From positions 12,640 through 76,639 of the forward strand of contig JAQUNW010000003.1 of NCBI GenBank assembly GCA_028717385.1: a stretch of 64,000 nt of DNA. The letters run 5' to 3'. Each line of letters starts with the position of its first letter. Positions within the stretch are counted from its first letter, which is position 1. Positions 1 through 64,000 of this stretch are shown one piece after another. This DNA is from Dehalococcoidales bacterium. Lineage in GTDB: Bacteria; Chloroflexota; Dehalococcoidia; Dehalococcoidales; CSSed11-197. The translations under genes and the position numbers were made by a program. Below the pieces are notes generated by a model, which searched no databases, was not told the origin of the DNA, and worked only from the letters and a program-made list of their open reading frames with translations.

Positions 1-572
1 ATCGAATATTTCATACCGCAGTCCAGCACCAGGATACGAAGTGCTGATTCGTCAACTGGATTTCCCGGCCAGGAATAGGGTAGCCGGGTACTGACTCGGG
101 AGATAAAATCTTGCTGTTCGTACCGTGGAGAAGATTTAAGTTTTTCAAACGCATGATCTGCATCCAGGCTGGATGTGATGATGCCCATCATTACCCCGTT
201 TGAGCGCAACTTGCGTGTGATTGCCCTGGTATCGAGCCCGAACACCCCAGGTACATCATATGATAAAAGATATTCGTCCAATGTGTTGGTGCAGCGGTAA
301 TGACTTGGCTGAATGCAGCATTCGCGTACCACCAGACCACTAAGTTGAACCCGGTTAGATTCAACATCTTCCTGGTTGGTTCCGTAGTTTCCGATAAGTG
401 GATAAGTCGGAATCACTATCTGCCCTGCATAGGATGGATCTGTGAGTATTTCCTGGTAACCAGTCATACTGGTACTGAAGACAACCTCGCCGATGGCATC
501 TTGCGTTGATCCGAACCCGGTTCCTTCGTAAGATGAGCCGTCTTCAAGAACCAACAGTGTTTTATTATTCAT
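1..572 (-). CDS. carA: carbamoyl-phosphate synthase small (glutaminase) subunit, N-terminal part; gene runs off the window start
   Basis: My own translation of the minus strand from the ATG at 572-570 gives MNNKTLLVLEDGSSYEGTGFGS...EVVFSTSMTGYQEILTDPSYAGQIVIPTYPLIGNYG..., a typical CarA N-domain. The frame stays open to position 1. It is absent from the ORF track because it is truncated. Confidence 0.9.
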   Translation of the reverse strand, partial: MNNKTLLVLEDGSSYEGTGFGSTQDAIGEVVFSTSMTGYQEILTDPSYAGQIVIPTYPLIGNYGTNQEDVESNRVQLSGLVVRECCIQPSHYRCTNTLDEYLLSYDVPGVFGLDTRAITRKLRSNGVMMGIITSSLDADHAFEKLKSSPRYEQQDFISRVSTRLPYSWPGNPVDESALRILVLDCGMKYS

Positions 573-589
573 TATGATTTCCCCAGTTG

Positions 590-1918
590 TTATAGCGTTT
601 GACTGTTTTTAGTTCCATTAAATATTATCTGCCCGGAAACAATTGTAAAGGCGACTTTTCCTTTGAGTTCCATTCTGTTGTAAGGAGTGTTCTTGCCCTT
701 GGATAGAAAAGCATTTGAGTCCACTACCCATCTTTGGCCAGGATCGATTATGGTGATATCTGCAATCGAGCCATTATCAAGAGAGCCAAGTTTCAGGCCT
801 GCACCTACCAGTATTGCAGCGGGAGCAATAGTCATTTTAGAAACAACTTCTGCCATTGTGAGCCTGCCGTCATGGACAAGTTTCATAACTACTCCCAGCG
901 CAGTTTCAAATCCGCTTATCCCCGCTGGAGCCAGGCTAAATTCCTGGTTTTTATCACTTGAAGTGTGGGGAGCATGGTCGGTGGCGATGATATCGATTGT
1001 GCTATCTTTGAGACCTTCGATTAGTGCTTCGATATCTTCTTGGGTCCGCAGGGGTGGATTCACCCGGGCGTTGGTATCGTAATTCATTACTGCCTCTTCG
1101 GTGAGGCTGAGGTGGTGAGGCGTTGCTTCGGCAGTGACCCGCACGCCGCGCCGTTTTGCCTCCCTCACTATTTCTACCCCGCCAGCGGTTGATATATGTG
1201 CAATGTGTACCCACGCTCCGGTATATTCAGCCAGTCTTACATCACGGGCAATCATAACTTCCTCGCTGATTGCCGGGCTACTCGGGATACCGAGGAGTGT
1301 GGATATTTTTCCTTCGTTCATTTGCCCATTTGCTACCAGTGCCGGATCTTCGCAGTGGTTTATGATGGGCAGCCCTAACGGTTTTGAATATTCAAGTGCC
1401 CTGAGCATTATCCAGGAGTCAGCTATTGGCGAACCGTCATCGCTGAAACCAACTGCGCCAGCTTCGGCTAGCTCTATCATAGGAGCAAGGGTTTTGCCAG
1501 CTCGGTCAACAGTGACACAAGCTATTGGTAGTACTCGCACCCGTGAATCTCTGGCTGCTGTCTCTCTAATGTAACTTAATGTTGACGTACTATCTGCTGA
1601 GGGTTGTGTATTTGGCATACAGCAAATTGTGGTAAACCCTCCGGCAGCGGCAGCCAGCGAGCCGGTTTTAATGGTTTCTTTATCCTCAAATCCCGGTTCT
1701 CTCAAGTGGCAATGAAAATCGATAAAACCGGGGGCAACTATCATTCCCTTGGCTTCAATAACCTCAGCATTTTGGTTAAATGATGATGCTGCGCCGGGAC
1801 CACTCTGGATTATCTTGCCATCTTCTACAACAAGGTCTCCTTTGACTTCAAGTGACCTGGCCGGGTCGATTATTAGACCATCTTTGATAATCAGTCTAGA
1901 TTTCATCTTTTTTACCAC
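590..1918 (-). CDS. pyrC: dihydroorotase
   Basis: 442-aa ORF with the metal-binding motif GFIDFHCHLREPG and the DHAPH motif. It lies between carA and pyrB. The start may be the second Met (MKSRL). Confidence 0.93.
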   Translation of the reverse strand: MVKKMKSRLIIKDGLIIDPARSLEVKGDLVVEDGKIIQSGPGAASSFNQNAEVIEAKGMIVAPGFIDFHCHLREPGFEDKETIKTGSLAAAAGGFTTICCMPNTQPSADSTSTLSYIRETAARDSRVRVLPIACVTVDRAGKTLAPMIELAEAGAVGFSDDGSPIADSWIMLRALEYSKPLGLPIINHCEDPALVANGQMNEGKISTLLGIPSSPAISEEVMIARDVRLAEYTGAWVHIAHISTAGGVEIVREAKRRGVRVTAEATPHHLSLTEEAVMNYDTNARVNPPLRTQEDIEALIEGLKDSTIDIIATDHAPHTSSDKNQEFSLAPAGISGFETALGVVMKLVHDGRLTMAEVVSKMTIAPAAILVGAGLKLGSLDNGSIADITIIDPGQRWVVDSNAFLSKGKNTPYNRMELKGKVAFTIVSGQIIFNGTKNSQTL

Positions 1919-2888
1919 CGATAACCAGATATAGCAGTGCCATTCTGACGGCGATTCCGTTGGTAACCTGCTGATCTATAACCGAGGCAGGGCAACGAAT
2001 CAATTCTGGTTCAATTTCAATATTCTCATTAACCGGCCCAGGATGCATAAGCATTGCATCTGGTTTGGCAAGCGCAAACCTTTGCCGGTTCAATTGATAA
2101 TAGCGTATATATTCACGCACATCCGGCATCAAGCCGGCATTTTGCCTTTCCTTTTGCAGCCGGAGCACCATTACCACATCAGCTCCTTCCAGGGCTTTTT
2201 GAATATCGGTTTCTATTTCAACCCCCTGATAAGGGTGATATCTGTAATTCATCCCCGGGGGTAATAGAGTTAATGGGGCGCACAGAGTAACTTTTGCTCC
2301 AACTCCACTGAATCCCCAGATGTTGGATCTGGCTACCCGACTATGACGGCTGTCTCCAAGTATTACTACCTTAAGGTCTTTCAGATGTTTCTTTTGTTCG
2401 AATACCGTATACATATCCAGTAGTGCCTGGGTAGGATGAGCGTGCCAGCCATCACCAGCATTTATTATCGATGCCTGGGCATGTTTTGCTGCCAGGTAAG
2501 GAGCTCCTGCCATTGAATGACGTATTACAATTCCGTTGACGCCCATTGCCTGGAGTGTGTGAAGGGTATCAATCAGGCTCTCCCCCTTGACGATACTGCT
2601 GGAGGCTGATGCCAGATTAATTACATCGGCGCTCAAATTCTTGGCAGCCAATTCAAATGATCCCCTGGTGCGGGTACTGGGTTCGTAAAACAGCGTAGCA
2701 ATAGTCTTTCCTCTGAGTGCGGGAACTTTTTTAATTGGCCGGGAGAGGATTTCCTTCATCGCACTGGCGGTCTTGAGTACAAGGTCATACTCGGCTACAG
2801 TAAAGCTGTCTATATCGAGCAGGTGTTTTCTTGTCCAGTTAAGGTTTTGTGGCTCATCTTCGAGCAATTCGGTTTGTTCTTTTGCCAT
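1896..2888 (-). CDS. pyrB: aspartate carbamoyltransferase catalytic subunit
   Basis: 330-aa ORF with STRTR, HPTQ and HPGP motifs. It overlaps the pyrC start. Confidence 0.94.
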   Translation of the reverse strand: MAKEQTELLEDEPQNLNWTRKHLLDIDSFTVAEYDLVLKTASAMKEILSRPIKKVPALRGKTIATLFYEPSTRTRGSFELAAKNLSADVINLASASSSIVKGESLIDTLHTLQAMGVNGIVIRHSMAGAPYLAAKHAQASIINAGDGWHAHPTQALLDMYTVFEQKKHLKDLKVVILGDSRHSRVARSNIWGFSGVGAKVTLCAPLTLLPPGMNYRYHPYQGVEIETDIQKALEGADVVMVLRLQKERQNAGLMPDVREYIRYYQLNRQRFALAKPDAMLMHPGPVNENIEIEPELIRCPASVIDQQVTNGIAVRMALLYLVIGGKKDEI

Positions 2889-2890
2889 TA

Positions 2891-3442
2891 CTATTCCTCT
2901 TGGGTTTCTCCCAGGTTGAAAATAGAGACTTCATCTGTATCATCTGTTTCAGAAAGTTTGACTCTGACATCTTCATTCCGAGAGCTAGGGATGTTTTTCC
3001 CTACGTAATCTGCGCGTATCGGCAACTCCCGATGCCCGCGGTCTATCATAACTGCCAGCTTTATCGAGCTTGGCCTGCCCATATCAATCAGCGCGTCCAT
3101 GGCTGCCCGTGCGCTGCGGCCGGTGTAGAGCACGTCATCAACCAGGATGACAATTTTTTCATCAATACTTACCGGTATCGAAGTGCTCTCAACCACAGGT
3201 TGGAGGTTTCTGTGGGCAAGGTCATCGCGATACAGGCTGAAGTCAAGCACTCCAACGGGGATAGTGGTTCCTTCGTATTTTTTTATATTTTCTGCCAGCC
3301 TATGGGCAATGGGTACGCCCCGAGTGCGCATTCCAACCATAACAATATTACTTAAATCCCGGTTGTGTTCTATTATTTCATGGGCCATGCGCCCCAAGGT
3401 TCGCCGGATGTCTTCTGCCGTCAGTACTGTTTTATTTGTCAT
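2891..3442 (-). CDS. pyrR: bifunctional pyr operon attenuation regulator / uracil phosphoribosyltransferase
   Basis: 183-aa ORF with the PRTase motif [13 protein letters not shown]. It is the first gene of the pyrR-pyrB-pyrC-carA array and a PyrR-type leader lies upstream. Confidence 0.9.
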
Positions 3443-3540
3443 AAAAAAACCTCTCGCCGGCTGGCAAGAGGTTAAACACCGCTATGTACAGGTATCTGCT
3501 TAACTTCCTTACCAGCCTCACTGGACTGGTTTAAAGGGCA
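3443..3540 (-). promoter_or_regulatory. PyrR-binding leader with intrinsic terminator/attenuator
   Basis: The minus strand reads ...AAACCAGUCCAGUGAGGCUGG... (3512-3535), resembling the Bacillus-type PyrR binding loop (UCCAGAGAGG core). It is followed by CCUCUUGCCAGCCGGCGAGAGG (3471-3450) plus U7 (3449-3443), which abuts the AUG. Confidence 0.65.
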
Positions 3541-3686
3541 CCTTATTACAGGTGAATATTTTTTTATTTCGGTGAAGTATAGCACTTGTTATTGCTCCGA
3601 TACAAGTTTTTTTCCCGTTATATGAAGAATTGATTGCATTTTTATACTGTATGACCTGAAGGCTTGTAGAATGTTATAATTATGCC

Positions 3687-5942
3687 ATGACGAAAACCGA
3701 CCTCCTCTCAAATCTCAACCCCCCTCAGCAAAAAGCAGTTGAAACAGTAGAAGGCCCAGTTTTGATACTTGCTGGGCCAGGCTCCGGTAAAACCAGAGTC
3801 ATTACACACCGCATTGCCTACCTGGTAAGGGTACTTGGAGTGCGTCCCTATCACATTATGGCAGTGACTTTTACCAATAAAGCTGCCAGGGAGATGTCCT
3901 CCCGGTTAGAAGTTCTTGCCGGTAGCGCAGTAAAAGATATGACTTTGGGCACTTTCCACGCTATTTGTGTAAAGATTCTCCGACGTGAAGGGCGTGAATT
4001 GGGCATTGATCCGAACTTTACAATTTACGATGGAGACGATCAATTAAAATTGGTGAAAGAATCCATTCAGCAAGCTGGTTTTGATCCGAAAAACTATACA
4101 CCCGGAGCGGTATTGTCTGCTATTAGCGCTGCCAAGAGCGAACTTCTGAGCCCAGAAGAGTTTTCTCAGCGTGCAGGTGGGCATTTTGATGAAGTAGTGG
4201 CGCGCGTTTATGAGAATTATCGCGGGCTTTTGTCTAAAAACAACGCCCTGGATTTTGATGATCTACTCATGAAAACTGTAAAAGGCCTGGCAGCTAAAGA
4301 ACATATTCTAAAGCGCTATCAGGAGAAATACAGGCATATCCTGGTTGATGAATTTCAGGATACGAACCTGGTGCAGTATGAGTTGGTAAAACTGCTTTCG
4401 GCCAAGCATCGCAACATTTGTGTTGTCGGTGATCCTGATCAATCTATATATTCCTGGCGGTCAGCTGACATTCGCAATATATTAAACTTTGAAAAAGACT
4501 ATCCAGATGTAAAAACTATCTTTCTGGAGCAGAATTACCGTTCTACGCGCAATATAATCAGCGCGGCTCAGGCGGTGATAGACTCCAACAAGTCCCGCAA
4601 GCAGAAGAAACTCTGGACCGAAAACGAAGAAGGTTCCAGATTAACTCTAATAGAAGCCTATGACCAGCAGGAAGAAGCCCGGCTGGTCATCAATGAAATA
4701 TCCAAACTCACCGATAATGGTGGAATGAAAGCAGGTGATATTGCGGTGCTCTTCCGCACCAACGCCCAATCACGCGCGCTGGAAGAGGCATTTGTACGCT
4801 ACGGTATCCCATATCGGCTGGCAGTTGGCACCAAGTTCTACGAACGACGCGAAATCCGGGATATGCTTGCCTACTTGAAACTTATATATAATCCGGCGGA
4901 CTCTGTCAGCTTGATGAGAATTATTAATGTGCCCGCCAGGGGTATTGGCCGCCAAACGTTGGAGGAGCTTGCTCATTTTGCGGTTGCCAAGGGTGTGCAG
5001 GAAGCAAGCGCGCTAAAGCTGCTGTTGACAACTGGCGAAGCAGAGCTGCTGGAGTATTTTTCACCAAGGTCAATCAGGATATTGCAAGCGTTTGCCGTGT
5101 TTATTGCTGAAATACAGAAAATGGCAAACGAGATGAGAACTTTGGACATGTTTGATCAGCTCGTCAACCGGATTGAGTTTAAAAACTATTTACAGAGTCA
5201 GCCAGATGGCGAAGACCGCTGGCAGAACGTACTTGAATTGAGAAGTGTAGCCCAGCAGTACAATGAACTTGCTCCTGAAGAGGGGCTGGCAGCGCTTTTG
5301 GAATCGATTGCTCTGGTAGCAGATACTGACTCCCTGGGGGAGGTGGCTGATTCAGTAAACCTGATAACTCTTCACCAGGCTAAAGGGTTAGAATTCCCGG
5401 TGGTGTTCATTGTGGGAATGGAGGAAGGCGTCCTGCCTCATTATCGTTCAATGGATGATCCTGCTCAAATGGAAGAGGAGCGGAGGTTATGCTATGTTGG
5501 TATTACGCGGGCAAAAAGCCGGATTTACCTATGTCGTGCTTACCGACGCATGTTGATGGGTAATACTCAGGCCAATTCGCCATCCAGATTTATTGCCGAT
5601 ATTCCGGGAGAATTGTTTTCCCGTAAAGAAGAGGCGAAACCACCACGAAGTTCTCAAAGTTTTTCGCTATTCTACCGAAGTGACAGTAGCACTGGAGCCG
5701 AATTTTCGCTTCCAGCAAAAGAAAGGCGAGTGGTAATCCCAGAAAAAGCGCCTCCGGTGGATGTTCCTCACCTCAAATCAGGCAACCGGGTACGCCATCC
5801 GCAATTTGGAGATGGAATTGTAGTGTCGGTTAAGCCGTCTGGGGCTGATCAGGAAGTTGTAGTTGCTTTTGATGACGAAGCGGTAAAGTTGAAACGGCTG
5901 CTGCTCAGCTTGGCACGGTTGGAAAAAATCTCCCCAGATTAG
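3687..5942 (+). CDS. pcrA: ATP-dependent DNA helicase, UvrD/PcrA family
   Basis: 751-aa ORF with the Walker A motif AGPGSGKT, plus VDEFQDTN, QNYRS, TLHQAKGLEF and VGITRA helicase motifs. Confidence 0.92.
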   Translation: MTKTDLLSNLNPPQQKAVETVEGPVLILAGPGSGKTRVITHRIAYLVRVLGVRPYHIMAVTFTNKAAREMSSRLEVLAGSAVKDMTLGTFHAICVKILRREGRELGIDPNFTIYDGDDQLKLVKESIQQAGFDPKNYTPGAVLSAISAAKSELLSPEEFSQRAGGHFDEVVARVYENYRGLLSKNNALDFDDLLMKTVKGLAAKEHILKRYQEKYRHILVDEFQDTNLVQYELVKLLSAKHRNICVVGDPDQSIYSWRSADIRNILNFEKDYPDVKTIFLEQNYRSTRNIISAAQAVIDSNKSRKQKKLWTENEEGSRLTLIEAYDQQEEARLVINEISKLTDNGGMKAGDIAVLFRTNAQSRALEEAFVRYGIPYRLAVGTKFYERREIRDMLAYLKLIYNPADSVSLMRIINVPARGIGRQTLEELAHFAVAKGVQEASALKLLLTTGEAELLEYFSPRSIRILQAFAVFIAEIQKMANEMRTLDMFDQLVNRIEFKNYLQSQPDGEDRWQNVLELRSVAQQYNELAPEEGLAALLESIALVADTDSLGEVADSVNLITLHQAKGLEFPVVFIVGMEEGVLPHYRSMDDPAQMEEERRLCYVGITRAKSRIYLCRAYRRMLMGNTQANSPSRFIADIPGELFSRKEEAKPPRSSQSFSLFYRSDSSTGAEFSLPAKERRVVIPEKAPPVDVPHLKSGNRVRHPQFGDGIVVSVKPSGADQEVVVAFDDEAVKLKRLLLSLARLEKISPD

Positions 5943-6430
5943 TACACCGGGTAGTCTGGCTGGGTATCTTCCAGTTGCGGGGCAGGTTCGTTACCAGGCC
6001 GTTCCAGTAGCTCCCACCGAACCATGCCATCTTCAACGAGTTTTTGAATTTTACGTTCAACAGGTGTCAACTGTGCACTGGGGCCATTTTTGATTTCCAT
6101 GATTACAATTTCTGATGGTGCTCCCTGGCTTAAACCAGGAAAAACCAGCATATCTATTGGACTGCCTATAAAGCGAGCTTCAGTAGGATCGTATTTGAAT
6201 TCTGGCAAGTAAGGTGCCATTTGTTCATAAAAACGCCCTCCGAGCACTGCCCGGCTCTGGTTAATTGCTTGTTTGCGAATTGAAGTTTTTTCAAGCTCCA
6301 GTATTTCCCTCTCCTGTTGCTGCCAGAGCAGGAAACGGCGCTCAAAGCGCCTCCTTATAAGATAAAACATAATAAAAAGGAACGCGATGGAAACAAGGAT
6401 AGAGATGGCAATAATTAGAGCTGGTTCCAT
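5939..6430 (-). CDS. membrane-anchored endonuclease related to archaeal Holliday-junction resolvase (COG4741-like)
   Basis: 163 aa with an N-terminal TM helix, a coiled segment, then DPTEARFIGSPIDMLVF...IVIMEIKNG...LTPVERKI, a pattern I recall for this family. The assignment is from memory. Confidence 0.5.
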   Translation of the reverse strand: MEPALIIAISILVSIAFLFIMFYLIRRRFERRFLLWQQQEREILELEKTSIRKQAINQSRAVLGGRFYEQMAPYLPEFKYDPTEARFIGSPIDMLVFPGLSQGAPSEIVIMEIKNGPSAQLTPVERKIQKLVEDGMVRWELLERPGNEPAPQLEDTQPDYPVY

Positions 6431-6445
6431 TACTTAACCACCTTT

Positions 6446-6928
6446 CTAACTAAAGCGGCCGTCACACTTTTTGTTTATTGCTTCATTGGATATTGGTGCC
6501 AGCCACCCTTCTTTTTCAGTTTTATAAACATCAAAAGCAGTGACATAGGGCTTGATATCTAGGAGTGGTGTTCCATCCAGGATATCCACATTTTCGATGT
6601 CAAGAATATTGTCCCTGATGCCGAGAAGCCTCACAACCGATAAGCCGATATGGTTTGGCCGGCCTGGCATGCGGACGGAAAAAATCCCCCTCGATTTATC
6701 TTCCATATAAGGAGTTACTATCATAGGCCCATCATCGGCCAGGTGGAAATAATATAAAAGAATAATGTGGCTAAAACCATCGAGGTCTTTTAGACCTGGG
6801 ACATATTCCGGAGAAAGCTCAACGGTACCTTTAACTCCCTGAGCTCCGATAGGCTGGATTGGGGTTCCCTTGGGATGAATAAATGGAGAGTGAACAGTCC
6901 CAATAGCCTTGACTGTAAATAGCTGCAA
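6446..6928 (-). CDS. trmO: tRNA (m6t6A37) methyltransferase TrmO/TsaA (UPF0066/YaeB family)
   Basis: Motifs FSHIILLYYFH, RPNHIGLSVVRL and DGTPLLDIKPY. The track ORF extends to 6988 and overlaps pyrE. An in-frame TTG at 6928, just after the pyrE stop, gives the family-typical N-terminus (LQLFTVKAIGTVHSPF). Confidence 0.8.
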   Translation of the reverse strand: MQLFTVKAIGTVHSPFIHPKGTPIQPIGAQGVKGTVELSPEYVPGLKDLDGFSHIILLYYFHLADDGPMIVTPYMEDKSRGIFSVRMPGRPNHIGLSVVRLLGIRDNILDIENVDILDGTPLLDIKPYVTAFDVYKTEKEGWLAPISNEAINKKCDGRFS

Positions 6929-6930
6929 TC

Positions 6931-7509
6931 CTAAACCTCGCTGCTGCCCGGTTTGACCAGCGGAACACCTTGTTCGCACAGGGGGCATTTATCCGATCGG
7001 TAGGTGATTGTTTCAGATCGTATACAACTGTACACCGGAATGTCAATACCCAATGGTTTTTCCGAGCGATCAACCAAAACCCCAATGCCAACAAGCTTGC
7101 CACGTGAGCGGTTGATTACATCTACCACTTCCATTATAGATTTGCCGGTGGTAAAAACATCATCAACCAGTAGCACTCTTTCCCCAGGCTTGATTTCAAA
7201 CCCACGTTTAAGCGCGCGGGATCCATTGGCAATTTTTTCTGCAAAAATCCCTCGGGTACCCAGATAGCGAGCAACTTCGTAAGATAAAATAATTCCGCCG
7301 GTAGTCGGCCCGATTACTACTTCCACCTCATCATTAGAGAAGTTGGTGGCAATCATCTGGCACAGTTGAGAAGTGTATTCAGGGTACTGCAGAATACGGA
7401 ATTTTTCCCAATATACAGGGGAATGCAAGCCGGATGTCAACTGGAAATGTCCGTTTAATATGGCGCCCGAACTGATGAAAAGATTTTCAGCATAGTTATT
7501 GTTTGGCAT
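6931..7509 (-). CDS. pyrE: orotate phosphoribosyltransferase
   Basis: 192 aa with the PRPP-binding motif VLLVDDVFTTGKS. Length and layout are PyrE-like. Confidence 0.88.
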   Translation of the reverse strand: MPNNNYAENLFISSGAILNGHFQLTSGLHSPVYWEKFRILQYPEYTSQLCQMIATNFSNDEVEVVIGPTTGGIILSYEVARYLGTRGIFAEKIANGSRALKRGFEIKPGERVLLVDDVFTTGKSIMEVVDVINRSRGKLVGIGVLVDRSEKPLGIDIPVYSCIRSETITYRSDKCPLCEQGVPLVKPGSSEV

Positions 7510-7512
7510 AAT

Positions 7513-8100
7513 TTATTCCGGCAATGAATAATGCGGAACTCCTCCGAACTCGCTGAATGGCCAGTAGGTAAACCAGGCCTTTCCAGTAATGTTTTTAAGT
7601 GGTACTGTCCAGCCGCCCCTTGAGTCACTGCTGTTGTTGCGGTTGTCTCCCATAACGAAATAGTGCCCTTCGGGGATGATACTGCCCTGGTAATCGAACA
7701 TGGCGAGCTCGGCAGTATATGGTTCATCCAGAGTAAAAGAATGTCCTCCTGCCTTGGTAATATGAACCACACCATCTATGACGCTTACTCTTTCCCCCGG
7801 CAGACCGATTACTCTTTTAATGTAATCACTGGTAGCGCCAATTTGAGAAGGAGGAGTAAAGATGATGATATCGCCCCTGTCCGGCTCGGAAAATTTGTAG
7901 GCCATCTTGTTAATCATGATTTGTTGGCCTTTATACAGATTTGGCTCCATGCTTTCTCCAATTACTTCAGCTTTAATAAAAGCCATTTGTAACAGGAAGA
8001 AAATGCCAAGTGATGCAGCCAGAATTATACCAATTTCACGTAGCCAGTATTTTACTGATGAATTCATAACTTTACAATTATACTCCAAAAGCTCAACCAT
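7513..8100 (-). CDS. lepB: signal peptidase I
   Basis: 195 aa with a TM anchor and the S26 boxes GESMEPNL, YIKRVIGLPGE and GDNRNNSSDSR. Confidence 0.9.
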   Translation of the reverse strand: MVELLEYNCKVMNSSVKYWLREIGIILAASLGIFFLLQMAFIKAEVIGESMEPNLYKGQQIMINKMAYKFSEPDRGDIIIFTPPSQIGATSDYIKRVIGLPGERVSVIDGVVHITKAGGHSFTLDEPYTAELAMFDYQGSIIPEGHYFVMGDNRNNSSDSRGGWTVPLKNITGKAWFTYWPFSEFGGVPHYSLPE

Positions 8101-8278
8101 CCAAAAAAAGACTTATTATAAAGCTGTAACGACGACTTGGCAGGCTAAAAGCTGGTGTATGTTCTGATAATTGCCGAGAGCATTAAAAATATTTTAAATA
8201 ATTTTTATGATTTGTGGCTTACTATTGTTTTCAGCAGTCGTTTTATCTATCAAAGGTCTTACAGACGGGGAGGAAAAT

Positions 8279-9058
8279 ATGATAACTATACAAAGAAGTA
8301 CAGTTCTCGCAATCCTGGTGGTAGTTGCATTAGCTGCAGCGGTGGGTTTCGGTGTGAATGCTCTCACTTCAAACCCAGCTGCCGCTGAGAGTAACACCAA
8401 CTACATGAACTTTTCGACCCAGAATGTCGGTATTTGGGTCAACGGACAAGGGAAGGTTACTGTTATACCGGATATTGCTGTTATCAGCATGGGAGTGGAA
8501 GCCCAGGCAACAACTATAGAGGAAGCTCAGAACCAGGCGGCTGAATCGATGGATGCTTTAATGCGTGTGCTTAAAGATGCTGGGGTAGCCGACAAAGACA
8601 TTACCACGCAATATTTCAATGTAAATGCGATTTATAACTGGGATGAAATCACAAGAGCTTCAGTCATCACGGGGTATCGTGTTGCCAATACCGTAAGTGT
8701 TAAGATTCGCAATATCCAGGATGCTGGTGGTGTGATTGATGATGTAGTAGCAGCAGCTGGAAAAAACGCTCGGATTAATAGTATTTATTTTACGGTAGAA
8801 AATCCGGAACAATATTATGATCTTGCCAGGGAAAACGCAATGAATGATGCCAAGCACAAGGCAGAACAGATGGCCTCTCTTGGTGGGGCACAGCTTGGTA
8901 AGCCAACCTATATTTATGAGGGGAATTCTTACTATCCACCGGTAATAAGATACGATAAGGCTTATGCCGAAAGTGATACCGGTACTCCAGCCACTCAGAT
9001 TTCTCCCGGTGAAACGGACATCATAATAAATGTTCAGGTAGTATATTCAATACAGTAG
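8279..9058 (+). CDS. SIMPL (DUF541) domain protein with N-terminal membrane anchor
   Basis: The VTVIPDIAVISMGVE...GYRVANTVSVKI...ISPGETDIIINVQVVYSI pattern is typical of SIMPL/DUF541. The internal ATG at 8279 is preceded by GGGGAGGAA; the track ORF starts at 8207. Confidence 0.75.
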   Translation: MITIQRSTVLAILVVVALAAAVGFGVNALTSNPAAAESNTNYMNFSTQNVGIWVNGQGKVTVIPDIAVISMGVEAQATTIEEAQNQAAESMDALMRVLKDAGVADKDITTQYFNVNAIYNWDEITRASVITGYRVANTVSVKIRNIQDAGGVIDDVVAAAGKNARINSIYFTVENPEQYYDLARENAMNDAKHKAEQMASLGGAQLGKPTYIYEGNSYYPPVIRYDKAYAESDTGTPATQISPGETDIIINVQVVYSIQ

Positions 9059-9075
9059 TCCCGATTCGGGAAAAA

Positions 9076-9118
9076 ATCAGCCCGGAGATCTTTCTCCCGG
9101 CTGATCCGGTTTTCATCT
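9076..9118 (+). terminator. hairpin with a short T-tract after the SIMPL gene
   Basis: ATCAGCCCGGAGA (9076-9088) pairs with TCTCCCGGCTGAT (9093-9105), 13 bp with one mismatch, followed by CCGGTTTTC. An A6 run precedes it, so it could act in both directions. Confidence 0.45.
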
Positions 9119-9166
9119 GAGCTGAAGTATTTGCAGGTACTAGAAACGTGATGATAGAATCTAACT

Positions 9167-10258
9167 GTGAAGTACATGCAAGAAGCCCTTTCTTTAGCTA
9201 GGCTTGCGCTTGGCAGCGTTAGCCCTAATCCGGCTGTGGGCGCTATACTCGTTCAGGACGACATAGTTGTGGGGAGGGGTTATACCCAGCCCCCCGGCCA
9301 GGCTCACGCTGAGGTGGTTGCCTTGCAACAAGCAGGCGAAGCTGCAAAAGGATCGAGCTTATACGTAACGCTGGAACCGTGTTGTCACTATGGTAAAACC
9401 CCTCCATGCACCGAAGCTATAATACGCGCCGGTGTATCTGAGGTACACGCTGCTATGATTGACCCGAATCCGGTGGTTAACGGTAAGGGCTTGGCTGCTC
9501 TCCAGCAAGCGGGCATCAAGACAGTACTTGGTGAGAGTAAAGAAGAAGCCCAAGAAATTGTAGAAGCTTACATAAAATATATTACTACCGGTATACCTTT
9601 CGTAACTGCCAAATTTGCAATGAGTCTTGATGGTAAGATTGCAACCGGCAGCGGGGATTCCAAATGGATATCCAGCGAATCCTCCCGGAGTTATTCACAC
9701 AGCTTACGAAATCAGCATGATTCTATCATGGCTGGTATCAATACAGTGCTAAAGGATGATCCTCGTCTTACAGTAAGAAGTGGAAGCGGGAAGGGTGGGA
9801 CGGCACATAGACAACCGGTTAGAGTAATTGTAGACAGTTATGCCAGGACACCCTTAAATGCCCAGATTCTTGCCGAAACAGGAAGGACGATTATTGCAGT
9901 TGGCGAAGAAGTTTCCGAACAGAGAAAGCAACAACTTATAGAAAAAGGTGCGGAAATTATAGAACTGCCTGTAATCAACGGATTTATCGACCTGAAGCAG
10001 CTGATAAGCGAACTGGGCAAGAAAGATATAACCAGTGTTATGGTTGAAGGGGGAGGCTCTGTCCTGGGGTCTCTGTTTGATCAGCAGGTGGTAGATAAAG
10101 TTGTCGCCTTTATTGCTCCGATAATAATTGGGGGCGATCTTGCCAGGTCTCCGGTGGGTGGGCAGGGGGTTGATAAGGTAACGGAAGCATTCAAGTTGAC
10201 GAATGTTAAGTATGCAAATTTTGAAAACGATATCATGGTAATCGGTTATTTGAGATAA
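9167..10258 (+). CDS. ribD: bifunctional riboflavin biosynthesis deaminase/reductase
   Basis: 363 aa with the CMP/dCMP deaminase zinc motifs HAEV...PCCHYGKTPPC, followed by a RibD C-terminal reductase domain. Confidence 0.92.
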   Translation: MKYMQEALSLARLALGSVSPNPAVGAILVQDDIVVGRGYTQPPGQAHAEVVALQQAGEAAKGSSLYVTLEPCCHYGKTPPCTEAIIRAGVSEVHAAMIDPNPVVNGKGLAALQQAGIKTVLGESKEEAQEIVEAYIKYITTGIPFVTAKFAMSLDGKIATGSGDSKWISSESSRSYSHSLRNQHDSIMAGINTVLKDDPRLTVRSGSGKGGTAHRQPVRVIVDSYARTPLNAQILAETGRTIIAVGEEVSEQRKQQLIEKGAEIIELPVINGFIDLKQLISELGKKDITSVMVEGGGSVLGSLFDQQVVDKVVAFIAPIIIGGDLARSPVGGQGVDKVTEAFKLTNVKYANFENDIMVIGYLR

Positions 10259-10261
10259 AAG

Positions 10262-10891
10262 ATGTTTACCGGCATAGTAGAAGAAATGGGAGTGCTCTAT
10301 TCCAGGCAGGAAAACCGTTTGACTTTTAAAGCCAAAAAAATACTCGACGAGTTGGAGATCGGCGACAGTATTGCGGTAAATGGTATCTGCCTTACAGTAA
10401 TATCTTTTAACCATGAAGGCTTTACTGTAGAAGTAATGCCGGAAACCTTAAAACGCTCCAACCTTGGTATGGTGGAAACCGGTGGCAAGGTAAATTTGGA
10501 AAGAGCGCTTACTCTGGCTCGGCCGCTTGGCGGGCATTTTGTTCAGGGGCATGTGGATGGTATCGGGAGGGTTAAAACAGTTACCAAAATCCCTGGAGCA
10601 ACTATAATCAAGTTGGTTGCACCTGCCAATATAATACGTTACATTGTAGATAAAGGCTTTATCGCAGTTGACGGAATAAGCCTTACGGTCGTAGAACAAA
10701 TTGGCGATGAGATTACTCTTTCAATTGTCGGTCACAGTTTGTCCAATACCACTTTAGGCAGCCTCAAAGCTGGAGACGTTGTAAATCTGGAAGCTGATAT
10801 TTTAGCAAAATACGTGGAAAAATTTACTGTTCGGCGAGATGGTGGAATTAGTATGGAATTTTTGGCCGAACATGGTTTTACAGCAGAATAA
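10262..10891 (+). CDS. ribE: riboflavin synthase alpha chain
   Basis: 209 aa starting MFTGIVEE, with the duplicated lumazine-binding repeats GDSIAVNGICLTV and DGISLTV. Confidence 0.93.
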   Translation: MFTGIVEEMGVLYSRQENRLTFKAKKILDELEIGDSIAVNGICLTVISFNHEGFTVEVMPETLKRSNLGMVETGGKVNLERALTLARPLGGHFVQGHVDGIGRVKTVTKIPGATIIKLVAPANIIRYIVDKGFIAVDGISLTVVEQIGDEITLSIVGHSLSNTTLGSLKAGDVVNLEADILAKYVEKFTVRRDGGISMEFLAEHGFTAE

Positions 10892-10905
10892 TAAGGGGTT
10901 GAATT

Positions 10906-12120
10906 ATGGCACTGGCCACTATAGAAGAAGCACTCGAGGATATTAAAGAAGGCAAACTCATTATCGTTGTCGATGATGAAAATCGCGAAAATGAAGGAGA
11001 TCTTTTAATTGCAGCGGAAAAGGTCACACCTGAAGCTATCAATTTCATGATAAAACATGCCCGCGGACTGGTTTGCATGCCTTTGACCGGCCTGAGGCTG
11101 GATGAGCTTGATATACCTATGATGGTGAACCAGAATACTTCTGCCCATTGTACTGCCTTTACCGTTTCCATAGAAGCAAAGCATGGGGTTACCACCGGCA
11201 TTTCTGCCCATGATCGAGCTCATACGATACAAACGGTAATAGATCCAAAAACCAGGCCAGAAGACATTGCACGGCCTGGACATATCTTTCCTTTGAGGGC
11301 TAAAGATGGTGGAGTATTAATCAGAGCCGGGCATACCGAAGCGGCTGTCGATCTGGTAAGGCTTGCTGGTCTTTACCCTGCCGGTGTAATTTGCGAGATT
11401 TTAAACGCTGATGGCACGATGGCTAGAGTGCCGCAGCTGGAAAAGATTGCAGAAGAGTATAACCTTAAAATTGTGAGTATTGCTGATCTTATTGCTTACC
11501 GCATGCATCATGAAAAATTGATTAGAGTGGTTACAAAAACCAAACTCCCCACTCAATATGGTGAATTCCAGGCTATAGCATACGCCAGCCAGACTGACGA
11601 AGGCGAACATTTGGCTCTGGTGTATGGAAATATTCATACGGATGAACCTGTGCTGGTACGGGTACATAGCGAATGCCTCACCGGTGATGTTTTAGGCTCA
11701 AAGAGATGTGATTGCGGTGAACAACTGGATGAGGCAATGAGGCGGATAGTGGAAGAGGGTAGGGGAGTTCTGCTTTATATGCGCCAGGAAGGCAGGGGCA
11801 TAGGGTTTCATAATAAGCTAAAAGCTTACGCCTTGCAGGATGAAGGGATGGATACCGTAGAAGCCAATATTTGCCTTGGATTTAAAGATGATCTGCGAGA
11901 TTATGGAACTGGTGCGCAGATTCTTGCCGATTTAGGTTTACATAAAATTGTATTACTCACCAATAATCCCCGCAAGGTTGTCGGATTGGAGGGTTATGGT
12001 TTGACGGTGGTTGAAACCATGCCTATAATAATCCCGCCCAACGAATACAATCGGCGGTATCTGGAAACCAAACAAAACAAGATGGGGCATTTGTTAAAAA
12101 TTGATAAAGATACGCAGTAG
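10906..12120 (+). CDS. ribBA: bifunctional 3,4-dihydroxy-2-butanone-4-phosphate synthase / GTP cyclohydrolase II
   Basis: 404 aa with RENEGDL and GHTEA (DHBPS) plus [15 protein letters not shown] (GCH-II zinc site). Confidence 0.93.
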
Positions 12121-12150
12121 TACTGGTATCGCTAAAAAGGAGAAGGGAAT

Positions 12151-12618
12151 ATGGGCAAGAGTTTTGAAGGCAATCTTGATGGAAGTGGGCTAAAGATAGC
12201 TGTTGTGATATCGCGGTTTAATGAGTTTATCACCTCCAAATTGCTGGACGGCGCAGTCGATGGTTTGGTTCGCCACAACGTCAGTAAAGAAAACATCGAT
12301 GTTGCCTGGACTCCTGGCGCTCTTGAAATACCTCTGGCTGCCCAGAACTTGGCTCGCAAGGGCGGATATGATGCAATAATTTGCCTGGGGGCAGTTATCC
12401 GAGGAGGTACTCCTCATTTTGACTATGTGGCTACCGAACTAAGCAAGGGAGTAGCTAAGGTATCACTGGACAACGGGATTCCGGTTATCAATGGGGTAAT
12501 CACCAGTGATAACCTGGAGCAAGCCATAGAACGAGCTGGCTCAAAGATGGGGAATAAAGGTTTTGCTGCTGCTTCCAGTGCCATAGAAATGGCTAATCTA
12601 ATAAAGACGTTGTCTTAA
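12151..12618 (+). CDS. ribH: 6,7-dimethyl-8-ribityllumazine synthase
   Basis: 155 aa with [17 protein letters not shown] and GTPHFDYV motifs. Confidence 0.93.
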
Positions 12619-12620
12619 AA

Positions 12621-12875
12621 TTAGCCGGTGATTTTGTAAACCTTATCCCCTTTGCGGACTCTATCCGGCACCTTGATTCCCACGGATTGCCCGGAATGGG
12701 CTTTCTCTACGCTGGCATGTTCAATTTGCATTTCGTGTATGTGGATTTCAATATCTGTCGTGTGGCCAAGGATGCGGATTATATCACCCTTTTTCAGTTC
12801 ACCGGTAAGCTCAACTCCGGCGACCATGGGGTGTGCGAAATAGTCCGATATGTAACCAATTTCTACTTCAGCCAC
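12621..12875 (-). CDS. small EF-Tu domain-2-like beta-barrel protein (translation elongation factor-like)
   Basis: GDIIRILGH...IEHASVEKAHSGQSVGIKV..VRKGDKVY resembles the EF-Tu domain II barrel. A GTG at 12875 is preceded by GGGAGG; the track ORF extends to 12899. Confidence 0.55.
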   Translation of the reverse strand: MAEVEIGYISDYFAHPMVAGVELTGELKKGDIIRILGHTTDIEIHIHEMQIEHASVEKAHSGQSVGIKVPDRVRKGDKVYKITG

Positions 12876-12983
12876 TTTTCTGCACCTCCCTTCTCGCAAT
12901 ATCTCAAAGTATAATCCCCACTATAGTCCAAATCAATAACCTCAGACTTAAAATATCCGGCAAAAATTGCCATAATTCTTATT

Positions 12984-13012
12984 GCATTATAGTTATTTAT
13001 ATACTATAATGC
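12984..13012. promoter_or_regulatory. perfect 10-bp inverted repeat in a divergent promoter region (candidate operator)
   Basis: GCATTATAGT-N9-ACTATAATGC. Each arm contains a TATAAT-like hexamer. Confidence 0.3.
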
Positions 13013-13168
13013 ATAGCTAAATCGAGTATGATAGTCATAGATGATCATAAATAATAACCGGCGTGCATTATCAGTAAACAACAATCAATCAGTGGCGGTT
13101 CATCCAAAAGCCGTTTCTGATATTTCTAATATGCCGTGTACGTTCTTAAAATAAAACGGGAGGGAAAC

Positions 13169-13540
13169 ATGAAAAAAAGCGTACTAATAACCATCATCGC
13201 CGTAAGTCTGGTAATTATCGCATGTGTGATAAGTGCTTGCGCGCAGGAGAAAGAGACTGTTACAGTCACCAACCTAAAAACCACAACAGTGTCCCAGGGA
13301 ACTACAGTTTTCAAGACAACTACTGTAGCTTCAACTGAGCGGGTAACCGTGACAGTATCTGTGGAACCTCCAATGACTGGCACTCCTCCGGGAACCCCTC
13401 ATTCTCTGGAAGTAAACTATGGCAACTGCTTTAACTGTCATCTGATTCCAGCTGGGCATTCCGGCCGAGCTATGATAGAGAACCTGTGTTGGGAATGCCA
13501 TGCTGAACTTCCGGTTGAACAGTGGGCAAACGTAACCTAG
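13169..13540 (+). CDS. small lipoprotein with two CxxCH haem-c motifs (putative dihaem cytochrome c)
   Basis: MKKSVLITIIAVSLVIIACVISAC is a lipoprotein-type signal, followed by a Thr/Val-rich linker, then NCFNCH and CWECH. The ATG at 13169 follows GGGAGGGAA. Confidence 0.6.
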   Translation: MKKSVLITIIAVSLVIIACVISACAQEKETVTVTNLKTTTVSQGTTVFKTTTVASTERVTVTVSVEPPMTGTPPGTPHSLEVNYGNCFNCHLIPAGHSGRAMIENLCWECHAELPVEQWANVT

Positions 13541-13625
13541 AATACAGCAAGCATAATTAGATTTTAACATCAGGTTTGGTTAACACGGTTAATAGATAAA
13601 CCAGATTAGAAAAAGCAGAATATCG

Positions 13626-13672
13626 GGGCACCTGTGAAACAAGGTAAAAAATGCCTTCTTTCGTAGGTGCCC
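13626..13672 (+). terminator. long imperfect hairpin downstream of the dihaem lipoprotein gene
   Basis: GGGCACCT pairs with AGGTGCCC on the outside, and GAAACAAGG with CCTTCTTTC on the inside (one mismatch). The trailing sequence TGTGTATTT is only weakly T-rich. Confidence 0.35.
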
Positions 13673-13765
13673 TGTGTATTTATCACAATAATAAGCCTAT
13701 GCTTTAATACTCGATCCAGTAGGCACACATCAAAAAACCACTAAAAAACCCTTATTTTTGTTAAC

Positions 13766-13794
13766 TTGACAATGCGATGTATCTGTAGTAACCT
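13766..13794 (+). promoter_or_regulatory. candidate sigma-70 promoter for the ABC importer operon
   Basis: TTGACA-17 nt-TAACCT. The -10 element is weak. Confidence 0.3.
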
Positions 13795-13884
13795 AACGTC
13801 TGTTTTAACATTCGATATATTATAAATAACATAACGTTCTGCGCGGGACTATATAACATAATTTACATAAGGAGGAATGGAAGC

Positions 13885-15063
13885 TTGAAATATAGACAGA
13901 TACTCGCAATAGTTACGTTTGGTGTTTTTTGCCTTACATCTATACTCGGGATGGCCGCCTGTAAATCCGATGGTTTAACCAAAACCATCAACCAGACAAC
14001 CACTCTCACCAAAACTCTTACAACCACAGTTCCTGGCCCAATTGTTACAGTGACACAAGAACCGGTTCAACCTACCAATACTATTCCAGCTGGCACAAAA
14101 AAAACTATCACTGACATGTTTGGTCGGGAAGTAGTGGTGCCCTCTGTTGTAAATAAAGTATTGACTTGCGGTCCGGTGGAAATGGAACTTGTTTATATGC
14201 TGGCACCGGATAAGGTAGACGGTTTAAATTTTACGTTTAATGGAAATCCCCCTTTTGCACACGGTAAATACACCTCGCTGCCTGTAGTTGGCGGCTGGTT
14301 TGGCACCCAAACTGGCAATTATGAAACATTTATAGCTGCCATGCCGGATATTATTATCGATGGCAACCAAGTGGGCATTGAAGAAAGACAGTCTAAATTT
14401 GGTGAGATTCCGGTAGTGGGTGTTGACACAGGAGATCTGATGTTTGATTACAAAGAAGCCGCTCGCTTCCTTGGTGAACTGCTAGGTGTGGAAGAAAAGG
14501 CCAATGCGCTAATCGATTACTACGAAGAAGCCATGCTGTATGTTTATGGTGTAGTTTCGGATATACCAGAGAACGAACGAGTCCGAGTGTACTATGCCGG
14601 GGGCAAGGAGGGCTTTAACACTGACCCACTAGGTTCACAACATACCATGCTGATGGATTTCTGTGGTGGTATAAATGTAGCCGATGTAACACTATTGCCA
14701 GGTTACGGCATGGCTGAAGCCTCTATGGAGCAGATTTTGCTGTGGGATCCGGATTTGATAATCATTGGAAGAGGTTCCCAGGCAAATCTTTATCAATCGA
14801 TCATGAACGATCAACGTTGGGCTGGATTAAAAGCAGTGCAAGATGAGAAGGTCTTTCTGCGGCCAGATAACCCCTTTTCCTGGTTTGATGGACCGCCCGG
14901 TCCGTGCCAAATTTTGGGTATGTACTGGATGGTTAACCTTCTTTATCCAGACCAAACTCAAGATCTGGATTTAAATACTAAAGTTAAGGAGTTTTATTCG
15001 GATTATTTACACTACGATCTGACATCCGCAGAGATTGAGTCACTTCTGCCTTATCAAAACTAG
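13885..15063 (+). CDS. ABC transporter substrate-binding lipoprotein, Fe-siderophore/cobalamin (chelate) class
   Basis: 392 aa with a TTG start after AAGGAGGAA, a lipobox (LGMAAC) and a T-rich linker. It has a periplasmic-binding-protein-2-like layout and is followed by a FecCD permease and an ATPase. Confidence 0.8.
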   Translation: MKYRQILAIVTFGVFCLTSILGMAACKSDGLTKTINQTTTLTKTLTTTVPGPIVTVTQEPVQPTNTIPAGTKKTITDMFGREVVVPSVVNKVLTCGPVEMELVYMLAPDKVDGLNFTFNGNPPFAHGKYTSLPVVGGWFGTQTGNYETFIAAMPDIIIDGNQVGIEERQSKFGEIPVVGVDTGDLMFDYKEAARFLGELLGVEEKANALIDYYEEAMLYVYGVVSDIPENERVRVYYAGGKEGFNTDPLGSQHTMLMDFCGGINVADVTLLPGYGMAEASMEQILLWDPDLIIIGRGSQANLYQSIMNDQRWAGLKAVQDEKVFLRPDNPFSWFDGPPGPCQILGMYWMVNLLYPDQTQDLDLNTKVKEFYSDYLHYDLTSAEIESLLPYQN

Positions 15064-15065
15064 CT

Positions 15066-16136
15066 ATGGATACAACCTCTGAATGCAATGTAACAAAACA
15101 TAAACGCTGGAAGGCGTTCAGAACCTCGAACTTGAGCGGGGTATCTGCCGGTTTGATTCTGGTAATAGTATTAATTGTTCTTTTTATCTTTTCTTTTGTT
15201 ATCGGCAGGTATCCCGTATCCCCAATCGATGTTGTTAAAACACTTTGGGCGGCTATTTTTAATTTGGAAATTACCCTGCCGCCCAATGTGGAGAATGTCG
15301 TAATCAATTTGCGTCTGCCGCGTATTATAGCCGCCATACTGGTAGGGGCTAGTCTTTCTGTAGCCGGTACGTCCTTCCAGGGCTTGTTCCGAAATCCGTT
15401 GGTTTCGCCAGATATACTTGGGGTTGCCTCCGGAGCCGGTTTTGGTGCAGCGCTGGGGATTATAATTTCTGGCCACGGTTTAGCTATCCAGGCGCTGTCG
15501 TTTGTTGGTGCCCTGGTAGCGGTAGGTTTATCCCATTTCATCAGCCGGGTAGTAAAAGGAAACCAGACATTAGGTTTGATATTAGCTGGCATTGCCATTG
15601 GATCGTTGTTTAATGCATTTCTATCCCTTATGAAATATGCCGCTGATACCACAAATCAGTTACCGGCTATTACATATTGGTTAATGGGTAGCCTGAATGC
15701 GGTGGGCAAACAGGACATATTGATGACCGGATTGCCAATGCTGATCGGCATTACTATTCTCATACTTATGCGTTGGAGGCTGAATGTCTTGGCTATGGGC
15801 GAAGAAGAAGCTATGGCCCTCGGAGTCAATACCGATCTGTTACGCGGTGTAGTGGTTGTATGTTGCACTGTTATCACAGCTTCAGCGGTTTGCATCAGCG
15901 GTATTATCGGTTGGGTCGGCCTGGTCATACCACACATTGGGCGCATGCTGGTAGGCCCTTGCCATCGTAAACTTTTACCAGTAAGTGCTTTGCTGGGGGC
16001 AATATTTTTACTATTTATTGATAACCTTTGCCGGGTGATTGCTCAGGTAGAAATCCCTATTGGCATATTGACTGCAATTATTGGTGTACCGTTTTTCCTC
16101 TACCTGCTCGCTAAAGGGCGAAGGGGATGGGCTTGA
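15066..16136 (+). CDS. ABC transporter permease, FecCD/BtuC family
   Basis: 356 aa, polytopic, with RLPRIIAAILVGASLSVAGTSFQGLFRNPLVSPDILG and a C-terminal GVPFFLYLL, both typical of FecCD. Confidence 0.88.
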   Translation: MDTTSECNVTKHKRWKAFRTSNLSGVSAGLILVIVLIVLFIFSFVIGRYPVSPIDVVKTLWAAIFNLEITLPPNVENVVINLRLPRIIAAILVGASLSVAGTSFQGLFRNPLVSPDILGVASGAGFGAALGIIISGHGLAIQALSFVGALVAVGLSHFISRVVKGNQTLGLILAGIAIGSLFNAFLSLMKYAADTTNQLPAITYWLMGSLNAVGKQDILMTGLPMLIGITILILMRWRLNVLAMGEEEAMALGVNTDLLRGVVVVCCTVITASAVCISGIIGWVGLVIPHIGRMLVGPCHRKLLPVSALLGAIFLLFIDNLCRVIAQVEIPIGILTAIIGVPFFLYLLAKGRRGWA

Positions 16137-16975
16137 TGCTGGTAGTAAAGAACGCTTGTTTCCACTACGATGCGGGGGAAAATAGTGGTTTTGAAGAAGT
16201 AAATTTTTCCCTTAAAACAGGGCAGGTGATGTGTGTACTAGGCCCCAACGGATGCGGTAAAACCACTATGTTGAAATGCCTGTTAGGCTTGTTGCGGCTG
16301 CAAGGAGGCAGCATACGGCTGGATGGCCAAGAACTCAGCCAGATGTCACGCAGTGCAGTAGCCCGAATTGTAGGATATATCCCCCAGTTGCATCAGCCAG
16401 CTTTCCCTTTTTCAGTGCTGGATACGGTATTGGTTGGCAGGGCTCCACATTTAGGATTTTTACAGTCCCCTGGTGAGAAGGATATTGAAATTGCACGCTC
16501 TGCACTTGAAGCATTGAGTATAACGCACTTGAGCAACAAACCGTTTACTCAGCTTAGCGGCGGCGAGAAGCAAATGGTTACTTTTGCTCGTGTACTTACC
16601 CAACGGCCAGCGTTGCTCTTGATGGATGAGCCAACTTCACATCTTGACTTTGGTAATCAAACCATGGTTTTAAATGTTGTTCAACAACTAGCTGCAACCG
16701 GAATGCCAATAATCATGACCTCGCACTTTCCGGATCATGCATTTTTGACTTCGAGCAAGGTGGCCATCATGAAGAAAGGCAGGTTTTTAGATTTTGGCCC
16801 GCCAGAAAAGGTCATTACCGAAGATAATATGGAGAAGATCTATGGAGTAAAAGTGAGAGTTATGGATGTTAATGATGTTGTCGGTTATAGAGTTTGTTTG
16901 CCCCTGAAAAATCATTTAAATGATTCGAATACACAGAAAATTAACCTGGAGGGATTCTATGCAAAAAAATCTTGA
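16127..16975 (+). CDS. ABC transporter ATP-binding protein (FepC/BtuD-like)
   Basis: Walker A GPNGCGKTT, signature LSGGEKQ and Walker B LLLMDEP. Confidence 0.9.
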   Translation: MGLMLVVKNACFHYDAGENSGFEEVNFSLKTGQVMCVLGPNGCGKTTMLKCLLGLLRLQGGSIRLDGQELSQMSRSAVARIVGYIPQLHQPAFPFSVLDTVLVGRAPHLGFLQSPGEKDIEIARSALEALSITHLSNKPFTQLSGGEKQMVTFARVLTQRPALLLMDEPTSHLDFGNQTMVLNVVQQLAATGMPIIMTSHFPDHAFLTSSKVAIMKKGRFLDFGPPEKVITEDNMEKIYGVKVRVMDVNDVVGYRVCLPLKNHLNDSNTQKINLEGFYAKKS

Positions 16976-17525
16976 CTATTATCTGGAAAAAGCCAAAGTG
17001 TTGCATGGTGATATTTGTGCTGGCATAGTTCTGGGGGCGCGCATTACCTTAACCGGAATGAGAGAGCTGGGTATGGACCCAGATGAGCACAACCGCGACT
17101 TGATAGTATTCGTGGAGATTGATCGTTGTATGACTGACGCCGCTCAGGCAATTACCGGTACGACGTTAGGCCATCGAACCTTAAAATACGTTAACTATGG
17201 CAAATTTGCTGCTACTTTTTATGATCTGGCCAGTGGTAAGGCGGTACGCGTTTCCCGACGTGATAAGGTCAAATATTCAGGCCAGGACATGAAGGAATAT
17301 TTTAAAACAGCACCAGAAGATGAAATAATTGAAATCGAAAAGGTTGAAATAGAAATGAGTGATTTTGACTTGCCAGGATATCCTCGCAGGACTGAAGAGT
17401 GCTGCCACTGTGGTGAACTTATCTTTGATGGCCGTGGTGTTGGTCGTAAAGGCAGCTTGCTCTGCCGGGCGTGTGCTGACGGATCTTATTATAAAAAAGA
17501 GAAGGTTAACAATGAAACTGATTGA
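16959..17525 (+). CDS. FmdE-family protein with C-terminal zinc ribbon
   Basis: HGDICAGIVLGARI...EIDRCMTDAAQAITG is an FmdE/FwdE-domain pattern, with CHCGE...CRAC at the C-terminus. The ATG at 16959 follows GGAGGG; the track ORF starts at 16920. Confidence 0.75.
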   Translation: MQKNLDYYLEKAKVLHGDICAGIVLGARITLTGMRELGMDPDEHNRDLIVFVEIDRCMTDAAQAITGTTLGHRTLKYVNYGKFAATFYDLASGKAVRVSRRDKVKYSGQDMKEYFKTAPEDEIIEIEKVEIEMSDFDLPGYPRRTEECCHCGELIFDGRGVGRKGSLLCRACADGSYYKKEKVNNETD

Positions 17526-18255
17526 CGATTTGATTGCACATGCAAAGTGTAATAACGCGCCGGTGAAAGATGTGCGGGTGGGAGTGTCATGGACCGGAGT
17601 CTGGGGCAAATACTGCGGTCTGGCAAAAACCTATGGCATCCCAGTTGTACACGGTAATTATACTCGCGATATGGGACATCTTACTGAAAGAACTGCCCTG
17701 GAGCTGGCTGAGTATTCTCGTTCCTGGAATCTAATTGAAGCTAGTATAGGGGTTGCGGCAATTAGCTCAATGACAAAAGCTGCGAGGAGCGTCGATATCA
17801 ATGCCCGAGACCTAATCTTAAAAAAAGCCATGGATAAAAAAGTGGCAATATCGGGCTCTTTTCCCTTTACTCCTGAATTAAAGAAGCTGGCTCGAGAAAT
17901 TTCAATATTCGAGCTTGACCAATCTAAACTGGATCCGGTAAACAACATCATTACTGAAACGGCTGCTGAGCATATTATTCCCGAATGTGAAGTGGTTATC
18001 ATAACTGGTTCTACGTTGATTAACAAATCAGCAGAACGTTTGCTGGAACTGGCGCGATTAGCCCGGGCATATACTGTGGTACTGGGACCATCTACGCCAA
18101 TGAGCGAGGTATGGTTTGATTATGGTGTGGACTTGGTAGGCGGGGTTGAAGTTCTTAATCCCCAAGCAGTATTGTTGAAGCTTAGTCAAAGCGGAGGTAT
18201 GCTGGATACGCGTGTATGTCCTGGGGAAATCATCTTCAAGGCAATTGAACGATGA
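17512..18255 (+). CDS. DUF4213/DUF364 protein (putative heavy-metal chelation enolase-N/Rossmann fold)
   Basis: VRVGVSWTGV...GLAKT... followed by a Rossmann-like VAISGSFPF...VVIITGSTLIN. The internal ATG at 17512 overlaps the FmdE stop. Confidence 0.65.
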   Translation: MKLIDDLIAHAKCNNAPVKDVRVGVSWTGVWGKYCGLAKTYGIPVVHGNYTRDMGHLTERTALELAEYSRSWNLIEASIGVAAISSMTKAARSVDINARDLILKKAMDKKVAISGSFPFTPELKKLAREISIFELDQSKLDPVNNIITETAAEHIIPECEVVIITGSTLINKSAERLLELARLARAYTVVLGPSTPMSEVWFDYGVDLVGGVEVLNPQAVLLKLSQSGGMLDTRVCPGEIIFKAIER

Positions 18256-18893
18256 ATCGCACAAAGCTCACTGATACCAATAAGTTCTCAAAGGTAGCCA
18301 GATATGCTTTTGCTCCGATATATCCCTTTCTGGCCAATCAGATAAAAGCAAAATTCGGTATTGAAAATGGAACATGTATTGACGTTGGTTCGGGTCCGGG
18401 TAATCTGGCCATAGAAATGGCTAAAATTACCAATCTAAAGGTGTTTTCTCTTGATCTTCAACCGCAGATGAGTGATATCGCTCTAGAAAATATCAAACAA
18501 GCTGGCCTGAGTAATCGTATAACTACCATCACTGCCGATGTTTGTTGCATCCCTTTTCCAGACGATTCGGTGGATTTGGTGATCAGTCGCGGATCGATAT
18601 TCTTTTGGGAGGACCGCCCGGCGGGTTGCGCAGAGATATATAGAATCTTGAAACCCGGTGGAGTTGCCTATTGCGGAGGCGGCATGGGAACTCCTGAAAT
18701 ACGTGCTCAGGTGATGCAAAGTATCGAAAAGGATGATAGATTTGCACAAGAAAGGGACTTTTGGGTTTATAATATTGGAAAAAACAGAAACCGATTGGAA
18801 CCAGAAGAGCTTTGCGCAAGGTTGATGCAAATGGGAATCCCTGCTACGGCGGAAAAGGAAAACGATGGTATATGGATTCAGTTTATAAAGTAG
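18252..18893 (+). CDS. class I SAM-dependent methyltransferase
   Basis: SAM motif I CIDVGSGPGNLA, then DLVISRGSIFFW. The ATGA start/stop overlaps the upstream gene. Confidence 0.8.
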   Translation: MNRTKLTDTNKFSKVARYAFAPIYPFLANQIKAKFGIENGTCIDVGSGPGNLAIEMAKITNLKVFSLDLQPQMSDIALENIKQAGLSNRITTITADVCCIPFPDDSVDLVISRGSIFFWEDRPAGCAEIYRILKPGGVAYCGGGMGTPEIRAQVMQSIEKDDRFAQERDFWVYNIGKNRNRLEPEELCARLMQMGIPATAEKENDGIWIQFIK

Positions 18894-18898
18894 ATAAC

Positions 18899-19747
18899 AT
18901 GAACAAACATCCGTTTTCGATGAACAATGAAGTAGTAACCGAACAAGCAGCCAACCTTGCCCGCTGTTGGCAGGATGGTATAAAACATGCTACTTTCAAA
19001 GGTTCCAGCCAGGATTTTTGGGATAATTGGGCTAAATCTCTACCAGCAAAAACAGCAGGAAGCAACTATGTGGAAGAAGTATTAGCCAGGATGAAGTTAT
19101 TGAACACGGATTCTGTCCTGGATGTAGGCGCTGGAACTGGAGCTATGGCTATACCGATAGCAGAAAGAGTACATACATTAACTGCTTTGGATCAATCTCC
19201 CTACATGCTTGAGGTGATACGGGAAAAAGCTTCTAAAAGAGGTTTGAAGAATATTGCTACCATTAGTATCAACTGGGCGGAAGTGCAAATTGGCAGGGAT
19301 ATCGAGGCGCATGATGTAGTGCTCGTTTCAAGATCACTTCCATCGCAAGGTGATATTATCTCCAGCCTCCGTTCAATTGATAAGGCTGCTAAACGATCTT
19401 GTTACATAACATGGAAAGCGGACAGTCGCGATGCTTTAGAGGAAGAGATTTGCGACAGGCTTGGAATCCAATACCGCCCTTTTCCTGATCATCAATTGCT
19501 TTATAACTTACTATGCAGCATGGGTATTCGGGCTGATGTCGACATTTTTAGAATTACCGGTCAAAGCGTTTACCACAGTATTGATGATGCTTTTACCCAA
19601 ATTATAAGGAGTCACTCTTTTCAAAATGAAGATGAAAAACAAGCGATAAAGAATATGCTGACCGAGAAGTTGGAATACAGCAATGGTCTTTACAGCCAAA
19701 AGAAAAATAACCTCTGGGCATTAATTCATTGGAACAAAATATTATAA
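18899..19747 (+). CDS. class I SAM-dependent methyltransferase (second copy, divergent)
   Basis: SAM motif VLDVGAGTGAMAIPIA..LTALDQSPYML. I start it at the ATG at 18899 (MNKHPF); the track ORF extends to 18812. Confidence 0.75.
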   Translation: MNKHPFSMNNEVVTEQAANLARCWQDGIKHATFKGSSQDFWDNWAKSLPAKTAGSNYVEEVLARMKLLNTDSVLDVGAGTGAMAIPIAERVHTLTALDQSPYMLEVIREKASKRGLKNIATISINWAEVQIGRDIEAHDVVLVSRSLPSQGDIISSLRSIDKAAKRSCYITWKADSRDALEEEICDRLGIQYRPFPDHQLLYNLLCSMGIRADVDIFRITGQSVYHSIDDAFTQIIRSHSFQNEDEKQAIKNMLTEKLEYSNGLYSQKKNNLWALIHWNKIL

Positions 19748-19779
19748 TAGTCAATCAATTATTGGGAGGATAATAGCAT

Positions 19780-20541
19780 ATGCCACACACTATTCAGCAA
19801 AGAATTGTTGATAACCTTCAGCCTGTATCAGAAGGGCTAAAAATACAAGATGTCCGAATAGGGCTTGGGTACACGAGTGTCAGGCTCAATAATAACAACA
19901 TAGGGTTAGCCTGGACTGGCAAAGATGAACCTGGTCATTGTACTCACATGGCGGCGGCCGGTACTCTAGCCGGAAGAAGTGCATTTAGCCTGTTAAATAT
20001 GCTGATAGATCAGGGGCATTCTCTTTCTCGCACTCTTGGATTAGCTACGGCTAATGCATTGGTTGCCGGCCTTCCTCGCCCTGAGTCTGTGCAGAAAGAT
20101 TTTTTAGATATTATCGACGTTCGGGCGAAGGACAGCGTCGTAATGGTCGGTTATTTCGGCCCAGTGATTCCGCAACTCAAGAAGAGAGGATGTAAACTCG
20201 ATATACTGGAGCTGAAAACCAACAAACCAGGTGCAATTCCAGTAAGCGAAGGACAAGAACTGATGGCTACATGCAGCGTCGCCATCATCACAGCTACTTC
20301 GATAATTACAAATACTTTCGATGGATTGATGGCTCAGTTGAACAAACCAAGAGCGGTGGTTGTGCTTGGTCCCTCTTCTATTATGTATCCAGAGGTGTTT
20401 ATTAACACCCCAGTAACGCACATTAGCGGTGCTCGTGTGCTTGATGCCCAGGCTGTAGAGAGGATAGTGTCCGAAGGTGGTGGCACCCAGATATTAAAAC
20501 AATATTTGAGCTTTGAGACGATCCGCGTTTCGCACAGCTAG
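19780..20541 (+). CDS. DUF4213/DUF364 protein (second copy)
   Basis: VRIGLGYTSV...GLAWT... followed by a Rossmann-like VVMVGYFGP...VAIITATSIITNT. It is a paralogue of 17512..18255. Confidence 0.65.
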   Translation: MPHTIQQRIVDNLQPVSEGLKIQDVRIGLGYTSVRLNNNNIGLAWTGKDEPGHCTHMAAAGTLAGRSAFSLLNMLIDQGHSLSRTLGLATANALVAGLPRPESVQKDFLDIIDVRAKDSVVMVGYFGPVIPQLKKRGCKLDILELKTNKPGAIPVSEGQELMATCSVAIITATSIITNTFDGLMAQLNKPRAVVVLGPSSIMYPEVFINTPVTHISGARVLDAQAVERIVSEGGGTQILKQYLSFETIRVSHS

Positions 20542-20608
20542 TGTTGAAAGACGGCTAAAGAACAAAAAGTTGTTTCTTCTTCGTGGCTAAAATGGTAGAT
20601 TCCAGTGC

Positions 20609-21004
20609 TTAGTCAGCTCCGTTGTTTCCACCGGAGCCACTGTTTAAATCTGCAGGAATGGACTCATTCATTTTTTCGGCAAAATGGACCAGGGCATCAA
20701 CAGCACTGTCGGTACCCCATATTTTGGCTGTTTCTTCATCCAGCTTTTCATCTGTCCACATATCCAGCATGTGAGCCATATGCTCGCGTTGAGTAGTATT
20801 AAACTTGCATGTCGTATCGAGGCAGTGGGCGCCGGAGGTGCAATGATGATCGTCGATGTCTACGCTTTTTATCATTGTTCGCCTTAAAAAATCTTTACCG
20901 ATTATCATATGTCGTATTTTACCGCTATAGCTGCAAACAGCCATAGAAAAGTCTTGCCCTGAAGGCAATTTGGAATCAATCCACCTGGTTTCATATTCAG
21001 TCAT
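20609..21004 (-). CDS. hypothetical Cys/His-rich acidic protein
   Basis: 131-aa ORF containing DDHHCTSGAHCLDTTC. I recognised no family. Confidence 0.4.
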   Translation of the reverse strand: MTEYETRWIDSKLPSGQDFSMAVCSYSGKIRHMIIGKDFLRRTMIKSVDIDDHHCTSGAHCLDTTCKFNTTQREHMAHMLDMWTDEKLDEETAKIWGTDSAVDALVHFAEKMNESIPADLNSGSGGNNGAD

Positions 21005-21466
21005 CGGATAGATCTTCTCCTTGGTATATTTATAATAATTTAGTCTGGATTTCTGTGGAAACCACCAATTTTTGTCAGGTCAAACTATTGTGTCTGTTTG
21101 TGCCTGCGTTTCTACAACGCACCATTCTTGAACAACTCAACTCTCATATTTACCTGCGTGATAAGCCAGTGCCAACGACAGTAATTCTGACATATCGCAG
21201 TTTTTCTTGCTCCCCATCTAGAAAATGCCCCAGTTTACATAAAAGGCTTTTTTATGGTCAAAAGGAGCTTTATTCACAAAACAAGTATATCATAAGTCCT
21301 CAAGATCTCCCATAGAAACAGTCTTGATTAAAGAATAAAATTTAGTAGAATATCTGGTTTGTTGCCTTGGATGTTACTGCTACATTTGAATCCAATATTT
21401 AATTCTAAAGGAAGAGTTATCCTTTGATTTTGGTTGGACTCCTGGGTTATAATTAATAGTTAAAAA

Positions 21467-21916
21467 ATGAACTATTCATTTATGAACCAACAAGACATCA
21501 TCGACGAGATAGCCAATGGCTCCTATCATGCGCTACACCTGCTGCATCGCAACCTGTTAAATCTGCCAGGCCAAAAAATCATTCACCACGATTTGGCAAT
21601 TCTGAGCATGCTTGCCATGAATGGCCCGATGCTGGCATCAGAGCTGGCTGAAAAACTATCGTCGACCAGGCCGCAGATGACCCAGTTCATCGACAGGCTG
21701 GAGAAAAAAGGGGCGGTGTTAAGAAAAAGCGATACTAAAGACCGGAGACAGGTCCGGGTGGAAATAACCAACAATGGCAGGTCAACCCTCTCCGGATATC
21801 GCGGGATGGTCCGCAGCCATATTACGGAGAAGTTGGAGAAACTGGAACCGGGACAGACTGAACACCTTGCCCAAGCTTTAAGGCAAGTTATCGAGATAAC
21901 CCAGAAACTGGTATAA
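21467..21916 (+). CDS. MarR family transcriptional regulator
   Basis: 149 aa with the winged-HTH pattern LAILSML..GPMLASELAEKLSSTRPQMTQFIDRLEKKGAV.R..D..DRR. Confidence 0.85.
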   Translation: MNYSFMNQQDIIDEIANGSYHALHLLHRNLLNLPGQKIIHHDLAILSMLAMNGPMLASELAEKLSSTRPQMTQFIDRLEKKGAVLRKSDTKDRRQVRVEITNNGRSTLSGYRGMVRSHITEKLEKLEPGQTEHLAQALRQVIEITQKLV

Positions 21917-21929
21917 GAAGGAGCTATTA

Positions 21930-23471
21930 ATGACTAAACCCACCCCGCACAATAAATGGCTGGTGCTTGGCATTCTTGCTATTGCCTTATTCATGATGAA
22001 TCTTGACGTCACCATTGTGAACATCGCTCTACCTAGTATTATGAATAACCTGGATGCTTCTCTTGCAGATGCGGAATGGGTGGTTAATGTTTACATATTG
22101 GTATTTGCGATCAGTTTGATAACTATGGGGCGATTCGGAGATATTTTCGGGCGTAAGCGCATGTTCATTAGCGGCCTGGTGCTGTTCACAATCGCTTCAC
22201 TGGCCTGTGGCTTGTCTCCCAACATTCAAACATTAGTTGCCAGTCGGGCTTTCCAGGCTTTCGGCGGGGCAGCGATGATGCCGGCTACTCTTTCCATACT
22301 GAATGTTGCTTTCAAAGATGGAGGGCGTGGGCAAGCTATGGGCGTTTGGGGTGCAGTTTCTGGGGCTGCCAGCGCTCTGGGGCCTATCATTGGCGGACTG
22401 TTGGTCGATAATTTATCCTGGGAATACATATTTCTGGTTAATATTCCTCTGGGTGTACTCGCTGTAATTGCTGGCATCATCATCATTAGTGAGTCTACCG
22501 ATCCGACAGCTATCAGGCAAATCGACTGGCCGGGAATAGCTAGTGCCACGGCAGGATTATTCGGACTGACCTTTGCACTTATTGAAGGGCAGAGATTCGG
22601 CTGGAGTTCGCCGATAATTCTCGGAGCGTTTGGATTGTGCGCTATCGGGCTAGCCCTATTTTACTACATTGAAAAACGCAGCCGTGTTCCCCTGATTCGG
22701 CTAAACCTGTTCAAGAGCGTCAATTTTACCGCTGGAAATATCGTGAGCGCGCTCCTGATGTTTGGCTTGATAGGTATACTTTTCCTGCTGGTTCTATATT
22801 TCCAAATCGTTCTTGGTTTAAGTGCAGTTAAAACCGGGTTGGTGCTTTTACCAATGTCGGCGGTGGTTGTACTAATCGCTCCCTTTGCGGGCAGGATGGC
22901 AGAACGCAATGGCGTGCGATGGATATTGGCCTCTGGCATGTTGATAATATCAGTTGCGATCTTTTTCATGGCTGATTTGTCCGTCGATACTACGTGGCAA
23001 TCTCTGATTGTACCGCTGATATTAGCAGGTGTAGGCATGGGGCTCGTCATGGCTCCGGTCAATACTGTGATTATGGGGGCAGCCAAAGTCGAACAGTCGG
23101 GAGCTGCCAGCGGCATCATGACGACCATGCGGCAAATCGGAAGCCTGCTTGGCATTGCTGTACTCGGCGCTGTTCTGCAGTCACGACTTGCAAGCGGGTT
23201 GGTTTCTGCCGTGAATGGCACCGATGGTATACCTCAAGAAATTAAGAAAGCGATAATTAATGCGATCAATGACGGGGCTATGAACTTTGGAGATATGAGC
23301 GGCATGAATACCGGAGGCATGCCGGAAATGGCCCAGACAGCTATGACGCACATGTTTACTACTGAGTTTGCCAGCAGTCTTAACATGGCGATGATGGTAG
23401 CGGCGATATTCTGCCTTATCGGGGCAGTAGCAGCATTATTCATCAAGAATCCCAGCCAAATAACAAGATAA
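21930..23471 (+). CDS. MFS transporter, DHA2 (EmrB/QacA, 14-TMS) family
   Basis: 513 aa. The motifs LDVTIVNIALPSI and GRFGDIFGRKR are typical of DHA2 drug/H+ antiporters. It lies directly downstream of the MarR gene. Confidence 0.85.
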   Translation: MTKPTPHNKWLVLGILAIALFMMNLDVTIVNIALPSIMNNLDASLADAEWVVNVYILVFAISLITMGRFGDIFGRKRMFISGLVLFTIASLACGLSPNIQTLVASRAFQAFGGAAMMPATLSILNVAFKDGGRGQAMGVWGAVSGAASALGPIIGGLLVDNLSWEYIFLVNIPLGVLAVIAGIIIISESTDPTAIRQIDWPGIASATAGLFGLTFALIEGQRFGWSSPIILGAFGLCAIGLALFYYIEKRSRVPLIRLNLFKSVNFTAGNIVSALLMFGLIGILFLLVLYFQIVLGLSAVKTGLVLLPMSAVVVLIAPFAGRMAERNGVRWILASGMLIISVAIFFMADLSVDTTWQSLIVPLILAGVGMGLVMAPVNTVIMGAAKVEQSGAASGIMTTMRQIGSLLGIAVLGAVLQSRLASGLVSAVNGTDGIPQEIKKAIINAINDGAMNFGDMSGMNTGGMPEMAQTAMTHMFTTEFASSLNMAMMVAAIFCLIGAVAALFIKNPSQITR

Positions 23472-23545
23472 TAGCTGTGAGGTTCTTTGATTTGTTCTTT
23501 ACCTTATAATTAATTCTATTAATCTTCTAGACTCGATACGTAGCT

Positions 23546-23695
23546 TCACTGCATGAAAATGTTGATGATGGGTATACTTTTGTAACCTGTCACATACAGT
23601 AACACTTTTGTAGGTTGTGCTTTCAAATAGCGCGGTGCTATCAGTTTCATATACTTTCTTCGCTCATCAACACTCATCTTTTCCTCACTAGGCAT
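23546..23695 (-). pseudogene. N-terminal remnant of a DDE (integrase-core) transposase
   Basis: My translation is MPSEEKMSVDERRKYMKLIAPRYLKAQPTKVLLYVTGYKSIPIINIFMQ*. The ...ERRKY..L...RY.KA......L....TGY.. pattern matches N-termini of integrase-core IS transposases as I recall them. The family is uncertain and the rest of the gene is missing. Confidence 0.4.
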
Positions 23696-23772
23696 GCTTC
23701 ACCTCGGTAACATTCTTACTTGAGTGAATCATACCCCCTTCGGTAACATTTTAGGTGAGTGAATACGAGGGG

Positions 23773-23800
23773 TTGAATTATATCAAATAAGGTGTATAAT
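23773..23800 (+). promoter_or_regulatory. candidate sigma-70 promoter
   Basis: TTGAAT-16 nt-TATAAT. It would give a 5' leader of about 275 nt before the ATG at 24082. Confidence 0.4.
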
Positions 23801-23982
23801 AGGACTGTTTTTCCTGGTTTTGTACTTTCACAAGTAAATATTCTCTGATTTGTGTTGCCTAATCTTAAAAGTATGGCATGCAAACAATGCCCCGAATAAA
23901 TCGGGGCTGAGGGTTCAGGCGGAAACACTTGAGCCTCCCATATTTGGAAAAGAGAAAATGATTGGTTAATGCTGTTCAAAAA

Positions 23983-24008
23983 GCGTCTCTTTCCGGAGGC
24001 GCTTTTTT
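23983..24008 (+). terminator. intrinsic terminator inside the leader of the 24082 gene
   Basis: AAAAGCGTCTC-TTTCCG-GAGGCGCTTTTTT: a 7-bp GC-rich stem with one G-U pair, a T6 tail and a flanking A-run. Confidence 0.5.
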
Positions 24009-24081
24009 GTGCCGTTAGACAGTTAGGCCATAACGAATGTGAACCGGGATAACTACAAAGTAAATATAAAAGAAGGTACAT

Positions 24082-25002
24082 ATGACCGATTACCACAAGT
24101 TCCTGCCCGAGCTTAAAAGCATGACATTATTTCAAAACATTGGGGATAAAGACCTGATAGCCCTGCTGGAAGTTATGAAACCTGAAATAGTGCAGAAAAA
24201 AGCCGATGACCGGGGAATGCCACCAATCGACCTTGAACAAGGAATGTTCTGTGTTGTACTTAAAGGGAAGCCCCTCTCTCAGCTAGAATCCCGCCTCGAT
24301 ACCTATAACATGCCGAAATTCGGCGAGCCCGGCATGATGATGGGGGAAATCCCCTGTCTTTCAGAAACGCTTAAAAGCCGCGCACCCAAAATGCGGTTTA
24401 AGGGTGCTCCACCCCCTCGTCCTAAAAAAGAGACTTTTGACCTGTATATGCTTCGCATGAGCGGAGAAATGCTTACCAGATTTTACGGTAAGCAATACGC
24501 TGATGCCCAGGGAACCATGCTTCGCAACTTTCTGGGAATTCTGGCGCAAAAAGTAACTGATGTACGTAAGGAAAAGGCTGAAGCTGTTGCCAAACTGGAG
24601 GCTGAGCTTGCCCCGCACCGTCTGCATATATTCTGCGCAGGTGTTTCCATGAAACTTGTAAAGAGGGTAGCAGAAGAGTGGAACAAACTGCACCCGGATC
24701 TGCCGGCAAACGTTGTGCCGGGCGGGTCTGTAGCCCTTATCAAGGACTGTATATCCGGCGAACCGTGTGATGTTTTTATATCTGCCGACGATTCAATTAT
24801 CCAGACCATGATGATGCCCAAATATGCTGAAGGGTACCGCATCTGGGCAGGCAACAAAATGGTAGTAACCGGAGATGATATTAACAGTAGTAACTGGGAA
24901 GAAAAGCTCCTGGCAGAGGATGCAACCTTCAAGCACATGAATCCGTATGGCGATCCCGGCGGTTATCGTGCCGCCATGGGATTCTGGAAAATTCCCTGGT
25001 AA
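24082..25002 (+). pseudogene. cNMP-binding-like domain fused to a ModA/WtpA-like molybdate/tungstate-binding domain, 3'-truncated
   Basis: The N-terminus (LFQNIGDKDLIALLE...FGEPGMMMGEI) is Crp-effector-like. Residues 180-300 (HIFCAGVS...GGSVALIKDCISGEPCDVFISADDS...DPGGYRAAM) are WtpA/ModA-like. There is no signal peptide, and the frame ends 25 nt after meeting a converging truncated gene. Confidence 0.5.
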
Positions 25003-25265
25003 GCCGCGCCGGCAGCTGCCAGAGAGCAACCGATAAGGCATGCTAACAGTATTCTTGGCAGGCGGACGTTGAAAAGAATTTTTTCCATCTGGTCCGTCCA
25101 TGTTTGGTCAATTGGGAATATCTGCGAGAAAACAATTTCGAAGAGTTCACCCGGGCTGATAGGATAACGCCCGAGAAAAAAAGAAATAACAATTACAAGA
25201 AAAAGAATGACAGCCAGTCCCGTTACAATTACAGGATAGGGTATTTTCTTTTTTTCTTCTTCCAT
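24963..25265 (-). pseudogene. FecCD/BtuC-family permease, N-terminal 100-aa fragment
   Basis: GRYPISPGEL...NVRLPRILLACLIGCSLAAAGAAYQGIFQNPM parallels residues 45-125 of the intact permease at 15066, then stops where LVSPDILG would be expected. Confidence 0.7.
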
Positions 25266-25298
25266 TCCTGTATCAGTTACCTTTCATATAACGATTTT

Positions 25299-25868
25299 TT
25301 ATAGGAAACTGTAATATCCACCCTCGGCACATGTACGGCAGAGCTTTTTTCCATTTTTAACCACATGACGGGAATCGATGACGTTCTCTCCACAGTTTTC
25401 ACAGTAGATAGCTTCAACCGGCGGCCCTGCCAGGTCGCAGGGTTTTAATTCTATTTTTACGTTTCGGTAGGAAAGCAACTCCTCGAACGGCAGATTTTTA
25501 TAAAAGGCGATCATGTCTTCGCCGTCTTCAGGATATATGCGCTTTTTGTGATAGATGCGAACCGCTTTATCGGTATTCATATCGAGAAAACTGGCAGCGA
25601 CTATGCCATAGTCATAGAAACTATAACTACGCCTGCCGATTCGGCATCCGGTGACTATGCCGATGGAATCAGCCGGGCAGCGGTCGCATTCCACGAAGAC
25701 TTTCATTTTAGTCTGTTCGGATTCGTTATCCAGCTCCAGCAGCTTCATAGCATAGTGCGCCATTTTTACACCGATGCATTGTCCGGAACAGAGGTGCCCG
25801 TGATAAGCGATAGCCAGTTTCATATCCTCTTCGAAAGTTCTCATTTTTACTCCCTTTGTATATATCAA
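25299..25868 (-). CDS. FmdE-family protein with C-terminal zinc ribbon (second copy)
   Basis: 189 aa with HGHLCSGQCIGVKMA...ECDRCPADSIGIVTG and CENCGE...CRTC. It is a paralogue of 16959..17525. Confidence 0.75.
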   Translation of the reverse strand: MIYTKGVKMRTFEEDMKLAIAYHGHLCSGQCIGVKMAHYAMKLLELDNESEQTKMKVFVECDRCPADSIGIVTGCRIGRRSYSFYDYGIVAASFLDMNTDKAVRIYHKKRIYPEDGEDMIAFYKNLPFEELLSYRNVKIELKPCDLAGPPVEAIYCENCGENVIDSRHVVKNGKKLCRTCAEGGYYSFL

Positions 25869-26079
25869 TATATTAATATAGATATTAAGATAATCAGAAT
25901 ACTTGTAACGCTTGTGTGTTGTAAACGTATTATCGGTATATTAACAGAGATATATGGCATAGTCAATATGTGTATATCGTCAGGGAAAATGAGACAGTTT
26001 CAATACATTAGGTAAGCGACACCTAAGGGCTTGCTCCATTACTGGCAAAGCAGTAAATTATTAAGCAAAGGAGTAAGCC

Positions 26080-26229
26080 ATGGTACAACAAATTACGGAT
26101 AAGTGCTGGCAAGTTGAGGCCAGAAGTGAAGAAACCAGACAATTCATCCGGGATATTAAGCGCCAAACACGCCGCAAATTCACCGCTGAAGAAAAAGTTC
26201 GTATTGTATTGGAAGGCTTTCGCCGGGAT
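26080..26229 (+). pseudogene. IS3-type OrfA (HTH transposase) N-terminal fragment
   Basis: RRKFTAEEKVRIVLEGFRRD is the characteristic start of IS3-family OrfA HTH proteins. The similarity ends abruptly at about 26230, where recombinase-like sequence begins in another frame. Confidence 0.5.
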
Positions 26230-26235
26230 ACTCCT

Positions 26236-27302
26236 TATAGACCGTCAGGGTTAAGGATGGCAATGCCGAGAGAACCAGGCTTGAACCTCATCCCGAGCAG
26301 GCAACGGTGGTTGAGATGGTATTTAATGGTGTATTAAGCGGCAAGGTGCTTATCGAAATAACCAGAGGTCTTAATGAAAGGCTGGTACCGGGACCATCAA
26401 ACAAGAAATGGGTTAAAACCAGCCTGCATGGCATTCTTACCAACGAGGTCTATACCGGTACTGCAGTATGGGGTAAGTCCAGCAAGCAGGGGTTACCACC
26501 GGTAAGGGTTGAGGATGCTTATCCGGCTATTGTCAGCTGGGAGGTGTTTGACCGGGTAAGAACGATGCTGGGGGAGCGGGCACCGGCTAAGGTTAATCCC
26601 AGGCGGATTGCCAGCCGTTTCCTGTTAAGCGGCCTTGTCCGCTGTAGCTACTGCGGCAAAGGTTTATGCAGCCGGGATGCCAAGGGTGGGAAGTTTTCCT
26701 ACTATGCCTGTACCACCAAGGATAAGCAGGGCCCATCTGCCTGCCCGAGTGTGTACTATAACAGCCGTAAGCTGGAAGGGCTTATTGTTGATAGGATCAG
26801 AGGCCTGATACTGACTGAAGAAAACCTGCCACAGCTCATATCGCTGGTCAAGGAGCAGGTGAATGCTGACACAATCGAGTACCAGGAATAACTCGGTCTG
26901 ATCAGCCAGGAGCAGGACAGGGTATCTGGCAGGCTTGACCGGCTGTATGATGCGCTTGAAACCGGTAGTGTCAGCCTAGCCGACCTTGCTCCCCGGATAA
27001 AGGAGTTAAGAAACCGGCAGGAAGAACTGGCTAACCGGAAACTTGAGATTGAATCATCAATGTCTGAGCATTGGATAAGTGGAATAGATCCCAACAGGAT
27101 CAAATACTATATCGACAACCTCAAAGCCCTGCTTGACCACGGTGAGCTATTTGAGAGAAAGGCATTTATCAGAAGTTTTGTACAGGAAATCATTGTTTCC
27201 AAACACGATGTGAAGCTGATCTATGCGATGCCTATGATCCCGAGCGTATCAGAATCGTTTGAGGAAGAAGTTCTACATTCTGTACGGTATGGTGGGCGGT
27301 AG
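26236..27302 (+). pseudogene. large serine recombinase lacking the catalytic resolvase domain, with an in-frame TAA at 26889
   Basis: The recombinase domain (LEPHPEQATVVEMVF...W..TSLHGILTNEVYTG) and zinc ribbon (CSYCGKGL...YYACT) are present, and a coiled-coil tail continues in the same frame after the TAA (LGLISQEQDRVSGRLDRLYDALETG...). There is no N-terminal Ser-catalytic domain. Confidence 0.75.
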
Positions 27303-27366
27303 AGGACTCGAACCACTGACCTCTGCGATGTCAACGCAGCGCTCTAACCAGCTGAGCTAACCGCCC
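27290..27366 (-). tRNA. tRNA-Val (anticodon GAC), CCA encoded
   Basis: GGGCGGTTAGCTCAGCTGGTTAGAGCGCTGCGTTGACATCGCAGAGGTCAGTGGTTCGAGTCCTCTACCGCCCACCA. It has a 7-bp acceptor stem, D and anticodon stems, and the loop TTGACAT. There is one U-U mismatch in the T stem. Confidence 0.88.
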
Positions 27367-27411
27367 GGGTAGTAAATATACTATATATTTGAGATAAAAT
27401 AGTCAATAAAT

Positions 27412-28014
27412 TTAGGCTGAATAATCTTGTTTGGGTACTACTGCAAAAGCAATAAGCCCGGTTACAAGCGCCTTAATGATATCTACAACTATAAACGGAG
27501 CTACTCCGAGAGCTAAAATACTTGAGAAGCTTGTTGCTACCCCAGTGTTATTTAACCATAGTGCAAGCCAGGCTGTACCAGGGATATAGTAAAGAAGAGT
27601 GGCAGCCAGCATTAATCCCATCAAAGGAACCAGTCTTCTAGATTCGACGTATTTATCTACGAAATGCCCCAGGAATAAGGCAGCTGGGATAAAACCCAGG
27701 ATATAACCACCTGTAGCTCCAAGACCGGAAGAAAAACCATTAAACCACGGCAATCCAGCAATTCCTGCTGTTGCGTACAGTGCCATGCTGGCACTGCCCC
27801 ACCATTTGCCAAGCAGCACGCCTGCCATTAGTACTGCCAGAACCTGCCCAGTAACAGGGACTGGCGTGAAGGGTAGCGGAATTCTTACCTGCGCAAGCAA
27901 GCCAGTTAAGCCGGCCATGGCGATAACCATCATCAGTTTTGCTGGTATGCTTAATGCCGCTCTTTTCTTAAACAGGCCATATTTAATAGTGTTGATACTT
28001 GAAATAGTCTGCAT
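27412..28014 (-). CDS. bioY: biotin transporter BioY (ECF S-component)
   Basis: 200 aa with six TM segments. The pattern VRIPLPFTPVPVTGQVLAVLMAGVLLG...GGYILGF is typical of BioY. Confidence 0.85.
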   Translation of the reverse strand: MQTISSINTIKYGLFKKRAALSIPAKLMMVIAMAGLTGLLAQVRIPLPFTPVPVTGQVLAVLMAGVLLGKWWGSASMALYATAGIAGLPWFNGFSSGLGATGGYILGFIPAALFLGHFVDKYVESRRLVPLMGLMLAATLLYYIPGTAWLALWLNNTGVATSFSSILALGVAPFIVVDIIKALVTGLIAFAVVPKQDYSA

Positions 28015-28045
28015 AATTGTTCTCCGAATAAAAAACTGAAGAAGC

Positions 28046-28267
28046 CTAGACTGTAGGTTTCTTGTTACCTATCATAGATACTTCTATATTGTGGCCACAA
28101 TGTGGGCATGAAAGAGTAAGGTTAATGGGTTGCACCATCACCCTTTCTATTACTGCCGAAACCATGGTATCTATATCGTCCAATCGGTGATCAAGCATAT
28201 CCAGCCTACGCTTGATGTCTTCGTCCGGCACGCCTCTGGTTTGTTTACTTTTGTCTTTATCTGCCAA
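28046..28267 (-). CDS. hypothetical small protein
   Basis: 73-aa ORF with a charged N-terminus and a single CPHCGH motif. It runs in the same direction as bioY, 31 nt upstream of it. Confidence 0.4.
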   Translation of the reverse strand: MADKDKSKQTRGVPDEDIKRRLDMLDHRLDDIDTMVSAVIERVMVQPINLTLSCPHCGHNIEVSMIGNKKPTV

Positions 28268-28737
28268 AATAGCCTACAAATTCATATTTGGCTCATTATA
28301 GAGAGCGCAGGGAGCAATTGTCAAAAAGGTACGGTGGTTCTAGAGCAATATGTAGCGAGATCTCATACTATGGCATTCTGGAGTACCCTCTCGTAAAAAG
28401 GTGTCTCTTGAGCACTTTCTATTACCCTCGAAAGCCACCCCGTGTTACCTGGGGAATATCTGCGTATGTAACAACGGGCAATCATAAACAAGTGTCACCC
28501 TTAAGCGCAGCGAAGGGTGACACACGAGTTTTACTCGTCTATACGGAAACACTGCCATGTTACAACGAGTAACTATTACGGGGAAGATCCTTCGTCAGGC
28601 TGCTGCCCTCCTCCAGGAAGACACAGCTAATGGGGATGACACAGCAAACCAAACAAGTATAACTAATCACACAAATAGAGCTGTTCTGCTGTAGCAGCAG
28701 GCTTGATATATGATATTATAATCCGGAGAAGCTTGTT

Positions 28738-31089
28738 ATGGATTCAAAGAGTTGTCAATTATTGGAATATGACCGCATACTAGAAATAATTGCGGGCTAC
28801 TCCGGGTTTTCTAGAAGCCATGATCTTGTACTCAACCTTAAGCCATCCATTGATATTGATCAAATCAGGGCGAGGCTTGCGAGATCAGCTGAAGCCAGAA
28901 CACTTCTTGAAACCGAGCCTGGTTTTAGCCTTGACGGAATAAAGGATGTCACCGCTCTTGCTGTAGCTGCGGGAAGAGGTAAAATGTTGGATCCGCTTCA
29001 GCTTCTGGACATAGCTCAGACGGTGAACATTTGTACCCGGCTACAAGCTGTAATAGGGAGCAGGGGGAAAGATTTGCCGCTTCTTTCGAGCCTTGCTGGA
29101 AGGATCGCGGATCTTAAGCCTGTGGAAAAAGAGATAATAAGAACGATTACCCCGGGAGGGGAGGTTCAGTCATCATCGTCACCCAGGCTTGCTCAGATAA
29201 GAAATGAGCTTAAATCGGTCCGGGAAAAGCTTCTCCGCGAGCTGGAAACCATTATTAAATCTGAAGAGGCCGCCAAGTCTCTCCAGGAAGCTATCATCAC
29301 TCAACGTGAAGGGCGCTATGTAGTACCTGTACGAGTTGAGAACAAGAGAGATATCAAGGGGATAGTTCATGATGTTTCTAATACCGGAGCAACTGTATTT
29401 ATAGAGCCATGGTCGATCATTGATACTGGAAATGAGCTTAAGCAGCTTGAGCTTGAAGAAATACGAGAAATCGAGAAAATTCTTGCTGGTTTAAGCGCTA
29501 AAGTTGGTAGTTATAGTCAAGAAATCTCTTTAACTATTGAGATTGCTGCCCAAATCGATCTCGAACTTGCCAAAGCGCGGTATGCATATTCAGTTACAGC
29601 CTTTGAACCGCAAGTTAGCTTACTGGAAAAGGATTCTACGCTTAAGCTTGTTCGAGCGCGTCATCCGCTATTAAAAGGTAAGGCAGTCCCGCTGGATCTG
29701 GAAATTGGCCGGGAGTATTCTACATTGGTAATAACCGGTCCTAATACTGGAGGGAAGACAGTTGCTCTTAAGACTATTGGCTTATTGTGCCTGATGGCAC
29801 AAGCAGGGCTACCGGTACCCGCGGATTCGGCAACACAGCTACCGGTTTTCGATGGTATTTTTGCCGATATTGGTGACGAACAAAGCATTGAACATACTCT
29901 TTCTTCATTTAGCTGGCACATGGGGAATATCAGCCGCATACTCAATCTTGCATCTCCAAAAAGCCTTGTGCTGATGGATGAACTAGGCACTAGCACTGAT
30001 CCAGTTGAAGGATCGGCACTGGCAGCAGCTATCATTAATCATCTGTTTACACAAGGCACCATGACAGTAGCCACCAGCCATTTTAATGAATTGAAAGCTT
30101 TGGCGCATACCACTCCCGGTATCAAGAATGCAGCTTTTGAGTTTGATCCAGTAACCCTGCTACCAACATATCGTATTGTGCCAGGGGTGCCGGGCGGCAG
30201 TAATGCTCTGATAACTGCTGCTCGGTTGGGAGTGCCAGGTCATATTATTCAATCAGCCAAAGAGCGTCTATCTTCGCAAGACAGGCAACTCGATTCATTA
30301 CTGTTTGAACTAGCAAACGAAAAAACCCGCGCACGAAATGCTACTTTTGAAGCAGAAACCGCACAGAAAGAAACCGAAAAACTGCGTAACGAACTTGCAA
30401 GCGAACTCAAGAAGCTAAAAACAGAAAAAACTAGGATTCTTGATAATGCAAGGGATGAAGTAGTAACGGAGATTGGAGACCTCGCCCGGGAAATTCGTAA
30501 TATTTCAGCTACGCTAAAAAAACAAAGGTCAAGAGAGCAGTTAGTAATAGCGGAAACTAGCCTGGAAAAGATACGGAAAAAGTTAAGAGAGGCACCAATA
30601 TTTAATCAAGGTGAACCGGCAGGGACTGCTGAGACTCAAGAAATAAATCCCGGTGACATGGTTTGGTTAAATGACCTGGCGATGGAAGCGCGAGTAGTGG
30701 CGTTCAACAATGCCACTGGTCAGGTCACTGCTGAAGCGGGGTCGTTGAGATTAACAGTTGATAGCGCCAATGTCACGCGGGTCAAACCGCAAGGCGCCAA
30801 TAAAGAAAAAAAATATACCGGCGGCACCAGAGTGATTAGGTCAAATATTTCTATGGAACTTGATCTACGTGGCCGGCGGGCTGATGATGTAGAATTAGAG
30901 TTGGAAAGCTATCTTGACGGTGCCATAGGGGCAAATCTTGATACAGTGCGTATTATACACGGGTTTGGTGCTGGAGTAGTGCGCCAAATAGTACGTGACT
31001 ATCTTTCACGACAAAAACTGGTAAAATCGTTCAGACCGGGAGTAAATGATGAGGGCGGTGACGGAGTTACCGTGGTAAAACTGGTGTGA
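28738..31089 (+). CDS. mutS2: endonuclease MutS2 (MutS paralogue with C-terminal Smr domain)
   Basis: 783 aa with Walker A GPNTGGKT, then DELGTSTDP, a long coiled-coil and an Smr domain LDLRGRRADD...VRIIHGFGAGVVR. Confidence 0.92.
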   Translation: MDSKSCQLLEYDRILEIIAGYSGFSRSHDLVLNLKPSIDIDQIRARLARSAEARTLLETEPGFSLDGIKDVTALAVAAGRGKMLDPLQLLDIAQTVNICTRLQAVIGSRGKDLPLLSSLAGRIADLKPVEKEIIRTITPGGEVQSSSSPRLAQIRNELKSVREKLLRELETIIKSEEAAKSLQEAIITQREGRYVVPVRVENKRDIKGIVHDVSNTGATVFIEPWSIIDTGNELKQLELEEIREIEKILAGLSAKVGSYSQEISLTIEIAAQIDLELAKARYAYSVTAFEPQVSLLEKDSTLKLVRARHPLLKGKAVPLDLEIGREYSTLVITGPNTGGKTVALKTIGLLCLMAQAGLPVPADSATQLPVFDGIFADIGDEQSIEHTLSSFSWHMGNISRILNLASPKSLVLMDELGTSTDPVEGSALAAAIINHLFTQGTMTVATSHFNELKALAHTTPGIKNAAFEFDPVTLLPTYRIVPGVPGGSNALITAARLGVPGHIIQSAKERLSSQDRQLDSLLFELANEKTRARNATFEAETAQKETEKLRNELASELKKLKTEKTRILDNARDEVVTEIGDLAREIRNISATLKKQRSREQLVIAETSLEKIRKKLREAPIFNQGEPAGTAETQEINPGDMVWLNDLAMEARVVAFNNATGQVTAEAGSLRLTVDSANVTRVKPQGANKEKKYTGGTRVIRSNISMELDLRGRRADDVELELESYLDGAIGANLDTVRIIHGFGAGVVRQIVRDYLSRQKLVKSFRPGVNDEGGDGVTVVKLV

Positions 31090-31841
31090 CCAATGAAGAA
31101 TCAATTAACGAAAAACATATGCACCCGGAGCAAATTCGCCGGAAGCTTAGTTTGCTTGCATCAGCTGAAGGTGACAGTAATTGTTGGTATTCACTGCCCG
31201 TAAATAGTGAGATTGGTATTCAAGCGCCTGGAGGATTTTACCTGCCGGAAGCAGTTCAGGAGCAAGCGCAAAAAAGCCTCACAGGATTTGCGGTATTTTG
31301 CACCAAACAAAACACGCAATGTGAATATACTTTGGTAATCCCTCCATTTCCTCTTAAAGAGACTCTTATTGGCAGCTACATAGAAACCGCTCCTTTGCTG
31401 GAAATTCTGGAACACCCATACGTGATTGGAATAGTGCTTATCCGGTTGGGTAGCTTTGCTTTTGGAGTGAGCAGGGGACAGAATCTTGTTGCTAGCAAAG
31501 TTGGCAAAGGATTAGTACATGGGCGTCACCGGCAAGGAGGTTCTTCGGCCAATCGGTTTGCTCGTCACCGGGAAAAACAGATGGAGATATTCTTTACCCG
31601 TGCCTGTAGCTACCTGCGGGAGAAGCTCGAGCCTTACCTGAAAGAAATCGATTATATACTATATGGAGGAGCGCGGACCACCATCATGGAGTTTAAAAAA
31701 CAGTGTCCGTTTACTGGAGTACTTGGCTATCCGGAGTTACCAAGCCAGCTTGACCTGCCTGATCCAAACCAAGCGGTTTTAAATAATGCATTGGAAAGAG
31801 CCTGGAGTAGTCGGGTATTTACCTGGTTAAGCCTTGAATAA
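31086..31841 (+). CDS. Vms1/ANKZF1-like (VLRF1 / eRF1-fold) putative peptidyl-tRNA hydrolase
   Basis: 251 aa with LIRLGSFAFGVSRGQNLVASKVGKGLVHGRHRQGGSSANRFARHREKQ, matching the VLRF1 core as I recall it (GG-S..RF.R.RE). The GTG start at 31086 overlaps the mutS2 TGA. Confidence 0.6.
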   Translation: MTNEESINEKHMHPEQIRRKLSLLASAEGDSNCWYSLPVNSEIGIQAPGGFYLPEAVQEQAQKSLTGFAVFCTKQNTQCEYTLVIPPFPLKETLIGSYIETAPLLEILEHPYVIGIVLIRLGSFAFGVSRGQNLVASKVGKGLVHGRHRQGGSSANRFARHREKQMEIFFTRACSYLREKLEPYLKEIDYILYGGARTTIMEFKKQCPFTGVLGYPELPSQLDLPDPNQAVLNNALERAWSSRVFTWLSLE

Positions 31842-31907
31842 ATAACTACATTTGACGCGTACAAGTGTATATGAGACGATTTATTATTAATGCAGGGGGA
31901 TTAAAAC

Positions 31908-32747
31908 ATGACGGTTAAAATAGTGACTGATAGCACCTCGGATATTCCTGCCAGCTTGGCAGAAAAGATGGGGATAACTGTTGTGCCGGTTCATGTCTTT
32001 TTTGGTAAAGAAAGTTATTTAGACGGAGTCAATATTACCCCGTCAATTTTTTACCAAAAACTGGAATCCTCATCTTATCACCCCACGACATCACAGCCTG
32101 CATTGGGTGACTTTATTTCAGCTTACAATAATCTGATGACTTCTGGGGCTGACGGCATACTATCTGTGCATATCTCTTCGAAAATAAGTGGTGCCTTTTC
32201 TTCGGCACAAAGAGCAGCCGAAATATGCGGAAGAGAAGGGAACATTAAGGTGCTGGATTCTGGCTTTAATTCTATTGGTTTAGGTTTAGTGGCGATTGCT
32301 GCAGCAAAAATAGCCCAGGCAGGCGAGAGCTTGCAGGCAGTGGTTGAAGGTGCCCGCAAAGCAATTGCACAAATTGATATGTATGGTATTTTCGATACTT
32401 TAAAATATGTTGTTAGGGGCGGCAGGATCAGTAAGACTAAAGCAACAGTGGCCTCAATTATTGGTGTTAAGCCTATGCTTAAATTTAGTGACGGTGCCAT
32501 ACTTCAGGGTGGGCTTGCGCGTACCTACAACAAGGGTATAGAAAAATTGGTTGAGTTTGTAAAAAACAAAACCGGAATAATCAGTCTTGCGATTGCCCAT
32601 AGTGCAGTACCTGAAGACGCCAAAAGGCTTAAAAAAGTTCTCGGCCGGTATTTTTCAGAGGAAGAAATAATAATAACTGAACTCGGTCCTGCTTTGGGTG
32701 CTCATGGCGGTCCGGGTGTGTTACTGGTTGCTGTGCAGAGTCAGTAA
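31908..32747 (+). CDS. degV: DegV family fatty-acid-binding protein
   Basis: 279 aa with a VKIVTDSTSDIP start, then SQPALGDF and HISSKISG. Confidence 0.88.
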   Translation: MTVKIVTDSTSDIPASLAEKMGITVVPVHVFFGKESYLDGVNITPSIFYQKLESSSYHPTTSQPALGDFISAYNNLMTSGADGILSVHISSKISGAFSSAQRAAEICGREGNIKVLDSGFNSIGLGLVAIAAAKIAQAGESLQAVVEGARKAIAQIDMYGIFDTLKYVVRGGRISKTKATVASIIGVKPMLKFSDGAILQGGLARTYNKGIEKLVEFVKNKTGIISLAIAHSAVPEDAKRLKKVLGRYFSEEEIIITELGPALGAHGGPGVLLVAVQSQ

Positions 32748-32761
32748 CAAGGGAGAAAATT

Positions 32762-33538
32762 GTGGCTCTCGTTCAACTGGCAAGTATTTGTGGCCTAATC
32801 ATTCTGGTTTATATGAGCCTGCTCTTTATTGTTGCCCTTATTCGCCGAGACAATAGCATTGCGGATATTGGTTGGGGGATAGGATTTATTGTTGTAGCTC
32901 TTTCTGTAATACTCATCCAGTCAGATTTTTCTTCCAGGCAAATTCTCCTTACTGTTCTGGTGGCATTGTGGGGTTTTCGTCTGGCAGGGCGAATATTAAA
33001 GAGAAATTGGGGTAAGGGTGAAGATTTTCGATACCGCAAGTGGCGGGAAGAGTGGGGTAGGTGGTTTTTGCTTCGTAGCTACCTCCAGGTCTTTCTACTT
33101 CAGGGTTTTTTCATGTGGCTCAACAGCCTGCCCGTGATTATTACGGGAGCTCACGCCCAATCGGGATTGGGATGGTTAGACTATGCCGGCCTTGCCGTAT
33201 GGCTGACTGGTTTCTTTTTTGAAGCAGTGGGGGACTGGCAGCTCGATCGTTTTCTTGCAGATCGTAGTAACCGTGGTAAAATTCTTGATACCGGGCTTTG
33301 GCGTTACACGCGCCACCCCAATTATTTTGGAGAGGTGGTAATGTGGTGGGGGATATTTGTTATCAGCTTGTCACAACCGTGGAGCTGGATTGGTATAATC
33401 GGACCCGTAACGATAACGGTTCTGATACTATTTATTTCAGGTGTGCCGATGCTTGAGAGATCAATGGCGAGTAATCCAGGGTTTAAAGAATACGCCCGCA
33501 AGACTAGTGTCTTTGTACCCCTTCCCCCTCACCGGTAA
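32762..33538 (+). CDS. DUF1295 / steroid 5-alpha-reductase-like membrane protein
   Basis: 258 aa, polytopic, with the C-terminal motif GLWRYTRHPNYFGEVVMWWG. Confidence 0.75.
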   Translation: MALVQLASICGLIILVYMSLLFIVALIRRDNSIADIGWGIGFIVVALSVILIQSDFSSRQILLTVLVALWGFRLAGRILKRNWGKGEDFRYRKWREEWGRWFLLRSYLQVFLLQGFFMWLNSLPVIITGAHAQSGLGWLDYAGLAVWLTGFFFEAVGDWQLDRFLADRSNRGKILDTGLWRYTRHPNYFGEVVMWWGIFVISLSQPWSWIGIIGPVTITVLILFISGVPMLERSMASNPGFKEYARKTSVFVPLPPHR

Positions 33539-33591
33539 TCATGCCACAGCCCTTGAGGTAAACTGGCTGATAAACTATACTAAATGTAATT

Positions 33592-34803
33592 ATGGCTTTA
33601 GATTTACATAAAGTTGCCAATTCTCTGTCTGCTATGGCTGGCGAACTTGCGTACTCCAGAACGGAGCAGGCAGAAAAGCTTGGCAATGCGCTGAAATTAT
33701 TTAACTCACCAGCAGATATTTGTGCGCTCAAGGGTAAAATTGCTTCCAGTAAAACCAGTTGGCTGGTAGCAGAAATTAATCAAGGGCTGAACGGTAAATA
33801 TCTACCACTTGATACACCGGAACAATTTAGTGTTTTGGCTACTGATGGTTCTCAAATAGATGTTGATCGGCACCATGGTGTCCGTTGCTGCTTGATAAAC
33901 ATTGGAACTGTAATGCTCAGATACGGCAGGAATCCCGAGGCAATGCTGCAAAACCACCCATTGCTGCTGTCAAGGGAAGAAGACTTGGTTTTGCGTCCGG
34001 ACGAATACGCTCCTGGACGGGAAATGATGGTCGAAGGTTCGATACTTGGCATGATGCGCACTGTGGAGGAGTTTAACCATCTGGCTGAATTATGCGCTGC
34101 CTTGCCCAACGGCGCAAATGCCCTGGCGCTGGTTGATGGTTCCTTGATTATGTGGAGTCTCCTTTCAAAAGAGTATCCAGATTACATAATAGATACAATT
34201 TTGGATCAAGGCGTTTTAAAACACATGGAAAGAATAGGGCAGTTGAATCCGGAACGGCGGGTGGCATTGGCTAGTTACATTAGCTTCACTCGCAGTACTG
34301 ATGTAGTTAATGCTTTACGTGTGCTTACTTGTCCTTACGAAAAAGCAGACTGCGACCGATATTGTGCTGGTGCAGAAGCAGAAGCCCGGCCTTGTGCAAT
34401 GCTGGATGGCATACATGATCGGGATGTTTTTTGGCAGTGGTTGAAATGTAGTGAACGCTCCGAGGTTTTTGCCAGCCGTTCCAAGATAAACTGCACCCGT
34501 TACGGTAAGCAGCGGGTATATTTTTATTATCTTAAAACTTCAGATGAAGTTGCTCGCATCGAAATACCAGAGTGGGTTGCACAGGATGAAGAGTTGCTGA
34601 AGCTGTCTCATTCTTTGGTGGTTAGACAATGCAAAAAAGGGCAGGGCTATCCGGTAGCATTATCAGAAGCTCATGAACAAGCGGTAGTAACCGGGGCTGA
34701 CAGAGAGAATTTTTACAGTTTGATGGAAGAGTATCTTACTGGAAGCAAGTTGCTTGTATCGGTTTCTGCCAAAAGTCTCAGCAAGAAAACACGGTGGGTC
34801 TAG
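33592..34803 (+). CDS. nurA: NurA-domain nuclease
   Basis: 403 aa. VLATDGSQIDV and ALVDGSLIMW are catalytic Asp boxes, and GYPVALSEAHEQAVV is the NurA C-terminal motif. It sits in an operon with a HerA ATPase. Confidence 0.7.
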   Translation: MALDLHKVANSLSAMAGELAYSRTEQAEKLGNALKLFNSPADICALKGKIASSKTSWLVAEINQGLNGKYLPLDTPEQFSVLATDGSQIDVDRHHGVRCCLINIGTVMLRYGRNPEAMLQNHPLLLSREEDLVLRPDEYAPGREMMVEGSILGMMRTVEEFNHLAELCAALPNGANALALVDGSLIMWSLLSKEYPDYIIDTILDQGVLKHMERIGQLNPERRVALASYISFTRSTDVVNALRVLTCPYEKADCDRYCAGAEAEARPCAMLDGIHDRDVFWQWLKCSERSEVFASRSKINCTRYGKQRVYFYYLKTSDEVARIEIPEWVAQDEELLKLSHSLVVRQCKKGQGYPVALSEAHEQAVVTGADRENFYSLMEEYLTGSKLLVSVSAKSLSKKTRWV

Positions 34804-34829
34804 CTGCCGACTTGTGTTGAAAATATACT

Positions 34830-35438
34830 TTGCGGGGGAAGAAATTGGAAGCAAGCGATGAGCGAATTGGAGAGGTGATTGAAGCTAGCACGGGTGGATT
34901 TAGTGCCCAGTGCTATCAGCTCTATAAATTACCGGCTCTGGGAGAACTAGTTAAATGCCGCTATCAAGACGTTGATATTCTGGCGGTAACCTGTAACGGT
35001 TCAACCAGCAGTCTGGAGCCAGGGCGGCGGCCGATTGCCAGGGGTTATGAAGAGGCAAGTGAAGAGGACTTATATAATAATAATCCGCAATTGAAACAGT
35101 TACTCAGGAGTGAATTTAGCACTGTCGTGGTAGGCTTTAAGCGCGGTGAGAGCTTTTACCACTATCTTCCGCCACAACCCGTACGTCTCCACAGTTTTGT
35201 TTACCGATGTAGCCCTGATGAAGTAATCAGCTTCGGCGAATCTATGGAGTTCCTGATGCTGCTTTCCGGAGTGCAATGTGAAGTTCCGATTGAAGAATTG
35301 ATAGCAGCTTGTCTCAGGGTCATGGGTGCGTTTCATAGCCCGGAATCAGATTTTAATATGCGCGCCGGCAGGAAGCTTGCTGAGATTTATAGTGGAGATT
35401 ACCAGCGTCTGCGGGCGATTCTTGCGAGGTTAAAATAA
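34830..35438 (+). CDS. hypothetical protein with a HAS-barrel-like N-terminus, between nurA and herA
   Basis: 202 aa. ERIGEVIEASTGGFSAQCYQL..LPALGELVKC resembles a HerA/ATP-synthase barrel start, but there are no NTPase motifs. Its stop overlaps the herA ATG (TAATG). An alternative TTG start lies at 34845. Confidence 0.5.
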   Translation: MRGKKLEASDERIGEVIEASTGGFSAQCYQLYKLPALGELVKCRYQDVDILAVTCNGSTSSLEPGRRPIARGYEEASEEDLYNNNPQLKQLLRSEFSTVVVGFKRGESFYHYLPPQPVRLHSFVYRCSPDEVISFGESMEFLMLLSGVQCEVPIEELIAACLRVMGAFHSPESDFNMRAGRKLAEIYSGDYQRLRAILARLK

Positions 35439-37042
35439 TGGACTCATATGCACATAAAAAACTGGGGATTGTAATCGCAGGTTCATTGAACCAGGGAATC
35501 CAGGCACGTTTGGATAATGATGTCAGCGTAGAAGAAATTACAGTTGGAAATCTGGTCACTATCCAGGGTAAATCGCGACGCTTTTTTGGCATGATAAACG
35601 ACATATCTCTAGCAGTTACCGATGCAGGAATTTTACAGTCTCCATCGACTGCTGATGACCCTTTTATTTCAGGGATTTTATCTGGTACCGCCACCTATGG
35701 AACCATGCAGGTGGTGCCTTACCTGACCCTTGGAAGTGATGAAAGCCTGTTGGAAGGTCCTCAACCGGTCAAGTCTATTCCCAGCCACTTTTCCCCGGTG
35801 ATGCTTGCCAATGAAGCTGATATCGAGCTTGTTTTCGGTAGAGAAAGCAAAGAAAACTTTTCTATCGGAAATCCATTGGATATGGAGGTAAAGCTCTGTC
35901 TGGATCTTCCTGAATTTGTAAGACGTTCAAATGGCGTGTTCGGCAAGAGCGGTACCGGAAAAACATTTTTAACTCGTTTGCTGCTTGCTGGAATACTGCA
36001 ATCCGGGGCGGCGGTGAATCTGGTCTTTGATATGCACAGTGAATATGGCTGGAAAGGCACTCGTGAAAAAGCCGGCCCGGTAAAGGGTTTAAAACAGCTC
36101 TTTTCGTCTAAGGTCTCTGTTTTTACTCTGGATGAGCAGAATTCTCTGGACCGGGGAGTAAGTACAGATTTTGTGGTTAATATTGGTTATGATGAAATAA
36201 AGCCCGAAGACATCACTCTTCTTCGTCAGACCTTGAACCTGACCGACCAGGCGGTTTCTGCCACTTATCAGTTGCAGAAACGTTACGGCAACAGATGGAT
36301 CGAAGAAACGATGCAATTAGAGGATGAAGAAGAGAGCAGTGAGGTTTTACGCAGTCTGAATATCCATGAGGCTACATTTGATAATCTAAAACGCGGATTG
36401 AGAAATATATGCAATCTCCCTTTCACTAGCCCGCAAGTAAAAGAACGAGCTGTTGATAAAGTGTTGGAATATTTGGAAAACGGAAAGCATGTGGTTCTGG
36501 AATTCGGACGCTTCAGGGATATCACTGCCTATATACTGGTGGCTAATCTGTTAACCAGGCGCATATATGAGCGTTATCAATACAAAACCGAGCGAGCCAT
36601 GGCGGAAGATCGCCCGCAGCCTAAACCACTTGTGATTACGATTGAGGAAGCTCACAAGTTTTTAAATCCGGCTGTTGCCAGCCAGACTATTTTTGGCACC
36701 ATCGCCAGGGAGATGAGGAAGTACAATGCAACCCTTTTGGTAATTGACCAGCGGCCAAGCGGTATAGATGAAGAAGTGATGAGTCAGCTGGGCACCAAAA
36801 TTACCTGCCTTCTAGATAGTGAACGGGATATTGACTCCGTACTGGCAGGAATGTCCGGGAAGAGTGCACTTAAATCGGTATTAGCCAAACTGGCTTCCCG
36901 TCAACAGGCACTGATATTTGGGCATGCGGTTCCCATGCCGGTAGCATTCCGACCCAGGGACTATGGTACCCCGGAGTCCTACAAAGAATTAAGCTCTCCC
37001 CAAATAGATCTTGGTACGGATAATCTTGAGGATCTCTGGTAA
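35438..37042 (+). CDS. herA: HerA-type (DUF87, FtsK/HerA superfamily) ATPase/helicase
   Basis: 534 aa with a HAS-barrel N-terminus (KLGIVIAGS...VGNLVTIQG), Walker A GVFGKSGTGKTF, Walker B-like LVITIEEAHKF and LLVIDQRPS. Confidence 0.8.
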   Translation: MDSYAHKKLGIVIAGSLNQGIQARLDNDVSVEEITVGNLVTIQGKSRRFFGMINDISLAVTDAGILQSPSTADDPFISGILSGTATYGTMQVVPYLTLGSDESLLEGPQPVKSIPSHFSPVMLANEADIELVFGRESKENFSIGNPLDMEVKLCLDLPEFVRRSNGVFGKSGTGKTFLTRLLLAGILQSGAAVNLVFDMHSEYGWKGTREKAGPVKGLKQLFSSKVSVFTLDEQNSLDRGVSTDFVVNIGYDEIKPEDITLLRQTLNLTDQAVSATYQLQKRYGNRWIEETMQLEDEEESSEVLRSLNIHEATFDNLKRGLRNICNLPFTSPQVKERAVDKVLEYLENGKHVVLEFGRFRDITAYILVANLLTRRIYERYQYKTERAMAEDRPQPKPLVITIEEAHKFLNPAVASQTIFGTIAREMRKYNATLLVIDQRPSGIDEEVMSQLGTKITCLLDSERDIDSVLAGMSGKSALKSVLAKLASRQQALIFGHAVPMPVAFRPRDYGTPESYKELSSPQIDLGTDNLEDLW

Positions 37043-37071
37043 GTTGTATTCTCAAAGGGGAAAATAGCACC

Positions 37072-37878
37072 ATGGTAAACAAAAAAATTGGCCTCGCTTT
37101 AGGAGGAGGAGCGGCAAGAGGGATTGCTCATATTGGCGTGCTCAGGGCATTGGAAGCTAACCATATTAAAATTGATTGTATTGCCGGGACCAGTGCCGGG
37201 GCAGTAGCTGGAGCTGCTTACGCCAGAGGTACCAGCCCGGACGCACTAAAAGAGATGGCAGTTAGCATGGGGGTAAGGGACTGGGCTAGTCTGGCAGATG
37301 TTCGTATTCCCCATGGCGGATTTATTGCCGGAAATCGTATAGTAAGCCTGCTAAAAGTGATTATTGGAGAAGCGGACTTTAAAGATTTAAAATTGCCGTT
37401 TGCCTGTGTAGCCTGTGACCTTTATAGTGGTGAGGAAGTGGTCATCAATCGGGGCTCCGTTCTGGAAGGGGTCAGAGCCAGCATTTCAATACCCCTGGTT
37501 TTTTCAGTTGTTGAATACGAAGGGCGCTATCTAGTCGATGGAGGATTGATAAACCAGGTTCCGGTGAATGTGGTGCGGAGCATGGGGGCAGATATTGTTA
37601 TCGCAGTTAATGTAATCCCTGCGCTTAACAACCGTCAGAAAAAATGGATTACAAAAAAAGCAAAACAGCCCGGGATATTCGATGTCATGATGCAAGTTAT
37701 TGATATCACTAATGTAAAGACCGTACGCGACAGCCTTGAGGGGGCGGATGTAGTAATTAATCCAGACACTCGAGACTTTAACTCGGCAGATTTCCACCAG
37801 GCGAAAGAGCTTATATTACAAGGTGAAATAGCAGGTGAGTTAGCAATTCCCGAGATTGATTTAGCCCTCAGATCTTGA
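37072..37878 (+). CDS. patatin-like phospholipase (RssA/NTE family)
   Basis: 268 aa with the oxyanion motif GGGAARG, the nucleophile motif GTSAGA and the catalytic DGG. Confidence 0.88.
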   Translation: MVNKKIGLALGGGAARGIAHIGVLRALEANHIKIDCIAGTSAGAVAGAAYARGTSPDALKEMAVSMGVRDWASLADVRIPHGGFIAGNRIVSLLKVIIGEADFKDLKLPFACVACDLYSGEEVVINRGSVLEGVRASISIPLVFSVVEYEGRYLVDGGLINQVPVNVVRSMGADIVIAVNVIPALNNRQKKWITKKAKQPGIFDVMMQVIDITNVKTVRDSLEGADVVINPDTRDFNSADFHQAKELILQGEIAGELAIPEIDLALRS

Positions 37879-37932
37879 TTTTCAGATGTAAATTGCTTGA
37901 TTGGGCAGTATTTGGATATAATACATAGTCTT

Positions 37933-38005
37933 GGGGCTGTAGCTCAGTTGGGAGAGCGCCTCCTTTGCAAGGAGGAAGTCAGGGGTTCGAGTCCCCTCAG
38001 CTCCA
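37933..38005 (+). tRNA. tRNA-Ala (anticodon TGC)
   Basis: GGGGCTGTAGCTCAGTTGGGAGAGCGCCTCCTTTGCAAGGAGGAAGTCAGGGGTTCGAGTCCCCTCAGCTCCA. The G3-U70 identity pair is present and CCA is not encoded. Confidence 0.93.
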
Positions 38006-38106
38006 TTGACCTCATAATATATTAAAACGATAACGCCATAATCAGCGTTGCTTTTTGTGGCTTCTTAAGGTCTCCCTCTTATATTCCGAGTGTATAACTG
38101 GTTTGC

Positions 38107-39261
38107 TTATATTATTCCGGCAAGCTTGTCTGCCATTATCACGATAAGCCACGTATACCACAGAATAGCAGCCACCACTACGAGAGTAATAAAGATGCCC
38201 CTCGCTTTAAATCGGGTATTCAGAAAATAGAAATCAACTGCGCCTTCCGGGCATGCTTCGATGCACCTGCCGCAACGGATGCAATCTACGGTTGGTTTTC
38301 TTTTCTTGTCCAAATCATCAGGACTCAGCGCATACATGCGGCATTCCTGTACGCAGTCATAACACTGGACGCACTTATTTTTGTTGATCTGTACACGGAA
38401 AATGCTTATTTTATCGACCAGTGAAAATACCGCGCCAATCGGGCAGATATGGCACCACCATCTACGCTTGGTCATAAAGGGTAGTATGATAGAAAAGAAC
38501 GCAATAAGAGCAATCACTGACCAGAAGACAACATCGGCTGATAACCACAGAACCGGGCAGAATGTGCACACTAGCGGGAAGGCTAAAAATATAGATAGCA
38601 GTATCACTGTAATGAGGATTGCGAATTTGGAATCCTTGACCCACTCCTTTAAGCCGGAATAATAAGAACCTTTGGGTGTAACAGTTTTCTTTTTAAGGAA
38701 ATTTAGTTGCCACCTTTCCTTTTTGCCGGTAACCATGGCTTCGCTCAAGCCCCCAAAAGGGCATATCCAGCCACAGATGCCCCTTCCAAACGCTAAGCCG
38801 GTGGCTGCGTATGGAACTAATGAAAGCATGAATGCATTGAACGTTGGAGGAAAGGTGACCTGCCATATGTCAAAGGAAGGAATAAAGGCAGCTTTACCAA
38901 GAAGTACTTGGGATACCACGCGCGTGCAAGGGTAAGCCAGGGTTCCTATCGTCTCTCCCGGATGGTAATAAGTTAGCCAGTTTTGATGCTGGCTAGCCCA
39001 ATAAAGAAAGGATGAAGGTTTAAGAATGTCTACGATAATAAAAAGGGCAGTCAAAGAAAACAAGAAAATCCCGATAAAAAACAGTCGGCGGAAGCGTTCC
39101 ATTCGCGTGGTAGTCAGAATCAAGTAGATGAACGCACTGCCTAGTATTCCCATAACAATACCCAGCCAGGGAAACGGACTGAAGTACCACCAAACGGTAA
39201 AGCCTCCTGCTGCCAGCGCTATTATTAGCGCTTGTATCTTCGAGCTTATCGCTGGTCTCAT
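38107..39261 (-). CDS. membrane-bound polyferredoxin, NapH/MauN-like 4Fe-4S protein
   Basis: 384 aa with multiple TM segments, the CGWICPFGG and CHICPIGA motifs, and two ferredoxin clusters (CVQCYDCVQEC, CIRCGRCIEACP). Confidence 0.75.
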   Translation of the reverse strand: MRPAISSKIQALIIALAAGGFTVWWYFSPFPWLGIVMGILGSAFIYLILTTTRMERFRRLFFIGIFLFSLTALFIIVDILKPSSFLYWASQHQNWLTYYHPGETIGTLAYPCTRVVSQVLLGKAAFIPSFDIWQVTFPPTFNAFMLSLVPYAATGLAFGRGICGWICPFGGLSEAMVTGKKERWQLNFLKKKTVTPKGSYYSGLKEWVKDSKFAILITVILLSIFLAFPLVCTFCPVLWLSADVVFWSVIALIAFFSIILPFMTKRRWWCHICPIGAVFSLVDKISIFRVQINKNKCVQCYDCVQECRMYALSPDDLDKKRKPTVDCIRCGRCIEACPEGAVDFYFLNTRFKARGIFITLVVVAAILWYTWLIVIMADKLAGII

Positions 39262-39528
39262 ATCCCGGGCTCCTTTAAATTTTTATTTGATACTCAGTCT
39301 CTGGAAAATGAATACATCAACATTGGAGAGTGTAGGTATTTCTGAATAACTACCCTTAAGATCATTATGCTGTAGTTTTTTACCTCCAAGTACTCAGGCG
39401 CTGAAAAAGTTTTCATAGTTAAATAGCGAAAATACGCTTTATTGATATACCACCATAATAAGTTTGCTTGTTAGTATATCCATGTGTTTAATGCAAAAGC
39501 AATAGATGCGAACCAATATAAAAATATG

Positions 39529-39557
39529 TTGACAGGCGCTATAGGCGCTGATACTAT
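39529..39557 (+). promoter_or_regulatory. candidate sigma-70 promoter
   Basis: TTGACA-17 nt-TACTAT, 88 nt upstream of the 39645 ATG. The spacer contains a GGCGCT direct repeat. Confidence 0.45.
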
Positions 39558-39644
39558 ATTATAAAATGCGTTTATGCGCATATTATTATCTAACCATGAT
39601 AAATCGAGGTTGTCAATACATTTCTGGAAGAAAGGGATGACAAT

Positions 39645-40214
39645 ATGGGATTATTTAGAAAAAAGGCGCTCTATCGAATTGTTTTACTGGTGATTACTGT
39701 TTCACCGATTGGTTTTATCGCCTGTTATAATGATGATATAAACACAACCACAGCTACAATATCCCCAACAACTACTTTTATCGCGCCCCCATCCACTGAA
39801 CCATATTCCGAGACTGTACCTTCCTCTCCAACTATGCCCATGACAACGAATACTGCCAGCAGCGGCCAACCCGTCGAATGTGCCGGGGAAGACCCGGATA
39901 GCTGGATCTGGTATCCAGGTACAATCAGAATAGACTATATAACAACTTGCCCCTGTTCGCCCGGTGTGGATACCTGGTATGTTGCCCCGGGTAAGCCGAT
40001 AGACGTATTTGAATATTATATTAGTACCTACACAGAAGATGAATGGATAGTTTCTCCAGAACCTATTGGGCTTGCTGCATGGATAGACAGTAGTGATGAG
40101 TACTTCTTCCTGGAAATCTTTGAAGATAGCCGTTGGGAGGGTTTTCCAACAGCAATACACGTAGCGTGGTTGAATCCTGACCATTACCAACCTTGGCTTA
40201 CCGGGACAAGTTAG
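39645..40214 (+). CDS. hypothetical lipoprotein
   Basis: 189 aa with a signal peptide plus lipobox (GFIAC), a Thr/Pro-rich linker and a Trp/acidic-rich C-terminal domain. I recognised no family. Confidence 0.55.
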   Translation: MGLFRKKALYRIVLLVITVSPIGFIACYNDDINTTTATISPTTTFIAPPSTEPYSETVPSSPTMPMTTNTASSGQPVECAGEDPDSWIWYPGTIRIDYITTCPCSPGVDTWYVAPGKPIDVFEYYISTYTEDEWIVSPEPIGLAAWIDSSDEYFFLEIFEDSRWEGFPTAIHVAWLNPDHYQPWLTGTS

Positions 40215-40333
40215 GCGCGTTTACTGGCAGCAACAATTATAGGCAACACCCGGTTATAATAGGTAAACAGAAAGCTTAACTCACACCCTGCTTATTATTG
40301 AAAATTAATACTGATAATTATACAATTGCTCGG

Positions 40334-40957
40334 ATGAAGAAAATCTTGGCTTCCATCCTTTTGGTCTTGCCGTTCATGATTGCTTCATGCGGGGGTTCCG
40401 TAAAAACGGCGGGATTATCATTGGTAGAATTTTCTACCGAAGATTTTGCCGGGTCCGGTAATTGCGCTGTATGCCATATTGATCTGGAGGACCAGATCGG
40501 TAATTACGTTTCAATTGGTACTCACTGGCGCTCCACCATGATGGCAAACGCAGCCAAAGACCCTTTCTGGCAGGCAAAGGTCGCTTCTGAAGTAGCTCGC
40601 AATCCCCATTTGAAAGAAGTTATTGAAGAGAAGTGCGCCAGCTGTCATATGCCAATGGCTTACACTCAGGCAGAAGTTAGAAATGGTTCCGCCATGATTT
40701 TTGATACCGGGCTTGCCAATACGAGTAATCCGCTCAACCCGGCGGCCATGGATGGGGTTTCGTGCACTCTTTGCCACCAGATAGTAGATCCGGTCCTTGG
40801 TAAATATACGGTGGACACAAGTGCCGAACCACCAGATCGGTTGATATACGGCCCATACAAAGATCCTGAGCAAAGCTTGATGATCTCTACTTCTCAATTT
40901 ACACCGGTATATGGAGAGCATATAACCAATTCGGTTCTTTGTGGCACATGCCACTGA
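40334..40957 (+). CDS. multihaem c-type cytochrome lipoprotein, N-terminal part (4 CxxCH), ending at an in-frame TGA
   Basis: The signal/lipobox is MKKILASILLVLPFMIASC, followed by CAVCH, CASCH, CTLCH and CGTCH. The TGA at 40955-57 is followed directly, in frame, by the next ORF. Confidence 0.7.
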   Translation: MKKILASILLVLPFMIASCGGSVKTAGLSLVEFSTEDFAGSGNCAVCHIDLEDQIGNYVSIGTHWRSTMMANAAKDPFWQAKVASEVARNPHLKEVIEEKCASCHMPMAYTQAEVRNGSAMIFDTGLANTSNPLNPAAMDGVSCTLCHQIVDPVLGKYTVDTSAEPPDRLIYGPYKDPEQSLMISTSQFTPVYGEHITNSVLCGTCH

Positions 40958-41944
40958 GTGACTACCCCGTGCGTCGATAGTAAGGGCGACGTACTAGGAA
41001 CCTTTCCGGAGCAGACTCCATGTCTGGAGCATATCAACAGCATTTATCCTGATCGGGGAATTGAATGCCAGACCTGCCATATGCCAGAGGCGGAATCTTC
41101 TGTAATAATTTCCAATGTGGGTTCAGGGTATGAAGACCGCGACCCGTTTAGCCAGCATTACTTTGTTGGTTCCAACGAGTTTATGCTTGAACTTCTCAAA
41201 GCCAATATCGACACACTCAGGATAACAGCATCTTCCGATAACTTTGATGGTACTATTAGCCGATTGATGAACCTGTTAAATAAGGAAACCGCTGTACTAT
41301 TATTCTCTAAAACAGAAAGATCTGGCGATCTGCTTATCCTGGATATAGATATCGAACAGCTGGTCGGCCATAAATTCCCAACCGGGTTTCCTTCCCGGCG
41401 AGCTTGGCTCCATCTCAAAGTTGCCGATAAAAACGGTAATGTGGTATTTGAATCCGGCAAGCCTCTAAAAGACGGACGCATACAAGGGTGTGACTCTGAC
41501 CAGGATATTTCCACTTATGAGCCACATTATGACGTAATACACCAGGAAGACCAGGTTCAGGTTTATGAGGCTGTGATGTTAAATAGCGATGGCGAAGTGA
41601 CCTATACCTTGCTCAGAGCCAACAAGTTTGCCAAGGACAACCGGCTGCTACCCAAAGGTTTCGATATCGTAAATTCCCACGAAAATACCAGAGTTTATGG
41701 CGAAGCACTGGATGACAGCAACTTTATGGGCGGATTCGACCGGATTACATATCAGGTAGATACAAACGGTACATCCGGCACCCTGACAGTGGAAGTAGAC
41801 CTTTTGATGCAGACCGTTTCTTACCCGTACATACAGGATTTTTCTGGTGAAAATACTCCAGAAGCAACCCGGTTCCTGGGCATGTACGAAGAGATGGATA
41901 AATCGCCTACGCTGGTTACTTCAATCAGTACGATAGTGCCTTGA
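40958..41944 (+). CDS. multihaem cytochrome, C-terminal part (1 CxxCH plus beta-rich domain); same frame as 40334..40957
   Basis: It contains CQTCHMPE and HKFPTGFPSRRAWLHLKVADKNGNVVFESGK. There is no signal peptide or RBS of its own, and the track start (GTG at 40958) is simply the codon after the TGA. Confidence 0.65.
   Translation: MTTPCVDSKGDVLGTFPEQTPCLEHINSIYPDRGIECQTCHMPEAESSVIISNVGSGYEDRDPFSQHYFVGSNEFMLELLKANIDTLRITASSDNFDGTISRLMNLLNKETAVLLFSKTERSGDLLILDIDIEQLVGHKFPTGFPSRRAWLHLKVADKNGNVVFESGKPLKDGRIQGCDSDQDISTYEPHYDVIHQEDQVQVYEAVMLNSDGEVTYTLLRANKFAKDNRLLPKGFDIVNSHENTRVYGEALDDSNFMGGFDRITYQVDTNGTSGTLTVEVDLLMQTVSYPYIQDFSGENTPEATRFLGMYEEMDKSPTLVTSISTIVP
40967..40998 (+). other. SECIS-like stem-loop 12 nt downstream of the in-frame TGA
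   Basis: GTGCGTCG (40969-76) pairs with CGACGTAC (40987-94), 8 bp including one G-U. The 10-nt loop is AUAGUAAGGG. CC/GG can extend the stem across a 2-nt bulge. Confidence 0.35.
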
Positions 41945-41963
41945 TGTCCGTGGTTTGTATCTT

Positions 41964-42143
41964 TTAGCCCAGGCTCTTTCGCCCGATATAGAGACTGTTT
42001 TGGGGGATATCTTCGAATATTACAATCACACTTTCGCTGTTTACCCCGGTATTTTCGGTTATGATATCTGTGATACTTTCATCGATTTTCTTTTTGGCCT
42101 CGTCATTTCTTCCTGCTGCCCATTCGATTTTGATTACTGGCAT
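41964..42143 (-). CDS. 4-oxalocrotonate tautomerase family protein
   Basis: 59 aa from the internal Met: MPVIKIEWAAGRNDEAKKKIDESITDIITENTG..SESVIVIFEDIP. It has Pro1 and typical length. The track ORF extends to 42188. Confidence 0.75.
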   Translation of the reverse strand: MPVIKIEWAAGRNDEAKKKIDESITDIITENTGVNSESVIVIFEDIPQNSLYIGRKSLG

Positions 42144-42425
42144 AATACACCTCTTTCTTTCCCTGCACCGTATCAGTCTTATACCCATGAAAAGTAAACC
42201 TGTTTAGAATATAAATTCATTAATATATATTCTCTACTCTTGCTAACAGACAGCCGTTGTATTCCAAGCGCCAAGTTTGTCTGCATAAATAGGTACTAAC
42301 TAGAGAATACCAAAATACCTTAATGCACTATGGTTTTAAAATACACACATTATTCAGGCTTTATTTATTATACCTGGTTGCTGATTCTGTTTACATAAAT
42401 ATTGACCTTGGGCAACCCCTATAGG

Positions 42426-42461
42426 AAAAAAACATAGGGGTGATTTTATATCACCCCTATG
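42426..42461 (-). terminator. rho-independent terminator of the 44827-42485 gene(s)
   Basis: A perfect 12-bp stem CATAGGGGTGAT/ATCACCCCTATG (42433-42461) with a 5-nt loop, followed on the minus strand by U7 (42432-42426). Confidence 0.8.
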
Positions 42462-42484
42462 TCAATTAGCGCATTACTCTTTGT

Positions 42485-43144
42485 TTACACAAAATTGAAA
42501 CGGTAAGTCCAGGTTGCTTTAAAATTACCACTCTTGTCAGTTATAGTTGGATTATCAGGTGCGTGCCATCTGTCATTGTAAAAGTTGTATATTCCCAAAG
42601 TTGAAATACCGCTGCGCGAGTATGAATATTTAACCGTCATGACTAGCTGATTGTCTTCCATGGTAATCGTACCGGAGCCGGTCATAGAGTATAAATAATC
42701 AAACTCGCTTTTTGCATAGTGTTTTTCCATGCCAGGATCATCCGCGAAAGGCGCCCGTTCAACACCATATGCGTCTACAGTGCAGGAAATATTTACAGTA
42801 CCCGATTGAGCAGTATTATCCCAAGTCCCTTCCATGGTGAAGTTAGAAGCATTAATAGTCCAGTTTATTTCGTTGGTTTTTGTTGTTGTAGATGCAGATG
42901 GCACCTCTGCTGAAAATTTGCCGTCTTTTGAAATTCTTATTGTGCCGGTATTAGCCAGGGCAGCCCTGATACCTTCGCCCGGGGTTGCGGTTGATGTACC
43001 GCTGGAATACACAAAACTATTAAGTTCAAGCTCTTCACCAATATCAATTGACACGGTCGGAGGCATGACAATGAATTCAACCTCTTTAACCACTTCATCA
43101 TCTTCAGGATTTACGATTTCAACCTTGTTGGGAGATCCTGCCAT
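42485..43144 (-). CDS. hypothetical beta-rich protein; probably the C-terminal part of the upstream lipoprotein
   Basis: 219-aa track ORF. The 198 nt upstream of it (43145-43342) are open in the same frame and read straight back to the TAG of the preceding ORF. Confidence 0.5.
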   Translation of the reverse strand: MAGSPNKVEIVNPEDDEVVKEVEFIVMPPTVSIDIGEELELNSFVYSSGTSTATPGEGIRAALANTGTIRISKDGKFSAEVPSASTTTKTNEINWTINASNFTMEGTWDNTAQSGTVNISCTVDAYGVERAPFADDPGMEKHYAKSEFDYLYSMTGSGTITMEDNQLVMTVKYSYSRSGISTLGIYNFYNDRWHAPDNPTITDKSGNFKATWTYRFNFV

Positions 43145-43342
43145 GATATGCCCGAGTACCCTGAAAGGCAGTGAAGCTTTACCCTCATCGCTTATCTCCT
43201 TCTGCCACCATTCCTTATCGATAACTTCATCAGCCAGGGGAGCGATGCGGGCTATGTAACCGGCATACAGGGCTTTTTCCGGCTTGGGGTCAGCTTCATC
43301 GTAAACAGAATCGTAAATCTGAACAGTTACTATCCTGTTGAG

Positions 43343-44827
43343 CTATTGAGCGATGGCATCCAGTTCTATTCCAACCTGGTTTTCATGTTCCTGGGCAAGC
43401 ACTCGCCCAAGCCGTATCAATACCGCATCCAGGGAATCATTTAACAGGTCATTTTTTTGGCGGCCGGATATCTTGTCCATAATACCCTGGTTCAAGCCGC
43501 CACCGCCAGTGAAGCCGTTTTTTTGTGCCTGGCTCTGGTAGGCGGCAACTATTGTTTCATCCTCCCAGAATTGCCAGCAGTAGCGATCGATTTCTGCCAT
43601 GATTTTCTGGTTTAGTTCCTGAGATGACTTGGCCTGTTTTGCCATAGGCTCTAATATTAAATACCAGTCCTTGGGAGTACGCTTCACGCCCGATTCGTGG
43701 AGATAATAAAGGCGGTACGCTTCGGTATAAATATTTTCTCTACCACTCCAGGCTTCGGTAGCAAACTCACTCAAAGCATAATCAATGCAATAAACGCCTA
43801 CCGAGCCCAGTTGAAGTATGGCTGATCCAAACTTGGAAACGCCGTAGTAGGTGAGGTTTTTGATCAGGTTGGTATGCAGCGCCTTGCTATCCCCATTCTG
43901 GTAATCGACTGCTGCTTGTGCAATAGCAGAAAGTAGTCCAACATTGCCCATGGCATTGCCTATGCCATCAAGAAACTCTGAAGCATATACAGTGTTGGTC
44001 AGGAATGTGATCCCGGCACCGGACATGTTCAGCCAGTCACCCACCACTTTGTTGCCCAGCTCAAGGGCAGATGGGCCAGGGTTCATACCATTATCAATTG
44101 CTTCACTTATTATTCCGGCATAATCGGCAGAACTGCTAGCATTGCGTATAGCTACCTTGGGAAGCGTAAAATCAACGTATGCAGCACGCGTGTATTCTCT
44201 GTCAACCACAAATGCTCCGTATACGGAAAGATGATCGGTGGTGATGGTGATGTTGCCGGCAGACGGGTTAATGTCATAGGATACCGGCTCCCATACTTTA
44301 AGAGCCTGGTTGTAGTAGCAGGCACCGACATATTCAGCCGGGTCTGCTCCGGCAGGCAGAAGGGTTTTGTCATAGGGTATGGTGATATCCATGAGGCCTA
44401 CCAGTTCTTCATCAGTATCGATGCGGAAATCCCAGGCATTTACCGACAGTTCATCGTTGATCAGCATGTTTTCCATCGGGGCAATGGTAACCTGGGCTTC
44501 CTCATTCAGGCATACCGGGGATACCTCGATGGAAACACCTTTACCGGAGACTTTCAGGTTCTCTTCATTCAATTTGCCCGATACAATGTTACTTGTAGTG
44601 GTGGGTATCGGTGTAGTGGTATAAGGCTTGGTGGTAGTTGTAGTTGTTGCCGGAAGAGTGGTTTTAGGGGCAGTTGTGGTTGGTTGCGTTGTTGCAGGGG
44701 CGGGTGAAGTTGTTGTGGGATCTTTTCCGCCTCCGCCACAGGCTGGCAAGAACGTGGCAACAAATACTAGCAATACAAGCACTGATGTAAGTTTTTTGGC
44801 TCTGGGGGATATTAGTCGTCTGGTCAT
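43343..44827 (-). CDS. hypothetical secreted lipoprotein with a long Pro/Thr linker
   Basis: 494 aa with a signal/lipobox (FLPAC) and about 50 aa of T/P-rich linker. I recognised no family. It ends at the TAG at 43345-43343. Confidence 0.6.
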   Translation of the reverse strand: MTRRLISPRAKKLTSVLVLLVFVATFLPACGGGGKDPTTTSPAPATTQPTTTAPKTTLPATTTTTTKPYTTTPIPTTTSNIVSGKLNEENLKVSGKGVSIEVSPVCLNEEAQVTIAPMENMLINDELSVNAWDFRIDTDEELVGLMDITIPYDKTLLPAGADPAEYVGACYYNQALKVWEPVSYDINPSAGNITITTDHLSVYGAFVVDREYTRAAYVDFTLPKVAIRNASSSADYAGIISEAIDNGMNPGPSALELGNKVVGDWLNMSGAGITFLTNTVYASEFLDGIGNAMGNVGLLSAIAQAAVDYQNGDSKALHTNLIKNLTYYGVSKFGSAILQLGSVGVYCIDYALSEFATEAWSGRENIYTEAYRLYYLHESGVKRTPKDWYLILEPMAKQAKSSQELNQKIMAEIDRYCWQFWEDETIVAAYQSQAQKNGFTGGGGLNQGIMDKISGRQKNDLLNDSLDAVLIRLGRVLAQEHENQVGIELDAIAQ

Positions 44828-45081
44828 GCAGCATCGTCTCCTTAAGATTGGTATACTTGAATGGATAGTTAGAGTAAAGGGTTATAAAACGAGCTATTAT
44901 ACATCTATCTCAGTAGTTATTTCTACTTTAAATAACCTTTTATATTAATAAGTAAATTTTTAAATAATTCTTGTGCAGGAAATATGTATAGTAAACAGAT
45001 AGAAATTACGCTAGACTCTTTGTTTCAAAATGGCTGATTGTTTCAAATAAAAAATAAAGCTAAAAAAAGTAGGGGATAAAC

Positions 45082-45483
45082 ATGTTGAACAAAATTGAAT
45101 TACCTACCAGCCAATCTACACAGTTTATAAATATTACTGATAGAATACGTGTTCTTTTATCTTCAAGCGGTATAACAAACGGAATTTGCTATATTTTTGT
45201 ACCACATACCACCGCGGCAGTCACCATCAATGAAAATGCTGACCCGGATGTTGTATCCGACATTGAAAGGTTTTTCACTTTAACTATCGACAATAAGTGT
45301 AATTACCGGCATATGGAAGGGAATTCCCCTGCACATATCAAAGCAAGCCTGATGGGAAGTTCACAGGCGGTTTTAGTAGAGGATGGCAGATTATTACTTG
45401 GTACCTGGCAGGGAATATATTTTTGTGAGTTCGATGGACCCAGAAAAAGGTCTTTTTTCGTAAAATTCATGCCATCAGCTTAA
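45082..45483 (+). CDS. yjbQ: YjbQ/UPF0047 family protein (secondary thiamine-phosphate synthase enzyme)
   Basis: 133 aa with VPHTTAAVTINENADPDV, HIKASLMGSS and GTWQGIYFCEFDGPR. Confidence 0.85.
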   Translation: MLNKIELPTSQSTQFINITDRIRVLLSSSGITNGICYIFVPHTTAAVTINENADPDVVSDIERFFTLTIDNKCNYRHMEGNSPAHIKASLMGSSQAVLVEDGRLLLGTWQGIYFCEFDGPRKRSFFVKFMPSA

Positions 45484-45535
45484 TTTATTTTTTTTTCGAT
45501 CGGTATTCTTTCAATATGGACACCTGGCTCAATCT

Positions 45536-46009
45536 ATGATTGTACCAATTGGCACCAATGCAATCTATGTTTCTTTAACCCGGGTTACTGCCAATGATCA
45601 GGGCATTATGGAAACAAGCGGGGATCTTATCAAAAGCATTGACGGAGGTAACTCATGGAATACTTCTCGCATGGGGCTAAACACCACGCAGGCTTTTGGA
45701 ACAGTAGTTGTAAATGGGCTTGACTCAGATTTCGTGTACCTTCTAACCAGAGAAGATGGTATATACATAAATGAGCACAGAGGTGACGACTGGAATCTTT
45801 TACCAATAGAAACGCCTTACCAGCCGGAAGATCCAACCAGCTATGAACCAACGCTGCAACCGACTACAACTATTCCCGTAACTTTTCCTTCGCCTCAACA
45901 CCCCTCGCCCAACGGGAATTTTGCCATATGGATTTTGTTGATATCAGGGGCACTTATAATTACAGGAATAATAGTGATTGTTCTAAAAACAGCGAAACGC
46001 AAGTATTAA
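45536..46009 (+). CDS. BNR-repeat fragment with Pro/Thr linker and C-terminal TM anchor
   Basis: 157 aa with an SxDxGxxW repeat (SIDGGNSW) and a degenerate second repeat (HRGDDW), then a PT linker and a TM helix. There is no signal peptide, so it may be the remnant of a larger propeller protein. Confidence 0.4.
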   Translation: MIVPIGTNAIYVSLTRVTANDQGIMETSGDLIKSIDGGNSWNTSRMGLNTTQAFGTVVVNGLDSDFVYLLTREDGIYINEHRGDDWNLLPIETPYQPEDPTSYEPTLQPTTTIPVTFPSPQHPSPNGNFAIWILLISGALIITGIIVIVLKTAKRKY

Positions 46010-46032
46010 TTGAGGCGGTTTACTATAAAACG

Positions 46033-46509
46033 TTACAGCTTCTTGTAGTATGTTATCCGGTGATCACCAGGAGCGTAAAAATCTGGAATGCAAGATACTT
46101 GACAGTAGCCATGAGAAGAATAAAATTTGCGGGTCTTTTCATATTCTGGTATCGATGAGGTTTCTATAAGCGCCAGTTTTCCTCCCAGTAGGCGGATGTT
46201 AGTCTCCGCTTCATTGATTAATGATGAACCAATGCCAAAGCCTTGTCGTGCGGGAATTACGGCTTCCCAGTAAATGTCCCAGGTACTCTCGGTGAGGGGA
46301 GTAGGGCCATAGCAAATATATCCAACCAAAACATGGTTTTCTTCAGCTACCAGAATGTGGTATCCAGAATTGGTGCCTTTGCCAAGATATTCGTCAACCA
46401 GTTCTTTGGCGATGGTGATTTCTATTGGTTTGAATTGAGGAATTGTTTCAAGTAAATAGACAATTTCAGACTTGTCCTGTGCACTCATTTGGCGGATTAC
46501 AATACTCAT
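46033..46509 (-). CDS. GNAT family N-acetyltransferase
   Basis: 158 aa with the acetyl-CoA motif RQGFGIGSSL. Its start lies 1 nt after the stop of the upstream ATP-grasp gene. Confidence 0.8.
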   Translation of the reverse strand: MSIVIRQMSAQDKSEIVYLLETIPQFKPIEITIAKELVDEYLGKGTNSGYHILVAEENHVLVGYICYGPTPLTESTWDIYWEAVIPARQGFGIGSSLINEAETNIRLLGGKLALIETSSIPEYEKTRKFYSSHGYCQVSCIPDFYAPGDHRITYYKKL

Positions 46510-46510
46510 A

Positions 46511-47500
46511 TCAACTATTATCCAGTGCCTGTTCGATAATTATCTTAATCAATTCTGTATATGTCAGCCCGGCTGCTGCAGCTTGTTTAGCGCAGCCTGC
46601 ATCTGGGGAGATATCTGGGTTCGGGTTTACCTCTAACACATAGAAACTCCCATAATCATCCTGGCGGATATCAACTCTGGAGTATCCATGGCAGCCACAG
46701 GCTTTATAGGCGTTAATAGATAGTTCTCTGATTTTAGATTCATCTCTTCGTGATGTTTTAGCCGGGCAAACAGATTGGGTTTGTTTGTAGTATAAACTAT
46801 CCGGATTCCATTTAGATTCAAACGTAAGAATCCTGGGCATTTCGGATGGGAGGTCATACACAATTTCAGATACTGGCAGCACCTTATTGCCAAGCACAGT
46901 TGCATTAAACTCTTTACCATCAATGAATTCTTCAACCAGAGCCGGTTTTCCTGAAGTTAGCAGAATTCGTTCCAAAACGCTATTAAGGCTTTCCGGTGAA
47001 TATATAACGTTGTCAATATAAATGCCGTGACTGGCATCTTCCTGTGAAGGTTTTGCGATAACCGGGTAGTTAATTGTTAACTCTCCCGGGGAAGACGAAT
47101 CAAGAATTTGGAAATCAGGTGTAGGGATGCCTTTCTTTTTAAAAGTGTTTTTAGAAAGCACCTTATCCAATCCAATCTCAAGAGCCTCTGGTGGATTACC
47201 GGTATATGGGATATCCAGGTTATGGCAACCTTTGGCAATTTCAACCTCGGTTTCCGGTTGGCCGTCGAATCCTTCAAAGAGATTGAATATCACCGAAGCC
47301 TTGATACGGCTAACGGTATCAAGCGCTTCATCAAGTGGGGGTGAAAGCGGCACTAAAAAAGACTGGCAGCTAAGCTCCAGCAGGGCATTCTCAACTGCAG
47401 CAACAGCGTTTAGTACTCCTTTAATGGCCGCATCTTCATCAGATGCAGTATAACGCGAGGGCGCTGGTTTATTGTAAATAATTGCTATATCTGGATGCAT
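46511..47500 (-). CDS. ATP-grasp ligase, D-alanine--D-alanine ligase-like (copy 2)
   Basis: 329 aa with YPVIAKPSQEDASHGI and SRVDIRQDDYGSFYVLEVNPNPD. It overlaps the upstream gene by 16 nt. Confidence 0.75.
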   Translation of the reverse strand: MHPDIAIIYNKPAPSRYTASDEDAAIKGVLNAVAAVENALLELSCQSFLVPLSPPLDEALDTVSRIKASVIFNLFEGFDGQPETEVEIAKGCHNLDIPYTGNPPEALEIGLDKVLSKNTFKKKGIPTPDFQILDSSSPGELTINYPVIAKPSQEDASHGIYIDNVIYSPESLNSVLERILLTSGKPALVEEFIDGKEFNATVLGNKVLPVSEIVYDLPSEMPRILTFESKWNPDSLYYKQTQSVCPAKTSRRDESKIRELSINAYKACGCHGYSRVDIRQDDYGSFYVLEVNPNPDISPDAGCAKQAAAAGLTYTELIKIIIEQALDNS

Positions 47501-48492
47501 TGCGGATATCTTTCGAGCGCAGCTGAAAGAATCATCTGGATAAGGCTTTGGTGAGATATGCCCAGAAAGCTGGCCATTATTACCAAATCACTGTGATTGC
47601 CCAAGCCAGGAAGCGGATTAATCTCGATAAAATAAGGTTGCCCCTGTTTATCGATTCTAAAATCAAGCCTGGCCATATCCAGGCAGCCGAGTAATGAGTA
47701 AATCTTGAGGCTGGTCTTTTTTATTTCTTCTAATACCGTCTTTGGTAAATTGGCAGGGCATTCATAATCGACCTGGTTTACATAATCCCGCTTTACTTCA
47801 ATTGAATACATGAACATTTCGTGCCGATGTTTGGGCTTGATTTCCATTATCCCAAGAACATCGGGTTTATGAGAGCCAATAATTCCCACTGTTACTTCTC
47901 TGCCAGATATATACTGTTCTATCATCACTGGCTGATTATATCCAACCAGTGATGTTGTGCAGAGTGCTTTTGCTTCCTGGACATTTTGCGCAAGAGAGCA
48001 ATTATGGATTCCGATGCTTGAACCTTCATGGGCAGGTTTTACAACCAAAGGGAAGCCAATATTATCCCAAGATACTCTATCTGCCGATTGCTTATCACTC
48101 ACAACCAGCCAGTGAGGTGTAACTATGCCGGAAGCTTTGAGAATATGCTTGGTTAGTGGTTTATCAAGACAGATCGAAAGACATTGGGGGGATGAACCAG
48201 TATAGGGAATGTTATACATTTCAAGCACTGACGGAACCTGCGCCTCGCGTGATGGATAGTTCCCGCGACCTTCGCTGATGTTAAAAACAAGTTCGGCATC
48301 AGTACCTGCGCACATATTACTAAGAAATTCCAAACCCCCACCCAGATGTATCACCGTATGGCCAAGTGCCTCAAGAGAAGAAGAAATCAACTGAACGGTT
48401 TCAACCGAGTCGTATTCTTCTGCAATATCTTCCGGCAAGCCGGGTTTCAGATCAAAGCTGGTTTTGAGATCGTAAGTGAGACCGATGTGCAT
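47485..48492 (-). CDS. ATP-grasp ligase, D-alanine--D-alanine ligase-like (copy 1)
   Basis: 335 aa from the ATG at 48492 (MHIGLTYDLK), with FPLVVKPAHEGSSIGI and ARLDFRIDKQGQPYFIEINPLPG. The start lies 1 nt after the kamA TAA. The track ORF extends spuriously to 48687. Confidence 0.78.
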   Translation of the reverse strand: MHIGLTYDLKTSFDLKPGLPEDIAEEYDSVETVQLISSSLEALGHTVIHLGGGLEFLSNMCAGTDAELVFNISEGRGNYPSREAQVPSVLEMYNIPYTGSSPQCLSICLDKPLTKHILKASGIVTPHWLVVSDKQSADRVSWDNIGFPLVVKPAHEGSSIGIHNCSLAQNVQEAKALCTTSLVGYNQPVMIEQYISGREVTVGIIGSHKPDVLGIMEIKPKHRHEMFMYSIEVKRDYVNQVDYECPANLPKTVLEEIKKTSLKIYSLLGCLDMARLDFRIDKQGQPYFIEINPLPGLGNHSDLVIMASFLGISHQSLIQMILSAALERYPQCIQI

Positions 48493-48493
48493 A

Positions 48494-49810
48494 TTACGAT
48501 TCTGCCCCCGAGTATGCATGGGCAGGTGGTATCGAAACAACTCTTTCAGAATTGTTGGGTTGTTCGTACGATTCTGCCGATGGATTCCTATATGAATATA
48601 GATTGCCTCGATAATTTTTAAATAACATCGATCCTGGATTAATCGCTGCAATGTAGTCGGGCAGCAGAGGCACCTTGCCACCACCATCTGGTAAATCGAC
48701 TACGAACGAGGGGATTCCCATCCCGGAAGTATGGCCGCGCATTCCAGCGATAATCTCAATGCCTTTTTCTACGGGTGTACGTAAATGCTCAGCTCCTCGT
48801 ACCTCATCGCATTGGAAGAGGTAATAAGGCCGAACCTTTATTTTCAGCAATCCCTGGCAAAGAGCCAGCTGATCTTGAACGCTATCGTTAATACCTTTCA
48901 AAAGAACCGATTGGTTGTTAACCGGAATACCGTGCCGAAGCAGGCGTTCGCATGCTGCAGCAGACTGTGGCGTGATTTCATTCACAGTATTGAAGTGAGT
49001 ATTGAACCACACCGGGCTATAGCGAGATAGCATTTCGCATAATTCGTCATCGACGCGTTGAGGCAGCACTACCGGGAATCGGGACCCGATGCGAATTATT
49101 TCTACATGACTGATACTACGCAGTGAAGATAAAATACTCTCCAGGCGTGCTGTGCTGAGGCTGAGTGGATCTCCGCCCGAAACAATCACATCCCTGATTT
49201 CCGTATGAGAGCGTATATAATCGAACATTGCCTCAAATTCTTCCTTGGAGTGGACCATGCCTTTATGATTCCAGTCACGTTTACGAGTGCAATGCCGGCA
49301 AAGCATTGGGCAAATATTGGTTGAAACCATTAGAGCCCTATCGCTATAGCGGTGAACAAGGCCGGGTACTACTGAATCTCCCTTTTCATCCAGCGGATCA
49401 TCGTAACCTTGCATATGTTCATCGATTTCAAGTATAGAGGGTACCGATTGCCTTCTCACCGGATCGTTAGCATCGTTTGCATTTATGAGAGTGAGGTAAT
49501 AAGGCGTAATTGAAATTGGGTAGCGAAGGGTAACCTTTTCAAGGCTTTGGATTTCTTCAAAAGACAGCGGTAAGTAGCGAGCAAGCTCTTGAATTGTGGT
49601 AATACGATTCTGGAATTGCCACTTCCAGTTGTTCCAAAGTTCATCAGAAACAAACGGGAAGTATTTGCTTCGATTGGAGAAGGGTTGGGGAGGTTCGCTG
49701 GACGTACCGGGAGGTTCTGTTTCTTCCGTGCTTTCCGATGAGGCAGCATCAGGTATAACAATATTAGATTGCCTGGATTCAACCGAGGGATTTACAACCC
49801 CATGTTTCAC
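48494..49810 (-). CDS. kamA: lysine 2,3-aminomutase family radical SAM enzyme (KamA-like)
   Basis: 438 aa with the radical SAM motif CPMLCRHC, then VRPYYLFQCDEVRGAEHLRTP and FVVDLPDGGGK. The GTG start is preceded by AAGGAG. It carries an N-terminal extension of about 50 aa rich in S/E/P. Confidence 0.85.
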   Translation of the reverse strand: MKHGVVNPSVESRQSNIVIPDAASSESTEETEPPGTSSEPPQPFSNRSKYFPFVSDELWNNWKWQFQNRITTIQELARYLPLSFEEIQSLEKVTLRYPISITPYYLTLINANDANDPVRRQSVPSILEIDEHMQGYDDPLDEKGDSVVPGLVHRYSDRALMVSTNICPMLCRHCTRKRDWNHKGMVHSKEEFEAMFDYIRSHTEIRDVIVSGGDPLSLSTARLESILSSLRSISHVEIIRIGSRFPVVLPQRVDDELCEMLSRYSPVWFNTHFNTVNEITPQSAAACERLLRHGIPVNNQSVLLKGINDSVQDQLALCQGLLKIKVRPYYLFQCDEVRGAEHLRTPVEKGIEIIAGMRGHTSGMGIPSFVVDLPDGGGKVPLLPDYIAAINPGSMLFKNYRGNLYSYRNPSAESYEQPNNSERVVSIPPAHAYSGAES

Positions 49811-49942
49811 TTGTTTACTTTCTCCTTTTGTTATCTAGTTTAATTAAACAGGAATTATATTTCTAGAATACTAATTATACAATAAGCGCTAAAGAATTCA
49901 AATAGTTTTTAGAAATACGAAAAGTATATTTAAAACAAAAAG

Positions 49943-50758
49943 TTAAGTGCTAACCACAGATACAATCAACCTGATTGCAACTGCAAGAAGACCTAAAGCG
50001 AGGAAGCGGATAATTACTTGCCCGGGCACTTTTTTGGAATATTTTGCACCGACTTGAGCCCCGGCTATAGCTCCCAATGAGAGAAGAAGTGCAATTGCAA
50101 AACCATCAGCAAAGCTTTCTCTGATAATATGGGTTATCAGGGCTGAAAACGTCGTGATGGAAATAACCATATGAGAAGTTGCAGTGGCTATATGCACTGG
50201 GTAGGAAAGCAGGTTGCACATAGCTGGGACGTGTATAATACCTCCTCCGATACCCAGCAGCCCTGCAACAAAGCCGGTAAAAAAAGCCAGAACAATACCC
50301 AGTTTGAGAGAATATGAAAAACTGTGTTTGGTACCTTCGGAGTCAGTTATTTCGCGTTTAGTGGTACCGTTAAGGCTGCAAGAGTTGGATTTTTGAACAC
50401 CGGGCTTTACTAACAGATAAATGGATAGAGCAATCAATACGACGCTAAATATGAGCTGAAACGAGTTTCGGCCAAGCAGACCGGTGACGTTGGCTCCTAT
50501 GATAGCACCCGGTATACCGGCCAGTGAAAAAATCAATGCAGACCGAAAATCAATTCTCTTCAGCCGGCTGTAAGCAAGAGTTCCAGAAAAGGAATTAAAG
50601 AAAGTAACTGTGAGGGTTATTGCAGTAATGGTTGAGGGGCTATAATCCGGGTATATTAATAACAGAACAGGGACAAGAATAAAGCCGCCGCCAGCGCCGA
50701 TAAGCGTTCCGAAACCACCCACCAGAAATCCGATAATTGGCAGAAGAAACCAGGGCAA
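49943..50758 (-). CDS. TauE/SafE (DUF81) family anion exporter
   Basis: 271 aa with 7-8 TM segments and the duplicated G-rich motifs (GAGGGFILVP, GIGGGIIHVP) typical of the family. Confidence 0.8.
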   Translation of the reverse strand: MPWFLLPIIGFLVGGFGTLIGAGGGFILVPVLLLIYPDYSPSTITAITLTVTFFNSFSGTLAYSRLKRIDFRSALIFSLAGIPGAIIGANVTGLLGRNSFQLIFSVVLIALSIYLLVKPGVQKSNSCSLNGTTKREITDSEGTKHSFSYSLKLGIVLAFFTGFVAGLLGIGGGIIHVPAMCNLLSYPVHIATATSHMVISITTFSALITHIIRESFADGFAIALLLSLGAIAGAQVGAKYSKKVPGQVIIRFLALGLLAVAIRLIVSVVST

Positions 50759-50934
50759 GAAGTTACTCCTGTGATTAATTTAGTGCCATTATAGAGTTTT
50801 TAACCGTTACTGAACAACCGCAACAGGAGATGGCAGCGGTTAAAACGCCTGTCATTGACGGTATGGTTAAAAACTTACATAATTAAAGAGCTTGAGCTGA
50901 TTTTATCAGCGGGGTATAAGGAGAAAAATAAAAG

Positions 50935-51381
50935 ATGGTTGCCAGAATTCAAAAAATATTGAGATATACTGTGTTTTTTACACTTGGTTTTGCGGTAGCG
51001 GGGGCGATTTTAGGTTTTATGCTTAGCAGCCAGGATGAACGAGAGTGGATCTGGATTGCCGGATTTGCTCTAATTGGGGGATTCGCCGGCGCCGCCATTG
51101 CTCTTGTAACAGGCCGTTATAAAATGCTTTTCAAGCTGGTTGTAGCCGGAGCTATAGTGGGCGCTTTAAGCCAATGGATGATAATTGCATCAGTCGCTGA
51201 AGAATGGTTGCAAATGACCATTTCCGGTGCAGTATTTGGAGCGTTTGCAGGCATTTCGATCCCGATGCTCGAGAGAGAGAAGAAATTACCCGTTGAAAAA
51301 ACTTTTGAATGTGATGAGTGTGGCCGCAAGGTAGGCAAGGACGACAAGTTTTGTGCAGGTTGTGGAACTGAATTCGAATAA
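50935..51381 (+). CDS. membrane protein with C-terminal zinc ribbon
   Basis: 148 aa with four predicted TM helices, then CDECGRKV..DKFCAGCG. Confidence 0.55.
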   Translation: MVARIQKILRYTVFFTLGFAVAGAILGFMLSSQDEREWIWIAGFALIGGFAGAAIALVTGRYKMLFKLVVAGAIVGALSQWMIIASVAEEWLQMTISGAVFGAFAGISIPMLEREKKLPVEKTFECDECGRKVGKDDKFCAGCGTEFE

Positions 51382-51399
51382 TCGATTCAGTAATCGTTG

Positions 51400-53640
51400 T
51401 TATTGATATGCCTCACGTTTAAATTGCCTCAGTCTGAGTGAATTGGTTACAACCGTCACAGAGCTGAACGCCATTGCTACTGCAGCCATGATCGGGTTTA
51501 AAAAACCATATTCCCCAAGCATGAAACCGAGATATCCAGGCGCATTGCCAGAATTAAAGAAGACATAGAGTAGCCCTGCGGCAATCGGTATCAAAAGCGT
51601 ATTATAGGCAAAAGCCCAAAAGAGGTTTTGTTTTATTGTCCGCATGGTTCTCCAGCCCAGCCGAATAGCATTTACCATGCCTTCAAGTTTTCCTTTCATG
51701 AGGGTAATGTCTCCGGTTTCAATTGCAATATCGCTCCCGGTTCCAATTGCAATTCCTGTATTTGCCTGGGCAAGTGCTGGAGCATCATTTATACCATCGC
51801 CCACCATTGCTACGATTTTACCCTTTTCCTGTAAATCCTTAATGACTTTAGCTTTGTCTTGTGGTAATACTCCAGCAATGACTTTTTCAATGCCTGCCTT
51901 ATCGGCAATAGCCATGGCAGTTTCATGATTATCGCCCGTCAGCATTACCAAATCCAGATTCATTTCCCTTATTTTCTCGACCGCCCAGCGGCTTTCAGCT
52001 TTTAGTGTATCAGCAAGCGCAAAAATTGCCACAGGAGCCTTGTCAACTACCATTATCATGATGGTTTTCCCTTGTTGTTTTAAAGAATGCGCTGCAACAG
52101 CTAGTTCGCCCAGCTCTATATTAATCTTCTGTAATAGGGCTTCATTACCTATAACCACAGTTTTGCCCTGGTATACAGCTTTTACCCCCATGCCGGATAC
52201 GGACATAAACTTGTCTGCATCTTCAATCAAAGCGTTTTCTGCCCTGGCGTGTTTAACCAAGGCCTGCGCCAGTGGATGTTCAGAATACTTTTCTACGCTT
52301 GCGGCAATCCCAAGGGCTGAAAGTCTACCCTGATCGGTTGAGGTGATAATATCGGTAACTTCGGGAACTCCGGTTGTCAAAGTGCCGGTTTTGTCTATTA
52401 CCACAGTATTAAGGCGAGCGCATGTTTCAAGTGCGGCTGCATCGCGGATTAAAATACCGTTTTCAGCGCCTACTCCAGTGCCAACCATAATAGCAGTGGG
52501 GGTCGCTAGCCCTAATGCGCAAGGGCAGGCTATGATTAAAACAGCAATAAAATTAAGAAATGCATAAGTAAGCGAAGGTTCTGGCCCTAAAAAGTACCAC
52601 AAAATAAAAGTAAATATAGCTATCGAAACAACTACCGGCACGAATACGCCAGATACAACATCGGCGAGGCGTTGAACTGGAGCCCGCGAGCCCTGTGCTT
52701 CGTCAACCAGGCGGATTATCTGGCTTAATACAGTATCTTTACCGACACGGCTGGCTTCGAAAGTAAAGCTGCCGGTTTTATTAATAGAAGCACCTATAAC
52801 TTCATCCCCAAGGTTTTTCTCAACTGGAAGACTCTCCCCGGTAAGCATTGATTCATCAACGCTTGAAGCTCCTTTAACGATAATCCCATCAACCGGTATC
52901 TTTTCACCAGGACGAACCAGAATAATATCTCCTTTAATGACCTGGGAGACTGGAACAGAAGTCTCAACGCTTTCTCGAATGACCGTAGCTTTCTTAGGGC
53001 TCAGGTCGATCAACTTTTTTATTGCCTGGGAAGCCTGCCTTTTTGCTCTGGCTTCTAGATATTTCCCAAGAAGCACCAAGGCTATTATCATGGCGGATGT
53101 ATCAAAATATACTCCGGTTGAGATTTCGGCGGTCGAGAATAAGCGGGGGAAAAGCACAACCGCCACGCTGTAGAAGTACGCTGCTGAAGTACCAATTGCT
53201 ATCAGCGTGTTCATATCAGCGGTTTTATTTTTAAGTGCACTCCAGGCTCCTTTATAAAAGCCGGCACCTGCCCAGAATTGAACTGGAGTGGCTATCAGCC
53301 ACAAAAGATACTCAACATGTTCAAAGTGGGCAAAAAAGTGGATAAGCATGATAATAACAGATGCAATAGCGGCAAAGATAAAGCGTATTTTTGCCTGTTT
53401 GTCTGTATTATCTAATACAGCCGGAGTAGTTTCTGGGGAAGCCTGGAAACCGGCATTTTCAACGGCCTTAATCAAATCTTGTGTACTAACTTTGCCTTGG
53501 TGGGTTATTGTAGCTTTTTCAGAAGCGAGATTTACATAGGCGTTTTCTACGCCAGGTACAGCCAGTAATGCTTTTTCGGTACGCCCAACACATGCTGCAC
53601 AATGCATTCCACTGATTTTAAGAACAGTTTTTTCTGCCAT
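51400..53640 (-). CDS. copA: copper-translocating P1B-type ATPase
   Basis: HMA domain [10 protein letters not shown], the TGES and CPC ([10 protein letters not shown]) motifs, DKTGT, and GDGINDAP. I start it at the Met at 53640 ([11 protein letters not shown]); the track ORF extends to 53685. Confidence 0.9.
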
Positions 53641-53775
53641 TTGCTCTTCTCTGGTAAATTGGTTTTGTGGGTAATATAATAGCATATTCTATAATGGTAC
53701 CTAAGTAAAAATAATTATAAAGAGTTTATATTGGCGAGTGGCATTCTTTGACTATTCGTCTTAACACAATCTAAA

Positions 53776-54999
53776 GTGATAAATACGTTTATTTCCACTC
53801 GAAAGACAGTCACCAAGTTTGTTTCACGCTTCGATAGGGGAATTTGGCTGGTCAGCCTGATTAATCTATTGCTGGCAATAGGTTTTTCAATGTGCATTCC
53901 CTTTCTTGCTCTTTATCTTCATCAGGATCGCGGTGTGTCTATGGCCTTGGTGGGGATCATAATTCTGGTAGCGGGTTTGAGTTCAGCAGTATTTGAGCTG
54001 GTTGGCGGTGAGTTGTGTGACCGGTTGGGACGAAGACCGCTGGTTCTATTTTCCGTTATATCAAGAAGTGTTGTGTATATAGTGATGGCCTTTCTGGTTA
54101 ACTCGGGTGCTCCGGTCTGGAGCATTGCTCTTGCTTTTGTGGCTTCGCAAGCGCTGGGATCGATAGGAAAACCGGCTACACAAGCTATGATTACCGACCT
54201 CGCTCCTCCCCGGCTCCTCACCGAATCCTTTGGAATACTCAGAATCGGGATAAATGTTGGGTGGGCAGCAGGTCCGGCAATTGGAGGCTATCTAGCCGCC
54301 TTCATGCCTTACGGATGGTTGTTTGGTGTTGCGGCAGGAATCAGTATTATTACCGCAGTTATTGCTTTCTTTCTAAAAGAATCGATTGTTCAAAAAAATC
54401 ATAAAACCGATTTCCGCGGATTGTTAAAGGTCAGTCGCAATGTTTCATTTATGTTGTTTATATTTTTTAATCTGCTTTTTTTCACTGCCATGGGCCAAAT
54501 GATGAGCACTCTTTCTATCTATATGGTTGACCGTGTTGGTTACACAACCGCCCAATATGGTTTGCTGTTGACGGTTAATGGATTGCTGGTAATTATTCTG
54601 CAATACCCCATAGCAAGAAACATAGACCGTTTTTCAAGAAGCCGGGTGATTGTGGCGGGATGTCTTTTATATGCTGCAGGCTACCTGATGTTTGGGTGGG
54701 TAGGGAGTTATGCCCTGGCAGTAGCGGCAATGGTATTAGTTTCATTTGGGGAAATAGCTTTTGCGCCGGCAGCAATGAGTGTTGTGGGTGAAATAGCTCC
54801 CCGTGGAGAAAAAGGGCGGTATATGGGATTCTTTGGGCTTAACCAGATTGTTGGTATTTCCATTGCCCCGTTGTTTGGGGGAATACTTTTAGACTTGTTT
54901 TTAACCAACCACATCGCAATCTGGGGCATAATTGCAGTATCTGGTGTATTTGGAGCGGCAGCCTTTGCATGGTGGGCGCGCCATTATAAAGTAGAATAA
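53776..54999 (+). CDS. MFS transporter (12 TMS)
   Basis: 407 aa with the GELCDRLGRRP loop motif between TM2 and TM3. The substrate is unknown. Confidence 0.8.
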   Translation: MINTFISTRKTVTKFVSRFDRGIWLVSLINLLLAIGFSMCIPFLALYLHQDRGVSMALVGIIILVAGLSSAVFELVGGELCDRLGRRPLVLFSVISRSVVYIVMAFLVNSGAPVWSIALAFVASQALGSIGKPATQAMITDLAPPRLLTESFGILRIGINVGWAAGPAIGGYLAAFMPYGWLFGVAAGISIITAVIAFFLKESIVQKNHKTDFRGLLKVSRNVSFMLFIFFNLLFFTAMGQMMSTLSIYMVDRVGYTTAQYGLLLTVNGLLVIILQYPIARNIDRFSRSRVIVAGCLLYAAGYLMFGWVGSYALAVAAMVLVSFGEIAFAPAAMSVVGEIAPRGEKGRYMGFFGLNQIVGISIAPLFGGILLDLFLTNHIAIWGIIAVSGVFGAAAFAWWARHYKVE

Positions 55000-55357
55000 A
55001 ACCAACCCCTCTTAATAAATACTGTATAGCTTGCAGGCAGTGAGTTTGATAACTAGATAAAGGCAAGCAACAAAGCAACCAGAGACTATCCAATTTTAGA
55101 TGACAATTCAAGAAGCGCTGAGGCTATTACATGCAATATAAACAAGATTATTATCGGGCACATAAAGAGTTTTGGATAAAATGTTGTATAAAGTAAGTCA
55201 TTGGTATGTTGCAGTTTCTTGGTGAGTGGATTATTAACGGTTAATACCAGGGAAAAGTCATACAAATCTTTCACTGGGAAAGTTATCGGTCAGATCTAAG
55301 GCTTCTCCGACCGAGGAAGCTGTAAAGCTACGTGTGTAATACGGTGAGCATAACTGC

Positions 55358-56092
55358 TTACCTGACAATATACTTAACCCATAGTCGCCAGATCCAACTG
55401 GTTAATAGCATCCAGCTAGTTTTAACGATAAAACTTGGGTATTTTATTTTAGACTGCTGGCCATTGTATATCGCTGGATGAGGTACATCCACTACTTTCG
55501 CTCCAATAACATTAAGGCGTACAAGCATGTCGTTTTCAAAAGCGTAACCTTTGTATATTCGTTTTAAAGGAATTTTTGAAAGAGCATTCGTATTAATCAC
55601 CGTATAGCCATTTTGCGGATCACTGATATGCCAGTACCCGGATGATATGCGGGTTAGTAGTGTTAGCAAATTAGTACCAAAGCGCCTGAATCGCGGCATT
55701 CCTTCGTAATGAGCAGGGCATGACATACGATTCCCTTTAGCGTAGTCTGCCTCGCCGTTTATTACTGGATCCAGTAAAGCTGGGAGGTATTCAGGCGCCA
55801 TTTGGTTGTCGCCAGCCATTATTGCAACCAAATCAACCATTTCTTCAAGTGCTAACGAGTGGCCAGTAGTTATGGCTCCGCCAAGTCCTTTATTCTGCTC
55901 CAGACTTATTATTTTAATCCTGTCATCTCTCTCAGCGAGAGCATTTGCTATTTCTGCAGTTTTATCTGTGCTGGCATCATTTACTACATATACCCGGTCA
56001 ACATACTTCGGAATACCGTTAATTACATCGGCAATAAACTTTTCTTCATTATAGGCTGGCACCACCACGGCAATTTTTTTACCTTTGTACAT
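55358..56092 (-). CDS. family 2 glycosyltransferase (polyprenyl-phosphate glycosyltransferase-like)
   Basis: 244 aa with IAVVVPAYNEE, NDASTDKT and DLVAIMAGDNQ (DxD-like), plus a C-terminal TM segment. Confidence 0.82.
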   Translation of the reverse strand: MYKGKKIAVVVPAYNEEKFIADVINGIPKYVDRVYVVNDASTDKTAEIANALAERDDRIKIISLEQNKGLGGAITTGHSLALEEMVDLVAIMAGDNQMAPEYLPALLDPVINGEADYAKGNRMSCPAHYEGMPRFRRFGTNLLTLLTRISSGYWHISDPQNGYTVINTNALSKIPLKRIYKGYAFENDMLVRLNVIGAKVVDVPHPAIYNGQQSKIKYPSFIVKTSWMLLTSWIWRLWVKYIVR

Positions 56093-56996
56093 CGTTTACT
56101 ACTTCGCTGGCCTTAAGCGCAATTCTTAACGTGTTTAAGCCCTCCTGGCCATCCACCAGAGGTTTAGTGTTGTTGTTAACACAAGAAATAAAATGGGTGA
56201 TTTCTGTTTTTAATGGCTCGGTCTTTACAATTTTAATGCGAGATTCCTGATATGAGTTGTGAAGGGTGAGTTGCTGCTCAATATAATCCAGGTAGCTGAT
56301 CCCTTCGCTCCCGGTAGCGACCAGAGTGCGCACTTTGTGTGGCGTAAACCAGTTCACTTCTAACGAAGCTGAGCTATCACCAAAATCTAGCATGATAAGA
56401 GCATGGTCTTCCCGGCTGGGATGCTTGAAGCGTCCGGCTTTGGAATATACTGCTACAGGCTCTTTGCCGGTAAGAAAACGGGTTGCGTCGATATCGTGTG
56501 TAGCGGAGTCTATTATGATACCGACATCTCTTATTCTGGGCTGAAACGGGCCTACCCGGCGCGTAGAAATGAGCATAATTTTACCTAGAACACCTTGTTC
56601 TATCAATTCTTTGAGCTTAAGTATAACCGGATTGAAGCGCTCAATATGACCAACCATTAATTTCACGTCGTTATCTCGGGCGGCTTTAATCATCTCCTCT
56701 GCTTCTTTAACAGTAGAGGCGATCGGCTTTTCTACCAAGCAGTGGGTTTTAGCAGCAAGAAACTCAAGTGCAACATCTTTATGAGCACTGGTCGGTACTG
56801 CAATACTTACCACATCTACATGACCAAGCAGTTTGCGGTGATCGCCAAAACAACGCGTATTATATTTAGCACCGATTTCCTGAGCACGTTTTATATCTGC
56901 ATCTGCAACACCAACTAGCTCACATCCCAGTTCCCGGTAGACACGGACATGGTGTTGCCCCATAGCTCCAAGGCCGATGACCCCGGCTTTAATCAT
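56079..56996 (-). CDS. Gfo/Idh/MocA oxidoreductase, WbpB-like UDP-sugar 3-dehydrogenase candidate
   Basis: Rossmann motif GVIGLGAMGQHH and the EKP motif (VEKPIA). The ATG at 56996 lies just after the stop of the upstream dehydrogenase. Its neighbours are WbpA/D/E-like genes. Confidence 0.7.
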   Translation of the reverse strand: MIKAGVIGLGAMGQHHVRVYRELGCELVGVADADIKRAQEIGAKYNTRCFGDHRKLLGHVDVVSIAVPTSAHKDVALEFLAAKTHCLVEKPIASTVKEAEEMIKAARDNDVKLMVGHIERFNPVILKLKELIEQGVLGKIMLISTRRVGPFQPRIRDVGIIIDSATHDIDATRFLTGKEPVAVYSKAGRFKHPSREDHALIMLDFGDSSASLEVNWFTPHKVRTLVATGSEGISYLDYIEQQLTLHNSYQESRIKIVKTEPLKTEITHFISCVNNNTKPLVDGQEGLNTLRIALKASEVVNDVQR

Positions 56997-58314
56997 ATAA
57001 AGTCCTTCCCAGGCCTTTGTATCTAAGGCCATTTTGTTTAATTATATTTGGATCCCATGCGGCTCTGATATCTATGATTAGATTACCTGTCATTAAGCTT
57101 TTGACACGGGCAAAGTCAAGATTCTTATACTGGGAATGAGCTGTAGAAAGGATTACGCAATCCGCCCTTGTAATAGCTTGGTAAAGATCCGGTTCGGTCT
57201 TGAAGTCATATTCCTTGTCTTTTATAAAAGGATCATGCACGGTTACTTTGTAATCCTTTTCTTCTAGTTTATTGATTAACCGGGGAGTATGGGAAGTGTC
57301 GAAAGATCTTACTCCGGGTTTGAAGCTGAGGCCGAGCACGGTAATATTTTGCATGCCGTTTTCTATCATACTGACGATTACGTTGAATATATCTTCGTTA
57401 AGAGCGCGAGCTGCTGTCATAACTGGTGGGGTAAAACCTCTTTTTGAAGCATCACTGATAACATAATAGGGGTCCATTGGTATACAATGACCGCCAACCA
57501 GCCCAGGTTGGAGTATGTGACAATAAGGCTGTGAGTTGGCGGTTTCAATCAGTTCCTGGACGTCTACTCCATAAAGTTGACATAATAATGCCAATTCATT
57601 GGCAAAGGCGATATTTACATCCCGGTAGGTATTCTCGATTACCTTATCAAGCTCAGCTGCTATAATGCTCTTCATGTGTATTACGGAAGGCGCAAAAGTT
57701 GAATAGACCGCAGAGAGGGCAAGGGTACTTTTGCTATCAATGCCGCCAACGATTTTAGGGTAGGTTTTCAGATCCTTTAATACTTGAGGAGACTGGGTGC
57801 GCTCTGGAGAGTAGGCAAGTCCAAAGTCACAGCCTGCCTTTAATCCGGTGTTTTTAGTAATAAGTTCTCCCAGCACAAATTCGGTAGTTCCGGGCGGTAC
57901 TGTACTTTGAAGAACTATGATCTTGCCAGCACTCATGTGTGGGCTGATACTCATGGCAACTTTTATTACTGCTTCTATATCTGGCTGTTCATCTTTTATT
58001 AACGTTGGCACAGCAATGATTAACATATCAGCGTCTCTAATGGCTGCAACATCAAGAGTAGCACGAAGTTTTCCCGACCTTACGCAATTATATATAAGGT
58101 CAGCAAGCCCTTCCTCGTCTGGATAAGGTGTTTTAGCATTATTGACAGTGTCTACAGTGTGAGGATTGATATCAATCCCGGTAACTTTAAATCCGGCATC
58201 TGCCAATACGGCGGCCAGAGGTAATCCAACCCGGCCCAGTCCGATGAAGGCAATTTTTACTGAGCGCTCGCTTGCCAAGTTTTTAATTTCGTTTTCACTG
58301 TACAAATAGAGCAC
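56989..58314 (-). CDS. nucleotide-sugar 6-dehydrogenase (WbpA/WecC-like UDP-N-acetyl-hexosamine dehydrogenase)
   Basis: 441 aa with IGLGRVGLPLA. The catalytic Cys context is GLVGGHCIP. Confidence 0.8.
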   Translation of the reverse strand: MLYLYSENEIKNLASERSVKIAFIGLGRVGLPLAAVLADAGFKVTGIDINPHTVDTVNNAKTPYPDEEGLADLIYNCVRSGKLRATLDVAAIRDADMLIIAVPTLIKDEQPDIEAVIKVAMSISPHMSAGKIIVLQSTVPPGTTEFVLGELITKNTGLKAGCDFGLAYSPERTQSPQVLKDLKTYPKIVGGIDSKSTLALSAVYSTFAPSVIHMKSIIAAELDKVIENTYRDVNIAFANELALLCQLYGVDVQELIETANSQPYCHILQPGLVGGHCIPMDPYYVISDASKRGFTPPVMTAARALNEDIFNVIVSMIENGMQNITVLGLSFKPGVRSFDTSHTPRLINKLEEKDYKVTVHDPFIKDKEYDFKTEPDLYQAITRADCVILSTAHSQYKNLDFARVKSLMTGNLIIDIRAAWDPNIIKQNGLRYKGLGRTLYD

Positions 58315-58878
58315 TTATTCCTTCCTAGTTATTACTTTTGCAGGGTTTCCGGCAACAGTTGTTCCAGCTGGTACGTCTTTGGTAACTACAGAACCTGAAC
58401 CTATTACAGCGTTCTCTCCAATTACAACACCTGGAAGAATCACTGCATTAGCACCGATACGAGCCCCTTTTTTGATATAGGATCCCTTGAGAGTTGCGCC
58501 TGCCTGCATATATTTATCATTAGTGGTGACAGAGCAAGGCCCCATAAAGACGTAATCTTCTATGACAGTATAAGCCGTTACATAAGCTCCAGTTTGCAAG
58601 CTCACATAATTGCCAATGTTAGCGTTTCCGTCAATTACAACATTGGTGCCAACCACAACGTTATTACCCAAGCGGGTATTTTCGCGTATTAAGATATTAT
58701 GCCCGGTTTTTAAGTCATTCCCAATAACTACACCAGAATATATCACAGATCCAGATCGAATGATGGCATTAGTGCCAATTACCAGTCTACCGCCCTCTGT
58801 ACTACCTAATACGATATTGCCCTCGATAATTGCTCCATTGCCTAGTATCACCTCTCCTTTTTTTGTTATATCAGGCAT
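58315..58878 (-). CDS. left-handed beta-helix (hexapeptide) N-acetyltransferase, WbpD-like
   Basis: 187 aa of hexapeptide repeats ([38 protein letters not shown]). Confidence 0.8.
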
Positions 58879-59956
58879 TTTTTAACACCTCTGCTATTGT
58901 GTTTAGATCATGGCTGGTAAGAGATGGGTGCACCGGCAAGCTCAACACCTCACGCGCAGCCTGTTCCGAGGTGGGCAGTTCATCTGTATAATCCAGGTCT
59001 CTAAACATGGGTTGTTGATGTATCGGTATCGGATAATGAACACCGCAGCCGATACCGTTAGCTTCAAGATAATTTTTTAATTCGTCTCGACTCATCTTGT
59101 AATTGGGAGTAACTCGAATGGTGTATTGGTGAAAAACATGCTTGCTGCCTTTTAAAACCTGTGGTGGCACTAAGCCATTTATACTGGTGATGACTTCGGT
59201 AAGAAAACCGGCATTTTTTATTCTGACTTCGTTAAAAAGGTCCAATCTCTTTAGCTGGCTAAGGCCAATTACTGCAGCAATCTCCGTCATGCGAGCGTTG
59301 TAACCGAGTATGGTGTGTCTATAGCGCTCAGCTTGGCCGTGATTTCGGAGAAGGCGGCATTTACAGGCTATGTCCTGATCGTTCGTGGTTATCATGCCGC
59401 CTTCTCCGGTGGTCATATTTTTAGTGGGATAGAAAGAAAAGCAACCAATTCCGAAGGAACCGGCTTTGTGTTCTCTCCAACTCGCTCCATGTGCTTGGCA
59501 GGCATCTTCGATCATAACCAGGTTGTGGTGCTCGCAAATATCCTGCGTGGCTTCTATATTAAATACTTGTCCATAAAGGTGAACCCCAATTATAGCTTTT
59601 GTGCGGGGAGTGATTTTAGACTCTATTTCATTAGGATCAATATTAAAGGTAACCGGATCAATATCCGCAAAGATTGGCCGCGCACCGCATTGAAGTACTG
59701 CTGTCGCGGATGCTATGAAGCTGAAAGGTGTGGTTATAACTTCATCACCTTCCCTGATCCCGGCTGCTAGCAAGGCCAACTGTAAAGCGTTTGTTCCACT
59801 AGTAGTAGCAATTGCGTGTTCTGAGCTTATATAGCTGGCAAAAGCTTCTTCGAACTCTTTAACATATCTGCCTTGTGCAAGACTACCAGAGACGATCACC
59901 TGCCGTATAGTCTCTTCTGTATCTTGATCGATAACCGGTTTTGCTATTGGAATCAT
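58871..59956 (-). CDS. DegT/DnrJ/EryC1/StrS PLP-dependent aminotransferase, WbpE-like
   Basis: 361 aa with the PLP-lysine context [15 protein letters not shown]. Confidence 0.85.
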
Positions 59957-59980
59957 AAATGAGGTAACCTTTCTTTCATA

Positions 59981-60919
59981 CTACTTTCCATATACTTCTA
60001 TTGTCATTTTCAGTCCATCTTTAAGGGAATATTCCGGGCTATAGCCAAAGGCAACTTTTGCCCTTGAAATATCTGCCAGGGAATGAGCTACATCTCCCTG
60101 GCGTGGGCCAGAATAAACTGGAGAAAGGTCCGCCCTGCCCATCATTTTTAATATGGTTTCTGCCAGTTCATTAAGGCTTATGTTTGCACCAGTGCCAATG
60201 TTATAAGCGCCAGTTGCCGGGTTTATTGCAGCCAGGATATTGGCATTAACTACATCTTTTACAAAAGTAAAATCTCTGGTCTGGGTGCCATCTCCAAATA
60301 TTCCTGGAGGTTTTCCCTGTTTGATAAGAGATATAAACATGGGGATAACTGCCGCATAGGCAGAATTGGCAGCCTGGCGTGGGCCATATACATTGAAGTA
60401 GCGCAGGCTGGCAGTTGGCAAACCGTATGAAGCGGTAAAAGCCGCACAGTAATACTCGCCGCTAATCTTGGAAGCGGCATACGGCGAAAGGGGGCGCGGC
60501 AGCATAGCTTCTATCTTGGGAAGGGTTGGGGTATCGCCATACACCGAAGAGGAGGAGGCATAAACCACCTTTTTTACACCGGAATCCTTCGCGGCAATTA
60601 ACACATTTAACGTACCGTTAATATTGGCGTGATTGGTAGCAATAGGGTCAGCAATACTGCGCGGTACACTGGGTAGAGCAGCTTGGTGAAATACGTAAGC
60701 CACCCCCTGGCAGGCTTTTTGCAGGCGGTCAATATTGTTAACTGAAAAACAAAGTACTTCCAGGTTGGGGTTGGCAGATAGATGTTGAAGGTTGGCCAGG
60801 TTGCCGGTAGAAAGATCATCCACCACAGTAACCTGATACCCCGCTCCAAGCAAATTCTCAGTTAAATGAGAACCAATAAAACCGGCACCGCCGGTCACCA
60901 ATACCTTTTCTTGTTTCAT
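59981..60919 (-). CDS. NAD-dependent nucleotide-sugar epimerase/dehydratase (SDR)
   Basis: 312 aa with TGGAGFIGSHL and the catalytic YAASK. Confidence 0.85.
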   Translation of the reverse strand: MKQEKVLVTGGAGFIGSHLTENLLGAGYQVTVVDDLSTGNLANLQHLSANPNLEVLCFSVNNIDRLQKACQGVAYVFHQAALPSVPRSIADPIATNHANINGTLNVLIAAKDSGVKKVVYASSSSVYGDTPTLPKIEAMLPRPLSPYAASKISGEYYCAAFTASYGLPTASLRYFNVYGPRQAANSAYAAVIPMFISLIKQGKPPGIFGDGTQTRDFTFVKDVVNANILAAINPATGAYNIGTGANISLNELAETILKMMGRADLSPVYSGPRQGDVAHSLADISRAKVAFGYSPEYSLKDGLKMTIEVYGK

Positions 60920-60939
60920 GGCTGTTAGTACTCCCGGAA

Positions 60940-62712
60940 TTAAGTTACTGTGACCGATTTGGCAAGGTTGCGTGGCCTGTCCGGGTCAAGGGAACGGGCT
61001 ATTGATGAATGAAAAGCAAAAAGTTGCAGCGGTATTATACACGCCAATGGGTAGAAATATTCATTAACCTTGGGTATTTCAATATAAATATCAAAGAGTT
61101 TATCGGGCTTGTCGGAAACACCAATTATAAACGCTCCACGTGCTTTAACCTCTGAGATGTTAGAGAGAATATCATCTCGCGTGCCGTCACAGGGGGCAAT
61201 AGCAATCACCGGTGAGCCCTCTTCTATCAGGGCAAGTGTGCCGTGTTTTAATTCCCCGGCAGACATGCCCTCCGAATGAACATAGGCTACCTCTTTGAGC
61301 TTGAGGGAGGCCTCTCCGGCAACTGCAAAATTAATACCTCGTGCAATATAATAAAACTTGTCATGATTGGCTAATTTGATGGCCGTCTTGGGTATAGCAT
61401 AGTGATTAACGCGCAGATTTTCCTCTAATAGCTCTGCTATGTGTTGTAGCTCTGTTTCTGCCTCTTCCAGGCGCCCAGCTATTGAAAATGATAGAAGGTA
61501 TAAAAGCACCAGTTGGCTAATGAAGCTCTTGGTAGCAGCAACTGCAAATTCTGCACCGCAGTTTAAATATAGCGTACAGTCACTCATGCGAGCCAGTGTG
61601 GAGCCAAAGGTATTTATAATAGAAAGTACCTTTGCTCCTCTGCTTTGTGCTTCTTTAATCCCTTCAATAACATCGGCGGTTTCCCCGCTTTGAGACACTG
61701 CAATTACCAGTGTATTTTCATCTACCGCATCTCCAAAATAACTGAACTCCGAAGAGGTGATAACATCGCTGAAGCGGTGGGCAATCTTAGAGAACATATA
61801 CCGGCCGATAAGCGAAGCGTAGCGTGAGCTCCCGCAAGCGGTAAAAACCACAGACCGACAGTTATTAACTAGCGTGGCAGCTTTTTGGAGTGTTTCTCTA
61901 TCCTGTTTCATGGCGGATATAATTGCCTGAGGTTGGTCAAATATCTCCTTGAGCATGAAGAAATCAAAACCATTCTTGTCCCGTACTGCCAAATCCACAT
62001 CCAGCATAATTGGATCTTTGGAGATTTTTTTACCGGATCCAGAAAGTATGTTGATTTTATTCGGTGTAATAACTACCGCTTCTTTGTCATCCAGAAAGAG
62101 TACTTTACGAGTATAAGGAAGGAAAGCTTGAAAATCACTAGAGACAAAATTTTCACCCTTGCCAAAACCGACTACCAGTGGGCTCCCTTTTCGTATAGCA
62201 ACAATCTTTTGCGGTTCTACAATTGAAGTAACAACCAATGCATAAGTCCCTCTGAGTTCCCTTGTTGCCCGGATAACAGCCTGTTCCAGGGGTACACCCG
62301 GAAGCAGGTGCTCTTCTATTAAATGGACAATAACCTCAGTATCAGTCTCCGAAATAAACTCGTGTTTGGAACCAAGCTTCCTTTTTAATTGCAGGTAATT
62401 ATCAAGTATGCCGTTGTGAGCAACTGCGATGTATTTTAGACAATCAAGGTGCGGGTGAGCATTGATTGCAGTAACGCCTCCATGAGTTGCCCAGCGGACA
62501 TGCCCAATACCGGTGTTACCGGGCAGGCGACTTAAAGAACACTCCTGTTCAACCTCTTCCAGCTTACCAATACCCTTTTTTAAATGCAGATCTCCGTTAA
62601 AAACAGTAGCTATACCGGCTGAATCGTAACCGCGGTACTCGAGCCTGGTAAGACCATCCAAAAGCACGGTAGCTGCTTGTTGTTTGCCAGTATAACCTAT
62701 TATCCCGCACAA
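60940..62712 (-). CDS. glmS: glutamine--fructose-6-phosphate aminotransferase
   Basis: 590 aa with an (M)CGIIGY Ntn start (TTG start codon), two SIS domains and a C-terminal KSVTV. Confidence 0.93.
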   Translation of the reverse strand: MCGIIGYTGKQQAATVLLDGLTRLEYRGYDSAGIATVFNGDLHLKKGIGKLEEVEQECSLSRLPGNTGIGHVRWATHGGVTAINAHPHLDCLKYIAVAHNGILDNYLQLKRKLGSKHEFISETDTEVIVHLIEEHLLPGVPLEQAVIRATRELRGTYALVVTSIVEPQKIVAIRKGSPLVVGFGKGENFVSSDFQAFLPYTRKVLFLDDKEAVVITPNKINILSGSGKKISKDPIMLDVDLAVRDKNGFDFFMLKEIFDQPQAIISAMKQDRETLQKAATLVNNCRSVVFTACGSSRYASLIGRYMFSKIAHRFSDVITSSEFSYFGDAVDENTLVIAVSQSGETADVIEGIKEAQSRGAKVLSIINTFGSTLARMSDCTLYLNCGAEFAVAATKSFISQLVLLYLLSFSIAGRLEEAETELQHIAELLEENLRVNHYAIPKTAIKLANHDKFYYIARGINFAVAGEASLKLKEVAYVHSEGMSAGELKHGTLALIEEGSPVIAIAPCDGTRDDILSNISEVKARGAFIIGVSDKPDKLFDIYIEIPKVNEYFYPLACIIPLQLFAFHSSIARSLDPDRPRNLAKSVTVT

Positions 62713-62815
62713 AGCCCTTAACCTTTTTCTTATGGTTTTTTTATAGCCGCTCTTTATAGAGCATGGTTAAGCGTTGTTGTTGTCTATGAATAGCCCCTGT
62801 ATGTAACTAATCGAT

Positions 62816-62844
62816 ATAGTAAGCTACGAACAAAGCTGTGTCAA
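62816..62844 (-). promoter_or_regulatory. candidate sigma-70 promoter of glmS
   Basis: On the minus strand, TTGACA (62844-39), 17 nt, TACTAT (62821-16). It would give a leader of about 95 nt. Confidence 0.5.
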
Positions 62845-62941
62845 TTCTATTTATATCAAATAACCTTACTAAAACTTACTAAATTGTATTAAACAAGACT
62901 ACTACTTTAGTACCTGTTACTATATTGCTACCTGTTTTTAC

Positions 62942-63679
62942 TCAAAACAGATATGGTGCAATCACAAAGAGCACCGTATTATTAGCTCCATGGGCTAAAA
63001 TTACACCAGTTAATGAGCCGGTTTTCATAGCTGCCCACGCAAAATAAAGCCCGGCAAAGAACACAAAGATAATATCTGCTGCGGAAAGAAAGCCAAGATG
63101 GAGCACAGCAAACAGTACGCTTGTGTAGATTATCCCTTTCCGACCGAAGTATTCCAGGGCGGTTGTTTGCATAACACCCCGGAATATTATTTCTTCTACA
63201 AAACCAGTAGTTACAAATAGGATGATTGCAGCCAGCAAGCCAGATTGCCAGTTGAGTTCTCCTATAAGAGGCTCTGCCTGGAGTATAAAATACTCTATAA
63301 AACCAAGGCCTATGCCACTAATTGCGATAAGAGTATTGGCTAACGCTGGTTTAAAGGTAAAACCAATATCCCTGAACCTTAGACCCAGCATGTACATAAG
63401 AGCAACTGCTGCAAGAAACAGCGGTAAATACATCAAGGGGAACCACCATATTTGGGATAATCCGGCAAGTGGCATGCTAAGGCTTATGATCCTGACTAAA
63501 GGAACCAGAGAAAGAGATAGAACCAAACGGGATTGCTGGTAATTATCTTTTAAAGCGGGGATAATAAGTGTTGCGAGCAGAATAACTCCAAACAGGGCGA
63601 GCCCAACCAAAACATCAACGAAAACCGTTAAGCATTCTGCGATTGTAATAAATACTAATAGAATTAGTGCAAGGTGCAT
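62942..63679 (-). CDS. CPBP (CAAX) family intramembrane glutamic endopeptidase
   Basis: 245 aa, polytopic, with EEIIFRG, FAVLH and HGANN motifs. Confidence 0.85.
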   Translation of the reverse strand: MHLALILLVFITIAECLTVFVDVLVGLALFGVILLATLIIPALKDNYQQSRLVLSLSLVPLVRIISLSMPLAGLSQIWWFPLMYLPLFLAAVALMYMLGLRFRDIGFTFKPALANTLIAISGIGLGFIEYFILQAEPLIGELNWQSGLLAAIILFVTTGFVEEIIFRGVMQTTALEYFGRKGIIYTSVLFAVLHLGFLSAADIIFVFFAGLYFAWAAMKTGSLTGVILAHGANNTVLFVIAPYLF

Positions 63680-63832
63680 GTTAATTAAACAGAGTACTAA
63701 TAATTGTCATCGGATGTATTATAGCACAACGCTTAGACAAATTGTGTCAAACCTCACGGCAATTAGTATCGTTACAACACGGGTGATATAATAGTTATTT
63801 AATAACAATATAACGAAGGTACTATTAAAGAA

Positions 63833-64000
63833 ATGAAGGAAGAAATAAAATCCACCTATTTTTGCGACCATGATTATAATGTGTGGCTTCTTTTTAACCA
63901 TACCTGGCGTGCTATGTTTAAAGCCAGAGAGAGGGAGCTGTTAACCTATAAAATAACTCCAGAACAAGCAGAGGTGCTGTTGGCTGTGCAAGCGCTTGGC
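63833..64000 (+). CDS. MarR-family regulator, N-terminal part (runs off the window end)
   Basis: My translation is MKEEIKSTYFCDHDYNVWLLFNHTWRAMFKARERELLTYKITPEQAEVLLAVQALG, the typical start of a MarR wHTH. The frame is open to position 64000. Confidence 0.6.
   Translation, partial: MKEEIKSTYFCDHDYNVWLLFNHTWRAMFKARERELLTYKITPEQAEVLLAVQALG

What the first reader, a model, noticed from the sequence alone, without database searches (positions are those of the whole stretch)
28738..31841. mutS2 translationally coupled to a Vms1/VLRF1-like peptidyl-tRNA hydrolase: possible two-gene ribosome-rescue module
The GTG start at 31086 of the 251-aa ORF overlaps the mutS2 TGA (31087-89), giving GTGTGA. 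The downstream protein carries ...GRHRQGGSSANRFARHREKQ..., which matches my recollection of the eRF1-fold VLRF1 domain of Vms1/ANKZF1, the enzyme that releases nascent chains from obstructed 60S subunits in eukaryotes.

Published Bacillus subtilis work shows that MutS2 senses and splits collided ribosomes upstream of RqcH-dependent quality control. A physical operon linking the collision sensor/splitter to a release-factor-like hydrolase suggests an alternative rescue route: split the ribosome, then hydrolyse the peptidyl-tRNA. I am not aware of any experimental description of such a route in bacteria.
Basis: partly seen in the sequence, partly recalled or inferred. Interest (0 to 1): 0.65.

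Follow-up and report, generated by a model that had tools for sequence, protein, structure and literature searches.

The report
MutS2 paired with eRF1-like release factor
In this Dehalococcoidales genome the ribosome-collision ATPase MutS2 sits in a conserved two-gene unit with a small eRF1/Vms1-type protein; the pairing recurs across Chloroflexota in both gene orders, which makes that protein a candidate for the dedicated nascent-chain release factor not yet identified in bacterial ribosome quality control.

Summary
mutS2 (28738-31089) ends in TGA, and that stop shares 4 nt (GTGA) with the GTG start of a 251-aa ORF (31086-31841). The ORF passes Pfam acVLRF1 (86 bits, cut-off 27.1) and folds like aRF1/eRF1. 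NCBI already names this exact protein "Vms1/Ankzf1 family peptidyl-tRNA hydrolase", so the protein identity is not new.

The linkage appears to be new:
- In 80 species-level Dehalococcoidia genomes, mutS2 lies directly upstream on the same strand in 73 (median gap 18 nt). The window's other neighbours recur in at most 4 of 80.
- In marine Chloroflexota the order is reversed (VLRF1 then mutS2) in 9 of 53 testable loci, falling in two separate clades.
- The open literature I could search does not describe the pair. Burroughs and Aravind (2019) called bacterial VLRF-1 "standalone".

13 of 73 linked homologues have no Gln in the loop at all, yet the Gly-Gly pair and the basic loop are invariant.

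Most likely model: MutS2 splits collided ribosomes and the VLRF1 protein frees the nascent chain from the 50S-peptidyl-tRNA. Whether it hydrolyses the ester bond or cuts the tRNA is open. Co-occurrence with rqcH could not be tested.

The parts
28738..31089 (+). mutS2 (rqcU-type), 783 aa. It has the full B. subtilis-like architecture.
   Evidence: TIGR01069 gives 795 bits against a cut-off of 400. It aligns over residues 3-782 with B. subtilis MutS2 from the ribosome complexes 8qpp/7qv3, E 4e-152.
29725..30273 (+). MutS domain V, the ABC-type ATPase (aa 330-512). It carries Walker A GPNTGGKT and Walker B DELG.
   Evidence: PF00488 gives 124 bits. The motifs are visible in the alignment.
30649..30762 (+). 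KOW/SH3-like (MSSS) region of MutS2, aa 638-675.
   Evidence: PF20297 gives 18.6 bits, below the cut-off of 26.8. The region aligns with the KOW region of B. subtilis MutS2.
30859..31083 (+). Smr domain of MutS2 (aa 708-782). It has DLR in place of the nuclease DxH motif, and HGFGAG.
   Evidence: PF01713 gives 76 bits. 'LDLRG' aligns with the B. subtilis 'LDLRG'. The meaning of DLR versus DxH is taken from PMC10897456.
31086..31089 (+). GTGA: the start codon of the VLRF1 gene overlaps the mutS2 stop codon by 4 nt.
   Evidence: Sequence. ATGA occupies the same column in L003 and L004. The overlap recurs in five more loci. A metatranscriptome contig spans 31060-31269.
31086..31841 (+). acVLRF1-family gene for an eRF1-fold protein, 251 aa.
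   Evidence: PF18859 gives 86.1 bits against a cut-off of 27.1. The AlphaFold2 model has pLDDT 88. The best Foldseek match is aRF1 4af1 (E 1e-10); Vms1-60S 6r84 matches at E 9.5e-5.
31509..31586 (+). Loop equivalent to the GGQ loop, plus the basic start of the following helix (aa 142-167: GLVHGRHRQGGSSANRFARHREKQME). GGSSA is encoded at 31536-31550.
   Evidence: 17 of the 45 invariant columns of alignment A1 fall in these 26 residues. The stretch aligns with aRF1 'GKQRKGGQSAQRFARLR'. pLDDT dips to 63-69 here, as expected for a flexible loop.

Best explanation
mutS2 and the acVLRF1 gene form a co-transcribed unit. In the window's subclade they are also translationally coupled. I propose that both act in one ribosome-rescue pathway.

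MutS2 is built like the B. subtilis collision sensor and splitter: an ABC-type ATPase, a KOW region, and an Smr domain with DLR instead of the nuclease DxH. By homology it recognises collided ribosomes and splits the stalled one. That leaves a 50S subunit still carrying peptidyl-tRNA.

The acVLRF1 protein is an eRF1-fold protein. It keeps the central domain with an invariant Gly-Gly loop and a basic helix. It lacks the stop-codon-reading elements and the C-terminal domain that binds the GTPase and ABCE1. I infer that it enters the vacant A-site side of that 50S and places its loop at the peptidyl-transferase centre or the CCA end. It would then detach the nascent chain, as Vms1/ANKZF1 does on 60S subunits.

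Shown here: the identity of both proteins, the fold, the strong conservation of the loop, and conserved linkage in two gene orders. Inferred: the substrate (50S-peptidyl-tRNA), the order of action, and the chemistry. The chemistry could be ester hydrolysis driven by the GG backbone, or cleavage of the tRNA 3' end. The sequence cannot decide between these, because the canonical Gln is absent.
For: Linkage:
- mutS2 is upstream on the same strand in 73 of 80 species-level genomes, with a median gap of 18 nt. VLRF1 identity across these is 41-68% and MutS2 identity 42-79%.
- The window's other neighbours (BioY, DegV, DUF1295, NurA, HerA, patatin) recur in at most 4 of 80 loci.
- The opposite order, VLRF1 then mutS2 with a 75-145 nt gap, occurs in 9 of 53 testable marine Chloroflexota loci. 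None of 52 has mutS2 upstream. One such pair carries consecutive NCBI accessions, MEC9309679.1 and MEC9309678.1.
- The reverse-order loci form two clades separate from the forward clade.
- A metatranscriptome contig crosses the gene junction.

Protein identity and fold.

Loop under strong constraint: 17 of 45 invariant columns fall in 26 residues, and G151/G152 are invariant in both alignments A1 and A2.

Literature:
- MutS2 splits collided ribosomes upstream of RqcH (PMC10897456).
- In release factors any Gly mutation abolishes release, while the Gln side chain has a packing role (PMC5799190).
- In yeast Vms1, R288A and G292A/G293A are dead (PMC5989216). By motif spacing the matching residues here are R147 and G151/G152, which are invariant.
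Against: - There is no biochemical or genetic evidence for this protein or for any member of acVLRF1.
- The canonical Gln of GGxSQ/GGQ is replaced: GGSSA in the window, and 13 of 73 linked homologues have no Gln anywhere in the loop. Vms1 Q295L is strongly impaired.
- B. subtilis handles the same step with RqcH/RqcP and Pth and has no VLRF1, so a dedicated factor is not required in principle.
- Most acVLRF1 genes of the distant marine clade are not next to mutS2.
- Actinobacteria, after which acVLRF1 is partly named, have neither mutS2 nor rqcH (0 of 3,213 genomes, PMC11633108). If their members are functional, the family can work without MutS2.
- The RNA evidence is a single contig of depth 4, and DNA carry-over cannot be excluded.
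Confidence: 0.55

Rival explanations
1. A Pelota/Dom34-like partner. On this reading the VLRF1 protein is catalytically silent. It probes the empty A site of the stalled 70S and helps the ABC-type ATPase of MutS2 to split it, as Pelota helps ABCE1.
For: The canonical Gln is lost in most linked members, and 13 of 73 have no Gln in the loop. The eRF1 superfamily has inactive splitting members: Pelota and Dom34 are among the fold matches, and the parallel is drawn in PMC10897456. MutS2 carries an ABC-type ATPase.
Against: The GGQ-equivalent loop is the most conserved part of the protein, and the Gly-Gly pair is invariant. From my own knowledge, Pelota lacks such a loop. The protein has no C-terminal domain, which is the part of eRF1/Pelota that contacts ABCE1 and the GTPase. 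MutS2 is the ribosome-splitting factor in B. subtilis, and no such partner is described there.
Confidence: 0.13
2. A stand-alone, stop-codon-independent release factor acting on stalled 70S ribosomes, like ArfB. On this reading the linkage to mutS2 reflects co-regulation of two parallel rescue routes, not consecutive steps.
For: Burroughs and Aravind proposed that prokaryotic VLRF-1 proteins are single-component release factors. Most distant-clade genes are solitary. Actinobacteria, one of the two lineages the family is named for, lack mutS2 and rqcH.
Against: No domain is predicted that could sense an empty mRNA channel or a stop codon. Tight operon coupling, including 4-nt overlaps, and recurrence in two gene orders point to a stoichiometric or sequential partnership rather than loose co-regulation.
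Confidence: 0.15
3. A Balon-like hibernation or ribosome-protection factor that occupies the A site of idle ribosomes.
For: Balon, a bacterial eRF1-superfamily hibernation factor, is among the structural matches (8v9j, 8rd8; E 3e-7 to 7e-7).
Against: Balon matches less well than aRF1/eRF1. The protein is about 110 residues shorter than Balon and lacks the third domain. Linkage to a collision sensor is not explained by hibernation.
Confidence: 0.04
4. The adjacency has no functional meaning: it is inherited synteny, or MutS2 acts here on DNA (suppression of recombination).
For: All linked loci are from one phylum. MutS2 was first described as a DNA-binding nuclease (the PDB chains are still named 'Endonuclease MutS2').
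Against: Surrounding synteny is scrambled while the pair persists. The pair occurs in both gene orders, in three separate VLRF1 clades. Where the pair is interrupted, the insert is a transposase-like gene or a duplicated phosphatase, and the pair keeps its strand and order. An eRF1-fold protein has no known role on DNA.
Confidence: 0.08

Closest known systems
acVLRF-1 family (Pfam PF18859; Burroughs & Aravind 2019, PMC6514570)
   Same: Passes the family HMM. About 250 aa. Has the eRF1 central RNase H-fold domain with a Gly-Gly loop followed by an Arg-rich helix. Has no C-terminal domain. Found in Chloroflexota.
   Different: The family motif GGxSQ reads GGSSA here, with a Gln shifted to the position before GG (QGG) or absent altogether. 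The score is below NCBIfam's curated cut-off for acVLRF1 (107.5 against 125). The family was described as standalone, but this clade is operon-linked to mutS2.
Eukaryotic Vms1/ANKZF1 (RQC nascent-chain release factor / tRNA CCA endonuclease)
   Same: Same superfamily fold. Stop-codon independent by architecture. Proposed to act after ribosome splitting on a large subunit that still holds peptidyl-tRNA. The Arg and the Gly pair essential in Vms1 have invariant counterparts here, judged by motif spacing.
   Different: No detectable sequence similarity to the solved Vms1 chains at E<=1. Structural similarity is weaker than to aRF1. There is no Rei1-type zinc finger, no ankyrin repeats and no VIM. 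The essential Q295 equivalent is missing. The partner is MutS2 rather than the RQT/Cdc48 machinery.
B. subtilis MutS2(RqcU)-RqcH/RqcP-Pth pathway
   Same: MutS2 has the same length and architecture, including DLR in the Smr domain. The proposed first step, collision sensing and splitting, is the same.
   Different: B. subtilis has no VLRF1; there release is by the general Pth after Ala-tailing. Here a dedicated eRF1-fold gene is coupled to mutS2, and no rqcH lies within 5-6 kb of any of the 168 loci examined.
Archaeal aRF1 / eukaryotic eRF1
   Same: These are the best sequence matches (E 3e-14) and structure matches (E 1e-10). The loop aligns residue for residue: aRF1 GKQRKGGQSAQRFARLR against window GRHRQGGSSANRFARHR. 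The beta-core of the N domain also aligns.
   Different: GGQ reads GGS here. The helical hairpin that reads stop codons is missing, and so is the C domain.
Pelota-ABCE1 and ArfB
   Same: Pelota-ABCE1: an eRF1-fold protein working with an ABC-type ATPase on stalled ribosomes. ArfB: a small, codon-independent bacterial release factor.
   Different: Pelota has three domains and no GG loop. ArfB has the unrelated bacterial RF fold and, a C-terminal helix that sits in the vacant codon-recognition (decoding) centre of non-stop-stalled ribosomes.

Membership tests
acVLRF-1 (PF18859) | Significant match to the family HMM above the gathering score | tested here: met
   86.1 bits against 27.1, covering 127 of 130 profile positions.
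acVLRF-1 (PF18859) | NCBIfam NF041024 acVLRF1_NCBI curated cut-off | tested here: not met
   107.5 bits against a cut-off of 125. This is a divergent subfamily.
acVLRF-1 (PF18859) | GGxSQ catalytic-loop motif (Burroughs & Aravind 2019) | tested here: not met
   The window has GGSSA. Among the 73 linked homologues: QGGSSA 41, KGGSSA 13, QGGSSS 9, KGGSSQ 9, QGGSSQ 1. The wider family has GG[SQTW]SQ or GGQSA.
acVLRF-1 (PF18859) | eRF1 central (RNase H-fold) domain, with no stop-codon-reading module and no C-terminal domain | tested here: met
   Model pLDDT 88. Fold matches to aRF1/eRF1. The only eRF1 Pfam domain hit is eRF1_2. The protein is 251 aa long.
acVLRF-1 (PF18859) | Conserved Arg residues at the start of the helix after the loop | tested here: met
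   R157, R160 and R162 are invariant in A1 and A2.
Vms1/ANKZF1 (eukaryotic VLRF-1) | Invariant Gln of GxxQ (yeast Q295), needed for activity | tested here: not met
   No Gln at the +3 or +5 positions; Q150 before GG is replaced by Lys in many homologues. The Vms1 requirement is taken from PMC5989216.
Vms1/ANKZF1 (eukaryotic VLRF-1) | Essential Arg four residues before the Gly pair, and the Gly pair itself (yeast R288, G292/G293) | tested here: inconclusive
   R147, G151 and G152 are invariant. The correspondence rests on motif spacing, not on a computed alignment to Vms1.
Vms1/ANKZF1 (eukaryotic VLRF-1) | Direct similarity to solved Vms1 | tested here: inconclusive
   No sequence hit at E<=1 with the A1 profile. 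Foldseek matches 6r84_R at E 9.5e-5 with TM 0.42, ranked 32nd behind aRF1, eRF1, Balon and Pelota.
Vms1/ANKZF1 (eukaryotic VLRF-1) | Accessory domains (Rei1-type zinc finger, ankyrin repeats, VIM) | tested here: not met
   No such Pfam hits.
Vms1/ANKZF1 (eukaryotic VLRF-1) | Releases the nascent chain from large-subunit peptidyl-tRNA complexes | not testable with these tools
   Needs biochemistry.
MutS2 / RqcU | Equivalog-level HMM match and full-length alignment to B. subtilis MutS2 | tested here: met
   TIGR01069 gives 795 bits against 400. 8qpp_W matches at E 4e-152 over residues 3-782.
MutS2 / RqcU | ABC-type ATPase motifs, KOW region and C-terminal Smr domain | tested here: met
   GPNTGGKT and DELG are present. 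Smr gives 76 bits. The KOW/MSSS region is weak in Pfam (18.6 against 26.8) but aligns with B. subtilis.
MutS2 / RqcU | Binds collided ribosomes and splits them | not testable with these tools
   Inferred from homology to B. subtilis MutS2 (PMC10897456).
Class I release factor aRF1/eRF1 | GGQ tripeptide | tested here: not met
   GGS aligns with GGQ of 4af1.
Class I release factor aRF1/eRF1 | Three-domain architecture with a stop-codon-reading N domain and a C domain | tested here: not met
   251 aa. The alignment to aRF1 stops at about residue 235-264 of aRF1. Only the beta-core of the N domain aligns.
RqcH-dependent bacterial RQC | rqcH (NFACT-N) present with mutS2 | tested here: inconclusive
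   An HMM built from eight RqcH N-termini found no hit in the window or in 168 loci totalling 1.32 Mb; the positive control worked. That covers only 5-6 kb around each VLRF1 gene. Whole genomes could not be searched. In the literature, 26 of 41 Chloroflexota genomes have rqcH and 35 of 41 have mutS2.

The most novel reading that the evidence does not exclude
Chloroflexota carry a self-contained two-gene ribosome quality-control route. MutS2 splits the collided ribosome. A dedicated eRF1-fold factor then frees the nascent chain from the 50S subunit without RqcH/RqcP tailing and without Pth. This factor does not use the canonical catalytic glutamine, so it works either through backbone-driven hydrolysis by the Gly-Gly loop or through Vms1-like cleavage of the tRNA 3' end. 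It would be a prokaryotic counterpart of the eukaryotic splitting-then-Vms1 axis.
Probability: 0.3. Interest if true: 0.8.

Novelty: new variant of a known kind. Interest (0 to 1): 0.68.

Why it matters
How the nascent chain leaves the 50S subunit after MutS2-type splitting is described as the least understood step of bacterial ribosome quality control. [quoted passage not shown] A gene for an eRF1/Vms1-type protein, fused into an operon with mutS2 and re-linked in the opposite order in other lineages, gives a concrete and testable candidate. It also provides a natural set of loop variants (Gln at -1, +3 or +5, or absent). These bear on the unresolved question of whether VLRF1 proteins are ester hydrolases or tRNA nucleases. 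Finally, it bears on how the eukaryotic Vms1 step arose.

Tried and rejected
- An apparent MutS2-VLRF1 fusion ORF of 998 aa in L013 is an artefact. The junction is a run of N, translated as X.
- Genes inserted between the pair are not a third component. L017, L047, L056 and L071 carry about 190-aa proteins that look like IS200/RAYT-type transposases. L032 carries two paralogues that look like histidine phosphatases. Both identifications are by eye from motifs and were not scanned.
- RqcH co-occurrence:
  - My last protein search, with the 133-aa N-terminus of Thermobaculum RqcH, gave only 2 hits from tiny contigs.
  - An HMM of RqcH N-termini found nothing in 1.32 Mb of loci.
  - The per-genome table of PMC11633108 is truncated in the held copy and contains no Dehalococcoidia rows.
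- Defence-system reading: MutS2 and VLRF1 have no PADLOC hit.
- Promoter and terminator consensus scans around the pair gave nothing beyond the shuffle expectation.
- Cerullo 2022, Verma 2018 and Filbeck 2022 are not held. Prior mention of the pair in those papers cannot be excluded.
Full report
**1. Observation**

The ORF list and the raw sequence confirm the finding as written. mutS2 occupies 28738-31089 (+, 783 aa). A 251-aa ORF occupies 31086-31841 (+). The sequence ...CTG GTG TGA places the GTG start (31086-31088) over the TGA stop (31087-31089), a 4-nt GTGA overlap.

The two closest relatives found in public genomes (L003 and L004, 68% and 59% identical) have ATGA in the same alignment column. 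The first eleven residues are conserved as protein among the closest homologues. The upstream GTG is therefore the likely start, not the ATG at 31119. The same 4-nt overlap recurs in five more distant loci: L007, L049, L055, L064 and L068.

**2. What the two proteins are**

The upstream protein reaches the equivalog model for MutS2 (TIGR01069, 795 bits against a cut-off of 400) and has MutS_V and Smr domains. It aligns over its whole length with the B. subtilis MutS2 chains solved on collided ribosomes (8qpp, 7qv3; E 4e-152). Walker A (GPNTGGKT) and Walker B (DELG) are intact. The Smr domain reads LDLRG...HGFGAG, the same DLR as B. subtilis rather than the nuclease DxH (the meaning of the motifs is from PMC10897456).

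The downstream protein passes Pfam acVLRF1 (PF18859, 86.1 bits against 27.1). More weakly, it also passes baeRF_family10, and it hits eRF1_2 below that model's cut-off (21.5 bits against 27.1). It falls short of NCBIfam's curated cut-off for acVLRF1 (107.5 against 125). The identical sequence is already in NCBI as 'MAG: Vms1/Ankzf1 family peptidyl-tRNA hydrolase [Dehalococcoidales bacterium]'. The identity of the protein is therefore standard annotation, and the organism is a Dehalococcoidales bacterium. Its DNA turns up in bioreactor, landfill, wastewater and digester metagenomes.

An AlphaFold2 model built on 18 homologues is confident (pLDDT 88, pTM 0.82). Its best matches among solved structures are:
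- archaeal aRF1 (4af1, E 1e-10) and eRF1 in termination complexes;
- the bacterial hibernation factor Balon, and Pelota/Dom34;
- yeast Vms1 on the 60S subunit (6r84_R, E 9.5e-5, TM 0.42), ranked 32nd.

A profile of the homologues finds aRF1 by sequence (E 3e-14) but finds no Vms1 chain at E<=1. The aRF1 alignment also covers the beta-core of the N domain (LYLPP, GAVIF, PPFP). The helical hairpin that reads stop codons is missing, and so is the C domain.

**3. The loop is not canonical**

Burroughs and Aravind define acVLRF-1 by a GGxSQ loop with a catalytic Gln. The window protein reads HGRHRQGGSSANRFARHREKQ. Against aRF1 (GKQRKGGQSAQRFARLR) the GGQ aligns with GGS. Against the family motif, the Q of GGxSQ is Ala.

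In 135 representatives of the wider family the loop is GG[SQTW]SQ or GGQSA. In the window's clade a Gln usually sits before the Gly pair instead (QGG). Among the 73 homologues linked to mutS2 the loop types are:

| Loop | Count |
|---|---|
| QGGSSA | 41 |
| KGGSSA | 13 |
| QGGSSS | 9 |
| KGGSSQ | 9 |
| QGGSSQ | 1 |

So 18% have no Gln in the loop at all.

The loop is nevertheless the most constrained part of the protein. 17 of the 45 invariant columns lie in residues 142-167, and G151 and G152 are invariant in both the close and the distant alignment. This does not look like a decayed site.

The literature points the same way. In release factors any change to the glycines abolishes release, while the Gln side chain has a packing role (PMC5799190). 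In yeast Vms1 (loop GGSQ), R288A and G292A/G293A are dead and Q295L is strongly impaired (PMC5989216). By spacing, R147/G151/G152 correspond to R288/G292/G293; this correspondence is my inference. Vms1/ANKZF1 itself is now described as a tRNA endonuclease that removes the CCA end (PMC11317155). The chemistry of the window protein cannot be read from the sequence.

**4. The linkage is conserved**

A scan of one genome per species (GTDB) with the homologue alignment found 165 species that encode a relative. The best 80 are all Dehalococcoidia/Chloroflexota MAGs.
- mutS2 lies upstream on the same strand in 73 of the 80.
- The median intergenic distance is 18 nt. 62 of the 71 gaps that could be measured are 100 nt or less, or overlap; one of the seven 'overlaps' is the L013 N-run artefact.
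- VLRF1 identity to the window ranges over 41-68% and MutS2 identity over 42-79%.
- By contrast the window's other neighbours recur in 0-4 of the 80 loci, apart from a generic MFS transporter match in 14: BioY 1, DegV 4, DUF1295 1, NurA/HerA/patatin 2.
- Where the pair is separated by 600-1,460 nt, the insert looks like an IS200/RAYT-type transposase (four loci) or two histidine-phosphatase paralogues (one locus). These were identified by eye.
- An apparent fusion ORF in L013 is a run of N.

Three members of the more distant GGxSQ clade, from long contigs and including a SAR202 MAG, have no mutS2 nearby. A metagenome scan with an alignment of that clade gave 80 mostly marine loci. None of 52 testable loci has mutS2 upstream. 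However, 9 of 53 have mutS2 immediately downstream on the same strand, 75-145 nt away. One of these pairs is in NCBI as consecutive accessions from a Chloroflexota MAG: MEC9309679.1 (Vms1/Ankzf1 family) and MEC9309678.1 (Smr/MutS family).

On a neighbour-joining tree of VLRF1 sequences, the forward-order genes form one clade with three secondary losses of adjacency. The reverse-order genes form two further clades among unlinked ones (rough tree, no support values). Linkage in both orders, against scrambled surroundings, is what selection for co-expression predicts. Inherited synteny does not predict it.

**5. Expression**

Four RNA-type runs hold fragments of the region. In one metatranscriptome a 211-nt contig covers 31060-31269, crossing the stop/start overlap. 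Depth is low and DNA carry-over cannot be excluded, so this is consistent with co-transcription but is not proof. Consensus promoter and terminator scans add nothing.

**6. Context**

All larger ORFs of the window were scanned against Pfam, and the window was scanned against Rfam and for tRNA/tmRNA. There is no smpB, tmRNA, pth, arfB, rqcH or rqcP in the 64 kb. mutS2 and VLRF1 have no match in PADLOC.

**7. rqcH**

An HMM built from eight RqcH N-termini (Table S2 of PMC11633108) finds nothing in the window or in 168 loci (1.32 Mb), with a working positive control. So rqcH is not part of the cluster, but whole genomes were out of reach. The literature gives rqcH in 26 and mutS2 in 35 of 41 Chloroflexota genomes, and neither gene in 3,213 Actinobacteriota. 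The per-genome table is truncated in the held copy.

**8. Prior knowledge**

No held paper contains 'acVLRF1', or 'MutS2' together with 'VLRF1'. 'MutS2' and 'Vms1' co-occur in two held records, of which one paper is listed (the preprint version of the same paper is also held). That paper states that no dedicated bacterial RQC termination factor is known. [quoted passage not shown] That paper appeared in 2019, before the Cerullo et al. 2022 report (cited) that tied MutS2 to ribosomes. The later MutS2 paper with the same authors mentions the eRF1 family only as an evolutionary parallel. Several subscription papers are not held, so an earlier mention cannot be excluded.

**9. Verdict**

The protein family and MutS2 are known. 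The conserved MutS2-VLRF1 gene pair, its occurrence in two orders, and the Gln-less but highly constrained loop of the linked clade appear to be undescribed.

The best-supported model is sequential action: MutS2 splits the ribosome, and VLRF1 releases the chain from the 50S subunit (confidence 0.55). The main rivals are a Pelota-like splitting cofactor and an ArfB-like parallel factor. I rate this a new variant of a known kind, with interest 0.68.

Noticed in passing
window 33592-37878: NurA (33592-34803), an unassigned 202-aa ORF (34830-35438), HerA (35438-37042, overlapping stop/start) and a patatin-like phospholipase (37072-37878) lie in one direction. HerA and the patatin protein hit PADLOC defence models (HerA E 1e-31; phospholipase effector E 1.5e-7). 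This could be a NurA-HerA repair pair or a HerA-based defence system. It recurs in only 2 of 80 related loci.
   Followed up: partly
window 26080-27366: Three short consecutive ORFs (85, 194 and 80 aa), of which the 194-aa one hits Recombinase and Zn_ribbon_recom, end at tRNA-Val (27290-27366, - strand). This looks like a decayed serine recombinase, the remnant of an element integrated at the tRNA.
   Followed up: partly
window 23831-23970: A Moco (molybdenum/tungsten cofactor) riboswitch (72 bits, E 1.6e-15) lies upstream of a solute-binding protein (24082-25002, SBP_bac_11). FmdE-like genes lie at 25299-25868 and 16920-17525.
   Followed up: no
window 3441-3541 (- strand): A PyrR binding site (54.4 bits, right at the gathering score) lies ahead of a phosphoribosyltransferase (PyrR-like), aspartate carbamoyltransferase and dihydroorotase operon (590-3442). 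This is ordinary.
   Followed up: no
L017 5419-5982; L047 1723-2292; L056 2166-2633; L071 1302-1892: In four related genomes a gene of about 190 aa is inserted exactly between mutS2 and the VLRF1 gene. It looks like an IS200/RAYT-type transposase (motifs YDYS...HxHG...NYYEHVIRNE). The pair keeps its order and strand. Identification is by eye and was not scanned.
   Followed up: partly
window 31509-31586 and homologues: Across the acVLRF1 family the loop glutamine moves between three positions: QGG.., GGQ.., GGxSQ. It is sometimes doubled (GGQSQ) and sometimes absent, while the Gly-Gly pair never changes. This is a natural mutational series for the hydrolase-versus-nuclease question.
   Followed up: partly
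window 31128-31415 (aa 15-110 of the VLRF1 protein): The N-terminal part aligns with the beta-core of the aRF1 N domain (LYLPP, GAVIF, PPFP). [quoted passage not shown] It seems instead to keep a reduced N domain without the helical hairpin that carries the codon-reading motifs.
   Followed up: partly
window 46033-49810 (- strand): A cluster of lysine-2,3-aminomutase-like radical SAM enzyme, two D-Ala-D-Ala-ligase-type ATP-grasp enzymes and a GNAT acetyltransferase. It may make a beta-lysine-derived compound.
   Followed up: no
L001 8738-9439 and 44 further loci: In 45 of the 80 related loci (counted by ORF clustering) a roughly 233-aa ORF sits convergently just downstream of the VLRF1 gene. 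In L001 this gene is called a SIR2-family protein (PF02146). It is absent from the window, where DegV follows instead.
   Followed up: no

Follow-up and report, generated by a model that had tools for sequence, protein, structure and literature searches.

A probable selenocysteine codon within a five-haem cytochrome gene of Dehalococcoidales

The locus and its reading frame

The window analysed here, a 64-kb stretch of DNA from a Dehalococcoidales bacterium, contains two open reading frames, 40298..40957 and 40958..41944, which are in the same frame and divided solely by a TGA at 40955-57, and the question raised by this locus is whether they are two genes, one broken gene or one intact gene in which the internal codon is read as selenocysteine (Sec). 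An earlier note, which described this arrangement correctly, had considered Sec insertion, a recent nonsense mutation and a sequencing error.

Single-frame translation of 40334-41944 (+) gives a complete coding sequence of 536 residues, with U at position 208 and with five CxxCH motifs distributed across both ORFs, which is the single protein that had been proposed. Full-length homologues (550-610 aa) likewise cover both halves as single chains. The frame of the first listed ORF is right, but its TTG at 40298 is not the likely start, which is the ATG at 40334; the true stop is the TGA at 41942-44, which has no downstream hairpin. From reading of the sequence, the N-terminus MKKILASILLVLPFMIAS-C19 is a lipoprotein-type signal peptide (40334..40390, +) with the lipobox I-A-S-C19, and similar lipoboxes are found in 33 N-terminal fragments of relatives. 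The haem-binding motifs, all on the plus strand, are CAVCH (residues 44-48, 40463..40477), CASCH (residues 101-105, 40634..40648) and CTLCH (residues 144-148, 40763..40777), which are invariant in the family, CGTCH (residues 203-207, 40940..40954), whose Gly204 is clade-specific and replaced by Ala in the family, and, 3' of the UGA, CQTCH (residues 245-249, 41066..41080). The TGA directly adjoins the fourth of these, C203-G-T-C-H207, as previously described.

The second half was said to have neither a signal peptide nor an independent start. The former is true, and the latter has to be qualified, as a GTG follows the TGA in the window; this is no conserved restart codon, because most relatives have GTA there. 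The export signal is thus found in the N-terminal half only and haem 5 in the other half. Since haem attachment to c-type cytochromes (cytochrome c maturation) is extracytoplasmic, the half carrying haem 5 must be exported in one chain with the N-terminal half. The best explanation of the locus is one gene, whose product is a c-type cytochrome of five haems, exported and anchored by lipid, that has a haem cap at its N-terminal end and an Ig-like domain at its C-terminal end.

TGA terminates 11 of the 45 long ORFs of the window, which therefore uses the standard code, and a global reassignment of TGA is ruled out, as the earlier note had concluded from mutS2. This gene is among the 11 and does end in TGA at the expected length (MutS2, 28738-31089, with a complete Smr domain).

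Conservation of the internal TGA

The in-frame UGA (40955..40957, +), here read as Sec U208, occupies the same column in relatives. TGA was found there in 14 other fetched contigs (L001-L004, L006, L007, L009, L037, L082, L083, L085 and L147-L149), which are 53-100% identical and come from several metagenomes and MAGs, and 33 protein clusters (90% identity) terminate exactly at "...CG[TS]CH". In contig L008, which falls inside the clade and shares 78.7% identity with the TGA-type L147, the column holds TGT (Cys); in P0002/L146 it holds TCG (Ser), and in 38 distant loci ACN (Thr). Carriers of the TGA form include GCA_041654615.1 (a copy with 99% identity on contig JBAZDE010000025.1), GCA_043819155.1, JAQUQL01, JAQWDO01, JAFGLQ01, CAYNLZ01 and the 1.0-Mb contig ERZ21869602 ctg94708l; the Cys form is from Ga0180438_10093715 and the Ser form from ERZ24794648 NODE_94592. 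Compared with L001, the synonymous/non-synonymous changes are 49/16 upstream of the TGA and 104/49 downstream, so that purifying selection acts on both halves, and neither half has a further stop or frameshift in any member examined.

The other four TGA-joined ORF pairs in the window are all antisense to longer genes, and no hairpin was found 3' of any other in-frame TGA in the window; for these reasons the cytochrome is the only Sec candidate in it.

The stem-loop downstream of the TGA

A SECIS-like stem-loop, recognised by its pairing, covariation and invariant synonymous sites, extends from 40965 to 40998 (+). Its upper stem of 8 bp is formed by GUGCGUCG (40969-76) and CGACGUAC (40987-94), enclosing the 10-nt loop AUAGUAAGGG (40977-86), and a 2-bp lower stem CC/GG (40965-66 / 40997-98) extends the hairpin. 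The dimensions of stem and loop are those previously given, while the spacing of 12 nt has to be corrected to 11 nt, the stem starting from the 12th nucleotide after the TGA. The hairpin is the minimum-free-energy structure in RNAfold. In one sequence alone it is only suggestive, because an equally good hairpin follows 21 of the 2,127 TGA trinucleotides of the window (1.0%) and the fold z-score over 81 nt is only -1.39.

The significance of the hairpin comes instead from the comparative evidence. All eight pairs are present in each of the 16 loci of the U/C type vs 3-7 of 8 in the 38 loci of the Thr type. As the latter encode similar peptides and do not have the hairpin fold, the idea that the hairpin is imposed by the peptide motif P-[YC]-V-D..G-[DN]-V was rejected. 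Over the 110 cells of an alignment of 11 sequences pairing is 100%, vs 20-37% in slid controls. The stem changes among these sequences consist of one compensatory C-G<->U-A exchange plus one-sided U-A/U-G and G-U/A-U changes; the covariation is essentially that of two haplotypes, i.e. one compensatory event. Moreover, the gene has only eight invariant synonymous sites, four of them within codons -1 to +10 of the TGA (Fisher p = 5e-5). The Cys-type L008 retains the hairpin, which alone cannot, therefore, separate Sec from Cys forms.

The bacterial SECIS (bSECIS) consensus is a stem of 4-16 bp, a loop of 3-9 nt with G in the first two loop positions, a UGA-loop distance of 16-37 nt and an MFE <= -7.5 kcal/mol (PMC13188914). 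With an 8-bp stem, a UGA-loop distance of 19 nt and an MFE of -9.9 to -12.8 kcal/mol, all 11 sequences lie within it in these respects. The loop has 10 nt against the 3-9 of the consensus, or 6 nt if the inner U24·G31 pair closes, and the G in the first two loop positions is found in 7 of the 11 sequences and not in the other 4. There was no match to SECIS or any other Rfam family at the site, either in a gathering-threshold scan of the whole window or in a permissive one (E <= 10) of 40900-41080.

Selenocysteine and the alternative explanations

Of the three options of the earlier note, Sec is strongly supported by the conservation of the TGA, the purifying selection, the Cys orthologue and the covarying hairpin, and we consider it very probable that the internal UGA at 40955-57 is recoded to Sec in an intact gene. 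Under the standard bacterial model the hairpin, placed 11 nt after the UGA with its 8-bp upper stem and 19 nt between UGA and loop, would act as the SECIS element and recruit SelB·GTP·Sec-tRNA(Sec) to the ribosome, and U208 would be inserted in place of termination. The earlier note had proposed to look for Cys or Sec at this column of the homologues and would have taken a non-Cys residue, with no conserved hairpin, as a refutation of Sec. The broad family, with Thr/Asn and no hairpin, would have fallen under this rule, which is not applicable within the orthologous clade, where U or C fills the column and the hairpin occurs. We suggest that the clade represents an unreported group of selenoproteins in Dehalococcoidales.

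The nonsense mutation and the sequencing or assembly error are excluded by the same comparative data, and we give a pseudogene or an error practically no weight. The TGA is, indeed, one nucleotide away from a codon for Ser (TCA), Cys (TGY) or Trp (TGG), and a sense codon stands at this column in the broad family. Nevertheless the same TGA recurs in the other fetched contigs, the most distant of them ~53% identical, the ends of 33 protein clusters fall at this very residue, selection is purifying on both sides of it and the halves are otherwise open in all members examined; that the contigs are chimeric copies of one sequence is excluded by their 15-45% divergence. A true split gene, in which the four-haem lipoprotein ends at the TGA and the rest is made separately by re-initiation at the adjacent GTG, has in its favour this GTG, immediately 3' of the TGA in the window, and the fact that the gene-caller and the NCBI annotation report two separate or truncated ORFs (P0001, P0121). 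We regard it as very unlikely: the codon after the TGA is in most relatives GTA, which is not a start codon, the downstream half has no signal peptide yet carries the fifth CxxCH, which is matured extracytoplasmically, every full-length homologue is a single chain, and the Cys codon of L008 and the conserved hairpin would be left unexplained.

The remaining alternative retains the full-length protein without selenium: a near-cognate or suppressor tRNA (Trp, Cys, Gly, Arg) would decode the UGA, and the hairpin would slow the ribosome or stimulate the read-through. In agreement with it, no Sec machinery was found in the window or the fetched flanks, some members have a hairpin loop that does not conform to the bSECIS consensus, and the hairpin has no Rfam match. 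We know of no such read-through system in Chloroflexi, which counts against it, and the alternation of U and C at one column, in a clade with a new Cys230 and His233, is the classic signature of Sec. The spacing and stem of the hairpin also fit a SelB-type geometry and Sec decoding is documented in Dehalococcoidia (PMC13390414, PMC4918011, PMC13326102), so that read-through of this kind appears improbable.

Concerning the machinery itself, Pfam annotation of essentially all ORFs >= 110 aa in the 64-kb window and the fetched flanks revealed no selA, selB or selD, and ARAGORN found no tRNA-Sec in the window and nine related contigs. In Dehalogenimonas, selCDAB is present in every genome analysed (PMC13390414, PMC4918011), and certain MAGs of Dehalococcoidia encode 46-49 selenoproteins (PMC13326102). 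This is lineage-level evidence that the lineage uses Sec.

Relation to known multihaem cytochromes

The AlphaFold model of the protein (pLDDT 85, pTM 0.86) has a single significant PDB match, the penta-haem cytochrome c552 of Thermochromatium tepidum (5ze8; Foldseek E = 6.7e-15, TM 0.68 on target, whole chain aligned), which is also the best PDB sequence-profile match (E = 2e-6). The predicted fold is thus of the pentahaem cytochrome c552 / MccSep type. The T. tepidum protein has no Sec, is only 16% identical and is smaller (385 residues in the structure).

MccSep, which is ExtKL (GSU2937-2936) of Geobacter sulfurreducens, is a five-haem selenoprotein polysulfide reductase characterised in 2026 (PDB 9wt8, NF040886; PMC13510729). 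The parallel with ExtKL drawn in the earlier note is right in kind, as this too is a selenoprotein with five haems whose gene was formerly annotated as two (PMC13510729), but there is no orthology. With the NCBIfam equivalog model NF040886 the window protein reaches 34.6 bits, where the curated cutoff is 250, and the two Sec sites do not occupy homologous positions; the match, covering residues 41-253 only (E = 8e-9), indicates a weak but real relationship. Both proteins are exported five-haem cytochromes in which an N-terminal haem cap is combined with an Ig-like domain at the C-terminus, both have a single in-frame UGA followed by a stem-loop and a history of two-ORF annotation, and the motif GH-x-x-P-x-G-x-P aligns in the two. 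The Sec of MccSep, U325, is located in an Ig-domain loop (GHSIPDG-U-P), where the window protein has Phe352 (GHKFPTG-F-P), whereas Sec208 immediately follows the fourth CxxCH, at a position taken by Gly226 in MccSep; the Sec site of the Dehalococcoidales clade would thus be unlike that of MccSep/ExtKL, a sulfur-respiring enzyme and the sole relative so far characterised. The segment homologous to that around Sec325 (41366..41401, +; F352 codon 41387-89) was located with the family profile against PDB 9wt8 and 5ze8 and with Foldseek against 5ze8. Furthermore, the window protein is ~100 residues longer than MccSep and is a lipoprotein of the Chloroflexi lineage, while MccSep is periplasmic and belongs to Desulfobacterota or Nitrospirota, and the window locus has no extHIJ-type neighbourhood.

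A large pentahaem cytochrome (lPHC, Gsu2801-like), with a five-haem domain larger than that of ExtKL and an Ig-like domain, is described as widespread (PMC11976967). This description fits the Thr-type family of >7,700 proteins that includes the window protein, the likeness being one of description, and no Sec-containing lPHC was reported in the literature searched. Sec has been annotated in the GSU2204-family CXXCH protein (NF041027) and in the Otr-type octahaem cytochrome (TIGR04315), according to a 2026 review (PMC13188914). Neither model matched the window protein at E <= 0.1, and their architectures differ from it in having an MtrB/PioB-like barrel partner and eight haems, respectively.

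Residues that accompany U208 and their possible function

In the wider family of >7,700 proteins column 208 is Thr or Asn, and Cys was present there in none of 118 full-length homologues. The clade is set apart from the family by no more than six columns, among them 208, 230 and 233. Cys230 (codon 41021..41023, +) and His233 (codon 41030..41032, +) are found in 10 of the 10 U/C-clade sequences compared, the family having Tyr/Phe and Trp, respectively. The three switches, T208->U, Y230->C and W233->H, occurred together in the clade. P0002, which lies within the clade and shares synteny with L147/L148, has S, Y and T at the three positions, a joint loss of them all. The usual Cys<->Sec pattern is broken here: the ancestral residue is Thr/Asn, Sec was gained along with a Cys and a His that were likewise new, and one descendant has lost all three jointly, a natural experiment in the gain and loss of a selenium active site. 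A further cysteine, Cys213 (codon 40970..40972, +), lies within the 5' arm of the hairpin and is restricted to the sub-clade nearest the window, Tyr being found in the family.

U208 adjoins His207, the axial ligand of haem 4. We are tempted to propose that U208, Cys230 and His233 together make up a redox centre for catalysis, supplied through the chain of haems. By analogy with MccSep, a substrate with an S-S bond or with Se, e.g. polysulfide or selenite, would be attacked by the selenolate; the adduct would then be resolved by Cys230, with His233 serving as acid/base or haem ligand, and the reaction would take place on the outer face of the membrane of the Dehalococcoidales cell. This specific model is tentative, and we consider it less likely than not to be right. 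The precedent is MccSep, in which polysulfide is reduced by a Sec together with a Cys that ligates a haem (PMC13510729). This Cys, C239, is strictly conserved and is the distal ligand of haem 2 (PMC13510729); Cys230 lies, as C239 does, between haem motifs 4 and 5, and HMMER aligns C239 ~8 residues earlier, with low confidence.

A bolder and rather doubtful suggestion is that selenium-haem catalysis was invented twice in the pentahaem-cytochrome fold, in MccSep with a Sec that extends to the active haem from the Ig-domain loop and in the present clade with a Sec beside the axial His of haem 4 and a new Cys230 and His233. The separate centre of the clade might consist of a selenenylsulfide pair or even of a haem with a chalcogen ligand. 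If Sec has been placed independently a second time in this fold, "selenium-haem" catalysis would be a solution that recurs, and the present protein is a candidate enzyme open to direct testing. If the double invention is true, non-dehalogenating Dehalococcoidales would possess a lipid-anchored reductase outside the cytoplasm, acting on polysulfide, elemental sulfur, selenite or something similar. Such a respiratory capacity has not previously been ascribed to them, and the protein hints at a possible chalcogen-linked extracellular electron sink in uncultured Dehalococcoidales.

Annotation and gene neighbourhood

In public databases this gene is split or truncated, as are at least 33 related clusters, NCBI naming the N-terminal half of the window gene "multiheme c-type cytochrome" (219 aa). 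As a consequence, counts of both selenoproteins and cytochromes in Dehalococcoidales are too low.

No conserved electron-transfer or sulfur operon was found around the cytochrome in the window and the loci of relatives, which counts against the catalytic model, and the upstream Fer4_5 polyferredoxin is not conserved with it. Three minus-strand genes (41964..44827) accompany the TGA-type cytochrome in several relatives, as seen from tblastn synteny with L001, L004, L082, L084 and L085. These encode a tautomerase-like protein of 74 aa (41964-42188), a protein of 219 aa (42485-43144) and a lipoprotein-like protein of 494 aa (43343-44827), the last two being unknown proteins with no Pfam family. 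The distant TGA-type loci show another synteny, with MerR, a 327-aa protein and DUF5679.

Identification of the interrupted cytochrome gene

A single reading frame at 40334-41944 (+) encodes a protein of 536 residues whose sole internal stop is the TGA at 40955-57, and this codon very probably encodes selenocysteine (Sec, U). The N-terminus, MKKILASILLVLPFMIAS-C19-GG, was read from the sequence as a lipoprotein signal, and five CxxCH motifs were found (residues 44-48, 101-105, 144-148, 203-207 and 245-249), His207 of the fourth immediately preceding the TGA at position 208. The reading frame and RNAfold confirmed the earlier note's description of a pentahaem cytochrome with one in-frame TGA and a downstream hairpin except in details: the spacer from TGA to stem is 11 nt and not 12, and the probable start is ATG 40334 rather than TTG 40298.

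Metagenome and genome collection scans, together with protein-match look-ups, gave fourteen related loci with TGA in the same column (L001-L004, L006, L007, L009, L037, L082, L083, L085, L147, L148 and L149), with identities of 53-100%; their sources are several samples, and MAGs labelled Dehalococcoidales, Dehalococcoidaceae or Chloroflexota. L001 is an independent metagenomic contig with 81% nucleotide identity, and since synonymous and non-synonymous differences between it and the window number 49 and 16 upstream of the TGA and 104 and 49 downstream, both halves are under purifying selection. When the N-terminal half was used as a protein query, it matched 33 clusters (P0121-P0153, clustered at 90%, 59-99% identical), every one of which ends exactly at "...CG[TS]CH" (CGTRH in one). 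The same-column TGA, the common end of the clusters and the selection on both halves rule out a sequencing error or a fresh mutation. Reassignment of TGA is likewise ruled out, as it is an ordinary stop in 11 of the 45 window ORFs of at least 200 aa, including that of MutS2, which has the whole of its terminal Smr domain. No credible in-frame TGA was found in any other window gene.

We read the codon as Sec rather than as the boundary of a split gene or a site of plain read-through. In the NCBI annotation the N-terminal half stands by itself as a truncated cytochrome of 219 aa. Haem motifs can mature only after export; the downstream part carries haem motif 5 and lacks a signal peptide, so both halves must form one chain. 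The codon 3' of the TGA is GTA in most relatives, which is not a start codon, and a restart is therefore not conserved. Moreover, locus L008, nested inside the TGA clade and 78.7% identical to the TGA-type L147, has TGT (Cys) in the TGA column.

Insertion of Sec would be SelB-dependent and directed by the hairpin 3' of the UGA, a mechanism that we propose with high confidence. Neither tRNA-Sec nor sel genes were found in the 64-kb window, which has near-complete Pfam annotation, or in the flanks of the relatives. Support at the level of the lineage is good: selCDAB and a Sec-containing FdnG occur in all analysed Dehalogenimonas genomes (PMC13390414; also PMC4918011), and some Dehalococcoidia MAGs have 46-49 selenoproteins, among the largest bacterial selenoproteomes (PMC13326102). 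The recoding mechanism itself is ordinary. What is new is the selenoprotein clade, the position of Sec in CxxCH-U and a coupled U/C/H switch; in the searchable literature no Sec-containing member of this cytochrome family is reported.

The hairpin downstream of the TGA

The minimum-free-energy structure downstream of the TGA is a hairpin with an upper stem of eight pairs (GUGCGUCG at 40969-76 with CGACGUAC at 40987-94, + strand), extended by a lower stem of 2 bp (40965-66 with 40997-98). The loop has 10 nt, or 6 nt given an inner U·G pair. The 81-nt fold around it has z = -1.39, and an equally good hairpin follows 21 of the 2,127 window TGA trinucleotides (1.0%); a hairpin in a single sequence is weak evidence. 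No Rfam match was found at this place.

Comparison is more informative. All eight stem positions pair in each of the 16 loci whose column 208 is U or C (the U/C clade), whereas 38 loci of the wider family with Thr there (Thr-type) pair at 3-7 of the eight and none folds into the hairpin, so the peptide motif does not force it. Among 11 distinct sequences 110 of 110 cells were paired, compared with 20-37% for slid partners; one stem pair is compensatory (U-A in six, C-G in five), coupling synonymous GTC/GTT with non-synonymous GAC/AAC, and two others are altered on one side yet still pair (U-A/U-G and A-U/G-U). The observed covariation score was matched by only 1 of 500 shuffles. Only 8 of 183 conserved-amino-acid columns have an invariant third codon position, and four of these eight fall in the stretch from codon -1 to codon +10 relative to the TGA (Fisher p = 5e-5). 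Of the features of the bSECIS consensus (PMC13188914), the stem of 8 bp, the 19 nt from UGA to loop and the energies of -9.9 to -12.8 kcal/mol fit in all members; the 10-nt loop is just beyond the range of 3-9 nt unless the inner U·G pair closes it, and a G among the first two loop nucleotides occurs in only 7 of the 11 sequences. The arms also encode the two strands (residues 210-214 and 220-225) of a β-hairpin predicted in the protein, so that RNA and peptide pairing are superimposed on the same 34 nt (RNA 40965-40998, window 40961-41008).

Family and comparison with MccSep

The window protein is a member of an uncharacterised family of very large size (more than 7,700 matches, mostly 550-610 aa). 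Its Pfam matches are to multihaem families, all sub-threshold, and NF040886 (NCBIfam, "multiheme c-type cytochrome (seleno)protein ExtKL") matches weakly, with 34.6 bits where the cutoff is 250. By description alone it fits the "large pentahaem cytochromes" (Gsu2801-like, PMC11976967). AlphaFold gave a confident model (pLDDT 85, pTM 0.86), whose sole significant PDB match is the T. tepidum penta-haem cytochrome c552 (5ze8, E = 6.7e-15), aligned over the whole chain.

MccSep, the characterised ExtKL, is a tetrameric five-haem polysulfide reductase. Its Sec325 is part of the Ig-domain loop GHSIPDG-U-PTPNR and neighbours Cys239, which ligates haem 2 on the distal side (PMC13510729). The family profile aligns this loop with GHKFPTG-F-PSRR of the window protein, and the MccSep Sec site thus corresponds to Phe352; after the fourth CxxCH, MccSep has Gly where the window protein has U208. 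The two selenoproteins thus have fold and ancestry in common, with Sec residues at non-homologous positions. Since the MccSep family is defined in that paper by Sec or Cys at the U325 site, the window protein is not a member (PMC13510729).

Across 118 full-length homologues, position 208 is occupied by Thr in about 92, by Asn in 24 and by Ser and Met in one each, and never by Cys. Only six alignment columns discriminate between the family and the U/C clade, and three are grouped in the segment from haem motif 4 to motif 5 (T208→U/C, Y230→C and W233→H); Cys213 is additional in the sub-clade nearest the window. Protein P0002 (L146 3001-4755) is nested in the Sec clade: its identity is 71-76% with U/C members and no higher than 59% with any Thr-type protein, and its MerR / 327-aa / DUF5679 synteny recurs at L147 and L148, both TGA-type. 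Residues 208, 230 and 233 of P0002 are Ser (TCG), Tyr and Thr, and its hairpin is partly decayed (7 of 8 pairs). From these columns and P0002, U208, C230 and H233 were therefore gained together and lost together in the P0002 lineage, which argues that the three residues may work as a unit.

By analogy with MccSep, we tentatively suggest, as a possibility and not a likelihood, that U208, Cys230 and His233 form a catalytic centre working like its Sec/Cys/haem site, built from other structural elements. U208 adjoins the axial His of haem 4 and would be close enough to the haem chain for short-range electron transfer; the selenolate would attack an S-S or Se substrate, Cys would resolve the adduct, and re-reduction would proceed through the haems, on the outward side of the Dehalococcoidales cell membrane. 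Only H275, H346 and H398 are invariant non-motif His in the family, so conserved residues cannot make all five haems bis-His. In the window and the relatives' neighbourhoods no conserved partner genes point to any particular substrate.

Other features of the window

Some 1 kb upstream, a membrane polyferredoxin gene (Fer4_5, NapH/RdhC-like; 38107-39261, -) is transcribed divergently from the cytochrome; it is present in the 99%-identical MAG copy and absent from more distant relatives. Between minus-strand genes of 74 and 219 aa, a perfect 8-bp palindrome at 42403-42453 (ACCCCTAT, 11 nt, ATAGGGGT) looks like a terminator. A TauE/SafE sulfite-exporter-family gene and a Cu-type P-ATPase (49943-53685, -) are 8-10 kb downstream of the cytochrome. 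A cluster at 46033-49810 (-), encoding lysine-2,3-aminomutase, two D-Ala-D-Ala-ligase-like ATP-grasp enzymes and a GNAT acetyltransferase, is kept in a related MAG (L082 13089-16081) and may make a β-lysine-derived solute or small peptide.

A Moco/tungsten riboswitch (RF01055, 72 bits) is directly upstream of a solute-binding-protein ORF (SBP_bac_11), near two FmdE-like ORFs and two DUF364/DUF4213 "heavy-metal chelation" ORFs beside a FecCD-type ABC importer; this region (23831-25002, 16920-17525, 25299-25868 and 13885-20541) looks like one for molybdate or tungstate uptake and handling. At 28738-31841, MutS2 (MutS_V and Smr) is followed by an Actinobacteria/Chloroflexi VLRF1-type release-factor-like ORF (acVLRF1), stop and start overlapping, and the two may be a ribosome-rescue gene pair. 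A truncated serine-recombinase ORF (26307-27366; Recombinase and Zn_ribbon_recom, without the resolvase catalytic domain) adjoins tRNA-Val and may be the remnant of an integrated element. A PyrR-binding RNA element (RF00515, 54.4 bits, just at threshold; 3441-3541, -) precedes pyrR-like, pyrB-like and dihydroorotase-like genes (590-3442, -).

What the first reader, a model, noticed from the sequence alone, without database searches (positions are those of the whole stretch)
46033..49810. Tightly coupled KamA, ATP-grasp, ATP-grasp, GNAT operon: candidate pathway for an unknown beta-lysine-derived compound
Four minus-strand genes are packed with almost no spacing. The kamA TAA lies 1 nt before the ATG at 48492. 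The two ATP-grasp genes overlap by 16 nt. The GNAT start lies 1 nt after the preceding stop.

The KamA homologue has the radical SAM CPMLCRHC motif. It keeps both acidic positions (QCD..., VVDLPDGGGK) that, as I recall, bind the lysine epsilon-amine in clostridial lysine 2,3-aminomutase and are replaced in glutamate 2,3-aminomutase. That points to beta-lysine as the product.

The known fates of beta-lysine use different partner enzymes: N-epsilon-acetyl-beta-lysine via AblAB, EF-P modification via EpmAB, and lysine fermentation. Here two Ddl-like ligases and a small GNAT are attached instead. The closest analogy is N-acetylglutaminylglutamine amide synthesis, where a GNAT and an ATP-grasp cooperate. 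The product could therefore be an N-acetylated beta-lysyl di- or tripeptide (osmolyte or cell-envelope precursor).

The KamA protein also carries an unusual N-terminal extension of about 50 aa rich in S/E/P.
Basis: partly seen in the sequence, partly recalled or inferred. Interest (0 to 1): 0.72.

Follow-up and report, generated by a model that had tools for sequence, protein, structure and literature searches.

The report
Conserved beta-lysine peptide-making operon
Four tightly coupled genes (a lysine 2,3-aminomutase, two D-Ala-D-Ala-ligase-like amide ligases and a small acetyltransferase) form a cassette conserved in hundreds of uncultured Dehalococcoidia, and most likely make a still unidentified N-acetylated beta-lysine-containing small molecule.

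Summary
KamA (48494-49810), ATP-grasp G1 (47485-48492), ATP-grasp G2 (46511-47500) and a GNAT (46033-46509) lie on the minus strand with a 1-nt gap, a 16-nt overlap and a 1-nt gap.

- **KamA.** It is 50% identical to the crystallised Clostridium lysine 2,3-aminomutase. It keeps the Fe-S motif, the PLP lysine, Arg134 and both epsilon-amine-binding aspartates.
- **Ligases.** Both have the Ddl fold and catalytic residues. Both miss every curated Ddl cutoff and differ from Ddl at substrate positions.
- **Conservation.** The cassette is in at least 593 species-level genomes, mostly Dehalococcoidia. The order is identical in 68 of the 80 loci examined. The rest are mostly cut by contig ends or have G2 fused to the GNAT.
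- **Independent links.** G2-GNAT fusions make up about a quarter of the GNAT subfamily's representatives. Two Desulfobacterota loci pair G1-G2-GNAT with a different KamA clade in a different order.
- **Not found.** No efp, precursor-peptide ORF or riboswitch is associated. I found no curated family and no paper covering the cassette.

Best reading: a pathway for an N-acetylated, amide-linked beta-lysine compound. Its product and role (osmolyte, exported metabolite or polycation) are unproven.

The KamA N-terminal extension is disordered. It carries conserved (D/E)EEPP(G/S) motifs with a strong CCU-CC codon bias, which is unexplained.

The parts
49874..49901 (-). Promoter-like site (TTGAAT-16-TATAAT) in the 132-nt gap between the TauE gene and kamA. 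This is a weak consensus match only.
   Evidence: 10 of 12 matches; the number of sites in the region is not above the shuffled expectation
49821..49827 (-). Ribosome-binding site (AAGGAGA) upstream of the GTG start of kamA.
   Evidence: an AGGAG followed by GTG-AAA start context recurs in the homologues aligned in A4
48494..49810 (-). KamA-family radical SAM/PLP lysine 2,3-aminomutase (438 aa). Predicted reaction: L-lysine to beta-lysine.
   Evidence: 2A5H E=2e-125 and 50% identity. CxxxCxxC, R134, D293, D330 and K337 equivalents are conserved. TIGR00238 passes; the AblA equivalog scores 450 bits against a cutoff of 525.
49676..49810 (-). Disordered N-terminal extension of KamA. It holds two copies of the conserved (D/E)EEPP(G/S/Q) motif: GAACCTCCCGGT at 49717-49706 and GAACCTCCCCAA at 49696-49685.
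   Evidence: the motif is at about -34 and -20 aa from WNDWKW in 66 homologues. The first Pro codon is CCT in 91 of 117 motif copies, against 20-23% elsewhere. pLDDT is about 30 for residues 1-44.
47485..48492 (-). G1: Ddl-fold ATP-grasp carboxylate-amine ligase (335 aa), translationally coupled to kamA.
   Evidence: Dala_Dala_lig_C E=2e-43. It is below all Ddl cutoffs. Catalytic K, R, D, E and N residues are kept. Y216 is R235, H63 is E74 and L282 is D302. AF2 pLDDT 88.6; TM 0.75-0.83 to Ddl structures.
46511..47500 (-). G2: second, divergent Ddl-fold ATP-grasp ligase (329 aa, 27% identical to G1). It overlaps G1 by 16 nt.
   Evidence: catalytic residues are kept. S150 is A156, Y216 is W231, G276 is D296, L282 is G302 and H63 is E76. 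It is often fused to the GNAT in other genomes.
46033..46509 (-). Small GNAT N-acetyltransferase (158 aa) of the 2R7H subfamily, with the acetyl-CoA motif RQGFGIG.
   Evidence: 2R7H E=2.8e-36. No AblB, RimI or other curated family reaches its cutoff.

Best explanation
The four genes are one translationally coupled operon that builds a small, N-acetylated, amide-linked compound from beta-lysine.

**Step 1 (strongly inferred from homology).** KamA uses a [4Fe-4S] cluster, SAM and PLP to convert L-lysine to beta-lysine (3,6-diaminohexanoate).

**Steps 2 and 3 (inferred from fold and retained catalytic residues; substrates unknown).** G1 and G2 are ADP-forming carboxylate-amine ligases that work through acyl-phosphate intermediates.
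- They form two amide bonds, or act as a heteromer forming one.
- The bonds join beta-lysine to one or two further amino acids or amines, or to itself.
- G1 is the ligase most tightly tied to KamA.

**Step 4 (inferred).** The GNAT transfers acetyl from acetyl-CoA onto a free amine of the substrate or product of G2. G2 is physically fused to this GNAT in many genomes.

**Product and role.**
- The product is therefore an N-acetyl beta-lysine-containing di- or tripeptide-like molecule.
- Its most likely role is a cytoplasmic compatible solute or organic ion. That would make it an elaborated relative of N-epsilon-acetyl-beta-lysine, built with NAGGN-like logic.
- Accessory genes in other genomes would regulate, recycle and move it. 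They are a divergent winged-helix regulator, an HDAC-type deacetylase and MarC, MFS or other permeases.
For: **KamA**
- E=2e-125 and 50% identity to the crystallised lysine 2,3-aminomutase 2A5H. All catalytic and lysine-binding residues are conserved and invariant in 30 family members.
- Its best curated model is AblA-type LAM.

**G1 and G2**
- Ddl fold: hhalign probability 99.7-99.8%. The G1 model has pLDDT 88.6 and TM up to 0.83.
- The equivalents of K97, K144, K215, R255, D257, E270 and N272 are kept, but substrate positions are altered.

**GNAT**
- It has an intact acetyl-CoA motif and a 2R7H-type fold.

**Cassette conservation**
- At least 593 species-level genomes contain it. 68 of the 80 loci examined have the complete identical order. 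The remainder are mostly contig-truncated or have G2 fused to the GNAT.
- Overlapping stop and start codons are conserved.

**Functional links**
- G2-GNAT fusions occur in L022 and L079.
- 39 of the best 150 GNAT-subfamily representatives have the length of such a fusion, 487-546 aa. The four of these that were scanned, plus three shorter, truncated-looking ones, all carry Dala_Dala_lig_C plus GNAT.
- A KamA+G1-only variant exists in L080.
- G1-G2-GNAT is followed by a different KamA clade in Syntrophales and Desulfatiglandales loci. That clade also keeps both aspartates.

**Accessory genes**
- wHTH regulator in 52 of 80 loci, GNAT-HDAC in 26, MarC in 22, MFS in 12.
- One HDAC-GNAT fusion exists in the same GNAT subfamily.

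**Absences that fit a small-molecule pathway**
- No efp gene and no conserved small ORF.
- No riboswitch.
Against: - No product has been observed, and no member of G1, G2 or this GNAT subfamily has been characterised.
- The substrates of both ligases, and which amine is acetylated, cannot be read from sequence.
- KamA misses the AblA equivalog cutoff (450 against 525 bits). It also lacks the C-terminal zinc-cysteine motif of clostridial LAM, so a related basic substrate is not excluded.
- The cassette occurs in groundwater, peat, digester and marine MAGs alike. Nothing ties it specifically to salt.
- Multi-pass membrane proteins are about twice as frequent next to the cassette as further away: 20% against 9%. 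That fits an exported product at least as well as an osmolyte.
- None of the accessory genes is present in this window.
Confidence: 0.58

Rival explanations
1. Oligomer or polymer synthesis. The two ligases iteratively join beta-lysine units (epsilon-amine to carboxylate, as in the beta-lysine chain of streptothricins). This would give an N-acetyl-capped oligo- or poly-beta-lysine. The product would be a polycation that is exported or acts as a polyamine substitute. The HDAC-type enzyme would uncap it.
For: - Both ligases replace Ddl His63 with an invariant Glu. G2 adds invariant Asp155 and Asp296 in the substrate region, which would suit diamino-acid substrates.
- Permeases of four different families flank the cassette in different lineages: TauE here, and MarC, MFS and another permease elsewhere.
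- An HDAC-type amidohydrolase, whose characterised relatives deacetylate acetyl-lysine and acetyl-polyamines, is adjacent in 26 of 80 loci.
Against: - Ddl-type enzymes are not known to act iteratively.
- Two distinct ligases, kept at only 27% identity to each other, argue for two different defined bonds.
- No primer or length-control component is evident.
- The charge arguments come from alignment only.
Confidence: 0.12
2. The aminomutase acts on another basic amino acid, or on a lysine derivative, so the compound is built on a different beta-amino acid. Candidates are arginine, ornithine or a lysyl conjugate made by a ligase.
For: - KamA is below the lysine (AblA) equivalog cutoff. It scores only modestly better for lysine (450) than for the glutamate (415) or arginine (396) models.
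- It lacks the LAM zinc-cysteine site.
Against: - 50% identity to an authentic LAM, with both epsilon-amine aspartates, Arg134 and the PLP lysine invariant.
- All alternative equivalogs miss their cutoffs by a much larger margin.
Confidence: 0.1
3. Post-translational modification. Beta-lysine is ligated by the ATP-grasp enzymes onto a protein, such as EF-P or a ribosomal protein, and then acetylated. This would be a non-EpmA route to beta-lysylation.
For: - KamA homologues supply beta-lysine for EF-P modification in gamma-proteobacteria.
- Some ATP-grasp enzymes (RimK, TTL) modify proteins.
- The KamA leader carries conserved PPG/PPS motifs, a class of sequence I recall as EF-P-dependent.
Against: - No efp gene lies in the window or in 81 related loci.
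- KamA is LAM-like with a C-terminal domain, not the truncated EpmB type: EpmB model 245 bits against a cutoff of 369.
- The ligases have the Ddl fold, whose characterised members use small substrates, not the RimK/TTL type.
- The deacetylase and permeases fit a metabolite better.
Confidence: 0.07
4. Cell-wall chemistry. One or both ligases are true D-Ala-D-Ala (or D-Ala-D-X) ligases for murein, and the linkage to KamA is incidental or serves a beta-lysine cross-bridge.
For: - Ddl structures are the best sequence and structure matches.
- Public annotation calls these proteins D-alanine--D-alanine ligase, and calls the 2R7H GNAT a putative D-alanine N-acetyltransferase.
Against: - They are below every curated Ddl, Van and archaeal-Ddl cutoff.
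- The Tyr216, His63 and (in G2) Ser150, Gly276, Ser281 and Leu282 positions are changed.
- No mur genes appear in any of the 80 neighbourhoods.
- They are always linked to KamA and the GNAT.
- From general knowledge, cultivated Dehalococcoidia lack peptidoglycan.
Confidence: 0.03
5. A RiPP-like system in the manner of microviridins, which use two ATP-grasp ligases plus a GNAT acting on a ribosomal precursor peptide.
For: The enzyme inventory (two ATP-grasp ligases plus a GNAT) matches the microviridin set from my own knowledge.
Against: - No conserved small ORF lies outside known genes in 81 loci.
- The ligases are Ddl-type, not the RimK-like graspetide type.
- A PLP aminomutase needs a free alpha-amino acid.
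Confidence: 0.02

Closest known systems
AblA/AblB pathway for N-epsilon-acetyl-beta-lysine (methanogens, some bacteria)
   Same: A LAM-type KamA and a GNAT sit in one operon. Beta-lysine is made and then N-acetylated. AblA-type LAM is the best curated hit for KamA.
   Different: - Two ATP-grasp ligases sit between the aminomutase and the acetyltransferase.
- The GNAT has 158 aa and gives no AblB-model hit.
- KamA is below the AblA equivalog cutoff and has a motif-bearing N-terminal extension.
NAGGN synthesis (Ngg bifunctional GNAT/ATP-grasp plus AsnO)
   Same: An acetyltransferase and an ATP-grasp ligase are functionally, and often physically, fused to make an N-acetylated peptide solute. G2-GNAT fusions are common here.
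   Different: - No aminomutase and no beta-amino acid in NAGGN synthesis.
- No amidotransferase here.
- The ligase here is Ddl-type and N-terminal to the GNAT.
- The Ngg architecture is recalled from memory, not tested.
D-alanine--D-alanine ligase / VanA family
   Same: Same three-domain fold, with ATP-, Mg- and phosphate-binding residues kept. Identity is 28-30% to E. coli DdlB by profile alignment, and TM reaches 0.83 to the best PDB match.
   Different: - Below all curated cutoffs.
- Substrate positions are changed.
- The N-terminal Ddl motif is not recognisable in G1.
- The genomic context is KamA plus GNAT, not mur/ftsQ.
Pyrrolysine biosynthesis PylB/PylC/PylD
   Same: Same chemical logic. 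A radical SAM enzyme rearranges lysine to a non-proteinogenic diamino acid, and a Ddl-like ATP-grasp (PylC) then ligates it to an amine. This comparison is from my own knowledge.
   Different: - PylB is not a KamA/PLP aminomutase.
- PylC did not appear among PDB sequence hits at E<=1e-5.
- The Pyl pathway has no GNAT.
EpmA/EpmB beta-lysylation of EF-P
   Same: A KamA-family enzyme supplies beta-lysine that is then ligated in an ATP-dependent way.
   Different: - The EpmB cutoff is not met (245 against 369 bits).
- A C-terminal LAM domain is present.
- The ligase is an ATP-grasp, not a LysRS paralogue.
- No efp linkage.
PDB 2R7H, 'putative D-alanine N-acetyltransferase of GNAT family'
   Same: Clear full-length homologue of the cassette GNAT (E=2.8e-36 over the whole length).
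   Different: It is a structural-genomics entry without a demonstrated function. I recall the source as a Desulfovibrio strain, but neither the organism nor its gene neighbourhood could be checked here.

Membership tests
Lysine 2,3-aminomutase (KamA/AblA type) | Radical SAM CxxxCxxC cluster motif | tested here: met
   CPMLCRHC aligns to C125/C129/C132 of 2A5H. It is invariant in 30 homologues.
Lysine 2,3-aminomutase (KamA/AblA type) | PLP-binding lysine (K337) and alpha-carboxylate arginine (R134) | tested here: met
   K379 and R176 of the window protein align to these residues and are invariant.
Lysine 2,3-aminomutase (KamA/AblA type) | Asp293 and Asp330, which bind the lysine epsilon-ammonium | tested here: met
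   D335 (FQCD) and D372 (VVD) align to them and are invariant. Their role is known from the 2A5H structure literature, which I recall rather than retrieved.
Lysine 2,3-aminomutase (KamA/AblA type) | Curated equivalog score (TIGR03820) | tested here: not met
   450.5 bits against a cutoff of 525.4. Only the general KamA subfamily TIGR00238 passes (340 against 199).
Lysine 2,3-aminomutase (KamA/AblA type) | C-terminal zinc site (C268 plus the CxCxxC of clostridial LAM) | tested here: not met
   The C268 position is Ser, and the C-terminal tail has no Cys. Residues 412-438 are predicted disordered.
Lysine 2,3-aminomutase (KamA/AblA type) | Conversion of L-lysine to beta-lysine | not testable with these tools
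   Needs an anaerobic enzyme assay.
Glutamate or arginine 2,3-aminomutase | Curated equivalog scores (TIGR04368, TIGR04468) | tested here: not met
   415 against 650 and 396 against 600 bits. Both aspartates that I recall as replaced in the glutamate enzyme are retained.
EpmB (EF-P beta-lysylation) | Equivalog score; truncated protein without the LAM C-terminal domain; linkage to efp and epmA | tested here: not met
   245 against 369 bits. There is a LAM_C hit. No efp gene lies in the window or in 81 loci. The definition is taken from PMC2821294.
D-alanine--D-alanine ligase | Curated family scores (NF002378, TIGR01205) | tested here: not met
   G1 scores 196 against 243 and 175 against 246. 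G2 scores 150 against 243 and 127 against 246.
D-alanine--D-alanine ligase | ATP-grasp catalytic residues (DdlB K97, K144, K215, R255, D257, E270, N272) | tested here: met
   All align to conserved residues in both G1 and G2.
D-alanine--D-alanine ligase | Substrate-site residues E15, S150, Y216 and H63, G276, S281, L282 | tested here: not met
   - G1: Y216 is R235, H63 is E74 and L282 is D302. The N-terminal E15 region does not align.
- G2: E15 is S15, S150 is A156, Y216 is W231, H63 is E76, G276 is D296 and L282 is G302.
AblB beta-lysine N-acetyltransferase | Match to the curated AblB model; protein of about 270 aa | tested here: not met
   No AblB model is among the NCBIfam hits at E<=0.01. 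The protein has 158 aa.
NAGGN synthetase (Ngg) | GNAT plus ATP-grasp in one protein, partnered with an AsnO amidotransferase | tested here: inconclusive
   - ATP-grasp-GNAT fusions exist in relatives, but the two are separate genes here.
- No amidotransferase is seen in the neighbourhoods.
- No Ngg model is among the listed hits.
Graspetide / microviridin RiPP clusters | Precursor peptide gene next to the ATP-grasp ligases | tested here: not met
   No conserved small ORF lies outside the known genes in 81 loci.

The most novel reading that the evidence does not exclude
The cassette is a ribosome- and NRPS-independent machine. Two Ddl-derived ligases condense beta-lysine (with itself or with a partner) into an acetyl-capped cationic oligomer. 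In the wall-less, streamlined Dehalococcoidia this would be a major organic cation, polyamine substitute or exported effector. Its synthesis would be tuned through the conserved EEPPG/CCUCC elements in the KamA leader. That would be a new class of metabolite and a new regulatory device.
Probability: 0.1. Interest if true: 0.85.

Novelty: new variant of a known kind. Interest (0 to 1): 0.62.

Why it matters
- **Scale.** Dehalococcoidia are among the most widespread uncultured anaerobes in sediments, aquifers and digesters, and they have small genomes. A four-gene cassette kept in hundreds of their species-level genomes is likely to make a physiologically important molecule.
- **Chemistry.** No beta-lysine conjugate made by ATP-grasp ligases is known to me. 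No curated family and no retrievable paper covers the ligases or the GNAT. The only structure of the GNAT subfamily (2R7H) has no assigned function.
- **What identifying the product would give.**
  - A new fate for beta-lysine.
  - Two new specificities for the Ddl fold.
  - A biomarker or osmoadaptation mechanism for this class.
  - Correction of the widespread 'D-alanine--D-alanine ligase' annotation of these genes.

Tried and rejected
  - They combined aminomutase, beta-lysine, ATP-grasp, Dehalococcoidia, 2R7H and related terms. None found a description of the cassette.
  - The comma in '2,3-aminomutase' cannot be searched, which limited phrase queries.
  - Ruzicka & Frey 2007 and the D. 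vulgaris salt-stress paper are not held.
  - The D. alaskensis G20 fitness paper has no relevant text and no supplements held.
- **Riboswitch or leader RNA.** No Rfam hit lies near the cassette, in the window or in 10 loci.
- **RNA structure for the CCUCC elements.**
  - The window's 5' region folds no better than shuffles (z = -0.29).
  - RNAalifold on 26 homologues predicts no conserved pairs.
  - An SD-sequestering structure is therefore not supported, although the codon bias is real.
- **Plasmid collection.**
  - Distant GNAT homologues (29-36% identity) are stand-alone and uninformative.
  - Rhizobial ATP-grasp homologues (about 32% identity) have no KamA context.
- **Accessory genes.** The wHTH regulator, GNAT-HDAC, MarC and MFS genes are absent from this 64-kb window.
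- **Stand-alone KamA clade.** Its contexts showed no conserved partner.
- **Rejected readings.** The EF-P, RiPP and murein-Ddl readings were considered and rejected for the reasons given under the rival explanations.

Full report
**1. Observation**

The minus strand between 46033 and 49810 holds four ORFs packed as described.
- KamA is 48494-49810 (438 aa). It has a GTG start 11 nt after a GGAG.
- Its TAA is followed by one base and then the ATG of ATP-grasp G1 (47485-48492, 335 aa).
- G2 (46511-47500, 329 aa) starts 16 nt inside G1.
- The GNAT (46033-46509, 158 aa) starts one base after the G2 stop.
- JGI gene calls on four metagenome contigs that carry the identical KamA give the same genes.
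- A promoter-like TTGAAT-16-TATAAT lies in the 132-nt gap upstream. No terminator-like site lies in an intergenic position within the operon. Both are weak consensus evidence.
- Named homologues of these proteins are all MAG proteins from Dehalococcoidia or Chloroflexota, apart from one Desulfatiglandales ATP-grasp. The window therefore comes from that class.

**2. The enzymes**

*KamA*
- It hits Radical_SAM and LAM_C.
- It matches the only solved lysine 2,3-aminomutase, 2A5H, at E=2e-125 with 50% identity.
- The CxxxCxxC motif, Arg134, Asp293, Asp330 and Lys337 of 2A5H all align to identical residues. These residues are invariant in 30 family members.
- Among curated models the best is AblA-type LAM at 450 bits, below its 525 cutoff.
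- The glutamate (415 of 650), arginine (396 of 600) and EpmB (245 of 369) models all fail. Only the general KamA subfamily passes.
- The clostridial zinc-cysteine site is absent.
- I therefore call it a lysine 2,3-aminomutase of a distinct clade. The activity is inferred, not shown.

*G1 and G2*
- Both hit Dala_Dala_lig_C (E=2e-43 and 3e-28). Only Ddl or Van structures appear among their PDB hits, apart from one weak L-amino-acid-ligase match for G1.
- Both are below every curated Ddl cutoff.
- Profile alignment to E. coli DdlB gives probability 99.7-99.8% at 28-30% identity. I checked the DdlB sequence against the 1IOV alignment.
- The ATP, Mg and phosphate residues K97, K144, K215, R255, D257, E270 and N272 are retained in both. 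Both are therefore probably active ligases.
- Substrate positions differ from DdlB as follows.

| DdlB position | G1 | G2 |
|---|---|---|
| His63 | Glu74 (invariant) | Glu76 (invariant) |
| Tyr216 | Arg235 | Trp231 |
| Ser150 | kept | Ala156 |
| Gly276 | kept | Asp296 |
| Ser281 | kept | Ala301 |
| Leu282 | Asp302 | Gly302 |

- G1 and G2 are only 27% identical to each other.
- An AlphaFold model of G1 (pLDDT 88.6) superposes on Ddl and D-Ala-D-Lac ligases with TM 0.75-0.83.

*GNAT*
- It has the acetyl-CoA motif and matches Acetyltransf_7/1.
- It reaches no curated family cutoff and gives no AblB hit.
- It is a clear homologue of PDB 2R7H (E=2.8e-36). That entry is a structural-genomics 'putative D-alanine N-acetyltransferase' without a known function.

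**3. Conservation and variants**

593 of those stretches were confirmed relatives, and the best 80 were kept.
  - The 80 are almost all Dehalococcoidia. A few records are labelled Syntrophales or delta-proteobacteria.
  - They come from groundwater, peat, digesters, sulfidic springs and the Black Sea.
- 68 of the 80 have KamA-G1-G2-GNAT in the same order and strand. The others are mostly cut by contig ends or contain fusions.
- Stop/start overlaps are conserved. The 16-nt G1/G2 overlap is in 64 of 77 loci.
- Three KamA homologues at about 60% identity, looked up independently, all sit in the same cassette.

Informative variants:
- G2 and the GNAT are one polypeptide in L022 and L079.
- In an exhaustive search of 1.84 billion representatives, 39 of the best 150 members of this GNAT subfamily are 487-546 aa. 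The four of these that I scanned, and three shorter fragments, all carry Dala_Dala_lig_C plus GNAT. One further protein is HDAC plus GNAT.
- L080 has only KamA and G1.
- In Syntrophales (L066) and Desulfatiglandales (L094) the order is G1-G2-GNAT followed by a KamA of a different, 381-aa clade. That clade is about 40% identical to the window KamA and keeps both aspartates.
- So two different KamA lineages in two gene orders accompany the same ligase-GNAT module. This is strong evidence for a functional link.

Accessory genes seen in other loci but not in this window:

| Gene | Loci (of 80) |
|---|---|
| Divergent winged-helix regulator | 52 |
| 579-aa protein with an HDAC domain and a GNAT-like N-terminus | 26 |
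| MarC | 22 |
| Large MFS protein | 12 |

- Here a TauE permease lies upstream.
- Proteins with four or more TM segments are 20% of genes within 1.5 kb of the cassette, against 9% beyond 3 kb.

**4. What it most likely does**

- Lysine is isomerised to beta-lysine.
- Two acyl-phosphate-forming ligases then make amide bonds involving it.
- The GNAT, which works with G2, acetylates an amine.
- The product would be an N-acetylated beta-lysine-containing di- or tripeptide-like molecule.
- Known chemistry offers three parallels:
  - AblAB (beta-lysine plus acetylation);
  - NAGGN synthesis (GNAT plus ATP-grasp);
  - PylB/PylC (a radical-SAM lysine mutase plus a Ddl-like ligase).
- The role is open. 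A compatible solute is the most economical guess. However, the deacetylase and the variety of adjacent permeases fit a reversibly capped, transported cation equally well.

I found no support for the alternatives:
- no efp gene and no conserved small ORF in 81 loci;
- no riboswitch;
- no mur genes in any neighbourhood.

**5. The N-terminal extension**

- Residues 1-44 are predicted disordered, but they are not random.
- In 66 full-length homologues, one to three copies of (D/E)(D/E)EPP(G/S) sit at fixed offsets, about -34 and -20 residues from the WNDWKW motif.
- In 117 copies the first proline codon is CCT in 91. It is 23% in the rest of KamA and 20% in other Pro-Pro pairs of the cassette. CCG falls from 34-44% to 2%.
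- The result is a conserved GAA-CCU-CC. The window has two copies, and they are the only such motifs in real ORFs of the 64 kb.
- No conserved RNA pairing was found.
- Whether this is a docking motif, a polyproline pause site or an anti-SD-like RNA element is unexplained.

**6. Novelty**

No curated family, no retrievable paper and no characterised homologue covers G1, G2, the GNAT or the cassette. The enzyme families and the type of chemistry are familiar. I therefore rate it a new variant of a known kind, of good but not exceptional interest.

Noticed in passing
window 49685-49717 (minus strand); loci L008-L087 KamA 5' regions: The KamA leader holds conserved tandem (D/E)EEPP(G/S) motifs. 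The first proline codon is CCT in 78% of copies, against about 20% background. This gives a conserved GAACCUCC (anti-SD-like) or a polyproline pause site. No conserved RNA structure was detected.
   Followed up: partly
P0241-P0360; loci L088-L093, L066:9561-10712, L094:3404-4612: A second KamA clade of about 381 aa is 82-88% identical across Syntrophales, Phycisphaerae, Sedimentisphaerales, Aminicenantes, Eisenbacteria and Pseudomonadota MAGs. That is unusually high cross-phylum conservation. It is usually stand-alone with no conserved neighbours, but sits 3' of G1-G2-GNAT in two Desulfobacterota loci.
   Followed up: partly
L100 (Thioflavicoccus mobilis plasmid pTHIMO01, NC_019941.1 6691-12172): A different cluster pairs a KamA-family gene and a Ddl-like ATP-grasp with SbnA, an SbnB-like gene and a diaminobutyrate aminotransferase. 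This points to another ATP-grasp pathway that joins diamino acids.
   Followed up: no
L058:10137-11876 and 25 other loci; P0492: A 579-aa protein with an HDAC-type amidohydrolase domain and a GNAT-like N-terminal region follows the cassette in 26 of 80 loci. One representative fuses an HDAC domain to the cassette-type GNAT. No NCBIfam model matches it.
   Followed up: partly
window 42485-44827 (minus strand): A 780-aa predicted lipoprotein gene with a Thr/Pro-rich linker carries an in-frame stop (AQ*LNR) in the window. The near-identical contig L001 has Glu at that position (AQELNR). This is a strain-level nonsense variant or pseudogene.
   Followed up: yes
window 23831-23970 (+), 3441-3541 (-), 27293-27366 (-), 37933-38005 (+): Rfam hits: a Moco/tungsten riboswitch (72 bits), a PyrR binding site (just at threshold) and two tRNAs.
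   Followed up: no
window 49943-50758 (minus strand): A TauE/SafE-family permease lies directly upstream of kamA on the same strand. Other lineages have MarC, MFS or another permease at the cassette borders instead.
   Followed up: partly
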